A stretch of 64,000 nucleotides of DNA from NCBI GenBank assembly GCA_036172245.1, contig JAYWIR010000079.1:186001-250000 (forward strand), read 5' to 3'. A program made the translations under genes and the position numbers. The notes beneath the pieces were generated by a model that made no database searches, was not told the origin of the DNA, and saw only the letters and a program-made list of their open reading frames with translations. The DNA is from Raillietiella orientalis (Eukaryota). Below, piece by piece: positions 1 to 64,000 of this stretch. Every line of letters starts with the position of its first letter. The first letter of the stretch is position 1.

Positions 1-3000
1 GCGACACGTGGTTCCGGAAGGGCGGCGCGCCCGGGCCACGCGTGCGGCGAAGGCTTGAGGTGGTAAAGGTGGGACGCATAGAGCGAGGCCGGTGCGACGG
101 GCGCAGCGTCGTCTCCCGTCGCTCGCTCGACGGCGGAGTGCCGCTACCGGAAGGGTGGAGCAGCTCCGGGGGGATCCGCGTCTGCTTCGACACGGGGGTA
201 CAGGGAGATGTCCTGGGAATGCGCGGGAGGACCGTCGGGGTGCGCGTTCGGTGGAGCCGCCACGCCGACGCATTCCCGGAAACGCCACTCCCGAGCTCCA
301 GCTATCGAGGATCAGGAGGGAGGAAGAAGAACGGATGTGGAGGCAGCGGCCGCACTCTCGCGGTCGGAATCCCAAGGCGCTGACCGGATAGCTCATCGCA
401 TGCAGCGCTTGCGAAGTCGTGGGAGAGCAGCAAGCACCGGGACGACTCCATGCGAGGGAGGAAGGGCGCTGGGGAGGCCGGAGCAGAAGGAAAAGAAAAA
501 GAAGACGGACGCGGTCGTCCGATGCTCGGATGCAGCGCCGCCTGAAGGAACGGTGTGACCCGCCATCCTCCTCTGTGGGAAGCTCGGAAGCTGCTAATGC
601 GGCTTGCGACAGGACGCGTCTGCGTAACTGGCTGTGGCGCGTGCGCGCGCTCTGGGGGCGGGTGGGAAGAGGAGATGGAGGGATGGGCAGAAAGAGGGTC
701 GAGAAGAAAACGAGAGACGGCCGGAAGTTTCCCTGAAGCGCAGAGCAGTGATCGTGTGATGTGAGAAAAAAGAAGCGGGCGGCGCCTGATGGCCGCCCAG
801 AGGATGGAAATGCGCGACGCGCGCACCCGGATGGAGGACGAGGACGAGGATGGGGAACAAGGGAAAGGGAAGCCGCGAAAAACGGGAAGGGAGGGGAGAG
901 GGGAAGGGAAGGTCACCACCATCCCACCCCGTAACGGGACCGCTCGACGGCGCCGACAAGAAGCGGGCCGCGGGTGCGCTGGACGGCCGGCGGCCTCGTA
1001 TCCATGGAAACCGCGGGAGGCTTTTCCGTGGAAAAGTCTAGGCCGTCCGAGAGGCCTCTTCCCTCGGCCCACCTCTCGTCTTGCCGCGGCCGGCGGGATG
1101 CCCACCTTCCCGAGGCCACGTTCGACCCGGGCGCGATCACGCGGATCCGCGTGCGCCCGCGGGGACGGTGCGGAGGACTTCCTCGCAGTGCCTGGTGGAC
1201 GTCACCATGGTGCTGCTGTCGCTGTCCTCGTCGCCTCCTATCTCGTCTGGAAGGTGCCTCCATCAGAAAGCGGCCTCTGAGAGGGTGAGTGTGCTCCCCC
1301 TTCCCCTTCCTGTGCCCCCCTTCGGTCCGGGGGTGCGTGCGAGAGCTTCCGCTCGCACCCTACTTGCGGCGGGCTGTCCCGGTCCCGGACAAGACGTCCG
1401 GTTGACCTTACCTGCCTTTGGCGGTCGCCTTTTTCCGCTTTTGCCGGGATGCCAAGCTCCGTTCGGGTGGAACGCGCGAGCGCTGCCCGCCTGCCGACCT
1501 GCGACGTCGGCCCTCCGGCCGCGTTGCTGCCGTCCCGGTCGTCCACGAGCTTCGAGGGGTCGACGCCCCTCGTGGGCCACCAGTTCTTGCTGGCTGGCGG
1601 CACCCTCTCTCGGACGTTCGCTGCAGGCGCGGCGCACGACAGGTCATGCGGAGCCGCCCCGAGCGACGGACTGCGTGAAAGATTGGCGATTGAAGGACGG
1701 AGGTGGGCGACAGCCGCGCTCACGCGTCCGCTGCCACCGCCACCAATCCGTCCCGCGGAAGGACACGATGGAGGCTTCCCAGCCCTCGTTCCTGGCCACA
1801 TGCGTTCCACCGATCCCGCCCTTGCTTTCAGGCTCATCCGAGCGACGACGGGTGGGAGGACCCTCGTGCGGAGGCTTCCCCCGGAGTCGACGGCTGCGGC
1901 GACGGCTGTTCCAGGGAGCGGGCCTCCTGCTCCGGAGCTGTAGCCCGAACCTGATCGGAGAGCTGGTCTTCGTCCGGCACGAGAGGAAGACACCGACCCG
2001 CCCGCGACACGCGGGCCCCGGCGGATGACCGGGTGAGGTTGCCATTCCCCGGCCTCGCAGTGCGCCCGCAGGTGACTGGCAAAGCCGCCCTTCGCATCTT
2101 CTCAAGAGGTGACCGGGAGCGCCAGACGTAGGGACGCCTCGCGAGCCCGCTCGTCGAGCTGCGGCAGGCAGGCACTCCTGACGCGCAGCACCGGAGGTGG
2201 GGATGTTGCCCGCCTGCGAAGAAGCTGCGTAGCTCTTCCAGCGCGTGGAGAGGTGTCTGTGCGCGCCGAGGCTCTTTGCCGGATGGGTGCCGACGGATGG
2301 TATGCCATCGCCGGTGCTCGACCTCCCTCGGATGTGCGGGCGGTCGCTGGCTGCTGCCTGCCGCCTGCTCGGGGTGGCTCACTCGTGGGAGGCTGCGCGT
2401 GGGCCGCCGTTTTCCCGCGGTGGGGGAATTCTGCGCTCTCTGAGCCGCGTTCGCCGCTCGCGCAGCAGCTGATAGACTTCTGATAGACCTGCTGTCCTTT
2501 CCCCCTCAGGTGGTTGCCCGGAAAGCTGCAACCAAGCGCCTCGACATGTGCGCCTCCTCAGGGGGTTTTCTTTATTCTGTTCCCTCAGGTTGGCGTCGCC
2601 TGTCCCTGCGGAGAGTCCTGGCCTGCAAGGGTAGGAGGGTGGCTTGGACAGGATCGCGTGGGCTCACGGCAGTTGTGAATCGGCTCACACTGCTTCAAGT
2701 GCGACGCGCGCAGAGTGGGAGGGAGTGCGCGTGTTTCCCGGGTCGCTTGCCAGTTGCCAGGCAGAATCGGGGTCCGGAAGACTTCTTGCGCTCTGGACGG
2801 GAGTATAGTCCCAAGCGGGTGCTGCCGTCGCGACGAGGCAGCACCCACTGGCTCTCTCTCTCTCTCCTCTCTCTCTCTCGCGCAATCCTCCTCCTGCGGC
2901 AGGTGTCGGGAGTCAGGTGGTGAGCATCCCAGCTACGCACGCACTCAAGCGAAAGTGAAAGATTTTTTCCCTCTTCAGATGAGACGAGAAGCTTGGGGAA

Positions 3001-3640
3001 TCGGCGTGTCCGTTGCTGCTCTCGATGCGCTGGCAGTGTTTGGAACTGCTGCTCCCGCGTGGCTGTTCGCCGTGCTGCAAGGAAGAAGAAGGTTCGGGAC
3101 GAGCGAAAGCAAAGCGGTGGTCTGCTTCGGGCCGGGATCGCCCCGAGAGCAATCCTCCCGCCTTTCCTTCGATGTGGTCTCTCGGAGCAATAAATGGATT
3201 GTCCACACTTGCGTTGCCCGCAATGTGTGCTCGCTGGGTTGTGGGTCCGGGATGGGTTGGGGGAGGTGTATTTCAGGAAGACGCGCTCTGTAAAGCACGC
3301 CGCTCTGCAGGGAGAGCGGAGCGTGCGAGTGCAGGACAATGAGGATGGCTTCGCTGCTGCGGCTGCTTGGAGCGATGCTGTACGGCTGCGAGGGAAGGGG
3401 GGCCGTTTGGGCGTGTCCGGTCGTCGGAGTGTCGGCACCAGTGGCGTCTCTTCTTTTCTTGCAGGAGAGTGCGGACCTCGGATTTTTTTGTGGGAGGGAC
3501 TGGAGGCGAGCCTCTGTTGCCGTCGGCGTTGAGATCTCAGGGTTGTGCATCCGGCTAGTTTTCAGTGGGGTGTCGCTAATGGATTTGTTCTCACGTTTGC
3601 GGTACACTTACCAATGTAGGGAATTGTGATGCTGTTAATT
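1..3640 (+). mobile_element. Degenerate non-LTR retrotransposon, L1/Tx1-like (ORF1 remnant + ORF2 endonuclease/RT/C-terminal Zn region), frameshifted
   Basis: GC-rich block with broken ORFs. 'SYRGSGGRKKNGCGGSG' resembles the Tx1 ORF1 YRGQ..C..CG..GH region. 'RRVLACKGRRVAWTGSRGLTAVVNRLTL' resembles the L1 RT thumb (W..R.LS..GR..VN.L). 'RSVKHAALQ' resembles the C-terminal E(S/T)VEH..F.C motif. T-rich 3' tail follows. Motif order fits but all are decayed. Confidence 0.6.
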
Positions 3641-3767
3641 GTTCTGTTTCCATTGTAGGTAATTGTATATTTTTGGGTTTTACGTTTGTCTTTTGCGCTC
3701 TTAAGGTTGTTTTCTTTATTTTCGGCAGTAGTCCGTGGATGTATAGGTCAATTGGTTTGGTGGTTTT

Positions 3768-3987
3768 GTATGCTCCTAACTATCCATTATAACCAAAAAA
3801 GAAATAATGATTACATACCCCATAAACAGTAAACACTTATCATTGAACCTACATGAACAATAAACCCCATTCCATTCCTGCCAACCTTATGAATGATCAC
3901 TCTATTAACACTACCCTACTCCAACAAACAATCCACAAACCCACACTCACAACCATCATCCTAACCAACACCACTCTATAATCCAAA
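3768..3987 (-). pseudogene. nad5: NUMT: 5' part of mitochondrial nad5
   Basis: Strong C/A skew on +. Minus strand in the invertebrate mitochondrial code reads LDYSVVLVSMMVVSVGLWIVCWSSVVLMEWSFMSLAGMEWGLLFM*, then after frameshifts LLFMGYVIIISF and MMDS*EH. This matches the ND5 N-terminus pattern (..MEW....D..SLLFM.FV..IS..V..YS.EYM). Confidence 0.75.
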
Positions 3988-4041
3988 GCCAATAACTACC
4001 TACGATACCAGAAATCATCATTCTCATTAAACTATCTTGGC
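3988..4041 (-). tRNA. trnH: NUMT: mitochondrial tRNA-His pseudogene, T-arm-less (54 nt), anticodon GTG mutated to CTG
   Basis: Minus: GCCAAGA TAGTTTAATGAGAATG ATGAT TTCTGGT ATCGT AGGTAGTTA TTGGC. Acceptor GCCAA/TTGGC, 'TAGTTTAA' D-arm, anticodon stem ATGAT/ATCGT, no T-arm. Lies directly upstream of nad5, as in the common trnH-nad5 gene order. Confidence 0.65.
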
Positions 4042-4779
4042 CTAATTAAAATAGAGGCATGCTATTTCTATGCTATTCCTCTTGGTGTTGTTATAGAAAA
4101 AGACATATACAGTTGAAGTTATGCTGAAATGCTCGGTCTGAAAATATACTGGAATCAATTTTGCTGCTATGAGGATCGAAACTAAAGATTGTTTAATATT
4201 TAGATGTGACTTTGTGGAAGGTGAGTATTAATATTTCGTAACTGATTTTTGAACGATTCGATTTAAGTCTAATTGCACGTGTAGGCTGAGGAAACTGCAA
4301 TGGGCATGTTCTTTTTTGAGAAGTACTGTGGGTTTCCTTTGTATTTGAAGTCTGATCGTTCACAAGTGGTTATTCTAATTGGTGTTGAATGTTTCAAATG
4401 ATAATCTTTCTTTGTACAACTTTTTTTTTTTTTATAATGGATCCTATAATGTCCCAATATATGAAGGAACCTTTCGCCTTTTATGCCATAGTGCTGTTGC
4501 TGCCGTGGAATCTTGCTGCCTCTTGCTAATTCTCACTTGCTTTCATGTGAATATAAGGAAAATACTAAACTTGCATTCCTTTTGCTAACGAAAACTGTGT
4601 ATGAGACATCGTATACGTACGGGAATGTCAGTTTGCATCCACCATACCATACAGCATTTTGGAAAAGTACGTTTGCTGCTCATGGCCTATTTATTTCCGA
4701 GCAACCAGAGCCCAGTTGTACATGAAAGTGGACAGCTTCACACTTCATGGATGATGGATGGATGATGATGACATGCTGA

Positions 4780-5500
4780 TGCAATTCCAAGGTTTCGGAA
4801 ACGGTTTGCTCACTAAGATGGGAGTGAATGAAAAACCTCAATGATCGAAAATATGAGATTAGGATGCCGTATGTGTGTTTTCCTTGTTATTTTGTGTTTC
4901 GGTTTCGTAGATTGGTACATAAAATTCCAATTACTTCTAATAAATCAGACAAAAATAACACAGAGGACAACACGAGGATAACGCACAAAACGAATGCGAG
5001 GTTGACAATATGGTTTTTAGATAATCGGTTGGTGCGTTCAACACGTGTGGAGTAGCACGGCTGTTAATTTGTTCCGTATAGTATTCTTCTCTTGACTAAA
5101 TTGCAAAACGAAATATCCACAGTGTTCCATAAATAATGTTTTCAATTCGTGTCTGTTCCGAAGTTTGTTTCGCATTGGGGCAGAAGTATTCGTTTGTTTT
5201 ACTGACAATGAGGCAATCAGAATTTTAAGTGGAAGATTAATAATTTTTGTCATTTTATCCATTTCGAAGGCCGTTCGCGGGTACAAGAATTTGGAGGAAC
5301 TTATCGTTCAGTGATAGAATCGATATATCATTTTATTCAGTAGCGTGAATTGGAACCGTACTTTCTGCATATGAAAGCATTGTATTTTGATTTTTAAGAC
5401 ATGCACTATCATCACTTGGTTTCAAGAAGTGAATTGGATTTCATAAGCGTTGAAACTTGCCTGCCAGTAGGTATTTCGTAGGCAAATGTTTTCGTAATAA
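4780..5500. promoter_or_regulatory. CpG-retaining putative promoter region upstream of HisRS
   Basis: About 25 CpG in 4781-5340 versus 5 CpG in the 2.1-kb intron 5940-8037 (hand counts). Located immediately 5' of the gene. Confidence 0.4.
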
Positions 5501-5717
5501 AAGTCTAAAATTGAGTCTAAAATTCAAACCAAAATACTGAATGTGTCTGGAGGCTGAGAAAATAGGGGGGAGTTCAGGATTTCTTCACATTTATGAAACT
5601 AATATAAATTAAAAGTTTGATGAGCATTTCTTGCTTCCCAAGGTGTTGTCAAATCAATCAGCTAAAAGGATTTTATATCGATGTTTTTATGCAAACAACT
5701 GGAGAAACTTTCAAATA

Positions 5718-8700
5718 ATGGAAATCAGTTCTATGAACATCAATAGTTCTAATGAAACCAGTTGCATTATTAAAAATAAAAAAGAGAGCGAATCAAAGTT
5801 TATATTGAAGACACCCAAAGGAACCAGAGATCTCAATCCCCATCAAACAGCAATCAGAGAAAAAGTTTTAGAAAGTATCACAAAATGTTTCAAATTACAT
5901 GGTGGGAAAGCCATAGATACTCCTATTTTTGAACTAAAAGTATGTAGCATGATTCTGTTTTTTGTTTTCTTTTGTTGGCAAAGCAACTTGATTGAAAAAC
6001 TTCATGTACTTGTTTCATTTGTTACTTTCAGATATGAAGAATTTTAAAACATGTTTGCATATTATAAATGTCTAGTTTTTAAATACCACAAAAGATTTGA
6101 ATTTTTAACACATTTAACTCATTCATCATTGGGATTCTAGTTTTTCTTTGATAGATCTGTCTCCATTCTGGATGCATGAAGTTATTTGGAAACCCTCTTA
6201 ATTTCCTAAGATTGATAATAGTATGAGTGAACTTGCATCAGTACACATAATAGTGGTTCTGAAAAGAATTTTGAATCACTTACCAGTTTTTATTCAAAAC
6301 CTCAGATTTTAAATAATATGAATTCACCTTTTTGTTGATATGCAAAATTTCTTCACATTAGACAGACTTTCAAATCTGTTCTGATTATTTTAAATTGAAC
6401 CGTTCAGTAACTGCTTCCCAAGGAATGTCATTGATGGTCGATAGTTTTGCAGATCTGGAATACCTCCTTGTGCATGTAATTTAACATTTGGTAAGCAGAT
6501 AATGTGGATAGTAGTGAGTTAGCCCCTATTTTTATCATTTTAAAGTTCATTTTTCTTCATTGTAGGAAAATTATTTATGAAGTTTCAAAGTGTATTGTGA
6601 ATATGTTAACCCCTTCATTTGCATTTACTGGTTTTTGTCAAAGGCTACTGTTAACATCTGGTGCACTTGTTTTTTGGCAGAAATCAAAATTATTTCAACT
6701 ATTTGGATGAAACTCATTTATTTATAGTCAATTTAGTTGGTATCATTCAGTTTCTTCATTTTTTATATTATGGTTATTTTAGTGTACTTGCTTTCTTAAC
6801 AGAGTTGTGAATTGGTTTTCTGGTGGAGTGGTTTCTGGATTATGTTATATAATTTTATCTATGAACATGCACTGCAACAGCTGCTTTCATTTTTCCAAAT
6901 TTTCTACAGTTTCATTTTTATAAAATCTTATAGTTCCATATGCTAATTTTAATTCCCAGTTGGAAAGCATTTCTGTTTGTTTGTATTTAAACAAGATATT
7001 CTAGAAGACATTATTGTATGCATTGCATTGCAGTTTGTTGACAGGTTGTATGTGACTGTATAAAATAGCAAGAATCTATTTTTTTATATTGTGAAAACAA
7101 ATTTTACCTTTGAAATTCTGGAATTGTTTTCCAGAGTATTGAAGGTCTTTCAGATCTATTCAAAATCTATGTAAATGTTACAATTTGATGTTGCAACAAT
7201 ATCCTAGCACTTGTTAACTTTGTAGTGTCTATAGCTCTGAGAGCCCTCTGTATTTACTTGAGTGAGGTATATTTCATTCACTTCAGGAATAAACTGTAAG
7301 AGAGAATGAGTTGTCTAGTTTCTGAGGTGATATAGTTTATTGTTTTTGAAGATTACCCATATGAAAGCCTCGTGGTGTGGAATCATATTCATGTTGAATT
7401 AACAACTGAATAGTGCCTCTTGTTTGTGTATTTTAGTGCATTGTTATAACACTATTGTTTTTACATATTGCAGTAGAAATCGAAAAAATTATCTACATAT
7501 TATTGATATACTTTTGTGCACATTATTTCAGTGAAATTTCTGTTTTTATTTGTGCAAGTAGGATGAATAGAATAATAACAGTGCTGTTCCATGCCTATGG
7601 TTTCTGAACACAAAAAAATGTGTAAAAGAGTATATCATGATTCTGTATGGATTTTCTGTGGAAAACAGTCATTGGCTCTAGAAAATCACTGGTGAATAGC
7701 ATAATGCAAATGTAAACAAAATGAAATTAATGTGTTGATTGTGTATGTTGACTGAATACTTTAGTTTACTGATGTATACATTTCATTCACAATATTGATT
7801 ACGTTTCATAATTTATTGTATCATAATTGTAAAGATATTACATACAGTGTAAATCAGTGTTCAATAATATATTCCAAATTCCTATTTCCATTTCCAGTAT
7901 TATCTACAAATGTATCTAGAGATGTAAGAGTATCTACTTGTTGGAAAGATTTGGTGTGAATTGTTAGCATGCATTTGCATTCTTAATGTGCATTTGGTTT
8001 TCTTATTTTGACATATCTTAATGTTTTGCATTTGCAGGAAGTGCTTACTGGGAAGTATGGAGAGGACTCTAAACTGATATATGATTTGGCAGATCAAGGC
8101 GGAGAGTTGCTATCATTACGTTATGATCTCACAGTTCCATTTGCTCGCTACTTGGCCATGAACAAGATTACTAATATGAAACGCTATCATATTGGAAAAG
8201 TATATAGACGAGACAATCCGATCATGACCAAGGGTCGCTATCGAGAATTTTATCAGTGTGTATGTTCAGGCATATGGGAAAAATATTTCATGCATTTATT
8301 TCATGAAGGATTTTGATATCGCTGGCAGCTATGATCCCTTGCTCCCAGATTCTGAGTGCATCCGATTAACTTGTGAGGTTTTGAAAGAATTGGGTTTTTA
8401 TAATTTCACGATCAAATTAAATCATCGAGCATTGCTTGATGGTATTTTTCAAGTTTGTGATGTTCCCACTGAACTACTGAGAACTATATCTTCTTCAGTG
8501 GATAAACTAGATAAGGTTATTGAATGACATAAGAGTTTGGATTTGGTCATGCATTATTCTGTAGATGACATGGGAGGAAGTGAAAGAAGAAATGGTAAAC
8601 GAAAAGCATTTGCCTGTTTCTGTAGCAGATCAAATTGGTCATTATGTGAGACAGAAGGGTAGAGAAGATCTCTTGAAGAATTTTCAAGATGACTGCAATC

Positions 8701-9417
8701 TAATGAGCAATCAATGTGCTGTGATGGGAATTAAAGATTTGAGGCTGCTACTCCACTATTGTGAACTCTATGGAGTCAGTGATTACTTGACGTTCGATAT
8801 GAGTCTTGCTCGAGGTCTAGATTATTACACTGGAATTATTTTTGAGGCAGTGTTGTCATCTAATCAAGAAGAAACAGGAGTAGGCAGCATAGCTGGTGGA
8901 GGGAGATATGATGGATTGGTGGGCATGTTTGATCGTAAGGTAAGAATATTTATTTATTCACTATCACTAACAGTTTTTGTAGCAAAAGCAGGTACCATGT
9001 GTAGGTCTTAGTATTGGAATTGAGCGCATTTTTGGCCTTCTTGAGCAGAAGCAGTCCCAGGATACAAGAAGTAGAGCTGATGTGTTTGTAGCATCAGCAC
9101 ATAAAGGTTTGCATGAGAAACGTATGCAGTTGTGCTGCCAACTTTGGGATGCTGGCATTCGTGTATGTACTCATGACAAATTGGAATCCAAGAAATATAT
9201 TAAATTTTCATAGGCGGAACATTCTTATAAACAGAATCCCAAGCTATTGCAGCAATTACAGTATTGTGAAGAGCACAATATTCCTTTGGTGTTAATTATA
9301 GGGGAACTTGAATTGCAGAAAGGGATGGTTAAGCTGCGTCATGTGGCTTCACGTGTTGAGGATGATGTATATATGACTGAACTGATTGAAAAATTGCGTA
9401 AAACCTTGGTCTCTTAA
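5718..9417 (+). CDS. HARS: Histidyl-tRNA synthetase (eukaryotic type), 6 coding exons
   Basis: Exons 5718-5939, 8038-8259, 8309-8515, 8565-8939, 8983-9162, 9214-9417, all GT-AG and in phase. Motifs [71 protein letters not shown] at 9423. True N-terminus uncertain (frame open from 5631). Confidence 0.95.
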
Positions 9418-10004
9418 TCTTCAATAAATAGGGTTGAATTGAATAGAGTTATGTCTGAACCCATCTTATTAGTTTGAACATAACTTTTGTGTATATTTAC
9501 TGTTAATTTTTAACCATTCCTGATTATGTGCCGTAAATATGGATTTCGGCTAAAGTGTTACTGAAATTAAGGAAAACAAGCTTTCACCTTAATGCTAAAA
9601 TGCATCGTGCTGTGCTTATCCCAAGACTCCAATTGTCATGATTTTACACATTTCAGCATATGCCCAGTTTCAGGCAAAGCAGAGACTGATTGACAAGCCA
9701 TTTGGTAAATTATGTGTGTACTTTTTTGAGTACAGTGCACAGTTGACAATAAGTATTGCAGGATAATGGGCAATTCGAGAAAAATGAATTAGTCTCGTGA
9801 TGACAATGAAATTGAAAGCATCTGTGATGTTACATTGCATCACTAATATCCCACTTTAGAGCATTAATTTCACATATGTGACTGAATGATATGTCTGATT
9901 GGAAAAAAATATTGAGTAGCATGTAACATATTCTGTTGTCTTCTCAGAGATGCTTGAAATGAGAAATGTGGAAATTTTAAATGTGATATCTCTTGCATAG
10001 CACA

Positions 10005-13000
10005 ATGGCGGAATACTCCCAATCATATGAATTTGATGTAGATATAGATAATGTAGTCAGTACTGCTTTTGGCTCACATCCGCAGTCTTACGATGGATTT
10101 GATGCAAAGCTGCAACAGTAAGCAACTGTCATGTTTACTTGAGATTGGAGCCTGATCCTTTTCATAAGTGCCATTTAAACATAATTCAGTCCATGTTGGT
10201 CAAAAAATAGTAACAGTTTAAGCTTGATTTTGATAGATCGTTACAGTTAGTAAGCAGTAAAAAAGCAAGTTTCACAGCTGAACTACTTTCAGGGAAGCAT
10301 TTTCTGCAAATGCGGCTCAGTTGGGCAGTTATTCATATGACTACCAGGCAACTCAACAGTGAGTTTCTCGACATTCTTGACCAGTACAAGACAACATGCC
10401 AGTTTCTGTTTGTAGAACGAGCTTACCAACTTCTCCTCAGAACACCTTTGCATTTGGTAACTACAGTAACGTAGTCCCTGAGCAGTGAGTATGTTGCGAA
10501 AATTAACAGACTTGAAAATAGGGTTTTAGCCAGTATTCAGTGGAATATATGAGGCACTTGGATAAACTGAATCAGACCATGCTTGATGTAAAACATCAAG
10601 GAGTTATGACGTCTTTTGAAGATGAACCTCCTTTACTTGAAGGCATGATACATGATTTACAACTATGTTTTATTACTTATATTATGATAGAACTATGAAA
10701 TGAGTTATAGGGTCATATGTAGGAAATTAACACTTGGAATGTGGATGTTCAGATTGACACAAGACTTATTGATTTATCCATTGTCATTTCAGATATCTAT
10801 TGTAATTTGTGCACCATACTCTATTTTGGTAGTAATATCAGTAACAGTTAATCATGACTCGTGTACTCTTAATTTTTGGATGTTGCCATTTTGCAAAATA
10901 TGTTTTTCTCTTTTGCAAGTAGCTAACAGTAGTAGCAATTGTTTTGGAACTTTTCGTTTTAATTTCAGTAATTTCATTTATGGTGCTTGACACTCTTTTA
11001 TAATGTTTTTTCCTATACCATTGTGAGTTTTAATGAACATTGTGTTAGACGAAAATAATTGCATCGTGAGCTAGTGAATCCATTTTAATTTGATAAAGGA
11101 ATTTACCAGCATGTTTCGCTGACTTAGCAATGGAAGAAAAGTTAGAAATCTAGCTTGGAACCTTTTGCCAATCATTTGTTTGCAATCATCGCCCTGCATC
11201 CATAAGACCCTTTTTTTAACCCCTGCCTCCAGTTTCGTGTTTTCATAACATCTTTAATTCATTAAAAATTTCGTCACACGTTTCATTTGGTGGAAGGATC
11301 TACCCTATGTAATAGGCGGATTATGATTTTGTGAAGTCTTAATTTTGAGCTTTTATAACCATGTCATTGAAAATTATTGAATTGCTAATTTTGAAATTAA
11401 GTATCAGTTGTGTTATGTTTCAGAATTGGGCATAAATCCCGACCACATACTGCAGAAAGTGAGTTTGCATTATTGTTTCATCTATTAATGCGTAGGTTCA
11501 TAAATATTTACGCGCTTTGAGTATTCATTTATTATATAATTTTGACCTTTTGAAATCCGAAATCATTTTCACATCAAGATTTAAAGTGACAAATTTGTGT
11601 GCTTTGTGTTTCATTGCATGGATATAAGTGGGAATCAATTCTGCATCCTAGCATACCATCGTAGCATGCATTCTTCAGCAGAGATTCCACTTTGGGGCAA
11701 GCGTTTCATTTCTATATGAATAAATTGCTGTCGTGCTAGAGGTATTCTCGCCCTTTTCCTAAGGAATGAGTTCTTGATTTCCTTCCGTAGATTAAGTTTA
11801 AAAATCCCCATGTTTGTAGACATGATAAAAGTATGCCATCTTGGGCAGTGCCTTCAGACAGTTGCTAGCAGCACGTTTTGCAATAGTGACAATAATGTGA
11901 AAATGAATTCAATCTCAACATTTAAATATAAAATCCATTATAAATCTATGGTGCAAACTTCCACTTCGTTAGTGATGTTTTTCGTGTTGGGCTGGAATGA
12001 ACGGAATACTCATTTTTGATAGTTCTGCCATGATCTAATTTCAAATTTTGCGTGTTTTGGAAATTGGGAAAAATCTTGCCGTAGTGTCATCATTCTAACT
12101 TCACATGCATGTATGTGCTATTCATATTGTCATACTGTACTACAGAAGTCTTCCAGCTGAGGTATCTCTGCTTTTAGCATGGAACCTCTATTTCCATACA
12201 ATGCTTGCATGCTTTTTTCCCACTTCCTCAGTAGCTTCTGCATCTGCCTTCAGAGTATGCACACACATGTTGCTTTGTTCCAGTCAGTGTTTGCATAGAT
12301 TTTTTAAACACCTTCAAAAGTAGTTTTTATTAAAATCAAGATGTTTTGTTTGTGTGATTAGCCCTCATTCTTATCACACCTACTTTTTTGCAGACATTAT
12401 CTGTTATCAATCCCATGAGAATTACAGATGCTTCAATTTTACAAGAAATTGATCTTGCTGGCCCATTGGTTCTGTGCATTGCCTTCGGCTCTTTCCTCAT
12501 TTTTGTAAGTTCAGTCTTTTTTATTAAGAATTCTGACAATTCCCAAATTCAAATATCTCCCCCAAAATCATCCATTTTCAGTCTGGGAAGCTTCATTTTG
12601 GATACATTTACAGTATCGCAGTGATCGGATGCATTCTAATGTATTTGTTGTTAAATCTCATGAGTAACACCGGTGCAGGCCTGGGTACAGTTTTTACAGT
12701 CTTGGGCTATTGCTTACTTCCTGTGGTTGTGTTATCTGGAATTTCCGTCCTTACATCGTTGAAGTAAGCAGACAGCTATTCAATAATCTCCTCAGTTTTC
12801 ATTCAATGCTTTCTTGCTTTCTCTCTTGAGAATTATGACTGCAATACTTATGTCTGTTTTAGGGGATTTTTTGGAATTCTGCTAACAGTCGCAGCTGTTC
12901 TTTGGTCCAGTCTGTCAGCATCTGGATTGTTCGTTACCGCCCTTTGCTTGTATGACCAGCAGTCATTGGTGGCTTACCCATGTGCGCTGCTTTATGGTTT

Positions 13001-13025
13001 GTTTGCACTCATGGCAGTATTCTAA
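10005..13025 (+). CDS. YIPF5: Yip1-domain protein YIPF5/YIPF7-like, 8 coding exons
   Basis: Exons 10005-10117, 10293-10358, 10416-10484, 10530-10642 (GC donor), 11424-11458, 12394-12504, 12582-12763, 12863-13025. Motifs [61 protein letters not shown]. Confidence 0.9.
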
Positions 13026-14699
13026 GCATTTTGTACTACTGACACTTTTAAAGAATGTCTGTTTTGACAGGGATTCGATCATGTGATATCAAGTATATAA
13101 GCAGTAAATAAATACTATGTATTCTTGAGATCAGCGTTATATAAACTACACAGCAACCAGCAGCAGACAGATGGTTCCTTTTTTACATTTACAGAGCTCA
13201 GACCAGCTGGCAAATGTGTTGTGTTATTCCAAGGCGGTAATGCATGTATTCCAAAAGAACATGCTAGTCGCCAGTTTCACATATTCACGCTCCTTGTGAA
13301 CCACTTTTGAACGTTTCACCTCTTTAGGTCGTGGTCTTCGCAACGATAAAATCGCAAACTTATCGAAAGGGTGCGATTAAAACCTTTGTGCAGGTACGGT
13401 TCTTGCAGTTCTTGCAGAACATGATAGGGTCACCATTGACGCGTACGGAAAGTAGCTTGTGTGAACTCTAATTTCGAGTTCTTCATTATGAACGAAACCA
13501 TGGGCGTCTGGATATAAATGATGCTTGAGACATAATCTCGCTTGAGACATTGCTCATGGTAACACTAGTGACATTTGTTCAGCGCAGAGGTGCTTAAGTA
13601 TCTCGGATTAAATCTTGTTTTGCAGTGCACTTCTCTTTAGACTTACCAAATATTAAGAACGTAGTGTACCTTCGATTTCCCCGTTTACTTTAAAGCATTT
13701 TTGCAAAGCTGTGCTATGCAAACACTGTGCTACACAGAACCGACTTCTCTGTTGAAGTTTGCATTTGAAAACCAAAAAATCAAAACCAAACCAACCATCC
13801 ATCTGAGGGGTAAAAAGTACGACCAGAACGGCCAGACCTTGACTGGAAGTGAGGTTACCTACAATAGCAGGTCTTGAGGAATGCACATGATCCTTCTCCG
13901 TGGTAGCAACTGTTCACCTTCCACAACTAATAAGTTTACTCCTTTCGTTCCAAGGTTGGAATTTGGAATCTGATTTTAAACAGTAAATCAGAGAAGCCTG
14001 CATTTAGGAAGAGCTCCACTTGAGCTCATGCTTTTCCTGAACACCTCCCGAATCACTTCCCGGAAATTATCACGAATCAAATACGGCAAATGCGTTTTGC
14101 AAGAAATCAGCCTGGTTTTCCATTCCTTAATTTTGCATCAACTGCATATTTTGTTTTCGTTTTAAATGTCAAAGTAAATCTATGTTACTCTCCTTTAGAG
14201 AGGCGAATCTTGTGTAGGAAACATGTAGGTTTTATCCATAAAAATACGTATCTAAAGTATGCATCGAGTCTGCCTCGAGTCTTGCGATCTACTAAGCAAC
14301 GTGCTTACAGCTTCCTGCACATTAAAGAAGGATGTCGGAAGCGTGTCATTCCGATCAGCGGATGTTTGGTTCTGTCCAAAAGGTCCACTCAGGCATTTGC
14401 CCTGCGGCAAATGATCCTTACTGAAAGGCCACCTCTTAGTAACCGTTTTTGGGTTACAGTCGTTCATAACGTTTACTTATACTTCTGGTTTACAGGATAC
14501 ATGAGAAACATCATCAAGTGTTTTTTTAGTCCAACAATTGTGTTGTAGCTATATTACCCATAATAACCCTATCCTCGATAGCCTAGCTGGCAAAGGCACA
14601 TGGAGCTAGTTAGAAGACCAAAGTTTGAATCGAACAAAAGAGAGGGATTTGCACTAACTGTGCGTGCCGAGGGAGAGTCTTACAGTAGAGAAAATGACC

Positions 14700-15750
14700 A
14701 AGTGGAAGCCGAGATCTTGCGATGGGCGTGGGGCGTTCATACGCCGTTAGGCATTTGGTTGCATATGACTTGGTCGTTCAATAGGGGCGAAGGTGCTTAA
14801 CCAAGCCGCTCTATTTGAAACGGGCGGCGAACGTGTTGTCGTAGACACAGTGCGTTTTATGGACACCTTAGCGAGCCCCTCGTTTGCTTGAGCGGGTGTG
14901 ACAATATTACCACATGGCGCTGAAGTGTAACTGAGCAACACTTAGCATGTATTTAGCCATTGCTTGGGGATTGGTGAGCGATGTTTCACTGGGAATCAAC
15001 GCCCTACGTAAGATCGCGCTAGACTGCAAGAAGCGTCCATTGCTGTTCAAACGGGTTGTAGCGTGTGTGACTCCTAAGACATACACCCCATCGCTGAGCT
15101 CACGTGTTGGTGTTTCGAGGTACTCACCTAGCTTCGATTTCTGTCACGAAGGCAACGTAAGAGTCGTCGAAGTGGAGTGGTCACAGTTGACAGAAGGAGA
15201 AAGTGTCCGCGCGAACAGCTACCCGGTGCTGTGAAAGAAACGGTGAAATAATGCAAGGGGACATTTTTCAAGAGTCGCTCCCCTCCCTCCCCACCTCGGT
15301 GCAAAAAGCACTGACTACTAACAGTGTGGAGGGCTGCCAGGAGAACTTGCCCTTAAGTGGGAGAATGCAGTTATCAGTTTCCACGAGGTCTACAAAGGTG
15401 TGCCTGCCATCCACCTTTAAGAAGGTAACTGCGTCAACGTAGACACCAACACCGCCTGCATCGCACGCTGTCCACGGCGGCGGAACAGCGTGCAAGACCC
15501 GGCATATTTGAAATACAGCGGGTGAAAAAGCCTGTGTGGGATGTGGACCCCGAGGTCAAGATGGTGACCTTCAAGACGGGGATCCTGTGTTCCGCAAACA
15601 TACAAGACTTACGTAGCGCTCCATAACAAAGACATGAATTTTAAGGTCAAAGCGATCCCATCCGCGATCCGAGTTACGGTGCACATCGCAAACAAGGAGA
15701 CACAGGAGGTCCTCGTCAAGTAGGACATGCTTCTCAATGGAAAACTGCTA
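14700..15750 (-). mobile_element. Degenerate Ty3/Gypsy-like pol (RT-RNase H) remnant
   Basis: Minus strand 'SPAVFQ...GVYVDAV' (RT .PA.FQ / YxDD-like) and, about 135 codons downstream, 'TAMDAS' (RNase H DAS motif). Spacing is typical of Gypsy pol. Confidence 0.5.
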
Positions 15751-15949
15751 TGCGCGTTGGGGAGATCGGTTATTCAAAAATTCAGGAAGGCCACCACATT
15801 CGCGCGTGCATGAGGCCGTCGTACTGCAAGCTCTCGGAGCACACCAACCTCCAGTGCAGATGGTACTGGCAATGGCTCTTCATTCAGGGACTACTCTCGC
15901 TCCTTAGGATGATCGAAAAGGAACAGGAAAAGGAGAGAGAAAACCGCTA

Positions 15950-17000
15950 GGAAAGTCACCCATACGGGATTCACCGAAGTAAATCCCGTGTCGTGGCTGA
16001 CGAGGTTAAAAAAAAAAGTTTTATGTGAAATGAAAAAAACAAAAACAAGAAGCAGGTTGCAGAAGAATTTGCTCCTCCTTCGAAAGTGCCGGTGGAAAGC
16101 GGACGAAGAGCAAGGCGGCGCAATAGAAGCTTCAAATCTGCGGGGTTCTCGTAACTGGTTCATACTACATCCTCGTACTGCATACTCATACCAAAGCAGC
16201 TTCCCTATTGCCAAGATCACACCGAGACGATTCTGCGAGACACCACCAATCGCAAAGTCGATGCTTGAGACAGACTAAAAGCAGATCATATCTTCTGCGG
16301 CATGCAGTACAGAGGCAGAAAGCTGAGACCGGAAGCGTAACGATAGCTAAGCATCCAAGACAACTCATCTCAAAGTACTGGTACCAGTATGAAAATCGTG
16401 GAAGCTTTTCAAAAGCATTCCATCCCCACTTCTGGAGACAAGATCTGTGACTGGCGGAATAGAAGGCAAGAGCAGGGAGGAGCAGAAGCATTTGCTTATG
16501 ATTTCTCTTGCTGTACCGTAAAAAAGTATTGAAATAAATTGTATTGGAATGAGTTGCATTGAAAAAAATTCACTCCATGATTGTCGGACTGGGAAAGGTG
16601 GCGGGTGACTTCCCTAGTACCTTTCACGCCCGCATTGGTCAGATGGGCCCCCAAATAACCATTCTTTTATTGACTGACAATATGAGTTTTTTTTTCCCTT
16701 TTTTTATATTGTCAATAGAAGAAGGGTTATTTTTTTTCCTTTGAAAATTGTCAGTGGAATAGGGCACAAATAGTATGCTGGCAAAAGGAAGAGCCGATAC
16801 TGCTTTATACAGCAGATACTGTGTTCGTTACATTCCTTACATTACGTTCCTTACATTTTCAAGTAACGCATGTTGTAACAAAACAAAAAGGCAGGTTAAC
16901 TGATCTGTCTTTGGAAATGGCAATTAGGATCATCAAAAAGAATATTTGTGTATAAAGATCTCTCGAGAGGACCATTTGTGTTGCTAAATGCATGCAAACA
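15950..17000 (+). mobile_element. Degenerate LINE (CR1/L2-like) RT remnant
   Basis: 'GSFSKAFHPH' (DFSKAFD.V.H-like), 'GQMGPQITILLLTDN' (QG..LGP.LF..Y.ND-like) and 'LLYTADT' (LYADD-like) occur in the expected order. Confidence 0.4.
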
Positions 17001-17351
17001 GTTTAACTTTCGCCCGTTTCTATTAAATTACTTTTTCTACGTAAACACTCCTAGCCCTTTCTCAAACGGTTTCGAATCACGTCTTAAACTGTTCAGTGTT
17101 GACACCGAAGAAGTAAAAACTTGCAAAAGAGGTCCAGTTCATTTCTGGACAGACAACTTTAATGGGCGGAAACCAAAATCAAGGAAAACGTACACTGTAT
17201 GCGATGGCCATTCGGATCCATTCGTGAGAACAAACGGATATCAAAAAAATTAGTCTTCCAGTGCATACATTTCTTCAAAGAGAACGTTTTTCAACTACTG
17301 CACATAACTCCTATCCTCTAGGAGTTCATCAGCGAAAGGAGGCGAACCCGT

Positions 17352-20300
17352 TCACTTGCTGACATCTATAAACATCGTCCCCATACCGAACAGTGTTCTG
17401 ATGCTGACTTCATCGCCGGCGTCGACCTCAAAAGTGCTTTCGACCATAGCTGCTGCCTGGTCCCAGTGGGCTTCACTATATGCAGTGCTGATCTGCCCCC
17501 ACTCACTCTCCAGCACAAACCAATACACGAAAGCGTGAACAGTTCCTGGAGTGCACGCTGTTACTAGGTGAGACTTTTCAAACGAAAAGTCTTTTCCAAA
17601 AGACAGCGTGCAAATTTTTGTGGGCAGGGATAGCGGCTTGTGTTCCAAGGTCTGTATCCTCACATGCAGATGCTCATTCACCTGAAAGCAAGGTGGTTAT
17701 TACATACGTTACAAAGGTCAAAAAGGCGACTCTCGCTCCTCCGACTGGTCTGGGTTCATTATGACACACTAGCGGCGCTTACCCACACTCACAGATTAAC
17801 AGAAGATTTGTGAGCAGCAAATAGGGGGAGCAATCGAGCAAGGCTTGGAGTTTGAAAAATAAGAGACGACATCCTCGTAGGGAATGGTACACACGAACTT
17901 CCACGTTAAAACTCTCGCTCGCTTCATGCCAAGATTCGACTTGAAGACAGTCTTTTCGATTTCCATGCACTTCCGCTGTTGGTTACTGCTAGCGAATGGT
18001 GCTCTGCAGATAGTGCTGAAAACCTGAGGAAAGCTGCTGAGACGCGAAGCTGGTTTCTTCCGTACTCTGCCCCTCCCAATAATGCTAAAAGAGATCCTGA
18101 TTTCCCTGTTCACTGCGATTCATTCAATTTTGATTTGTGCTTCCTCTTCCTTTTCCTGCAATCTCAAATGATCGCCCTGAGTGTTTCTGGGGACGCGGCA
18201 GACTTTCAACTTTCGCAGAAACCGAGATACGGAATCATGTTCTTCCAACAGATCTTCTTTGACTCTAATGCCTGAATTCCAGTTTTCCGAGGCAACTAGC
18301 ACGATAGGAGATCAGGGAACACCGCAAGAGTGCTTCGATTTCTTGATGAGAATGGAAAATGTTCAAAAGGAAAATGTTCCAACCTTACTTCCATTGCACC
18401 AAAATTGTTGTGAAAACAATATTTGCTTTGCAAACAAATAACCTCGATTCCCAAACATACCTATAACCAAAAAATGCCAACAGAGTAATGATCGCGACAA
18501 TCACACTGATGAACCCACTTGATGAGATGCAACTCTTCTTCTCAACTTCTAATCTTTAAAAAGCAACTTTCACACTTCAACTCCTATTTCGAAAAGCACA
18601 AAGCATTCCTTCTTTCATACCTTCGATGCTGACTGCCTCCCTGATCTTCCTATTTAGCACGAGCATTACACCCTCTCTGTGTTTCAACTATAATACTTCA
18701 TCTTCCTGGATGAGTATTTGAACCCAAATCCGAAGCATTGTTTCCATTTTCCATCCAAGTCTTGATTGCTTATTTTCGATGTTCACTTGGCCATCATCCC
18801 GCCTCGAGAGCACACGAAATCCCTTATAGTGCAACGCTACTAACGGCCTTTCCTAGGGTGCTCGCTTCAACCAGAGACTGCGCAGGAAAGACGATTCCTC
18901 ATCCGAATTTACACGGCCAGAGGGAGTAAGATGCACTCCATCCCCCCCCTTTTTTTTTTGTTCCTACATATCTCCCCAACGCGCTGATACCAAGGAGTTT
19001 GAGAGCACGGAATACCGATTTGCACCAGTGCAAGACCAATCAAGCATCTCTCCCTGAAGAAAAGGGAAACTTTAGCGCCTTCTCATTAATCGAAATCGGT
19101 TCGAGGGCAGCAGCAAGGAAATGCAGAACCACGAGAGTCGACTCCTGTATCTTCCAACCCGGCTGTTTCCTTATGGCGCGCCTCTTCAAATTCTTCGAAT
19201 TCTCCGCCGCTTTCATTCCTCATTGCCTTTGGAAACAGACCGTCCTTGCGTCTCAGCAGCGATTCAAAGACCCACAAGTCACACTTGGCAGAAGAAAGAG
19301 CAATAGTTCATGCACGACCTCGGTGGTAAGCCAATGTCTCCTGAACACTGGAGTGCTGCTGCATGAACATCTCGCTGTCTGGACACTCATGATCATGACT
19401 CGAAATTTCCTCGAAAGTTCTTGTGGTGCATAGTTTTTAGCGTTAAGGATGTTTGTTTGCATCTATTCAGCGTCAGGTTCCGCCTGTTGCCTGGAACCCA
19501 AAAAGGATCGTCGCCACGCAATGTCCCTCTTGCATTCCAAGAGAAAACAGAGGTGCGGAGGCGAGAAACCGACGGTTTCCAGAGAGCACAAACCGCAAAA
19601 AGAGCAATGCCGGAGCAGCCATCTACACTCTTCACGCGTGCCCGAAGTCGACTGGGATATGCACAGAGCCTGAACTCGTGGAACCCGATCCTTGCGGTCA
19701 TCCGAGAGACCAGCCGGTCCGTTTTCCCCACTTTGCGCTCGAGGCTCCAACAGGGAAAAAGGAAAGCTCCAAAAGAAATATCCATCCGAAGGCAGATCTT
19801 GTAGTTCATGCTGCCTGTCTCTGTTGATCAGTTTGTGGACACACCCGCGGCGTGTCTCGAAGGAATCGTCATCCTGATAGGTCCTCGAGCAACCTACGTC
19901 GCAGTCCACGCACGCCGCACTCGAAAGAAATCCATTTCCTATTCCTCTCCGGAAGCGAAACCACCCCGTTTGCCAAGGTTGGAACAAAGTTCTGGTGACA
20001 GAAATGCTGCAGCTGCGCAAGAAACTAGAACCCCCCTTCCCCCGCCTTTTCGGTTCAGCCGAAGGAGGAATAGCAAAAAGTTCGGCAACAGAAGTAGGAA
20101 CCCGCGCAGTTCGAGAAGTTTCGGCGGACGACATCCTACTCAACTACTCACGAAGAGACGGGTGAATCAAAGGGTTGCAAGGAAAGGCAATCGGCACTAG
20201 CGCTGCCTACTACGAAGTAACGAAAAAACCGGAAAAGAGGGAGGAGGAACAAATGAGAAAGGATACTGGTAGTGGGCAATAGCGACAGATGCATCCCAGA

Positions 20301-23300
20301 ATGGAGATGGTGCGATCATGACAACGGCTTTCGCGTTTTTTGAGCCGCATTACGCTGTCAAGGCCCTACTCAAACTGAACGAATTCCCTTCTCAGCTTCG
20401 GCAGGCATGCACGCCGCCCTTAAGTTCCGAGGTCACAGCGATGGAGCGAGCATGACTGTGTCCGCCCGTTTGCGGTCTCCTCGGACGCCTCCGAAGGGCT
20501 TGCCACGCACAACTTCTTACTTTATATTCGTTTAGGTACGGTGCTATAGAGAAGCCCAGGGTTCTGCTGTGGTCGCCCATGAGACGGTTCCACTCCATCA
20601 GACGCTCGCACTGGACCAGAATCCCTTCCAGGTGCACAAGACTCGGTATGACCAGCCTCGGGTTCCAGAGCATGACAGCGCTAGGGGTGCCGGGAGGTGA
20701 TACAGGCGGTGGGGCAGGGAAGAGTGTACTCCCATTACCTAGCAACAGCAGACCATCTCTCCATCGACAGAACCCCCGACGGGTCGACGGGGTCTGCCAC
20801 CACAACATCGCAACGATCTGTGGGGGCGTCGCGGAGGATCGGTCGCTGCGGTTGATCCTCCCTCCCGAGCAGGCGGAAGCACGCATCCAGCGTGTCTTCA
20901 GAACACTCTGCGTGCAAAGAAGCGGGGACACCCGACAGCACGGCGAACAGAGAAAGTGAGGGAACCGGGCCGATGTCCAAGAGGGTGTCGCCTGCCTTCA
21001 GGAAGGAGATGGCATTTCGAAGCCAAAAGTTCCACAGATCATCATTCAGGGAGTGCAGGTAGGAGGGATCAAGACCGCCCTCATCACCACCACTCCCCTC
21101 ATCCAACAGTCTGATGCAGTCGTCCACGACCTCAAAGGCCAGGTCCGTCGATGAGCCTGACAGGACGGGTTCGCTCCGGGCAGGGAAAATCGCTTGCTGC
21201 CAGGTTGTCCCGTGAGCCGTGTCGACTGACATGCTCTCGCACAGATCCAGTCGGAACCATGCCACGGTGGCGTCCCAGGAGCCTCCAGAGGAGAACGTCA
21301 GACGGGCAGAGGCATGGAAGCCACTCTTCAGCCGCGACATCTGTGCGTGGTCGCCGAAGTCTACCCGGAGGAGAGAGGCCGGTGGACCGAGGAAAGTGAA
21401 TCCACCAGGCAGGGTGTCGAGGTGCTCGCAGTCGTAGGGTTCGCGGAAGCGCGCCCTGACGGTGCCCGGGAGCAGCTTGGACGTTGACCGGTAGCGCCGC
21501 CGCAACGCTGAGCACTCGACTGGCGCAACGGACAGAACGGCTCCTTGAGGGATGACCCGCCCCCCAGGCTTCAGGAGGTTGGATAGGGCGTGGTACATGG
21601 TGCTTACTACCCCTTCTCCGAAGAGCGCTGCGTCGAAGACCTCGGTCACGATGAGGTCAACCCTGCCAGGCGAGTGAAGGAGCACGTGGATCATAGCAGC
21701 CCCTGGTCCTCCCCTCCCCCCCTTCGGAACCATTTTTAGCTCACCTGGAAGGTATATCCTTCCCGATGACCAGCTCCGACGAGTCCTTGCCGAGGAAGGT
21801 GATCTTCTGCTCCAGACCATTGGCGCGGAAGATGCGCCCGCAAAGACCTGCAAGCACCGGGCAGCGCTCGCAGCAGTAGACGGCCTTGGCGCCAGCCTTG
21901 GCGGCGACCATGCTGGGAAGGAGAAAAAGACGCTGGTAAGAAAAGAGGAAGAGGGGAGAGCAAGAGCTTGGTTGAGAGCCGGAAGAGGATCGCATGGACG
22001 CATGCGCAGAAGCGCATGTGTGCAGATGAGTGCTCACGCGCCCACCCAAACGGGCGAATATGCGTGCCAGAGCTACGGGGTCTGAATCGAGGAGAGAGCC
22101 CTGCAGTCTGAGCGCTCACTGTTGCTCACCTGAGGATCCCCGATCCAGCGCCGATATCGAGGACGGTGGTCTCGCCAGCCTGGACGTGCCGGAAGAGGGC
22201 ACTTTGGAAGGCGCTGTTCCTGCCAGCGTCGTTGAGCATGGGGAAGTGCCATCTGGCAACAGAGCAGAGCTTGACGCCGGCCAGGTTGGAGCGGGCCGAG
22301 ACGCAGGAGGGGTCTGCTTGGATGGCGAGCAGGAAGCTGTCCCTGGCATCCTCCAGGTCGCTGCGCCTGCGGGACAAGGGACAGGGGGAGGGAAGGGCGT
22401 TCAGAGGGCCACCACACCGAGGGCGACGCTCTCGGAACGCACACGCAGACGCAGCCCGCGGCGCGTGAGCGGCACCCGCAGGGCGTGTAGGCCGTCTTCC
22501 CATGCGCGGAGTGATGCCTGCGCGGCGTCCATGCATTCGCCCGCGGGCACAGTGAAGGCGGAAACCTCGTTCCAGGCAGCCTCCTCCTCCTGGCTACCGG
22601 AAGCTGCGTGGGCCATGGCGACTGAGTGGCGCACAGCTTGTGTGTGATCCAGGCAGTGGGTGCCATCCGCATCCGGGCGATACACGACTGGATAACCGAG
22701 CAGCAAACCAAAAACGGTGGTGGCGCGGCAGGCCGGGGAGCAGGCCGCGGCCACGTCATCGTCGTCACCTCCTCCGCCACGAAAGCACTTTGCCGCCAGC
22801 CACCTTTCCAGCCGGCGCACCGCGTCCAGCAGGCCATCGTCGTCGCCCGGGTTAACAACTTGGGGGCGCCCACCAGAAGGCACGTCCACGAAGGTCACCC
22901 TCCGCGGTGCTTCGCGTAACCACCTCAGCGCGCAGGCCACGTCCACCACGACGAGGTCTCCGGCGCAGCGGAGCACTTCAACGGAGGCTCCCTCCTTCCG
23001 CGCCCACCCTCGGAGCTGCTCCGGCAGGGCTGGGAAGAGGTCCCACACGAAGCCTGGCTTCACGCCCGCCCGAAGCGACTCCAGAGACCAAGAGGCCTGC
23101 CGGAGATGTCTCCTCCGACTTCTGCCGAAGATCCCCTCCCAGTGGCCCAAATCTCCCAGGAGGTTGCCGTCCGCCGTTGCCATGTTTACCTCCACGACCA
23201 CAGTCCGAGCGCGTTCCAAAGACAGGCGCTCGCAGGGAAGACGGTCAAGGCCGCGCGCAGGGCTCCTGAGGGATCTCCGCCGTCGGCATCTCCTTCCGTC

Positions 23301-23533
23301 CACTTGGCTGCAGGAGCACAGAGACGAGGAGAAGATGGGCGCGAAAGTAGGATGGAGCAAGGGGCAGGGTAAAACTCACCGAAAGCGTTTTCGAAGCGCG
23401 GCTGAAGAACAGGAACCAGAGACGGTTCGTGAATACAGGCAGCCAGCATCCACGCGCAGGCGCGTCCGTACTCACCGCCGCCGAGTAGCGCCTCCGTCCG
23501 CGTGAGGATTTCTTCGTCGGACTCGGAGGTCAT
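17352..23533 (-). CDS. PRMT9: Protein arginine N-methyltransferase 9-like (TPR + duplicated methyltransferase modules), 7 coding exons
   Basis: Exons 23533-23380, 23307-23190, 22366-22130, 21912-21745, 21662-20739, 20680-20521, 17681-17352, all GT-AG and in phase. Motifs RWHFPMLND..RN, VLDIGAGSGILS, VDLIVTEVFDAALFGEG, EPYDCEHL, WQQAIF, AFVYWF, HWDQAA. TPR-like N-terminus. Confidence 0.9.
17750..18950 (+). mobile_element. Degenerate Gypsy-like pol remnant in PRMT9 intron 6
   Basis: 'IRDDILVGNGTHE' (YxDDILV.G.T.EEH-like) near 17860 followed by 'DPDFPVHCDSFNFDL' (RNase H F.V.CDAS-like) near 18100. Confidence 0.5.
19400..20150 (-). mobile_element. Second degenerate Gypsy-like RT remnant in PRMT9 intron 6, opposite orientation
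   Basis: ORF 19463-20143 contains 'TGWFRFRRGIGNGFLSS...RTYQDDD' (G.FRF.RLPFG..SS / YQDD RT motifs). Confidence 0.5.
22401..23183 (-). CDS. C1orf74: UPF0739 protein C1orf74 homolog (DUF4504 family), intronless, 260 aa, nested in PRMT9 intron 2 on the same strand
   Basis: Intact ATG-to-TGA ORF. Colinear matches to human C1orf74 as recalled: GVKPG (GLKPA), FVDV, TVFGLLLGYPVVY (TVFGILLGYPVPY), HCL (NCL), SAFTVP (YSFSVP), AWE (TWE), C-terminal SESVALGVVAL* (SEIVTLPAVAL*). Confidence 0.88.
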   Translation of the reverse strand: MATADGNLLGDLGHWEGIFGRSRRRHLRQASWSLESLRAGVKPGFVWDLFPALPEQLRGWARKEGASVEVLRCAGDLVVVDVACALRWLREAPRRVTFVDVPSGGRPQVVNPGDDDGLLDAVRRLERWLAAKCFRGGGGDDDDVAAACSPACRATTVFGLLLGYPVVYRPDADGTHCLDHTQAVRHSVAMAHAASGSQEEEAAWNEVSAFTVPAGECMDAAQASLRAWEDGLHALRVPLTRRGLRLRVRSESVALGVVAL

Positions 23534-23749
23534 CCTGGGGGAGACGCGTGAGATGGTGACGGACAGCTCTGCCAGACCGCTGAGCGTAACGACCACGTGA
23601 CTGGTCCCAGATCATGCGCGCTGCAGAAAGGGGGATGCGTATGCGTCGCGAGCAGACGGGACGGGCGCGCGGCGGGAGGGCGAAAGTTGGCGCCGCCGCG
23701 AAACAGCACAGCAACGACCTTCAGGGCACCCTCGGAGCAGTGCGGACGA

Positions 23750-25300
23750 CGGGAGTTCGAAAAGGGAAACAGAAGGGCGACTCTCGCGAGACCAAGGAAG
23801 TGTTGTGTGCGGTGAGCACGAGCGCGAAAAACCGTTGCTCTTCCTCTCCCTCATCCCGGCCACTGGCTTGGACCAGTTTCCAAGCTGAGACGAAATGCGG
23901 CTACGCAGAGTTGTCGCGACCTCCGTGGAGACAAACGCTCGCCTCACGCTGTGACCCATACTCCACCTTCCAGCCAGCTGCAGGAGCACACGAAGTGCGC
24001 GCGCATCGGCAGGTCTCTCCCGACACGTAAGCGGGCAGAGAGGTTGGTTGAATGGAGAGGGCGACTCACGCTTCCTGGGCGATGATATATCGGGAAGGTT
24101 CGCATCCGGGATATTCTTCACTGGGGGAATTAGGGGGAAGAGCGCCAAGAGAAAAGCGGGGCCCTGCTTTGCCTTTCGCGACATTTCCCGCCCTGTGGCA
24201 GAGCGGGGGGCAGTGACAGCGACCGTCTTCTGAGAGAAGGCAGAAAAGGACGATTTCTCACCGGTATTGCGGAGAAAGGGAGAAGGCAGACGAACGCTCA
24301 CGAGATGGTGAAGAACGTCTCCGCTATTCCTCGAGCACAGATCACCGGCAACGGATCCAACCAAGGAAAAAACAACAGCGAGGAGGCGGTCCTTCTCTTA
24401 TGTGGTGACGGGCACAAAACAACAACAGCAAAAGAAAAAAAAAAAATCCGACGCATGGCGCCACTGCAGAACTACTCGGACCGGTGGACCGTTGCAGCAG
24501 CACGGTAAACAGCACCGCCTGTTCCGTCCAGCGAACGATGTCCACCGCTCGTGTATAGGAGCTCCCTGGAGAGAACTGTTTCACCGACAGTCGGTTTGGT
24601 CCTGCCTCCCGGATGAAGCAAAGAGGTATGAAAAGTGGGGCACCATTTAGGGGAGCGGCGCTCGAACATATGCTGGACACATACCCATGACAAATTCCAG
24701 CTCCTTCCGAAGAGTTCTCGTCGAAAAACCAAGAGGGGGGGTGACCTCTTGGGGATGATTCGCACTTTGGATGCTAATCAATAATAATGGCACCCAGCAC
24801 GTACCCACTGTTCATACTGGCTGCGGACCTCCAACGTATGTACATCACTGCGATTTAGTGTTAACCTCGACAACACTCCTAGCGGGCGTTACTGTCGAAT
24901 GTGAGCACGCAACGCCCTCAATTATGAATAGCACTCAAAGTCCGACACGAATATCCAACACACCCATGCAATATCCATGTCCAACTCCAACATGCAACAC
25001 GTGTTAGTTCCACGAGTTGAGTCGAAAGTTAACACCCAGCTCATGCAACATCGCTGCCGGATGTTGGCGTTGGGAGTTAGCGCCCCCTATGTCCGAGGAG
25101 ATCGAATCCACAGCTGCCCGTCGTCCACTGCAATCACGAATTCGTTCCCAGAGCACTGGTACCCCACATTCCCGGGAAGCACGCGGCGACGATCGGAGGA
25201 GACAGTCAAAGGAGAGCCACGGAAAGGGTGTGCGCGCAGCTGGGGTGAGTAGCGAGCGCAGTCTCCGCGTTACGGGGAAGATGTCAAGCATCTTGGAGCA
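23750..25300 (+). mobile_element. Degenerate Gypsy-like RNase H-integrase remnant
   Basis: 'TLTRW' followed by 'QGKNNSEEAVL' (RL.RW...PGK.N..ADAL-like) near 24300-24400. 'LINNNGTQH' (SDNGTQF integrase-like) near 24780. Confidence 0.4.
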
Positions 25301-26500
25301 ACTTCCGCCGAGTGGCGATCGCTTCGCAGGCGGATTCGCCTCGTCGGGGAAAGCGCACGGAAAAACCGGACGATTCTGACATCCTGACGGATGCAGATGG
25401 CCCTGCAGGGATTCGGGAGGGGCACGAAGCGGTCTCCCTTTGCGCGCTCCTCCCGGGCTGAGAGGATGTGCCCAGCCCCGAACCTGGGAAAGAGGGAGGC
25501 AACCGAAGCGGCCAAGGTTCAGCGCAAAACCTGGCAAACAATACCGTTTCCAGAGGCAACAGGGGCGTCGGGGCGAAAATATGTCGAAGGGACAAACAGG
25601 CTGTTTACGAAGACGTGCGCGGGAGCGAACACTTCCAGGGGTTGCTCGGAGTTGCGTCGCGGAGCAACAACAAACCCGATCTCCGACCCGTTTGAGCTCG
25701 AAGAGGTCGGATTGGGAGAAGGAGGGGAAAAAAACAAACAAACAAAAAAAAAAAAAAAAAAGGAGGAGAAACGCTCCAAACTCGATGACCAAGTTGACCT
25801 ACCAATTGCTGCTGACGATGTCAAGATTTGTTCTGGCGCTTGTTTTCGCCTGCCTGGGAGCCGGGAAGGAGTTTCCTACGGATACACAAGAGAGGCACAA
25901 TGCAACAGGGCGCGTGAACAGTAAGTGGTCACTCTCTCGTTTCAACCCCCGCGTTAGCAATTTCGATCCCGGAGATTCGTAAAGATTCCCAGTTTCGGTG
26001 AGATCGAGGATTCCAGACTGCGTGCACGGAACGTCTCGCCTCTCCGAAAGACGGAAACGTCATCGTTTCGGTGACTCTTGCTCCGGGATCGCGTGTGTCT
26101 CTGTTGCCGGCTGAACCGGCAAGAACGTGTTCAGCTGGCATGTGAGTGCGAGATGGGACGGCCTTCGGCTAGGAAGAGATTCTCTTCTTTTGCGCTGCAG
26201 CCCAATCGGGGCATCGCCTTCTCTTACGCACGCGAAGGCGCCAGGAACTGCTATCGGTGGCCTCCCGGGATCGTGTGAAATGCTTCAGTGGTCCTTCGAA
26301 CGGTTCTTCAACAGCACGAGACCTCGCATGTTCGTCGTTGCTTTGTCCCGGAGGACGACTTTGCCCGGGAAGTCTCGAAACGACACCACCGCTGCACCAC
26401 ACGGTGCCAAGAACGATGTGAAACGAAAGTGGACGTTGGCAACCGCGTACTACGTAAGACGGTACACTCCAGTTTTCCGATCTTGCTGTGTTCTCTGAAT
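25300..26500 (+). mobile_element. Degenerate CR1/L2-like LINE RT remnant
   Basis: 'PGVARSCV' (GVPQGSV-like), 'IAADDVKI' (FADDVKI), 'WSLSRFNP' (W.L.FN), 'GEIEDSRL' (GV..DS.L) and 'CSPIG' in the expected order. Confidence 0.55.
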
Positions 26501-27949
26501 CACTTTGTTGGCCGTCCAGGTACTTCCGTTTATTCTTCGCGCTTCTCGAAAACTCCAGCGCAAGTCACCGCACCTACCCATAAGGAGTGGAATCCCGTAA
26601 CAGAGTTGCCGTCTTTCCTCCATCCCTTTCCAGCAAAGTCCCTTGGATTTGTAATCCCGACGCTCATTAGTCGTGCTAACAAACGGAACGTTGGACAGTC
26701 ATGCGCTGCGAGTCTTGCAAATTTAGAAAAATGTATGTGTGTTTTTTTTCTTTTCTTTTTCCTGATTGATGTGTGCCACGCTTCCATCCACTGCTTCGCT
26801 GAAAGAATCCCATATGTCGAGCATACGAATGGGTTTGCGTTCCGCGGTTGCAGCAAACAGTTTGCTGATTTTCATCCGAAGAGTCGCAGTTTCCTGTGAT
26901 TCCCTTTGCCTACCCGATAATGTACATTTCTTTTTTTTTTTTGCATTAAGTTCTTATGAAACAGAATCATTGTTGCACTGAAACTTGGATGCTGGTTAAG
27001 ATAAAGAGATGAGTGCTTGGCCGCTCTAGGCAGTTTTCACGGATCCCCATGCTGTCACACAGCATGATCGCGATCAGGACTGACTAGAAAGTCTTACGCT
27101 AATACCAAAGAAGTACTTGAATATACAGCTACTTTGATCCAGCTCAGAAGATACCCTGACAACGAAGTAGAAATACTTTGAAAAGCTCGTGGCTGCAGAT
27201 GGAGCCGCTGCTCCATCTCCAAATTAGTAGAGAGAACGGCAAGGCACACCTACTTCTAAACATGATGAAGCAATGAATACGCGCAGCGAGGACCTTTGTG
27301 AACATTCAAGGTCACAGCATTCCGTTGACAACAACACACAGCATTCCGGATGGTCCTGTTGCGGAGGAACAGGCGTAAACAGACTCAAAACAGCTCGCAG
27401 CCAGAACGGAATGAAACTGCCAACTCTCGAAATGTGATTTCCTGCTTTATGCACTCAAGTCGACATAGGAAAATTTCACACACATGCGGATGAGATCCGG
27501 TAAGGACCAGCTCGTGTTTAAATATCGAGTGCTCAGAAACACACTGGTGGATGCGCCACCATTGTATTTGAGAAATACGCTTTCACCACATGATCAGCAA
27601 TGCTCACACACAAGACCTGCAACAAAAATGGAAACCAAAATGATAATAAAAGACGAGGCAGTTGACTGAAGTGAAGCTCAAGTTCGAGAGGAAGGATGAC
27701 CTTAGGAAGATACGTGGAGTAAGGGACACAGCTCATCGAAGTGGAAACATGATACGACGCCCGACTTCCTAATAAACTGCCAGCAACAAGGAAGATTTTC
27801 GAGTAACAGAGTTATGTTACGTAACCGCAGGTTACTTTAATACCAGCAAGACTGTTCGAATACTCAAGAGATTTCGTGATTCGAGGGGAAGGAGAAACAA
27901 GATCCTAAAAAGACAATGGAGTAGAAATTACGCACAGGTAGAAGATTGA

Positions 27950-28900
27950 GCACAGCAGATTCCAATGCTTTGAACTTTCCATCATTTCTTCGTAATTCAT
28001 TCGTTTATCGCTGCAATCTCAGTTCCATTCTTCAGTTCCTTCTGACACTGCAATCCGAACATTGCATAGTTACAAGGGATGCTGCAAACACAGCATCTAT
28101 AGGTTCATCTCGATGGGTATACGCGAAAACTGGAAATCCGGGCAAATCAGTGTCTGATGACAAGTTATTTAAGCTAATGAGTGCAATCTTGTCAGCATCC
28201 TTAGAATGCCAAAGCAAGAATCCCTGAAGAAAACTTAGAAGTTGAAGATAAGAATGCAAACTTCCAAAATCCAGCTCTTGGATGAAAACATTCTTTTTCA
28301 TGGAAATCCCTCTTGTTCTTTTTGTCTCGGTGATTTCTCAACCCGATCTCTAATTCCATACGTTTTCTTCTATGTTAGATGAGGAACAGAACTGAAATTT
28401 CGTGTGTACAACTCGTGAGCATCCACTCAGGCTTTGCGGAAGTGGTCACGTGACAGCACTCTGATGCTTTCTAGATAAGAAAGGAAACTTGCGTTTCTGA
28501 AGAATCGCAACACGCTGCACGAGCGAAGACGAATCTTTCCGAACTCAGAAGACACGCAAGCTTCCTTCAGTTCCTAGGTTCGTAAACGGTTTGGAGGATT
28601 TTTCCCAATTTTCAAGTTTCTAATTTCCCAAGCAATCTTTACGCTTCATTCCCTTCGCCATATAACAAAGTTTCACCAAAATGCATTGTAAATCCATACG
28701 GTACGAAAATTCAAAAACTCAAAAGGGAAGCTCTTCTGCATGAGCTTGGTGGCACGAAACACCATACGAATGCCAACATTTCGACATGAACCTGTACAGT
28801 CACAGTTTCGAATGACTGGTAACATCCAGAGATTCGCGGCCTGGAAAACCATCCACAGCTAGGCATATCTCATTAAAACACGAAGCAGTTCATATTTGTT
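27950..28900 (-). mobile_element. Possible BEL/Pao pol remnant
   Basis: 'KKNVFIQELDFGSL...FLQGFLLWHSKDAD' weakly resembles the Pao TKR..LS...FDPLG...LQ.LW....WD region. Very decayed. Confidence 0.25.
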
Positions 28901-29399
28901 TCTGTACGATAACAGAACACTTGCTTCGAAGAAATGGGTACCTCGATCGGATCCGGATGTCTTCGTTCGGTTCCCGAAATTCTGTATTCCAATCCAGGGA
29001 AATCACAATTTACTCTCCCTGAAGACCAAAGGAAGACTGCATAAGCTGATGCGACATGAAACCCAGATTACCTTCAGAGCGAAAGGTTCAGACAAGTCTT
29101 CTACGCTCTTTGGCGTCCGAGACATGCGGGGATCACATTCGTTGGTTTCTCTAGTTTGAAAATACGTGCGTCAAAATCTCGCACGTGCATGAAAAAAACT
29201 GCGCTTCTCAAAGAGAGAATGATTTAGGCAAACTACAGATTCAGTTATTTCACATATCTGAAAATACAAAAACAGTGGAAAAGGTGCAAGCGCCCTGAGA
29301 TCCATTCAAGGAATCTGCTTGAGATTCTTCAAAAAAAAAAAATCCCCATCTCCAGCCAGACCAACAACCGTTTCATTCATTCCATTAGAGCTCACCACG

Positions 29400-32300
29400 T
29401 CCCGTCTCTGGTAAGCGCATCCATCATACATTGTGACTCAGCCTCAGCCCTCGAACAGCACAGAACGTTTCCAAGCACTGAAACACCATTTTGATCGAAC
29501 GGCGTTGCACATATCGTAAGCCCAAAGAAGAGACAACATGAGGAAAAGAGAGGAACAAGAACTCACAACAGCGCCAAGCGAAAACGGGTGGTGCACAACC
29601 CAAGCAGGTTTCTTTCTGCTGGTGAGCTTTCGGAAAAGTGAAAGCTTGAACGCCCATTCCGGCTCAGACCGATCACGAATTTGCGAGGAGAAACGAAGGA
29701 TCGAATTTTCACTCCTGAGGGTTTCCTAACTGGGAACATCTCGGTGCATCCCGAACAACCGGAAGGAGGACAATTCTAAGTCTGTCCGGAGGTTGCGAGA
29801 AACACAACATGAAGTTGCACCACAAGAAAACTTCGTAGACACAATGATTGCATGATGAACGGCATGAAACTTTTCTTCCCAGTTTTCCTCCATACTGCCC
29901 TATGATTGAAACAAAATGCAAAGATAATGCTATGATGCGGCATGATGATGCTACTGAAGACTATATTAGGATCGAATCAACAGAGGACAAGACCTTCCTT
30001 AAAGACGAGGCTGCTTCCTGAAATCGGAAGAAGGTTATTCAGAGATGTCAAGAATGAACTACAGCATCCGAAATTGCTTTCGGTTTTTGACTGTTTGCGG
30101 GATTCCTGAGACGCTAGAGAAAGCATCTCTTCAAATGGAGCAGATGTGAGCAAAGGAATAGGAACCTACTGGGTGCGCAAGGCAAATGTATCGTCTGCTT
30201 GAAATCACCTTACATAAAGAGACTTATCCTGCAGACCAAAGATGCTACTACCCCTTCTATAATTCAGGAAAAATCTCAGGCTTGCAGATTACTAGGACAG
30301 TGTTTGATGAGAACGGAGAAACAAAACAACAGATTGATTTTTTTTTTATACTAAAATTGATGCAGCAGGAAAACAGGATCCGGACATATACAGGAAACAA
30401 GGTACTGGGCTCCGTCCCAGGTGTGATGAACGACAGATTTACGGAATATCTTTCGAGATTCCAGCAGATTTCAACGCAGAAGAAAAGTGAACCTTCCAGG
30501 AACCACAGCCAGGTGAAGCACTCCATCGTTCTCTAGACGCTGAACCGAGCATCCCATCCTAACTTTACTTATGGTCACAGGCAAAGCGAAGTTACCGGCA
30601 CCAGGTCGTGGGAGGAACGAAGTTTCCCATCCGCCGCCAAGAACTGCCCATCACTAAGCTGTAAATGAAGTTCATCGGATCAAGAAGAAAAATAGCGAGG
30701 CTTCACATCTTTTAGAGTCGATCAGCATGCATGATAGGAACCGTATGAACTGTTGATTGTAATGTAGGGGAAGAATACGAAAAATACGTTTCGACAAAAA
30801 GGTCGGAGCTCTGCAATCATGGACAGAATCATGAAAATTCTGGAATCATTTCTAGTAGCGGAATAGTGTCAATCTATCTAAAAGCTCATCAACAACAGAC
30901 ACAGGACTGGGCAGGGGACGAGAGATGAAATTCTGGGCATCCCATTTGCACCTAGCGGAAATGGCTTTGGTTTTTGCCTATTGTGTTTCCACGAACGCCG
31001 ATTGAGATCTGAAACCGAAGATTTTTTAAAGAAAACAAAAGCCGGGGTTTAACTTGTGCTGCACCTGGAAACACTGTTAAAGAGATTCTTGCTTTGTTAA
31101 ATGCTTTGTGGAGATCAAGGATACAAAATTGGCTCTACCGCTTCGAAAGGTGATCTTAACAAGAGCAAACACTTTTGAAAAAGATACACCACGTTCCATA
31201 CCACCGGGAACACAATGATCCTCTGAGATGTACAAAATGAACAGCACATCTCCAGTAAAGAGTGCTATACCGATTGAATTCTAAAGCACTGATGCTGCAA
31301 AGCCAGTTCATATGACGAGAGGCGTCCGGGTATCTGAAATCAAAATTAGAAGCACACTCATTTTGATCCTCCATCAAGTGTAAGAGCGCGTTCAAACAAG
31401 AATCTACCAAAAAAACAAACCTGCCGAATAGACCCGCTCACGGTCAGATTTCCAAAGAAAACAGAAACCGAAGCTCCTGAAGTCGGTGGGAAAAGTAACT
31501 TTAAGGCGGAGTGGTTTTCAATTTCAAATACATCACAAACATTTGTAATTCATTTGAAATTGAGAATGGCAAATGTCGAGCTCACAGAATTTCCTCGATT
31601 ACGCAAACGAATGCGCACTGACCTAGAGTAGGATGTACTATACTGTAGTTTGCCCTGCAGCGTGGTACGTTTACCGCTAAAATAAGTAAAACCTTTAGTA
31701 ATGCTACTCTCCCCGCTGGACAAGCGTATATGCGCAATCATGTACATAAGACATCCGCATCTTGTGCCTGAAAATGTATCCTAGATTCCAGTGACCACAA
31801 ATAAACCGCAAAAGGAAGCACCGCTAAAAAATTTGCGGTGTGAGACCTGCTGAGAATCAAAAATGCAATCTGAGGTTTTCGATTTCTATTTCTAGATTTC
31901 TCCATTTTCAAGCTGGGATTTCTGAATGTGTTTCGCTTCGAGAATAAGGAGTGCGAAACCAACAGCTCGGCATACCCTCAAGGAGTATGCTATACCAGAT
32001 ATCAGTGCCGCAAAATGGGCGGCGAAGCAATGTCCCTCTGCTCCCCAGGATATTGGGTCTGCTGTGTTTGTAAGATTACTTTTAATTAATAATCACAAGC
32101 AACAATAATTGACTAAAAAGAGATACTCCACATCGTGCCTAAGTGCTGTGTATTGACACACTGACCATATCCGTTGACAGTAAACAAAAGTTCCTTTGGG
32201 TATTCCTACTGGAATATCCAAAAGAACTTTGAAAATTCCTATCAAGCTCTTCCCTTTTCAAATCAAACGCTGCCTTCGAGATTTACAGACATCAGGAACT

Positions 32301-33200
32301 GATAATGTTTCAGAAGGCCTACCATTTACTTGCAATGTTGCAGCATTCGAGATGCATGCACGAGTGTGCTTATCACATCGAATCATGATGATACGTGTTC
32401 ATGTATAGCCACTTATCTAAATTCAAAACGTGTACAGAACTGATGCTGCAGACTTGAGAAGATCCAAACGAATGGCCTGCGAATACAGAATAGGTCTTTT
32501 GGTTTCCTATCATATATGTATCTAATGAAGTGATGACAGTCACAATTGCATTTTTCTGCGAACGTCGTTACTTCTGTCTTCGTCTTTGCAACTGCTAACT
32601 AGCTATTTCCCTTACACCATCATTTCAAATTTGTTGCGCGGGCTAGAGGGGATGAAATGTAAAGAAGAGCAACTTTTCAGTCCAGAGATCCTGCGGTGAA
32701 GTCTTGGAGAACAGCAATGTTTACTTCGTGAATCCTGAGTACCCATCTCCTCTCGAAGATCCCATCACTTGCGTGGCAAGCGTGAAACCTCTTTCCCAAC
32801 ACGTAAGTGATCCGTTGTTCGTTGCTTGTATGGAGTTTCGCGAGTACAGTATTGGTAGCGGTGAAGCGCACATTCGGATCGTGTACAAAAGTTATTAGAT
32901 GCTAGTTACTGTTTACGTGGGACATGAGATTTCCTAAGCATTGTGAACACTTGCAAGAGAAGCCATTCATGGATTCCTGATATTTAATGATACACGAAAA
33001 CTAAAAGTTGGTCCAGTAGCAAAATTCTGAAATTTTTAACTTTACATTGGTTAGTACATTCTCGTTGATAAATTACAAAAATAAAATCGATACATGGGCA
33101 GTTGGGTTGCCTATGTGATTATTACTATAGAGATAAAACGCACCAAACTCACACGAGAGCTTTCGTATTCACCTGAAAGCATTCTTCATTTTCTGTTAGC
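29400..33200 (+). mobile_element. Degenerate BEL/Pao LTR retrotransposon pol
   Basis: 'CYYPFYNSGKISGLQITRTVFDENGETK' (YYLPHH.V....TTK.R.VFDASAK), 'EILGIPFAPS' (K.LG..W.P), and 'ENSNVYFVNPEYPSPLEDP...VKPLSQ' (integrase C-terminal NSRPL..D..LTP-like) in order. Confidence 0.5.
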
Positions 33201-33599
33201 TTCGATCTCCTATTGACTTTTCATTCTTTGCCTGCTATTTCTTACAATAAACTGTGGTTTTTCTGAATCACAAATGCTTTGTCCTTCAAACGGCAACCCA
33301 GAAGATGTATACGAAACCCTGTGTCCTTCGTTTATCATTCCATCGCTAATGATACCAACAAAGTCACGATGATAAACCATCTCACTTTTGCATTACATTT
33401 CATTCGAGTAGTCGAATACTTGATACGGTAATCAAAGAATAAGAGGGATCCGGCAAAACCTCTTCAAAGAACAGCATCGACTTCATCTCCGTGTACGCTC
33501 AATGTATAACGCTTCGTTCAAAATAAAAAAAAAAAAAAAACGAACTGTTGCTAATGTGCGCATGAGAAGCTTTTTAGAATGTTTCGCACTCCTCTTGTG

Positions 33600-34900
33600 G
33601 TCCCTTTTAATGCAAAGAATTGATCTGTGTTCCAGATTGTGCAGCTACGTGTCGAATTCGAAATGCTGGAGCTGATGCAACCTTTCAAAGGAAACTGTGT
33701 GAACGACAATTTGACGATAACTGTTAACCAAGTGACTCAGCAAGTAGTCACTATTTGCGGGAGAAATTCGGGACAACACTGTAAGACTTAAAGACACAAA
33801 AGCGCAAAAACATTTCCTTGAAATCAAAGGCCCTACGTTAATGCAAGAGACATTTCCAATTCTCTTCGAAATGAAAATTTCCTGATGAAGGAAGCACTTC
33901 AGGTGCTTCTTTCATTAGGAAACTCTTCCACTGGTATTGTCCGGAAGCATAACTGTCGAGTACCTTGATCGCTTTTGAAGAAACAGATACCGTTATCAGA
34001 CTTTCTGAAAACAACAAATTCGGATCGAAATGGGTTGGAAACGCAAGAAGGTCATCACTTTCTGACATGAGATCCAGAAGGATATCTCGTAGGTAATGAA
34101 AGTTTCGTGTAGCCACGCGTGTACGGAAATACTAGTTCTGGAATGAGCTTTTCCCGTTTACAGCACAGCCTCTGAAGTAGAGGAAGAAGCACGAATCACT
34201 AGACCAATCACAAATGGGTAGAGAGGGAATCATGTGTGCAAGAAGTGATTGGTCTCATTTAGTTCCTAGCTTCAAATGATGTTCAATTCTTTTATGATTA
34301 TCAACTGGAAAGTCTTTTACTTCATAGATGAAGTAAAGCACCAACACCTAGAGAACAGAAATAAAGGTACTATTCAAGGAGAAAAACAGAAGTCAGTCTA
34401 CTCTTACTGATGCACTTTGAAATTTCAAGCGAGACGATGAAGTCGGGATCGGTGAGATCTGCTGCCACATGAGAAGTGTTTCTCGAGATCCAATAGCGAC
34501 GCTAGGAGGATCAATATCACCGCGGAGGATAAGCTCGAAGTAGATCGTTTGAGTGGAAAAAGTGCACAGGGAACAAAAGACTTGACCGAAACCTATATTC
34601 GGAATCAAATAACGAGGTGGACCGGATAAGCGCGTTTTCCGAGCTTCCCAAGCTCGTGTACGACTTCCGCACGAACGTTTCCGGTTTTTAACAAACGACA
34701 GGGATGAGGTCGAAACGGTACAGGCTCCAGAAGGAGCCATTTAAAATGATGATCCATTTAAAATGCGAACAACTTCGTACCTTGAAAATAGTTTTCTCTT
34801 CAATTCCGGTATGTTGCAAGCAAATGACAAGGTGCAAAGAAAGATGAAAGTTTAACAAAAATGTGGTGGAAGGCAGGCAACTACCCTGTTGAGATTAAAA
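33600..34900 (-). mobile_element. Degenerate BEL/Pao RT remnant
   Basis: 'PRYLIPN' upstream, then 'RNFHYLRDILL' (NFYVDDLL-like) and 'KAIKVLD...W' (KVLG..W-like). Confidence 0.35.
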
Positions 34901-36460
34901 AAGTATCTAACATGAGTATCCGATCTGAGGTTGTATTCAGCGCCATTCCACTGAAGAGCATCACTGAAATACTTCGTTTTCAAGCTCTCTTTCCCATTAT
35001 GTCGGCTGGGGAAAAGGTGCACATCAATTAGCATTTTGACACTGCATCCTGAATTAATTGTGCATCTGGGAGATCTAATAATTCCATTTATTTCTCAGCA
35101 GCTTGATAAGCACTGCTTCATGATTATCTATCGCTGAATCCCCATGAAGTTTAAAAGAATGTTTTTCAGTGTACATCCATATGAGGAACAATACTCCTCA
35201 CAACATCACGATACAGACGTCAGCCAATTCAACCTTCCACAGAAAATGGCGTATTCGCGTAAGGCAACTGACCAACAGGAGTTCCATGTTAGCTCCGACC
35301 CGATGCCTGCAGGTAAAAGCAGTATTTTTATGTGGAAGAGGATGGAGGTGGTCGTATCAACGCCTTCCAACCCATTTCCAGATGGAATCTGAATTCTCGG
35401 ACGTTCTCATTTTGATAGCTAATATTTTTCTTTTTAATAATTGCAGTATTTTCCATCAGAGACAGGAGTAGTCTCCTCCTTCAATAACAACGGCAGTAGA
35501 GGTCAGCTGATAAATCAACTTTGCTATGGAATATGCTTCCCAGTCACGGGAGATTCGTGTGGGATCCAGCTAAAGAAGGAGTTCTTCGACATAGGCGGTA
35601 AACAAAGAAACAACTTTTCCACCTTTCTCAGCTTTTCCCATCAGGAAAGACAAACTCTACATGTGAAGATCGGTTTTTGGGGGTTGCTCACGAGAAATTC
35701 TGCGGAAATCGCTTAGCTAAAGAGAAAATATGGGGTGAGTTGGCACCGGAAAAAGAGTGGATGGACTCTATTTTGTTTCAGTCCGCTCTTATGGTCCTGT
35801 TGTCATCACCAGCTGCTCTGGTAAAGCAGCGCATGAAACGATTGGATTTCGATTAAATTACTCTTTGACTCGATGCAGCGACCCAGAACAGCTAAACAAG
35901 GAGCTGGATGTTTAAAAAGACGAAACCATTTGCGACACGCGTCCGATTCACATTGCGCTATTCATCGTGAACACACAGTAATAAAACGAAGCAGACTTAA
36001 GCCTATCTCTCTCCAGGCAGTTTTTTCCCTCACGAGACGGTAAAAACAGAAGCTGTTCCAAAGAACGCATGCAGGGGTGTGCATGTGGGTTTCATACGGT
36101 CTTTTTCGTCTGTCTGATTGTTTGATCTTGTAAGAAAAGCACCTTCTTTATCATCTTGTCCTAAATGGTCCACCCTTTTCAAAATGATATAGTTCTGGAG
36201 TATACTTTGCAAGACAAGTACACAGAATCGGTAACATAGTGACTTCTAATCTATTGCTTTTCATTCGTGAGGTAACAACCTTCTTTTGCGAAAACCAGTA
36301 GTGATGTTGAAAACTGCAAGTAACAGTGCAACCAGTTGACAAGCATGCAGGAATAATCGCTTGACCTGGTGCGTCAAACACGCAAAGTCAATACGGAAGT
36401 TACAACGAAGGTACAAGAAAGGACAGTGAAAGACTACCCCAAGTGAAAAACTATCCCATG

Positions 36461-36500
36461 AACACCAGCTGAATGCCTTCTGAGGCATTCAGCTGGTGTT
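36461..36500. repeat. Perfect 18-bp inverted repeat with 4-nt loop
   Basis: AACACCAGCTGAATGCCT-TCTG-AGGCATTCAGCTGGTGTT. Confidence 0.9.
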
Positions 36501-36752
36501 TATCATGGCTACTGGCATAATTACAAACATTGTGAGCTTTTGTGGTAACACTACGGGATGCACAACACAGCACGTACACAACGGTGAAGTCAAGCAAATA
36601 CTCGAATTTTGCGAGAGTGGCTGTTATTAATGCCTTAAGTTAGTACGTTAGTACTAGCACACATGCAAACGCTCAAATTTTAAATAGTTATCACGCTTAT
36701 GCACTGCGACACGGTGGTGCATCAGTGAGGCAGTGGCTTTATGGTGCGTGAG

Positions 36753-36772
36753 TCTTCAAGTATACTTGAAGA
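36753..36772. repeat. Perfect 20-bp palindrome followed by an imperfect copy
   Basis: TCTTCAAGTATACTTGAAGA, then TTCAAGATACTTGAA immediately downstream. Confidence 0.85.
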
Positions 36773-38389
36773 TACTTTCAAGATACTTGAAGCTTACAGA
36801 ATTTAAAAGCTAAAAGAAAAAAAAAAATCGAGGGTACGTGGGTTCACTTGGTGTTGAAGCAACGGCTATATGCAAAGCTGTGGGAACAACAGGCAAGGGT
36901 ACGGCTTCATGCATTCCAGGAAAAGTAGTTGCAAGGACCATAATAAATTTTGCAAGACACGGACATGGCAACTGAAGCAGAAAGTCTAGTTTTAGGTTTT
37001 GCAATGCTCTGTCTGAAAAATTCTATAACTACAACCAGTAATAGACAGCTTTCAAGTATAAAATAGTTCAAGATCGCGCGGAAGTGCATGAAACTAGCGA
37101 CTCTTCCACATCCTCTTTCGTACCCTTTATCATGGGCGGAACTAGGGAATTGGAGGAGAGGATTCTGATTTCTCGAAACTCGCGATCCTGAAGTGGTCAG
37201 CTCGATCCTCCCTCATGGCATCGTCAATGGTGACCTTTTCAGATGCTCTACATCCATGAGTCTAATATCCAGATAATGCACAAAAACACAAACAACAGAG
37301 CGCTGCAGCCAATAAAATAGACCAGTTTTCATGGATAAATTAAAACCGACTCATAGAAGAATGGAGTCGATTCCTCGAACTCTCAGGTGAACGCTCTCTT
37401 TTCAAGCATTTTAATTTCTCAAAAATGGCCTTCTTATGCTCATACCGGCTACTATGCTTCAAAAAACCTAGCCGAGGGCAACCAAAGTTCTCTGAATCCC
37501 CTCACCGATTGCCTGGAAATTAAACACGTATAATTTTTAACACATTTTCGATCACCTCCAAAGCATGGAGTCTCCTTTCAGAAATAGTTGCCTCGCACTC
37601 CTCCTTGTCTTACTAATTTCAATTTTTGTGCTCTTGCACGATTTGGCACATACGAAGCAAAGTTTTCAAATTCTTCCCACATGTCTTATTAGTTGGTTGG
37701 AGCCCTGCCTTCCTGCTCTGCTTGTCTTTGGTGCTAGTCCATATGAGTGTTTTCTCACCAATGGTTTCACGCTTCCAGTTCAGAGTTTAAAAGTCCTCAC
37801 CAGCATCTTTTCAGTCCATACGGCTTACCAATGAAGAAAAAACTGAGTTCGGAGCGTTATTTTCTTAATAAATAAAGAGAGGTTCGGCAGAAGGAGTTTT
37901 ATTGCCGCTGTCTTTTAATGTTACAAAAAATTGTCTGCATTCTTCTCGATGTTGCCACTTATCGAATCGATTCTCATATCGTTTCGGGGAAACCCATCAT
38001 ATCGGATCTTTCTTATTCGTGCTGAGTGTCACAATCAGAGCAACAGTCTTGAGAACACAAGTTTCATTTTGGACTACCACCCTATCCCATTGTGACCAGG
38101 CATCCATGCAGAACAAGCGAACTAATATTTGACAGTGAAACTAGATGAAGCAACAAGAACAACAACAACAAAAAAAAACACCAGCATATCCTCATCGAAA
38201 GTATGGCAACACTGTTAAAATCAAAAAGGCTTTCTACTTTTGAGGAACAAAGACATTGGAGAATAATGAAAGAACGAATGAGCAAAATAAATTCTTAAAT
38301 TTGACCGAGTTCCCGAACGAATGCGTGGTATACAAGTATATCGCCACAGTGAACAGTCTGAACAGCTCTTGTACCATTTCCTCGAATCT

Positions 38390-41300
38390 TCAAAATCTCC
38401 TCAATTCATTCATTATGAGATCAACGAAATCGGATGGATCAGACTGATAAGATATTGCTGATTTGATGACGTCATCAAAAAGCTGAAATAGCATGTTGCG
38501 AACGAATTATTTTGATGAAAACTATTTTCAGAATACACATGCATTAGACTCATAAGCTAAAATTCTTGAGAAATCCCCACCGAATGCATTCTCAATTGCC
38601 TTGTTTCAATACAAAATATATCTATGACATGATATGCGCATGCAAGCTTATTGAAGGGCTGATTAAGTGAGAATTTACTGAAATACCTTACGAATGATGT
38701 AACTGTTCATGTTTTGCTTATTCACGTTATTGGTTTGGGTTAAACCACAGCAATCCTAATCAATTAAAAAGGCAGACAGGACCCATACCGATTATTTTTG
38801 GGCAAATTTTGAAAAATTCGTCACTTTTTCTACGTAATGATTTCTTAATATAATAGCTTCATAAACATCTCTCTGTGAATCTCAAGTTAAATCACATATT
38901 AATTTTTTTAAAGAGTATATGCAATTGTAGCATTTCTGCTTCTGACAAACAGAAGCACCTCAACATATGTATTTTTGCAATGTTTTTTTTTTCCTGTTCC
39001 CTATAATCCAGAAAACATGCGAACTCTGTGAATCGATTTGTCCTTTGCATTTCAAAATGCACCCTCCACCTCTTACTGCACCTATTTCCCTGTAAGCGGT
39101 GCAATTCTACATACATCCTAAATGACTTTCTTCAAACGTAAGTTTTGTTCTAATTTAAAGAAGACAGTGAGAAGGTGCCATGTAGAGAACCTACCACTGT
39201 GCTGCTGCATTAGAACACGGCCGTTTCAAATAAATATCCGATACAACAAATCAGAGAAACGCAATAAGATTTCAGGAGACACTAGAGTGTTGTAACTTAA
39301 AAACCAAGAGCAAAGCAATTGAAGCAAGCCATCGAGAATACAAAAAAAAAGAAAAGAAAAGAGAGCTCAAATCTCGAACTGGGCATGGCCAGGAGGATTA
39401 AATCCAAACTGCCACTGCAAATACTTCAGGGTACGTCCTCTGTCTCCGGGAGCAGTACCACTAAAGAAACCATTAAAATGCGCAAAAGCAAATTTTAGAG
39501 CAACGGATCAAGCGTATGCATTCATACTGAAAATTCTTCCTTGTCGTCATACGGAAAAAAACATCAAGAAGGTAAGCTCAAAAAGGATCATCTGACGAAT
39601 ATTTCGTCAGTAACCAACGAATGAGTTCGTAAAGAATATTTTCATCATTCCATCACCGTTTAATCATCCAACCATGGAACGTTGTCGAACATGGCAAACA
39701 AGTCAACAACACAAGAAAAAAGTGGAGCTTCGGTATGGAACAAGTGCTTAAGAATAACAGCTATTGCTAGAAAATATAGTTCCGAAATAGGTATCAAATT
39801 TTTTTGTTTTTTAACATAAAAGAAGCTTGTTAAATAGTATAAGTTCGCTAGGGCAGCCAGATTCAGATTTCCGATTTCCAGGCGAAATTTTTTTCAGCCA
39901 ATTTTTTCAATGTTATCGTTTCAACTGCTGCACAAAAGCCTGCAAAATGGACGCTAATGATTTGCTGTTAAAAGTCACAATAGATGCAGGTCGATAACAT
40001 CAACGAGAAATCCTTATTAATCTTTCCACTGATTCTTATTTTGACCTTCAGTCTTGAAGAATCCACGCTGTTTCTATCACCGTTTTTTCATTAACCACGA
40101 CAGAAACAGACAATCATCTGACTCTTACACGACTACTCTTCTTGATTTCCATGATGAATACAGAGCAAAATGAAAAGTTAAAATCCATTTGGCGACATAT
40201 ATAAATAAGCAGAAAAAATTAAAATCCTCAGCAAAAAATCAAGAATTCCTGATTTCACGAAACATTAAAATCAACAGCTGCTTTATTCATTTGGCACTTC
40301 AATTTCAACCGATGAATAACGTTCAGATATTCCAATTTTTCAAATGAATTATAAAATTATCGAAAATTAAAAGTCATACGAATACACAGGCTCAGAACGG
40401 ATGGAAACTGTTGAGGAGCTCATCTCATGTTTAAAAAACCTAGGCAATGATGCAACTTTCTTGGAGCACGTAAGCCTCGTGGTGGAAGTGGATGATAACG
40501 ATCTAAGATGAAGCCTGCAATCCGGAATTGCTTGAATTTACCTAAATGATTAACCGATCTATGAAACTTCTTCGATTTGGAACAGCATCGTTAAAAAACA
40601 GAGATATTGAAAACCTGCCTCTGAGTCATTTACAGAACATTATAGTGCTTTATAAAGCCATACTTGAAAATGTGCGCACCATCACACATGATATTCATGC
40701 ACTTCATCACAATCATTCGTCTCTTATACAAATATATGCTCTGTTGCTTCCATCCTATATATTCTTATGCTCATTTCCTTCCTCGATAATCACCTCGAGT
40801 TAATTAGAAAACTTTATGAAAACTAAATTAATGAAAACCACTTTATGGTCACATCTGGATGTTTCAGCACTGTAATATATAATACAAAAGAGAAAAAATT
40901 TCGAGCCCATTTTTGGTTCTTTTTCTTTAGGCATGAATAAGATTTGCAGGGAGAAAAAGCGATTTTTACCTCTGTAACATTGGTACCATCTGCAGCGGAA
41001 ACATAATGAAGAGCCAGTAAATTCTTCATCGCGAACCGGAAAGTTTTTCGAACGCTTGCCGGATTTGCTAATACAGAGGAGGAATAAAAAGTGATTACTA
41101 GGTGGCCATTTGCCGTTGTGAATCAATTGCATTCATGATTTTTCATACATGGAACCTTCGACTGATCGATGATGCTCAGTTCATTCAATAGAGTGAATCA
41201 CTCTGCGCATTTTTCGATTTTCGGATACTCCGCAATGATTCGCGCAAATGCTACTCATAGATACAAAATCATCCAAGATCTCAAAATGACTTGGAGGGTA

Positions 41301-44108
41301 TAAGTGGACGAATGTGAGGAATGCGGTGAAGTATTTGCACACATACCATCAATTTTATTCGCTGCACACAGGCAAGGGATGCTAGGACGGCATTTGCGCA
41401 AGTCTTGATACCACTGAGTCAGATTTTTGTAGCTGCTCTTTTCAGTAACATCAAAAACCATAACGCAAGCATGTGCAAGAAAAAAGAATGCGCGATGGAG
41501 ACGACGGTACTTGAGGCTTCCACTGACATCCCAGAAAACTGAAATAAAGATAAGTTTAACCGAATTCAGATAACCTTAAATTGCTTAAATTTCAGGCAGG
41601 TTAAAAAAAAAAAAAACCGTGGAAAACCACGTCTTCAGAGAACAGTTACTGGATTAGTAATGGGTCAGTAATGTAATATTTGTGAGAAATCGAGCATGAC
41701 ATAATTTAATATCTGCCTGAAATTTAGCAGTCTGCATGTCCACCATCACGCAAATTGTTACTTATTAACATCTTATTACTCGACATACCTGGACGAAAAG
41801 TGCTTTGTGTTAAGAAGCGCTAACGGTCATTTACTATTTTACGAAATACCAATCCAAAATGAAAATTGCAAGCTCACTTGATTTATTTATTTATTTTATT
41901 TGCGGTCCTTTTCGGGATTAATGGAGGAATGAACATTGGTAATTTAAAAACATGATCCGGTCATAACATTCATGATATTGCTACAGTTTGGAGTATCATC
42001 ATCATCAATTGAACCAGACAATCTGAATGCCAATGACTACTAGGCATTTATAGAAGACTTCCTTCACGTGAATACGGAAGAGATCCAAAGCAATATGAAT
42101 GCCTGTGAATCATTGCTAAACAGCAAAAAGACTCAAAAATGGTAAAAGAGGAAGCAAACTCGAGAGCCACCTGGTTTCCTATGTCTTCGACATAAATTAG
42201 TACGAGAAATGAAACATTCACATGGTAATTTTTGATGGAATATTCAGCTCAACAAATCCGAGGATAAATCGAAAAGAGAACAAAAAGAACCTATGTAAAA
42301 AGAGAACATGAAGCTTCTCAGCCGCATTCAAAAACTTTTTTAATATCTGCCACTTTTCTAACAGAGAACACACTTTTATCAACTGATACACTTACACTAT
42401 CGTAAGCAAAAGCACGACGAGAATATACAGACTATTACTTGGTGAAATTTCTCTTACTGTAAACATTACATCCACCAATTCCAAAAGCTTTGAACAGAAA
42501 TTGCATGCTGCAATTTCGGATAACATTCCTCTAATCTCTTAATCAGTGTTCCAAGTTTAAAGTTTCCAAGAAACGAAAACTGTTCCATACGTTACTTTCG
42601 CTTGAAATATTCATCAGAGTAATTTCGATTTCACAAGGAGTGTTAGCTTAATTTCCAGTTAACCGAATTACTGATACCGTGTGCTGCCGCATCTAATCAC
42701 GTCACCTCATTTAAACAGCAGATCATGAGGTACCGAGCTTAATTACGCACAAGGTGGTACAAAACAACATCAGTGCAATATGGTGTTGAAGCCTTCAATT
42801 AATGATTTGGTATTTAATTTGTGATTACAGAATTTCAGTTATTTACAAAGACTGGCTTTTCATCCCTTAATCTACGTATGTGACCACTTATACGAGCATT
42901 TTTCTATTTAGCCTCCTTAAATGATTAGTTTCTCCCTGAATTAATTACTCAAATTAAACACAGAAAGTATAAATGTAGTGGAACATAATTCGGGCCATGG
43001 AACTACATATCTACATGAATAAAATAGCTTTCGGCTTGGAAATTAGCAATCATAAACTTTTCTTTTGCGTATCTCAATTGCTTTCAGAGCCAGCCAAGAA
43101 CAAACATAACGTTTCAAACTGTTTTCCAACTCTGCATGTGCACAACTAAGGTCAAAAGAAAAGATTTGTAAGGAATAAAACCAATGAATGCGTTTAACAA
43201 AAAAAGATCAGTAAAAAGTGCATTAGTAGCTTTTACTTTTTTTGAACACATAATTGTCATGCCAAGATGTACAGTCGAAATGTCAGGAAATTTGGCACAT
43301 TACAAAAGAGGACTCCCCGATTCTTTATTCCGTTCCTCTTTCAATCCTAAATGTAAGTTCCACGAAATGAACTGACTACCTGAATGAAATAAAAAAAAAG
43401 GCTAAGCCGTCAAGTTTTACGTTAAACTATACCTTTTTTTACTATCAGACATGAAAAGTACTTAAGAATTAAAAGTAAGATCAAACACTTTATCAGTGCA
43501 TCAGTTTTCTAGTATTGGGCTGCTGTCTATCGCTTATCCAAGAGCTCACTGTAAGCCAAATGTTTTTGGTCATAAGGATGTCATTACACAATCAAAAAAA
43601 AAGATTATTTGAAATGAACGTCCTTTCGTTTTTCTACAATTAAAGTGGGGAGGAAAATGAAACGAAAAAAAAAAAAAAAAAAAAATCAGAAGTTTTGAAC
43701 TCAAACTCAACAACTCTATCTGAATCTCCAAACAATCTGTTCACAGCAAACGTCTAAAATACCAAATGCTTAATAGAGAAGAAATTTTTCACGAATTATT
43801 TCGAGGTTTCCATTTTACCCTTAGGCAATGACACTTTTCTAGCTACTGACGGATCGTCAACTAAACTTGGGCCATCCTATAGAAGCCATCGTAAAACTTA
43901 CCAATTGGTACGTGTCCGTGTAGATATGGATATGTTGCAACCCCTTCTGTAGGACAGCATTCGACAGGAGTGCCTTTGCTAACGAATGTTTGTAGCAGCC
44001 TAAAAGTACATCTCGCGTTTACAATAAGCCTTGTGCTCACTTCGTTTTCCCAACTCCTTCGTCGCCTATAAACAAGACTTTTACTTTGGGATTCATTTTG
44101 CTCACCAT
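38390..44108 (-). CDS. RABL2: Rab-like protein 2 (RABL2)-like small GTPase, divergent, 5 coding exons
   Basis: Exons 44108-44041, 43999-43902, 41538-41347, 41067-40970, 38482-38390. GDEGVGKT, FWDVSG, AHACVMVFDV..KSSYKNL..WY.DLR..RP.IPCLCAANKID, YVSAADGTNV, LFDDVIKSAISY...DFVDLIMNEL are colinear with RABL2. No CAAX box. Start could be 44108 or 44096. Confidence 0.88.
41582..41730. repeat. Short inverted-repeat-bounded element (MITE-like) in RABL2 intron
   Basis: TAAATTTCAGGCAG (41586-41599) and its exact reverse complement CTGCCTGAAATTTA (41713-41726). Confidence 0.4.
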
Positions 44109-46828
44109 GTCCACATACGAGATTGCTGAATCTTTCAGATTACTTTCAACGTGATAAAAACAAAACCTAAAGGAAAAAGGAAAGGTGGAAGAAAATTTAA
44201 CGAAATGCAGATCGAAGAAGGTTTTCCACAATTCACCCTAGAGAGGCGAATGCAGGCCTATCTTCTGATCTTTAACTGATGCTGGATCAGTTGCTTTAAA
44301 TCCTGCTAAGGCGAACATTTGCCAGGAGGTTTTCTTCTTCTCCCAATGCTCTACTAGTGAAGTCTACACGCATAACGGAAGTGATAGACTCATAAACTCA
44401 TTTACTTCCGACGCATGTCGTCATGTGGGTTTGGTAAACATTCTCGGATTAATAATGATAAGCAAAGATCGGGTAAGCTTTTCTATTTCTTCAAGCTATT
44501 TATGTTTCGTAAATTGAAAAAAGCTGCGCAGCACTTCACAATTTCGTAGCAGGAGTTCACAGAACATTAGAACCAATATGCCTTAAGGGCAGATCTGGCT
44601 ATCTGTTACAACACGTGACTTATAAATTTTCAGCTTCATTTCTGTTCATTCGCAATTCTTGCAATTGCAAATGAATGCAAATTCATGGTTTAGCATGATG
44701 AAAAGATTTCACGAATATTTTCCATCAAATATTAGGCACTGCCAGGCGTAATATCAGCAAAACATCAGAGTCCAAGCTTCAAGGAAAGCAAACAACAAAA
44801 GAAACGCTTTAAGAAAACATTTCGAGACGGTAATTTTTTAAAAACCAATGTGGGCACACTTCAGAAAAAAGCATAGATGAAAGAAGCAACGAGAAGTTAC
44901 TGAATGAAAGCTAAGATACATGTAGGTAGGTAGGTGAGTGCTTGTCCTATGCAATTCTGCCTTTAGTAACTGGTCATTCGACATCCTAATGTTAATGGGA
45001 ACTACAATACTTCTGAGTTGAAAATCAAATTAAAAATTAAATCAGTTCCTAATTTTATGTGAAAATAAAAAATGATAACTTCAGTGTCATAATACTGGCA
45101 GGTAAGCTTTCATGCTTAGTGCTTTCAATACTTACTCATTCCTTTTCTATGTTTTGAAGAATTGAGAGAACTGCCGTAAATCTATAAGACTAAAGTGAAA
45201 TATTTTTACCCCAATTCGTACAGGGAGCCTCATGTTTATCGTTAAGGATCTCAGGTCTGACAGTGCCCAACATTTGATGGAAAATTTATTGGCTGTCCTG
45301 GAATTATTTATATCAGGATAGCTAATAAATTTTCCTATGCACGATGCTGATCCATTTATTAGAAAATGTAAACGATCAACTTGGTTAGATTATTCAATGA
45401 AAAGACTTTAAAACGCTTAAAATCGAAATTCCGAATTGCAAACAATAAAAAAAAAAAAAAAAAAAAAAAAGGCACACAAAGTGGGCAAGCTCTTCAAAGC
45501 CACTGCAATTCAAATGACATGCAATATGGAATGTACCTCGCAGACTGTAATTATTATAAATCTGCAGTCACGTACAGCTTCAATACACTTAATAAAATGA
45601 AACTTTTAGCTAAAGAAAATGCCACCTAATCTGTTTGCAAATCAATACCAAACGATATAGGTATGCAACGATGTATAAGAGATCGGGTGGAAAACACCAA
45701 TCACGAAAAATTAAGTTTCTTTTTCTGGTAGAGGAAAGCGTGCAGAAGAAAAAACAAAACGTGTGAACCACTGGCAAAAGTAAATACACGAGGCAGAAGT
45801 AATAAACAAAGAAAGTGAGCTCTACTAGCAGCTTGATTTTACATTGAATCCTTCCATATATGGGTGCTTCTTTACAACAAAAACAAAAAAAACACCTACT
45901 GCACAAAACGGAAATTAGTTTGTTCTTTCACTCTAAAGAAGAAAAAATAAGTATCAGAAATATGGCTAATGACTAGTTAACATACCGATCCATAATATCA
46001 TCAATAAAGAAATAGAGAGAGTGAGACTTTGTTGTTAGATGTTTCTCTCTAGTATTTGCAAGAATATTGTTTCTGGATACTATACAAACTTCTTCAGTGA
46101 GATGGGTATGGAAAAGTGTCGAAAGGCTGAAAGTAAATACGTTAACGAGTTCATGACCTCCTTATAATTTAAATCCGGAAAGATTTTTGGATCCGAAGCA
46201 CAATCAACGTAAATATTCCCAAAATTCTCATGTGAATAGGAGATTCACAAATCATTCCATTCGGCAATAACGCAACGATGTCAGTTAAGAGTTCTTACTG
46301 TTGGTCAACGAACTGTCATGAAGATGGTAGCTGATAATAATGAATGTTTTTGAATGTAACAACATACTTACTTAAAATGGCTGATGTTTCACTCAATAGC
46401 AGAATGTAATGAACACATCTTTCGATGTTGGATCCGCATGTTCAACAATTTATGAATAGCAAATGTTATGACAGAATCAACTTACTCCCATGAACCCATT
46501 TGCAAATTTTATTAAAAATCAGATATGCTCCTCAGATCTAGGAAAACGTATGGCTTACAAAACTGTTTATCACATTTCATGTCCCAAATAGCACAAAGGA
46601 GCTTACTATTAGTTTGCAACTAATGTAAGAAATTGCTAATTAGCTCAGATCCTCCTTAAAAAGGAAAACACTCTTGAATAGATTTTTTTGCAGTGTACAT
46701 ACTGATCGTTACCAACTGACTGGAAAATGACATGAGTACTTTTCTATCACATATTTTCGCATTGCTTGAATTGAGCATTAAATATTAACAAACGATAGCT
46801 TCTAAAGTTTTTGAAAATGAGATAAAAA

Positions 46829-49800
46829 TTAAACATTTTCAAAATTCTTTTGGTTGCGATTCTGATGCATAGATTCCTCACGAGCTCGCTTTAATTCTTG
46901 TTCCATGATCATCTCATTGGTAATGTATGCTTCCCTCCTAATCTGATCTCGAAGTTTGTAGGGTATATCCGGGATACACCATTTTATAAGCATCATAATA
47001 ATGACGACAACATTCTGAAATGCAGTTGGATTGAAGAAACAAGAAGAAGAAAAATACGCGTTTCACCTCGAACACAACGACAAAGGCTAATCTTGCAGCC
47101 AACACATGCCAATACAGATCAGAAAGCTGATACTTTTCAGGTGACCATGGAGGATTACGAAAATCTTGGTACCTAGATTGGTTGCAAAATGTATCTAATG
47201 ACAACAGATTTTTTTTTACTACCTGCACAGTTCTACGGAATCATTTTGAGGAAAAAGAATTGGCTTATCTGCAGGAAAATCAGAAACATTAAAATACGAA
47301 AGAGAGTAATTGAGGAAACCATGCAAAGTATGATCTTCAGACACCGTATAACGATAAACAAGTCGAGGAATGAAATCCGATGAAAAGGCAATAATGAAAG
47401 CCTGCAAAATTGGTATCGGTAACATGGGTGAGCTGTTGAACTTACATTTGACAACAGAGCCAACTTTCCCAGACTATCCAAAATTTTGAACCATATGCCA
47501 ATATCACTGACTCTTTGGCTAACCGGTCGTCGATAATAGGTCAACAACTTCTTGGCATCGAGTCGAGTTTCAAAAATATTGTTAAGAAAGGCAAAGAGAG
47601 GTGCCAGTGGGAAAGCAGCCACAAATATTGTCACAAACCCGAACTGAAGAACTAAGATAAGACAATTTAGCTATTACGGAAATCACTTGGGAACTCACCT
47701 ATTTCAAGATACTCATAAAACAGCGTTTGAGACCCCCAGTCTAGCAATTTATAATCGTGTGCCCATCGAGTTTTGGGAACAGTATTGGTGTTAGTGGGCA
47801 CAAAAGACATCAATTTTCTGTATATGTAGGTGTTGAAGAACTTTAAAAGCATTCTAGGCCAAAAATAATAAAACTTCCGTCAACATGTTTCCAGATAACG
47901 TACGGTATAAGCATTTCAATGACTGTATTGATGATTTGCTTTCCCATGAAAAGAACTGCCAACTGGATGGACAGTTCAACCAAGCATCCACCGGGACCAC
48001 ATTCTTCCTGGCGGAATCCAAACAATCTTATATAACCACCAGGATAACCAATAAATTTTCCTTTGAAGAAGGCGATATAGAAAATCGATGCATAATTATT
48101 TACAAATTGCAGAAGATAAATTTTAAAAGAAAGACTTTCATCATATTGCGTTTGGGTACGATGTAATTCTTTTTCGGTGAGCCAAGTTGCCAAACGGGTA
48201 TACAGTTGATTGAATACCATAATGCACACCAAATTTATACACGCAGCAGTTGCAGAAGTAATAAGCATAGCATTGCTGGTGACAAGATAGTGAGAGGTAT
48301 AAAAACTGAGTGCAGCAAGTACAGACATGCGATACAGGATAACTCCAATAACAGCAACCATAGCAAGAATGATCTGAAATTAGAAGACACAAACACGCGA
48401 TATGAATGCCCGTAATCACATCATGCTGAGAAGAACTTGTCATTTACACTTTGTTGAATTCATTGGATGATAATAAGAGATCAGCTGATTGATTGTTTTA
48501 TTGTTTTAATATTGCAGTACTATTTAAAAAAACGCAAATAAGTGTTTGCATTCTGCAATAAAAACAACAACAACAACAACAAAAGCGCATTCTCACTAGA
48601 CACATTAAATGAGATTAAAAATACAGGGAGACCCAGATTTCAAGACAGCAGGACGGAATTATTTTCGCATTACGTGATATAGAATACAGAAGTTTCTCCT
48701 CTGTCTTTAACAGTGAAAGTAAAATACATAATAAGGCTAGCACGAAAACCAAGCAGCCCATTTAAAAACTCATAAACATCACTTTTAACACACCAATTAA
48801 ATTAGAAATTGAGTTCAAGTTTTTGATGATTTTCTAATAACAGTGGCAGAAGTGAAAGTTCGACCTCCGCGTTTTATTCTGAAAAACGATAAGTGAGAAT
48901 TGGACTGCTCAAAAATACCGGGATGTACCACCTTCCTCCCATTCTCTTTTGCTACCTCAGAGCAATGACTTCAATCGCCCTTACAATGCCACGTTTTCTT
49001 TCTTTCAGAAGAGGATTAAAAAAAACAATCCTACAGTAAGCCGTTATGGAATCCTCCTTCCGACGTCCATTAATTTTGAAATCGGTATCGGTATATATGT
49101 GTGTGTACATATACAGATATCGACACACACACACAGACTCTTTAGGAATAAAAAGAATGAACCTTCTGAGTAAATACGTTTCCTTTGCTGAACAATGTGA
49201 AGTTTCATTTTGTGTTTTTCTTTTTTTCTGTTTATTCTAATGCCATATCCTAGAGACAAATTACTTGCATATCATGCGGTCCCGTATCCCCTGCATTACT
49301 CGTAAAATAAATACCATCGTTAAAGGTAATAAATAATGAATGCTGAAATCAATGAAACGAATGAGTCAAAAAAGGGCTAAGTGTATCGGAGAAAAAACTG
49401 AATAGGTTTCGAAAATTCGTAAAAAAGACTGCAAAAACTTAAGAAAGAAAGGAAAACCAGGAATCGCAATCGGGAAATTTTTTATCGAGACGACGAATTC
49501 GGTTGCTACTTTATGCATAGCATGGACCAAATACATGCAGATTAACAGAGATGAAGAAGGAAGTATCAGCCGAGTACTTTAAACAACACTCTGCCCACAA
49601 GCAGTCATGTCTTGATAGTTTTTAAATTATCCCCACTGAATTTTTCTTTGCCATGAATTGAAACATGAATTGGAAGTAAATAATTCCATGACACAGTTTT
49701 AGCACTGCTTTACTAACTATGGATAAAAATCTGTAAAGTCAAAAGTACATAATTGAAACGCTGTTTACGGAAACCCACATTCGTAAGAGTCAGCAAATCA

Positions 49801-52800
49801 GAAAAACATCAATCATTACAAAGAACGAATTGACTGGTACTTTCCTACAAACGATTTTCACTAGCAGTTTTACAATATGTACCTTAATTAAAGTTAAGGA
49901 GTGTCTAATACGCTCATAATAGCACAATACAACTTATGCTTGCAAACAATAAATGAATGTAACACACTTTATGAGGAGGTGAACAGTTGAAAGAAACAGC
50001 AGTTATAAAAAACTTGAACTGCATTCAACCAAAACAACGGAATTTCTAAGAATTTTCTTCATGGATATCCTCAACAACGAAAAGGTTCAATAAAATATGC
50101 TGTACTTACAAGAAAGATGATGCAAGACATGCTCATTAATGTTCCTGGCAATTTGAAGGTCCAAAAGGGTACTTTAGGCTCCAAAGTTTTCGTAACGTAA
50201 TTCATAGTGAGTTTATTGACATTCTTGAGATGTATAAGGTATGCAGGTCGTGGATGTTCCTCTTTGATATCAAATCCTGTCAAATCCCAACGGTGTGCTA
50301 TTTTAGCGGAATATCGTTTCCAAAGTTCCAAGAAAGTTGCACCTAACAAGATTGGAAAACTATTGTTTTTCATTAAATGTGGATCATTTGGATAAATATT
50401 GTAAACGTGTGTTCCTCTCATGTGATTTAATTGCTGGCAGAAAGATAATTTTCAAATTATAGGCACAGTGTCTGCAAAAAACTATTATGCTTTCCCTGTT
50501 TCTATTCATCAATGGTATGCGTTCATTCCGACTTCATGCACTGGAAGCCTGAATTTGATACGAGTTAAGGAAAAATTTCTATGGGCAAGGCTATTAGTTC
50601 TCTCTCTCTCCAAAAAAAAAAAAAACTACACACATATTTACCAGCAATTAAACATAATGTATTAATTACTCATGAAATCCATCATTTTACTTTTCCGTGT
50701 TAAATTGGAACTATTATTCTATTCCATATATCATTACACTGTTTGCACACTATTACCTGTTTGCTTCATTAAGCAAACAGGGATATCGTATAACAAAATT
50801 AATCAAAAATACGAAGAATCAATATGGGCAGAAATCAGTCACGCCAAAAAAATCGACATTCTGTTCATTCCTGTGATTATATGTTATATAAATAACATGA
50901 CATAAGTTTGAAACTCAAGACTGAAAATATTTATGCCTACAATTAAAGTTGGTAAGTAAAGTGACGTCAAGGTTATTTAAAAATGACAACTCGATTAAAA
51001 TTACTGATTTGAATGCTTAAAAACGCGCCATTCTAATGAAGCATAAATTGCAGCTCCAAACAATAGCAGAGTACAATTACAGCTCCGAAATAAAAGATAA
51101 AACAATACATTGTAAGACTTTAAAGAAATCGATACAGGAAATCATTACATTTTGTATACATCAGGATGGTTTGAGATGCACCATAACACATTTCAAGGTG
51201 ATATGCTTTCTCACACAAGTCACACTTCAGATTGGACATCCATTTTAAGGAATAAAAGAACCTTACTACTAACAAGACATGATAGTATATAGATACTTAT
51301 TCTGGGTACTGTATATCTCCTGTATTCAATTGTTAATGGATCTCTAGGTTGTACAATTAATTTAATCTTTCAGTAATGAGTTATTCTCTTGCTTATTCAT
51401 AAATCTAACCATTTAAAGGCCATTTGGCTTTCTTTATTCTGAACTACCGGGTCTAAAAGCCACCATTATGCACAAAGATTGGTGCATGCATATTTAAAGT
51501 ATCCAAACATATGCAGAAATCTTATATTAAAGTATGTATCCATTAAGGTTAAAAGAATCAAAAACATGAGCTCATTAATAGTACATACTATATTAAAAAT
51601 ACAAACTTACCCCAAAATGACATAAAAATGGAAAAAAAAACGGTTGCTGGAGTATCAATGATAGCTCCAATCTGTGCATACAAGCAAGAATCTTCTAATC
51701 CCCAAAAATTGCAAAAATGATCACAAAGAGGACACATGATAACTTTTTCCTCATTTTCACAAACGTCTTCACTGAAATGAAAGAGTGATATATGCAACCA
51801 TTAATATGCAAAGACTTTACCTCAGTTTATTGAACTCAAATGTTAAATAGCCATAGAGGAAACAGGCCAGTCCAATAATAGAAGCTGGTATTAGCATGTA
51901 TGTATAAAATCCTAGCCAAGCAAAATAAAGAGCCACTTTGACTCCAAAATAATCTTTGATGTAATCTAATGGCTGGTACTTGTGCAATTTAAGTACAGAA
52001 GCCCACTGTTGATATAGTTTGCCACGTGCATTACGAAAATTCTTATGATCTCCCTGAAAAATAAAAACATAACCAAAAAACGTTGATAAATAAGGAAAAA
52101 AAAAAAAAAAATGGACGAGTGCTAGAATTCTTATCAAATTTAATTGAAAATTAGATGTTAAGAAAGCAAGAAACCATGCAACAGACTAGCATAATGTTTA
52201 CCTCATGCAAAGGATAAGCTGCAACATAACTACCATCTGCAATTAGCTTTTCAATCCCCATATTTGTATGATCAGTTTCAACTTCAGTGAATTTTTTCCT
52301 CTTCAGAATAAAGTCTACTACTCGTGACCGCAGACTGGGAATGAATATATCGGGAGACATGTTGAAACTAAACCAGCATAAAACTCTCCATATGCATCAA
52401 AACTTACAGATATTCTTTATCACGGCTGTAAATAGCAGTAAAGTATTTGTCTTTTCGAGGAAAAATGTCATCATTGCGAAAGATTTTTGTACAACGACGA
52501 TATAAATGGCTGCAGTGATGCTGAATAAGGTGAGGTATCTCTCCAGCAAACTCACTGCCTCCTTTCTATCAGAGATTGATAGTTAAACCACATATAAATT
52601 ACGACTGGCATCTATTGTAAATATGGATGAACCAGAGTGGGTTTTTGAAAGCATAAATGGAAACAATAGCAGAACAGGGCAATGAAAGGTAGGATTCCAG
52701 GGCTAAGGTAAGATAATGAATACTGAAATTTCATTAATGAAAAACAAATAAATCAAATTTACCCATTGTTCGTACAGCGCCATATCTTCTTGATCATCTT

Positions 52801-55607
52801 CGATGGACTGCTCGTGACCAAAAATGAAAAAGTTTGTTAGCATATACAACTCGGAAAAATAATACATCGATTTAATTTACAATAACTGTTGATAATAACC
52901 CTACTAAGTATTAAGAATTTAATAGAACTGAAGAGAATAAAGACTTCAAAACATCTTAAACATTATCACACACAATCTACATGCATGCTGAATCAAAACA
53001 TCTTTATTTTAATGCATAAGTGCCACTAAAGTTAATGATAGTCTGCATGTTGAAACATATGGTGAAACCTGTCACCTGTTCACTCAGTCTGTCTATAATC
53101 TATTAATCTCTAAAATTTATGTTTACAAGTGCACAAACCAACACAAACAGAAGTCTCAAACTATTTGGGTAAAACATCATGCACCAATTTTATGCACTTT
53201 GCAAAGTATTTTTCCCACATACTATGAAGACTCACACATGCACTTAAAATATCAATGCTTTGATTAAGGATTTAATGAGGAAACAATTCCCTACATCAGC
53301 AATTAATCCTTATTCTTCCAATTTCTGAACAGTATACTGAAACAATCATTACCCTCTTCATTGGTAAACGAAACTTTAGGATCTCGGCATATCGACAAAG
53401 CACTTCATAAGGTGCATGCACTTTGGCAAACTGAAGACGACCTTCATTATTTGCATCATATTCGAGTTGCAAGCCTTCCTCCTGAAGGTTCATTTCAAAC
53501 ACAGCTCTTCTACGCCTCCATAATTCTTCATGACTTTCTTGGCCTGTTATTCTCCATGCCAGAACAAAATCAATACGTCTTTCACCATCTTTAAAGTACA
53601 AGGTATCATCCTAAATGAAAATTTTTCATTTAAATATTAGCACAATATACATGACAACTTAGCAAATTATTATAATATAACACACCTATATGTGCATGCA
53701 TAGTTATATGTTCAAACATTTACATATATACATGCATTAAGGTTACATACATATTGATACCTTTAATTTTTAAACATTAATAAAAACTGGTCATATGGAT
53801 TGTAATAAAAAGATAAAGTGTCATGAAAATACCATCTATAAATATAAAAAATATTCAAAACACTGAAGCATCTGATTTAAGGTAAGATTTCAGACTGGAC
53901 TGCTGAACAAGGCAGAACTAATATTTGTCATACATTACTTAAATATTCACATAGCCACAATCACTTAATTGCGATTATTTCAAAGTTTTCACAAGGTACA
54001 AACAAAACACATTTGAAAAGATGTTTATTTTGTAGCTTATCTCTTTTGATGCAAAAGTATTATGCATTTGCATACTCCATAAACCTAGAACCTAGGAAAG
54101 ATACAGACACATTTGAATCAAATCACATTAAAGAATTTTACATAAATACCTTCTAGCCGATTTAAAGGAATTTGCCTAAACTACTACTTGCTTCTTTCAA
54201 AGCATTTGGGTGTATTTTTTGCATAAAACGCACGAAAAATAAAAATTTGAATGAAAACGAATTATATTCTAAAAATATTTCATTGGAATACTATTCAATG
54301 AAAAACATATATCAAACCTATTACTAAACAATAAGAGAATGATGTAAGGTGAAGCCTTCTTCTTGGAAGATTAAAGCTGATCAGTACCTTTCACTACTGT
54401 TGATTTTGCAATCAGATTTTTTTTTGTAACCTGTCGAAAAACTCAAATTTTAAGCCAGCCGAAATATCCAAATTCTTTTATGAAAGAGAATAAACCCACA
54501 GCTGAACATATGAGATCTGCTTTCAATAATGAAGCTAATGCTCAAGCAAATGAGGACAAGAGGATGAAAGCATGTTGAATATGATACAGTTTTGATAAAT
54601 ACAACCAGTTGCCAGAATACATGCATGCAACAGTGAGACAAGTAAAATTATGATCTCTAATTTATAAACTATTTCAAACTTTCAACATCTCAGGAGTGCT
54701 GATAATATTGGGACTCTTTTAGAATGCCTTTCAAAGAAAGACATAAATATCAACGAAAGAAAAGTCATAAAAGCCAATATGTTAATTGGGATGCAAGAAA
54801 AACCAAAATTGCCAAAATGATAATGAAATAAAATTTCTGTAATGAAATAAACAAAAATTATTGGAATTATCCAAAAGAGACATGTGTCATCATTTTCTTG
54901 AAATTTGCCTTTGCATCAGAACTAGTTTAATGCCAAGTATTTGCTTCCACTTAACTACTGAACAAATTTCCAGCTTCCATCTACACTACAGAGATGCTAC
55001 TTGGTTCCTATTATCACTGTACATTGGACATCGCTTCTCAGCCTTTGATGGAGATCAAAGTGTAAAATAAAATCTATACAAGACCAAATGCTATTCATGA
55101 ACCAACACAAAATGTTCTGTTCTTGTACAGAAACTCAGTTGTGGATTTCTGCAGCTGTGTGGAAAGAAAAAATGTTTGCAAATATGACTTTAACTGCTTA
55201 CAGTAGAAATAGTCAATCATTATTTGGAATTACCATCTTATATAAAGACTTTTAACTGCACATTTCTCCATTGTAGAGGGACCTTTGAATTTTTCATTAC
55301 TAAATACGTACACAATTGGCAAAACCATGCAATATGAACAGTCTGTTTCATAATAAACATGAAACCACCAATTATTGTCTCAAATTGGAAGCTTTTTTTT
55401 TTTTGGCAGACATGTCTTTAAAATACTAACTGTAGAATTAGGACATGTTGAGGAATTCAAAGCATCCAATTCAACGTTGCAACAATTTTTGCTATCCATT
55501 TCATCCTGTATTTTAATATTGGTATGGAAATCATCCTCGCAGTCAACAGCATCAAATGAATGAAACAGATTATGCCGTTCAGATGAGGTTACATCTCTAG
55601 ATTCCAT
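46829..55607 (-). CDS. Anoctamin/TMEM16 family Ca2+-activated channel/scramblase, 14 coding exons
   Basis: Exons 55607-55431, 53610-53353, 52807-52763, 52565-52408, 52367-52202, 52053-51821, 51771-51611, 50342-50110, 48373-47904, 47853-47699, 47651-47446, 47401-47223, 47172-47067, 47014-46829. Motifs [92 protein letters not shown]. Ca2+-binding acidic residues intact. First exon least certain. Confidence 0.95.
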
Positions 55608-58600
55608 ACTTGAACACTTAAATGTGCACATAAAATACCAAAGGAATTTTGATGGTTATCATTGTAAACTAGAAAGAAAAATTAGGAATTGAAATGAATT
55701 ACGAAAGGTGAAATTATATGCATCCCGAACATATTACTTGAAAACCAATTTATATAAAGAAAGTAACTAGAAACTTGATTCTAACACTCATTCCATTCAG
55801 TTGCTTTATGATAAAGTGCACACTATGTTTGGTTTCTACAATACTTATGAATATTTCTTCATATTGAGAATAATGTTAAAATAAAGTAGAAATGAAGGCA
55901 GAGCAGAGAAAAAAAAAAAATCTTTCATGACATACTTTGTTGGTTTATAAAGTTGTATCCTGTAAAACACTACAGCATGTAAAGTGAAGAAAAACGCAGT
56001 CTCAGTAATTATATTTGTTAAAAACCACTTTCGAACATTTTAATGGTGCAAATTAAATACATATGCAAGCTTATAAACATGTACGTATTTTTGTGGCCTC
56101 TAAACATTCTTGAGCTGTGAAATGCATGAAGAATAATGGGTAATAAGCACAATATATATCTTCTTGATTATCATAAGAGGCATGCACATACCATAAGGAG
56201 ATTTATCATATGCATACCCACATTTGTACCTTTTTAAAACGATTAACTGAAAATTCATTTCTGAACATGCTTAATAATGAAAGAAATGTCAAAATGAGAA
56301 ACATGACTGCTATGAATTTATTTTCTGATTATTGATGCAGATACAAAATAATGCAGCACACCCAGTTAACTAGAATGATAAAACTTGCTACTTTATTTAA
56401 ATATTCTATTCATATCAAGTTGCTTAATTTGCTGCAAAACTTCAATGTAATCATAAACATGCATCATTAGATTCACTATTCTGATCTGGACTATAACTGG
56501 AACCCACAGAACTGGAAAACTTCCTTACAAATGAAGGTAAGCTCAAATGTAGGTTTCAAAACAAGCAATTTATTGACAGTAAAAATAAGTATAATGAATT
56601 CTGATGCAGTCCTGCTATGCTAAACATTAAAAACTGATTTAGAGTTTTCAGCTTTTAAAAATAACTTCATAGTGCAAACTACAAAAATGTTAAATTAACA
56701 GTGCTGTCACATTATAATATTTTCTTTAAATGTGTCAGAAACAATCTGGATAACAAAGGATTGCAATTAACAGCTGACGCTTTATACCAAGCAATTCTAA
56801 TCATGTCTTCTATATTATTATAATCAACTGATTATTCTTTCTAATTATGAATAATTGTATTTCCCATGTTTGAACATTTCACCTAATCATCCATACTACC
56901 ATTATTGCAAATAATCACAAAAGTACAAAATAAATAACATCAAATATTCAGACAGGAACTTTCTTCATAATCCAATATTCATTCTTTAACAAGTACCTTA
57001 CATTTGCATTTTATTGATTTTATAAATTCGCTCGCATTATTACTATTAAACGGTAAGTATGCACACATACACACAAAAGTTGCTACTTTGCTACAAGCTC
57101 ATGGAAACATCAAAGATTACATAAAAGCAACTTTGAGGATACGTAAATAACGCAAAAGTTGCAGGACATTACATATATACCACAGGCTTAGGAACATGCA
57201 AAAAATCATGTAATAAAATAAGTCATATTCTATTTACTATTGAGTCTTACTTATAAAATTCAATAGCCATTTACACTATACATGAAATGCAACAAACCAA
57301 CTAAATTGTTGTAAGTATAAATATATTTAAGGATAGCACACTTGCAAATAAATTCAGACATCCAAACAGAAAACATGAAGAATAAAAACTAGAATTTCTC
57401 CAACACACTTCATAATGCATATCTTAAGATGAAAGCTTAAAATCAGAATCAAGCTGTACCACTCAACTACACAAAACAATGACTAGTTTGAAAACCTTTG
57501 ACAAGCGAAACCGGAATTGTATACTGCATTGCTTTCAATAAATGCCGGCTCTCTCAAATTAACACCTGTAATAACCATTAAGTACTATAAAACCGAATAC
57601 AACAATTTAGTGATTCATTTTTGGATGTCAATGCTCAATATTTCAAATGTTCCTACAGGTGCAATCAAGGTGAACTGCATGACAATGAATGAATAATCAG
57701 GCTTTCATCGTTAAACGGATGCAGCTTGAAATAATAACCGAGAATCGAAAAACAACGCAATCTAAATTAGAAATCTGGGCTTTAGGCAACTTCCTTTTAA
57801 CAATCTGTTAACACAAAACACAACGTTGCAGCTTTCCAAGGACTGACTTAGTACTTCAAATCGCTTACACATTCAAGTCACTGAACGTGATTCCGGAACT
57901 CAAGCATACCACCACCAATTCATAGTTGACATAAAAAATAATTCCTTAGAAATCCTTTTCTTTCTCTCCTATCTGATGTCGGTTTATAAAAATGTGAAAC
58001 TATTATACATCGCTTCATTTATCAACAGATTAAGTCCAAATATTTAATATTATATCACAATCTTTAAATATGGCTCCGTTTATACTTAAAAGCAGATAAT
58101 GAAATCAAAATTTAGCAATTCAAGAAAAGTGGTATTAAAAGAAAATAGGACGAATAAATATTGGAAAACCCAACAATCATCACAGAGATCTATTTGGAAA
58201 TATGTTATGGAAGTAAACTCCGAATTTTAAACAAGAGCAGTCAATAATAAGTAAGCACCCTTGGCTAACGATTCAACATATTAATTCTTTTCCAAAACAG
58301 ACTTAAAACAATCAGATGATGTTTGAAAAAATTCTCATAAATAAAGGATTCTTTATGTAAGATAATTCATTTTATTTGCGTTTTTGGATTACTGAATCAA
58401 AAAGGATTGCAAACCTTCATTTCAATATCATTAAATATATTGAAGCTAAGAAAGCTGTGATTGTGGATTCTATTAAAACCTATTGATTCTGTCTAACATC
58501 AGTCAACTAAACCTTATTAGGTAATGTTCCTCCATAAAATGCGCAATCTATTATTAGCTCAGTCAGCCCAGTTTGTGCCCAGTTATTTAAGATTTTTAAG

Positions 58601-59899
58601 GACAGACACCATCGAATCCAGTTCAAATACATGATGCGTATGGCAATATGAGCACTCCAAAGACGACTGGAGCAGCAGACTGTGTGCATCACTCATCAAA
58701 AATGCGGTAACGAAGTGTGATGCATTATCTGCATCATGCTTTACTGCGATGTTTCGTTTCGGAGAATTTTCTTGTTATGCATATATATATATATTCATAC
58801 TGCTATTCTTAAACATCTAACCAGAGCTGCCAAAATTACTATTATAACTATACAACTTTGTTCATGCAAGATTATGTAATCAGTTGCATAGTTGAGGTGA
58901 CATAAATGAAAGTACTCCATAAAGTACACAATTCAGCTCGTTTTCCATACTTTTCCGATGACGTGATCTCCTTTTATCAATATGAAATACGGATCTAACA
59001 ACATTACTTATGCGATGGTGGAAAATTATTAGCGATTTCATGTTTTAAGTGATCAGTAAATTTTTATGTAAATAAAAGAAATCAGAAAAGCGAAAAACTG
59101 TTTCCCAATAAGATCACCGTTGTATTGTTCATCATGCAATCAGTTCCTGTTTCCAAATAGCAATAAGGAGTTTCTTGATTTCTTAAGACTGTTACAATTA
59201 AATCCTGATGGCACTTTAAAAGCTTCAGCTTGACCACACTTGGACTTCGTTCCAGCTAGCGAAATTGGTAGATTAGTTCTGGAATACTACTATGGTTAAT
59301 GGGCTTGAAATTCCTCAGGAAGTCACTTGGGTAAACATCACTTCTAAGACACGGGAGGCATACCGGCGTGAGCAACAGTCTTATAAACACGGGAAACTCT
59401 TACGTTAGGAAACCTCATTTGGAGGGTCAAAAATTTTGCATAGATAACGAGCGTTGTATGAACATTCATACGAGAATTGTAGTGGCAAATAAGTAGCAGT
59501 AAAAAACGTTAGGAGGAAGGTTTCTTGATGTTTTTTTTTTGTATTAAATCCTACCGTTAGAAACTTAGGAGGGGAAACTAAAAAGTAAATAGGCAATTAA
59601 TTTAAGGTATAATCCTTTTCTGATTATGTTTATTAAAGACACAAAGAAGAGGTTCTTAGGATTTGATTGGAAACGTTACATACGATGATAACTATCCATA
59701 CTGAGATGCACTAGTAAATTGAGCACCACACTTAACTATGTATGAATTCGCTCTGATTACACCTGCTTGAATTTCATTACTTCGTTGTGTATGTATTACT
59801 TTTTAGCATTATTGCATCCACAGCCCTTCCCTAGGTAGAATGCATAAACATTTTAAAGATATTCTATTTATGATCTGCATCATTAAAATTATTTGAAAT

Positions 59900-61850
59900 C
59901 TATCCATGCAATTATTCTTGGATCCACGTTTTCTTCGTATTTTGCTACTATCTATGCTTGGCAACCAACTGGGAACGTACAAAAAGGATTATATTTGTGG
60001 AGTACGGCACTTGGAGAAATTTCCTTCTTAGTTAAGAATGAAAGTATTTATTGTGAATTAGAACATTCGTCCGCATAGTTTTCTGTGAGTTGGATTATGA
60101 ATAAGATCTGTTAGAACACACGGGAACAGAAGGATTAGAAACTTCAACTTCGAAAGGGTTATTGAAAGTGAGGATTCTAACTTTATCATACTAACCTATG
60201 TGCAAGCAGATGCAGTAATCATAGGATGCATTCATTAGATTATTGGTTGCCAAAAGGCAGACATGCATGAGGGTTGTGGGGATTGAAACCGCTGAGTGAA
60301 TCCAATTTCTTTACGACTGAGCAAAGAAATGGAATGAAAATTAGTGATGTCGTGGACAGTGATCGTTCCTCGCCCCAGCTTGATTTTCAGAACAAGTGTA
60401 TGAAAATTTACAGCGCTAACTTTAGTATGTCAATTGCAACAAACGCAACTTCATTAGGACTTTCTGGCGTCACCTTGAAGTATACTTTTATAAAGTGGTT
60501 GTTCTGCGGTGGTCTGCTGTTTTCTTCGCAATCACTGTCATACTCCGTGAAGCAGATTTCCTTTTCCTCCTTTTGCAACTGTTTTTTTCAGTTGATGTTT
60601 TCAATTAGAGTGCTTACAGTTCAATTTCCAGAAGTGACCTTAATGTATTTTCCTGGGTTAGTTGTTTATAGGAAATCATATGAATTCATCTACATATGTG
60701 AAACCAGGAAGGGTAGGTGAATGGCAAACGAGCTGTTTCAAGTTGGTCGACTTCGAAAAATGGTTTCCTGCTTCTGTTCCCTGTCGGTAAGTACCTGCCG
60801 TTTCTTATCGATTTCTTTAAGGAAAGATAGAAGATTTTGGCAACTCTTTCTTTGGGACACCGGAATGAAACGTTCCTGGAAGGCGCAATGCGACCGATAA
60901 ACATCCTGTGCGTGCAATCACCCATTTTAGTTGTGCATACCATTCGTAGACTTCATGCTTTTGGTGCCAATTTACATAGCACTGCAATCTGTGACTGCCT
61001 TCCAAGGGGGTGCAGCAAAGCGGTTCTTTTTGACTTGTTGGACGAAACTCAAGTCAAGTGAATTGGATCTCACTTGTCCACATAGTTCCAGCATGCCAGC
61101 ACACTCCCGAACCGACCAGTCTACTTCACACAGAACTTGTGCTCTCTTTACTAGATTCCGAATCGCTCCTAATGGAGATGGTGACTGCAGGATCCTTGTA
61201 AGCACTTCAAGTTTGGTGATGTTCCAGCGGTTCGGAAAATAAACTTTTCTTGGTGTGTGTAAACCAAAAATACTTTGTTCGTTTTGCTCAATACTCATGT
61301 GGCAGATGCATCCCAATGTCCCGGTATCCAAAACTCCATCTTCTTCTGCTCATCTGGGATCAGGAATCGGTTAGAAAATCAGTCAATATCTAGAACAGAT
61401 AACATGCTGCCTGTAAATCTGTCTGAATTCGAGGCATTTTTTTTGGAGATGTCTTCCTTCGAATTTTTCATCATTTCTTCCTTTCCATAATAGATTTTCA
61501 GGGAAATCTCCCGGTAGAAGGTTTATAAATGAATGCGGGACTTAAGCTTCGTGTCCCAAGAAATCAACAGTATGAATGCTTTCATGTGAATTATTGGAGC
61601 TGTTGACGTGCATCAATGAAATGCGTTTATCAGAAAGTTCTCGAACATGTCCGACTGATCAAAAACGTAGTTACGTACCAGAGATCAATGCCTGGATCTC
61701 TGGATCGAAGAGCTGTCCAATGATTTCGCTGCTATGTTTTCTCTCTTTCCACCTGGTTTCGCTCCTGTCTCTCGCCCACTATTGCACTTCTACACTAGCC
61801 CAGAATCCGTTAGTCAGACCGCATGTACACGCGACCCTTTTATGAGAAAA
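59900..61850 (-). mobile_element. Degenerate BEL/Pao RT region
   Basis: 'HTPRKVYFPNRWNITKLEVLTRILQSPSPLG' (Y.PH..V...TTKLRVVF.AS...G) and 'TYVDEF' (YVDD-like) at about 60682-60699. Confidence 0.55.
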
Positions 61851-61899
61851 ATTGCTGTGTGAGAAATTCAATTGCTTTGACCGCAGCAGTATTCCCGCA

Positions 61900-62760
61900 C
61901 AAGTTCACTGATTTTGCTATCCGAAACGAAGTTCCGATGTTTATTTAGCAACTCCTCAGTTCCTCCTCAGTTTAACCAGTCGCATCGCCTTCGATGTGCC
62001 TCGAGGTCTTGAATCTTATGAGCATCCGAGCTGGTCCTTTAAGCACGATTCTTACCTGTCCGCTCCAGCTTATCATCTGGAATCACGAATGTTCTTCCTT
62101 CCTCTGCCATCCCATTTTTCTCTGTAGCCCCCTTCATTCGTTCGCGGAAGATTCAGTCAAGATTCACAGTCCACGCCTGTTTATCTAGTGCCAAAAGAAA
62201 GTGCCATCTGCAAATATTTGCGATGTGCGTCTTTCTGCATTGCTAGTACGGTACTTCCGTTCCTTGCGTACACGGTCTGGGCGTAGTGGGAAGGAGAGCA
62301 GCACACGCGTACTCGCGCTCCGTGAGTACTTTAGGGATGCGGACAGGACAGTTGCATCGCTTTCCCGTTCGTAAGCAACTTTCGTCGGAGGGAAGAGCGC
62401 CTAGAGCTGATCATTTTCAAGTTCGGTGGTATCAGGGTCCCCTCCAATGCCAGGAAGGTCTCTCTCTGTTTTCAAACCGGAAACCGAAGCCGTGCTTATC
62501 GTGTCGAGAGACCCGAAGTGTCCGATACTCCCTTTCGCAGAGCACCGCTTATGAATGGCTGCGGTGGCGGGACGAGGCGCTTCTGACATGTCTCTGCGTG
62601 GGCTCGGCTATCGGCTTTCAGAATCTGACAACTCGCTGCGTGAGTACCAGCTATCAGGTTTTGTCGTTAATTGGAAAGAGCGACTTGCAGCTGCTGCGCG
62701 AGCCCTGATATGGATTCCAGTGGGTGGTCAAGCTCGTGATGAGTTCGTTCTGCTCAAGGG
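61900..62760 (-). mobile_element. Degenerate Gypsy-like gag/pro/RT-start remnant
   Basis: 'KRCSAKGSIGHFGS' (decayed Zn knuckle) upstream of 'SWSGQVRIVLKGPARMLIRF' (S.WA.PIV.V.K..G..R-like). Confidence 0.35.
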
Positions 62761-62893
62761 TTAGACAAAGGGATCGCGGAAGAAGCCCACCGTGTGAGCA
62801 GCAAGCAATGGGGACAATGAAAAAGTATAGCATAAATATTTCATCAGATTTAGAATGCATCTTCATTTAGAAGTCACGAAGTTTAAATATATA

Positions 62894-62935
62894 ATAATTC
62901 TATTATTAGTGTGTATAATTCTATTATTAGTGTGT
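62894..62935. repeat. 21-bp direct tandem duplication
   Basis: ATAATTCTATTATTAGTGTGT x2. Confidence 0.9.
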
Positions 62936-63299
62936 ATATGATGCTGACCTGATATGCTAGTGTATAGTACACCTGAGGAACACGGCTGGAGAATGCGTAT
63001 TTGCTTTCTATCCCAAGGGGACATGCATTCTAGACGTGTTGTAGTAATATTTAACTTGAAATAATTGCTACGTTAAATACTATAAAAGAACATTTCCACT
63101 TTGTAGTTGACATATCACGGGCATTATTCCCACAGCTTTCTGCAGCCCTCAAGAGATTAATTTAATTTTCATATTATTTGGGAAACTTTGGGGATTTCAG
63201 AAAAATAGTGAGCACAGCCTGAGGGTATTCAGCAGACAGCTCACCACCTGGAAAATGTAGGACGGTTGCTGGTGTCTTTCTTTTTTTTCCTTTCCATTT

Positions 63300-64000
63300 C
63301 ATAGAGGAACATGATGATAAGGTGCAGATATTTCAACTTTCCAGTATTCAACTTCCTTATGCCACAATGAAGTGCGATAAGGGGACGCATGGTTCCAGAA
63401 ACCAGCTCCTATCCTTGTCATGTCTCCTGCACTGAAGTGAAACCGAGAAAACATGTTCACTAGCCGTATATGTATCTAGGTGATAAGGATGAGTTTCCTA
63501 TGCAGTTCTTGAGTTGGGTAGGGAAACGAAGGATCCGAGAATCTGGAGATCAGAAAAGTATCGAAGGAATTTTTGCTCATGCTTTAGAGATGTCTTTCGC
63601 AGATTAACTAATAAATCCACCTTGGTTAGGAAAGCAGAAACGAAGAGATAAAGACTTAGCTAATGATCTCAGTGGCTACCATGGCAGCAAAAGAAATAAA
63701 AACAGAGCTCATCTCTGTAAGGATTGGAGTGTTGAGTCATCATCCGTCACTTGAATGACCAGTAAACGAACGTCAAAATCTGCGACATGTCTCTAGTGAT
63801 GACGTCATAAACATGTACGAAGTTTGAAGGAACTATATGGAGTAGAAGTCCCAGCGGACCTCTAGATTTGGTCAGCAGCAGCTCAAGAAGCTTAAGGATC
63901 GGAGCAGTGCACTACTGGCACTGGAAGGAAGATGTGTTTGGCTATACGTATAGACTGCCGAGGGGCAAAGGTTTCTTCATGAGCTCTCTGTTGCTGGTCA
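63300..64000 (+). mobile_element. Possible BEL/Pao RNase H remnant, runs off window end
   Basis: 'GPLDLVSS...HYWHW' resembles NPADL.SRG...LWW.GP.WL. Confidence 0.3.

Follow-up and report, generated by a model that had tools for sequence, protein, structure and literature searches.

In the cholinergic locus, the ORF for VAChT (unc-17) is a single exon that lies inside ChAT's (cha-1's) first intron on the same strand. The products of this locus are described as arising through multiple promoters and alternative splicing, and the arrangement as conserved in nematodes, fly and mammals (PMC3053374). Genes nested within introns of other genes have also been surveyed at the genome scale. In Drosophila, about 29% of nested genes are reported to lie on the host strand, and 72.5% of those are single-exon genes, a bias that fits selection against mis-splicing (PMC3814207). 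A first-pass annotation of the DNA analyzed here had stated that most nested genes are antisense; this agrees with Drosophila (71%; PMC3814207), but not with mouse and human, where the two orientations are described as broadly similar and 5' introns as preferred (PMC11694760). A nested gene may also act on its host: at the H13/Mcts2 locus, nested-gene activity is reported to alter the host transcript via intronic polyadenylation (PMC13309782).

In this study, we analyzed a window (i.e., the whole 64,000-nucleotide stretch of Raillietiella orientalis DNA) in which an ORF of the DUF4504/UPF0739 (C1orf74) family occupies an intron of PRMT9. The main known substrate of PRMT9 is a U2 snRNP protein, and we know of no functional link between DUF4504 and PRMT9. 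Most of the 49 papers found to mention the C1orf74 family are cancer-expression studies, and one abstract refers to C1orf74 as a protein of unknown function. A literature search for C1orf74 and PRMT9 together found no paper naming both, and a search aimed at earlier cases of retained introns, bicistronic transcripts or nested genes returned general reviews only. The arrangement had been put forward at first pass as one not known to have been described; its kind has a precedent in VAChT within ChAT (PMC3053374), and this particular pair was not found in the literature searched.

Structure of the host gene

The host gene consists of seven exons on the minus strand (Table 1). When joined, they form 2091 nt, or 696 codons, with no internal stop, and all six proposed introns are GT-AG introns with pyrimidine tracts. 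Among solved chains, exon 5 matched PRMT9 (7rbq_A and 6pdm_A) with an E-value of 2.2e-19 and PRMT7 with 1e-8. Exon 3 matched residues 103-175 of PRMT9 8rbk_A (4.3e-11) and human PRMT9 6pdm_A (5.3e-10), and more weakly PRMT7 (1.1e-5). The SAM-binding motif I in exon 3 and the double-E loop region in exon 5 aligned residue for residue with the PRMT9 chains. Judged by its best sequence matches, which are to PRMT9 and not to other PRMTs, the flanking gene is PRMT9. Weak matches of exon 5 to the second module of 7rbq_A may hint at a second methyltransferase-like module, and the last exon scored 26.7 bits against Pfam PRMT_C, just under the cut-off of 27. Word-indexed searches for longer proteins with exon 5 or exon 3 gave no matches, and hence no full-length PRMT9 orthologue.

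Exons 1 and 2 had no PRMT9 match in PDB sequence searches. The best TPR match of exon 2, a PEX5-related protein, was non-significant (E 0.79). For the ORF of exons 1 and 2, the ten best family-bearing clusters in the Atlas were all TPR clusters, at low recognition and at a level that a third of shuffled proteins reach too, and its single-sequence fold was all-helical with low confidence (pLDDT 52.4). A 34-residue TPR match arises only when exons 2 and 3 are joined; the junction peptide agrees with seven of the eight positions (W4, L7, G8, A20, F24, A27 and P32) of the TPR consensus. Exons 1 and 2 are assigned to PRMT9 on the basis of splice geometry, a frame that stays open after splicing, and features resembling TPRs. 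The spliced product had been described at first pass as colinear with the PRMT9 TPR region, which sequence alignment shows from exon 3 on, where 8rbk_A aligns. These two exons are presumably colinear with human PRMT9, a presumption that we do not count as evidence.

Table 1. Features of the PRMT9 locus and its nested gene (positions in the window)
Feature	Position	Strand	Remarks
PRMT9 exon 1 (coding part)	23380..23533	-	ATG at 23533, first after in-frame stop; donor TCG/GTGAGT
PRMT9 intron 1	23308..23379	-	72 nt; GTGAGT start, pyrimidine tract, end ...CTCCTGCAG; in-frame open if retained
PRMT9 exon 2 (TPR-like)	23190..23307	-	ends ...TGG AG at 23190
14-codon upstream ORF in exon 2	23245..23289	-	out of frame with PRMT9; last AUG before inner AUG
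PRMT9 intron 2	22367..23189	-	823 nt, phase 2; opens GTAAAC at 23189; donor GAG/GTAAAC, acceptor ...CCCTTGTCCCGCAG/G; hosts nested gene
5' splice site hexamer GTAAAC	23184..23189	-	contains TAA 23188-23186
Nested DUF4504/UPF0739 (C1orf74-family) CDS	22401..23183	-	260 codons + TGA; ATG 23183-23181 (intron 2 nt 7-9); TGA ends at 22401
Two candidate branch adenosines	22400..22401	-	-35/-34 from 3' splice site; 22401 is the A of the nested TGA
Polypyrimidine tract + CAG acceptor	22367..22399	-	intron 2 3' end
PRMT9 exon 3 (end of TPR region + methyltransferase motif I)	22130..22366	-	PRMT9 chain matches
PRMT9 intron 3	21913..22129	-	217 nt
PRMT9 exon 4	21745..21912	-	part of open spliced frame
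PRMT9 intron 4	21663..21744	-	82 nt
PRMT9 exon 5 (double-E loop, remainder of module 1 and beginning of module 2)	20739..21662	-	PRMT9 chain matches
PRMT9 intron 5	20681..20738	-	58 nt
PRMT9 exon 6	20521..20680	-	ends in AATATAAA
PRMT9 intron 6	17682..20520	-	about 2.8 kb; donor AAA/GTAAGA, acceptor ...CTTTCAG/GTG
PRMT9 last exon with stop codon	17352..17681	-	closes 696-codon frame; PRMT_C score just under cut-off

Intron 2 and its splicing signals

Intron 2 has the properties of a U2-type intron, i.e., GT...AG ends, a polypyrimidine tract, an A within 18-40 nt upstream and a frame that is restored on removal; the PRMT9 frame stays open once it is removed. It is composed of 6 nt before the inner ATG, 783 nt of ORF including the stop codon, and 34 nt after it, such that the nested CDS makes up 95% of the intron and the non-coding remainder is 40 nt. 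The 34-nt tail (22400-22367) contains 27 pyrimidines (19 C and 8 T) and two A's and ends in CAG. Apart from the A of the terminal AG, the last 63 nt of the intron contain A only at 22401 and 22400, and the branch-point region has no yUnAy motif. The donor, GTAAAC, differs at +5 and +6 from the gene's other five donors, which have the GTRAGT form. When intron 2 is retained, the ORF of the PRMT9 frame (23186..23533) ends at the donor TAA, which is 2 nt upstream of the inner ATG; the context of the latter (AAC ATG G) is optimal. The coordinates of the first-pass annotation (exon 2 end, GTAAAC, ATG, stop and 34-nt tail) were all correct to the base. Its reading of the locus as a gene nested on the PRMT9 strand in a GT...AG interval also stands, and removal of this interval yields one 696-codon frame via five further junctions.

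The nested reading frame

The nested ORF matched Pfam DUF4504 (PF14953) with an E-value of 3.3e-7 and 30.5 bits (cut-off 25), over ORF residues 37-233 and profile positions 26-229 of 255; L001's homologue scored 111.5 bits on the same model. A phmmer search with the ORF against 1.84 billion representatives gave 14 matches at E <= 1e-3. Three of them (P0001, P0002 and P0009) were dropped as tandem-repeat artefacts, and the remaining 11 look like DUF4504 family members; one phmmer match, P0008, carries the NCBI name 'UPF0739 protein C1orf74 homolog'. The best homologue is about 31% identical to the nested ORF overall, and a word-indexed protein search returned no relatives.

We also built a leave-one-out profile from the 11 homologues, without the ORF of the window. 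This profile scored the nested ORF at 125.8 bits (E 6.7e-38) over profile positions 12-250 of 250, and it matched no other of the 566 six-frame ORFs with a length of 50 aa or more. Compared with the columns of the 11 homologues, the nested ORF keeps 7 of the 8 invariant ones, 11 of the 13 shared by at least 10 sequences and 17 of the 22 shared by at least 9; its misses at conserved columns are L to V, L to A, S to A and S to T. In an end-to-end alignment, its first Met and its stop codon coincide with the N and C termini of the family. The Pfam and profile scores thus bear out the assignment made at first pass, and identify the ORF as a genuine, complete DUF4504/UPF0739 member.

GC content by codon position in the nested ORF is 0.75/0.535/0.75, with position 2 lowest, as in the PRMT9 exons. 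When the 2-kb region was simulated 500 times with a Markov-1 model, 9% of the simulations contained an ATG-initiated ORF of at least 260 codons in any of the six frames; GC of the stretch is 65-67%, and several ORFs longer than 250 codons overlap the nested ORF in other frames. Length alone is therefore not beyond chance, and it is homology that lifts the nested ORF above it. With the alignment of the 11 homologues, AF2 predicted a fold with pLDDT 82.9 and pTM 0.83, for which Foldseek against PDB found no match at E <= 1e-3. The best match in a wide VIA-align search, an R3H domain, had a Z of 5.1 (76 residues aligned, rmsd 4.5); this is below the level common for unrelated folds, and no fold was assigned. 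In an Atlas search from which PF14953 was left out, the nearest clusters were unnamed Chlamydiota proteins (0.84-0.86), which may serve as a lead only.

Geometry of the predicted transcripts

From geometry alone, the two products are mutually exclusive on any one RNA. With intron 2 in place, the donor TAA closes the PRMT9 frame; if the intron is removed, the inner CDS is lost. In addition, since only 6 nt precede the inner AUG and 34 nt follow the stop codon, the inner protein can be made only from an mRNA in which intron 2 is present in full and still splice-competent, and which is thus an intron-retention isoform. Both this exclusivity and the lack of room for a promoter or poly(A) signal within the intron had been recognized at first pass, and the latter point can be extended: a search for 18 poly(A) hexamer variants found none between 22400 and 20529, i.e., over the 1.87 kb that follow the nested stop. 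In this direction, poly(A)-like hexamers first appear as AATATAAA at the end of PRMT9 exon 6, and the first canonical ones after the last exon are at 17163 (ATTAAA) and 16671 (AATAAA). A retained-intron mRNA would have a 3' UTR of 1.9 kb or more, with additional splice junctions in it, and would in many animals be a target of nonsense-mediated decay.

If transcription starts at the PRMT9 promoter, the AUGs at 23533, 23449 and 23289 are ahead of the inner AUG; reinitiation after upstream ORFs of about 90-115 codons is generally inefficient. A trans-splicing acceptor just 5' of the inner AUG is unlikely, as the only AG there is formed by the last two bases of the exon and no pyrimidine tract is present. 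Pairing of the first 70 nt of intron 2 with its pyrimidine tract was calculated at -39.4 kcal/mol, a value reached by 4% of 300 shuffles; such long-range pairing was dismissed as a special feature of this intron because it is not distinctive, other interior windows reaching -41.6 kcal/mol.

Origin of the nested copy

The nested ORF does not look like a recent retrocopy scar, and no retrocopy hallmarks are seen at the intron ends. The ends of intron 2 are not flanked by direct repeats, none of 11 short repeat families is found at its boundaries, and no poly(A) remnant follows the nested stop. The lack of a target-site duplication and an A-run at the intron ends speaks against a processed retrogene, and a mobile-element origin was rejected on the lack of terminal inverted or direct repeats at the intron 2 boundaries. 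A self-splicing group I or group II intron was also rejected: the window has no Rfam matches at gathering thresholds, and the ORF is a DUF4504 protein and no homing enzyme. Likewise, no Rfam or tRNA features were found in the whole window.

DNA surrounding a DUF4504 homologue was seen in one other organism, where the gene is not in PRMT9, and nesting is therefore not family-wide. A metagenome scan with P0020 turned up a distant homologue on two short contigs, and a scan with P0004 found nothing.

Discussion

With the anatomy, both family memberships, two intact frames and the geometric exclusivity of the products established, we favor, with a probability of about 65%, a locus with two exclusive coding fates, in which a functional single-exon DUF4504/UPF0739 gene is nested on the same strand in PRMT9 intron 2. 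We infer expression of the inner gene, the start and end sites of its transcript, and what sets the ratio of spliced to retained RNA, as follows. The intron would have been pared to its splicing signals and the DUF4504 coding sequence. When it is spliced out, the RNA would encode the 696-aa PRMT9, and the inner CDS would be discarded with the lariat. When it is kept, the PRMT9 frame would end in the donor, and the DUF4504 protein would be made from the AUG 2 nt further on. The retained isoform would most likely derive from a transcription start in the CpG-rich 5' region that both products share; this start probably lies in exon 2, downstream of 23289, which would make the inner AUG the first one. 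The unusually weak donor, GTAAAC, may allow a fraction of transcripts to escape splicing, and the 3' end of the inner-gene mRNA would lie far downstream, in PRMT9 sequence.

Alternatively, a DUF4504 copy (a DNA- or RNA-mediated duplicate, or a relocated gene) may be spliced out with the intron and degraded, leaving PRMT9 as the sole product. Its ORF would then still be open as that of a young copy, stop codons being rare in 67% GC DNA. An ORF length within chance (9% of simulations), abundant long open frames on both strands at the locus, the lack of any promoter, UTR or poly(A) signal private to the ORF, and the absence of nesting in the only other genomic context seen are all consistent with such a silent copy. 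We consider it rather unlikely, however, as the ORF spans the whole family length from its Met to the conserved C-terminal tail, retains 7 of the 8 family-invariant columns with conservative misses in the next tiers, shows coding-type GC periodicity in its own frame and an optimal AUG context, has no poly(A) remnant or target-site duplication, and encodes a protein that AF2 predicts to fold confidently. Moreover, the other short introns of the gene measure 58-217 nt, and in such a gene one would expect a neutral 783-nt insert to erode; an intron remainder of only 40 nt is what would be expected if dispensable sequence had been deleted while the ORF was protected. The locus could also have been mis-modelled, with the sequence upstream of 23189 serving as the leader of an ordinary DUF4504 gene, and PRMT9 starting downstream as its tandem neighbor. 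Exons 1 and 2 indeed have no significant PRMT9 match, and the exon 3 frame has an in-frame ATG at 22536, inside the DUF4504 CDS. PRMT9 started at this ATG would, however, begin mid-repeat and lack most of the TPR region, and the two CDSs would still overlap. The splice sites of intron 2 are canonical at both ends and agree in phase, 696 codons are open from the ATG at 23533 after splicing, the join of exons 2 and 3 completes a 34-residue TPR at 7 of 8 consensus positions, and the neighbors of the exons 1-2 ORF belong to TPR families in 10 of 10 cases, though a third of shuffled proteins match that. We consider tandem neighbors very improbable.

A different possibility accepts the nested gene and concerns its regulation: PRMT9 methylates SF3B2, and this could alter the engagement of intron 2 by U2 snRNP/SF3b and so set the ratio of PRMT9 to DUF4504 mRNA. 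The geometry of the locus makes such an autoregulatory model coherent. The branch-point candidates occur only at the nested stop codon, which places the SF3b anchoring site in the last ~8 nested codons, i.e., in nested coding sequence constrained by the conserved protein tail, and no yUnAy motif is present there. PRMT9-dependent splicing events are described as having weak 3' splice-site features and non-consensus anchoring sites, but the mouse PRMT9 data given in the same source concern cassette exons and not intron retention (PMC10984984). Moreover, the 3' splice site of intron 2 looks strong (27/34 pyrimidines and CAG), and the weak element is the donor, which is not read by SF3B2. We regard control by PRMT9 as quite doubtful. 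There is similarly little chance of a full binary switch, in which the stop codon of the guest would be the branch point, its last codons the SF3b anchor, and PRMT9 activity would feed back on the choice; if true, this feedback would connect the function of the C1orf74 family with the homeostasis of splicing or of arginine methylation.

If the inner gene is expressed, as we favor, the locus would be an unusually clean natural intron-retention switch between two unrelated cellular proteins. With no private regulatory sequences to confuse its reading, it would be a compact reporter for splicing versus retention, in which the donor also provides a stop codon, the branch site coincides with the stop codon of the guest, and the SF3b anchor lies in coding sequence. 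It would also provide a first handle on the biology of the uncharacterized C1orf74/UPF0739 family, and would raise a link to PRMT9 that can be tested. Even with a silent ORF, the locus would remain a useful case of a gene-sized insert tolerated in a short-intron gene.

Several known systems share some of these properties. Influenza A segment 8 makes NS1 from unspliced and NEP from spliced mRNA. As in that segment, a weakly spliced intron would decide here which protein is made, and coding is maximally compact. Influenza-type cases, however, have a shared initiation codon and N-terminus and are under extreme genome size pressure, whereas at the present locus no residues are shared, the upstream frame ends at the donor TAA, and the surrounding genome is not compact, with tens of kb between genes in the window. 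At H13/Mcts2, a gene nested in a host intron likewise bears on processing of the host transcript, but Mcts2 comes with a private CpG-island promoter and poly(A) site; neither would fit in PRMT9 intron 2, where no retrocopy hallmarks were found either.

Like the same-strand nested genes of Drosophila and mammals, the DUF4504 gene has a single exon and lies in a 5' intron. Typical nested genes are independent transcription units in long introns, whereas the DUF4504 CDS takes up 95% of its intron and abuts both splicing signals, and the guest therefore cannot be an independent unit. The cholinergic locus has a long intron with VAChT-specific promoters and UTRs, and the reference list of its source cites intronic promoters (PMC3053374); in PRMT9 intron 2, with flanks of 6 nt and 34 nt, no private promoter or 3' end is possible. 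The two cholinergic proteins also act in one pathway, whereas DUF4504 and PRMT9 are not known to be functionally linked. By analogy of structure, VAChT within ChAT is nevertheless the closest known counterpart of the present locus, both having a whole single-exon ORF within an intron of a gene on the same strand.

Structure of the nested locus

Intron 2 of the PRMT9 gene (22367-23189, 823 nt) carries on the same strand a complete ORF, here termed the guest. The minus-strand sequence is identical to the anatomy claimed in the first-pass annotation, from the end of exon 2 to the 34-nt tail, and the nested-gene observation is confirmed in its coordinates.

Features of PRMT9 intron 2 and its borders
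Feature	Position	Strand	Description	Basis
End of exon 2	23190	-	...TGG AG	read from sequence
Donor of intron 2		-	GTAAAC, directly 3' of exon 2	read from sequence
Guest start codon	from 23183	-	ATG	read from sequence
Guest ORF	ending 22401	-	260 open codons, then TGA	read from sequence
Tract and acceptor	ending 22367	-	34 nt, of which 19 C and 8 T; CAG end	base count
PRMT9-like coding exon	just 3' of the 22367 acceptor	-		read from sequence

Coding sequence makes up 95% of the intron, and the start and stop codons adjoin or overlap splicing signals. With intron 2 left in the RNA, PRMT9's frame reads AG-G TAA and is halted by the donor's own TAA; the guest ATG follows 2 nt past this TAA, in an optimal context (A at -3, G at +4). 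At the other end, over the intron's final 63 nt and leaving out its terminal AG, adenosines stand only at 22401 and 22400 (acceptor-relative positions -35 and -34); the one at 22401 is the A of the guest's TGA. A normal branch point must thus lie on the guest stop codon, and the region contacted by SF3b, 6-25 nt upstream of that point, would correspond to the guest's last codons. Of the six donors in PRMT9, only GTAAAC fails to fit GTRAG at position +5, which places the weak signal at the 5' end of the intron. The structural interpretation is supported, and two details make it sharper: the overlap of stop and start at the donor, and the predicted branch point on the stop codon. This anatomy is unusual and makes the PRMT9/DUF4504 locus attractive for experiments.

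The claim that the intron has no room for a promoter or a poly(A) signal was borne out, and none of 18 hexamer variants was found on the PRMT9 strand from 22400 to 20529, and the first canonical hexamers, at 17163 and 16671, lie past the PRMT9 stop codon. The first poly(A)-like hexamers 3' of the guest stop are in AATATAAA (20521-20528, minus strand), exactly where exon 6 meets intron 6, and could serve a short isoform as an intronic polyadenylation site. Within the intron's first 70 nt (23120-23189), a G-rich stretch can pair with the polypyrimidine tract (22367-22406) at -39.4 kcal/mol. This value is reached by 4% of 300 shuffles and, since other interior windows pair at -41.6, is not distinctive. 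No Rfam families or tRNAs were found in the whole window.

The guest ORF as a DUF4504 family member

The length of the ORF alone is not beyond chance: in 9% of 500 first-order Markov simulations of the 2-kb region, some frame held an ATG ORF that reached 260 codons or more, and further ORFs longer than 250 codons overlap the guest in the real sequence. Homology lifts it above chance. The Pfam DUF4504 model matches at 30.5 bits (curated cut-off 25, E 3.3e-7), in agreement with the earlier assignment to the UPF0739/C1orf74 family. When 1.84 billion representative proteins were scanned in full with HMMER, 14 matched at E <= 1e-3 and none at E <= 1e-10; three (P0001, P0002 and P0009) were set aside after inspection as tandem-repeat artefacts. 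The remaining 11 carry the conserved motifs of the family, and one, from a sea urchin, is named "UPF0739 protein C1orf74 homolog".

A profile of these 11 homologues, searched against 566 six-frame window ORFs of at least 50 aa, matched the guest ORF only (125.8 bits, E 6.7e-38), a test that is not fully independent because the profile sequences were retrieved with the guest as query. The match spans positions 12-250 of 250, including the conserved C-terminal tail. Compared with the other 11, the guest keeps 7/8 invariant columns, 11/13 columns common to at least 10 and 17/22 common to at least 9, with conservative departures; its first Met and stop codon align with the family's two ends. GC content by codon position is 0.75/0.535/0.75, low at position 2 as in PRMT9 exons, and AlphaFold2 with a 12-row alignment gave pLDDT 82.9 and pTM 0.83. 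The guest is thus a complete member of the DUF4504 family and shows no decay. Comparison of the model with PDB folds gave no significant match. In a language-model search with the guest (22404-23183, minus strand), DUF4504 clusters excluded, the nearest were unnamed Chlamydiota clusters (0.84-0.86; 182-190 shared features), a lead only. Among the studies naming C1orf74 in their titles, the abstract of one describes the protein as of unknown function; as far as titles and abstracts indicate, all concern correlations of expression or signalling in cancer.

Two short metagenome contigs (L001:54-1478 and L002:2-1236) hold a distant homologue, which the Pfam DUF4504 model scores at 111.5 bits; it is preceded by a PurA-like ORF and followed by a 2OG-Fe(II) oxygenase-like ORF, all on one strand. 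The spacers, 15 nt on the PurA side and ~120 nt with AATAAA signals on the oxygenase side, carry the acceptor-like sites TTTCAG and TTTTAG, respectively. This layout, in another organism, looks like an operon or SL trans-splicing, possibly with a polycistronic transcript. In this sole case examined the homologue does not sit inside PRMT9, which makes the nesting a lineage-specific feature or, at the least, a non-universal one.

The host gene

Among solved structures, PRMT9 chains are the best matches of a 422-aa ORF at 20735-22003 (E 2.2e-19; PRMT7 reaches 1e-8) and align with it across the double-E loop, and the exon directly 3' of intron 2 matches residues 103-175 of the PRMT9 chain 8rbk_A, motif I included (E 4.3e-11). 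The seven-exon model, built by reading the sequence, has introns of 72, 823, 217, 82, 58 and ~2839 nt, all GT-AG with pyrimidine tracts. Its joined exons form 2091 nt, or 696 codons, running without internal stops between the ATG at 23533 and the stop at 17352-17354. The model thereby passes a strong internal test, since one misplaced junction would almost certainly have disrupted this frame. The PRMT_C match in the last exon (26.7 bits) falls just below the cut-off of 27.

Exons 1 and 2 are the weak point of the model, and splice geometry, the open frame and a TPR-like pattern tentatively support them. No PRMT9 sequence match was found for these two exons. They match a TPR protein non-significantly (E 0.79), their language-model neighbors are all TPR proteins with low recognition, and their predicted fold is all-helical at low confidence (pLDDT 52.4). 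The exon 2/exon 3 junction peptide agrees, only once the exons are joined, with 7 of 8 positions of the classical TPR consensus. A mis-modelled locus that is in reality a tandem pair is highly improbable.

Predicted expression of the guest

The intron is pared down to its donor, the guest's coding sequence, and the branch site, tract and acceptor. With only 6 nt before the guest AUG and 34 nt after its stop, any guest mRNA with a leader of more than 5 nt and a trailer of more than 34 nt must hold the entire splice-competent intron, so that guest expression would amount to intron 2 retention. The mutual exclusivity of the two proteins per RNA, as the first-pass annotation had predicted, follows from this geometry, with the TAA in the donor and the guest filling the intron. 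That the guest is expressed we infer from its intactness and from the contrast of a protected 783-nt ORF with non-coding sequence cut back to 40 nt. That the guest is a silent passenger copy of recent arrival is unlikely; searches for target-site duplications, terminal repeats and A-runs at the ends of intron 2 found none.

The weak GTAAAC donor could let a fraction of transcripts evade splicing. The first-pass annotation had raised the idea of a feedback loop in which PRMT9, through SF3B2, sets intron 2 splicing. This is mechanistically coherent, since according to PMC10984984 the PRMT9-methylated R508 of SF3B2 contacts the anchoring site and PRMT9-dependent splicing events have weak 3' features; the weak signal in intron 2 is, however, the donor, and we consider the loop quite doubtful.

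For transcripts starting upstream of PRMT9, three AUGs (23533, 23449 and 23289) precede the guest AUG, the last opening a 14-codon uORF. Reinitiating behind a uORF of ~90-115 codons should be inefficient, as should leaky scanning across all three AUGs, so that for guest expression by intron retention starts downstream of 23289, in the shared CpG-rich 5' region, would be favored. The long 3' UTR implied by this model might make the RNA a target of nonsense-mediated decay, a point that counts against the model. The first 14 nt of the uORF (23276-23289) and of the guest ORF (23170-23183) are identical at 12/14 positions (repeat family D8), perhaps by chance.

Base composition and neighboring genes

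The PRMT9/guest region has 60-67% GC and a CpG observed/expected ratio of ~1, and most of the remaining window 30-45% GC. PRMT9 (17352-23533, minus strand) shows a steep 5'-to-3' GC gradient (GC3 0.69-0.83 in exons 1-6, 0.55 in the last exon), and the guest shares the high-GC regime. The histidyl-tRNA synthetase gene (5613-9417, plus strand), a neighboring housekeeping gene, contains short introns, is 30-39% GC and is strongly depleted in CpG (0.12-0.45); its contrast with the PRMT9 locus (~0.9-1.0) is a mosaic gene-body-methylation-like signature. Together with short introns and the genes present, this mosaic suggests an invertebrate animal. Positions 1-4000 (58-68% GC, CpG ~1) contain many ORFs of 100-330 aa across all six frames, for which a Pfam search gave no match. 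Ras/Roc-type small GTPase exons lie at 41258-41575 (minus strand), and an anoctamin gene with five Anoctamin matches and a dimerisation domain at 47236-53610 (minus strand).

Comparison with known nested genes

The view that most nested genes are antisense holds for Drosophila, where, according to PMC3814207, 71% are on the opposite strand and ~29% on the same strand, 72.5% of the latter being single-exon; it does not extend to mouse and human, whose two orientations are broadly similar according to PMC11694760. Same-strand nested genes are not rare, and the present locus, a same-strand nested gene with predicted alternative processing, is of a known kind.

Literature searches found no paper with both C1orf74 and PRMT9, and for retained-intron or bicistronic precedents only general reviews. 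The suggestion that the arrangement is undescribed stands for this gene pair within the papers searched; as to the type of arrangement, the cholinergic locus precedes it. There, according to PMC3053374, a single exon in the first ChAT intron holds the complete VAChT ORF, which is expressed by way of several promoters and alternative splicing, and the layout is shared by animals from nematodes to mammals. This is the closest specific precedent, from which the PRMT9 locus differs in its gene pair and in its extreme packing, with almost the entire intron coding and the start and stop codons adjoining or overlapping splicing signals.
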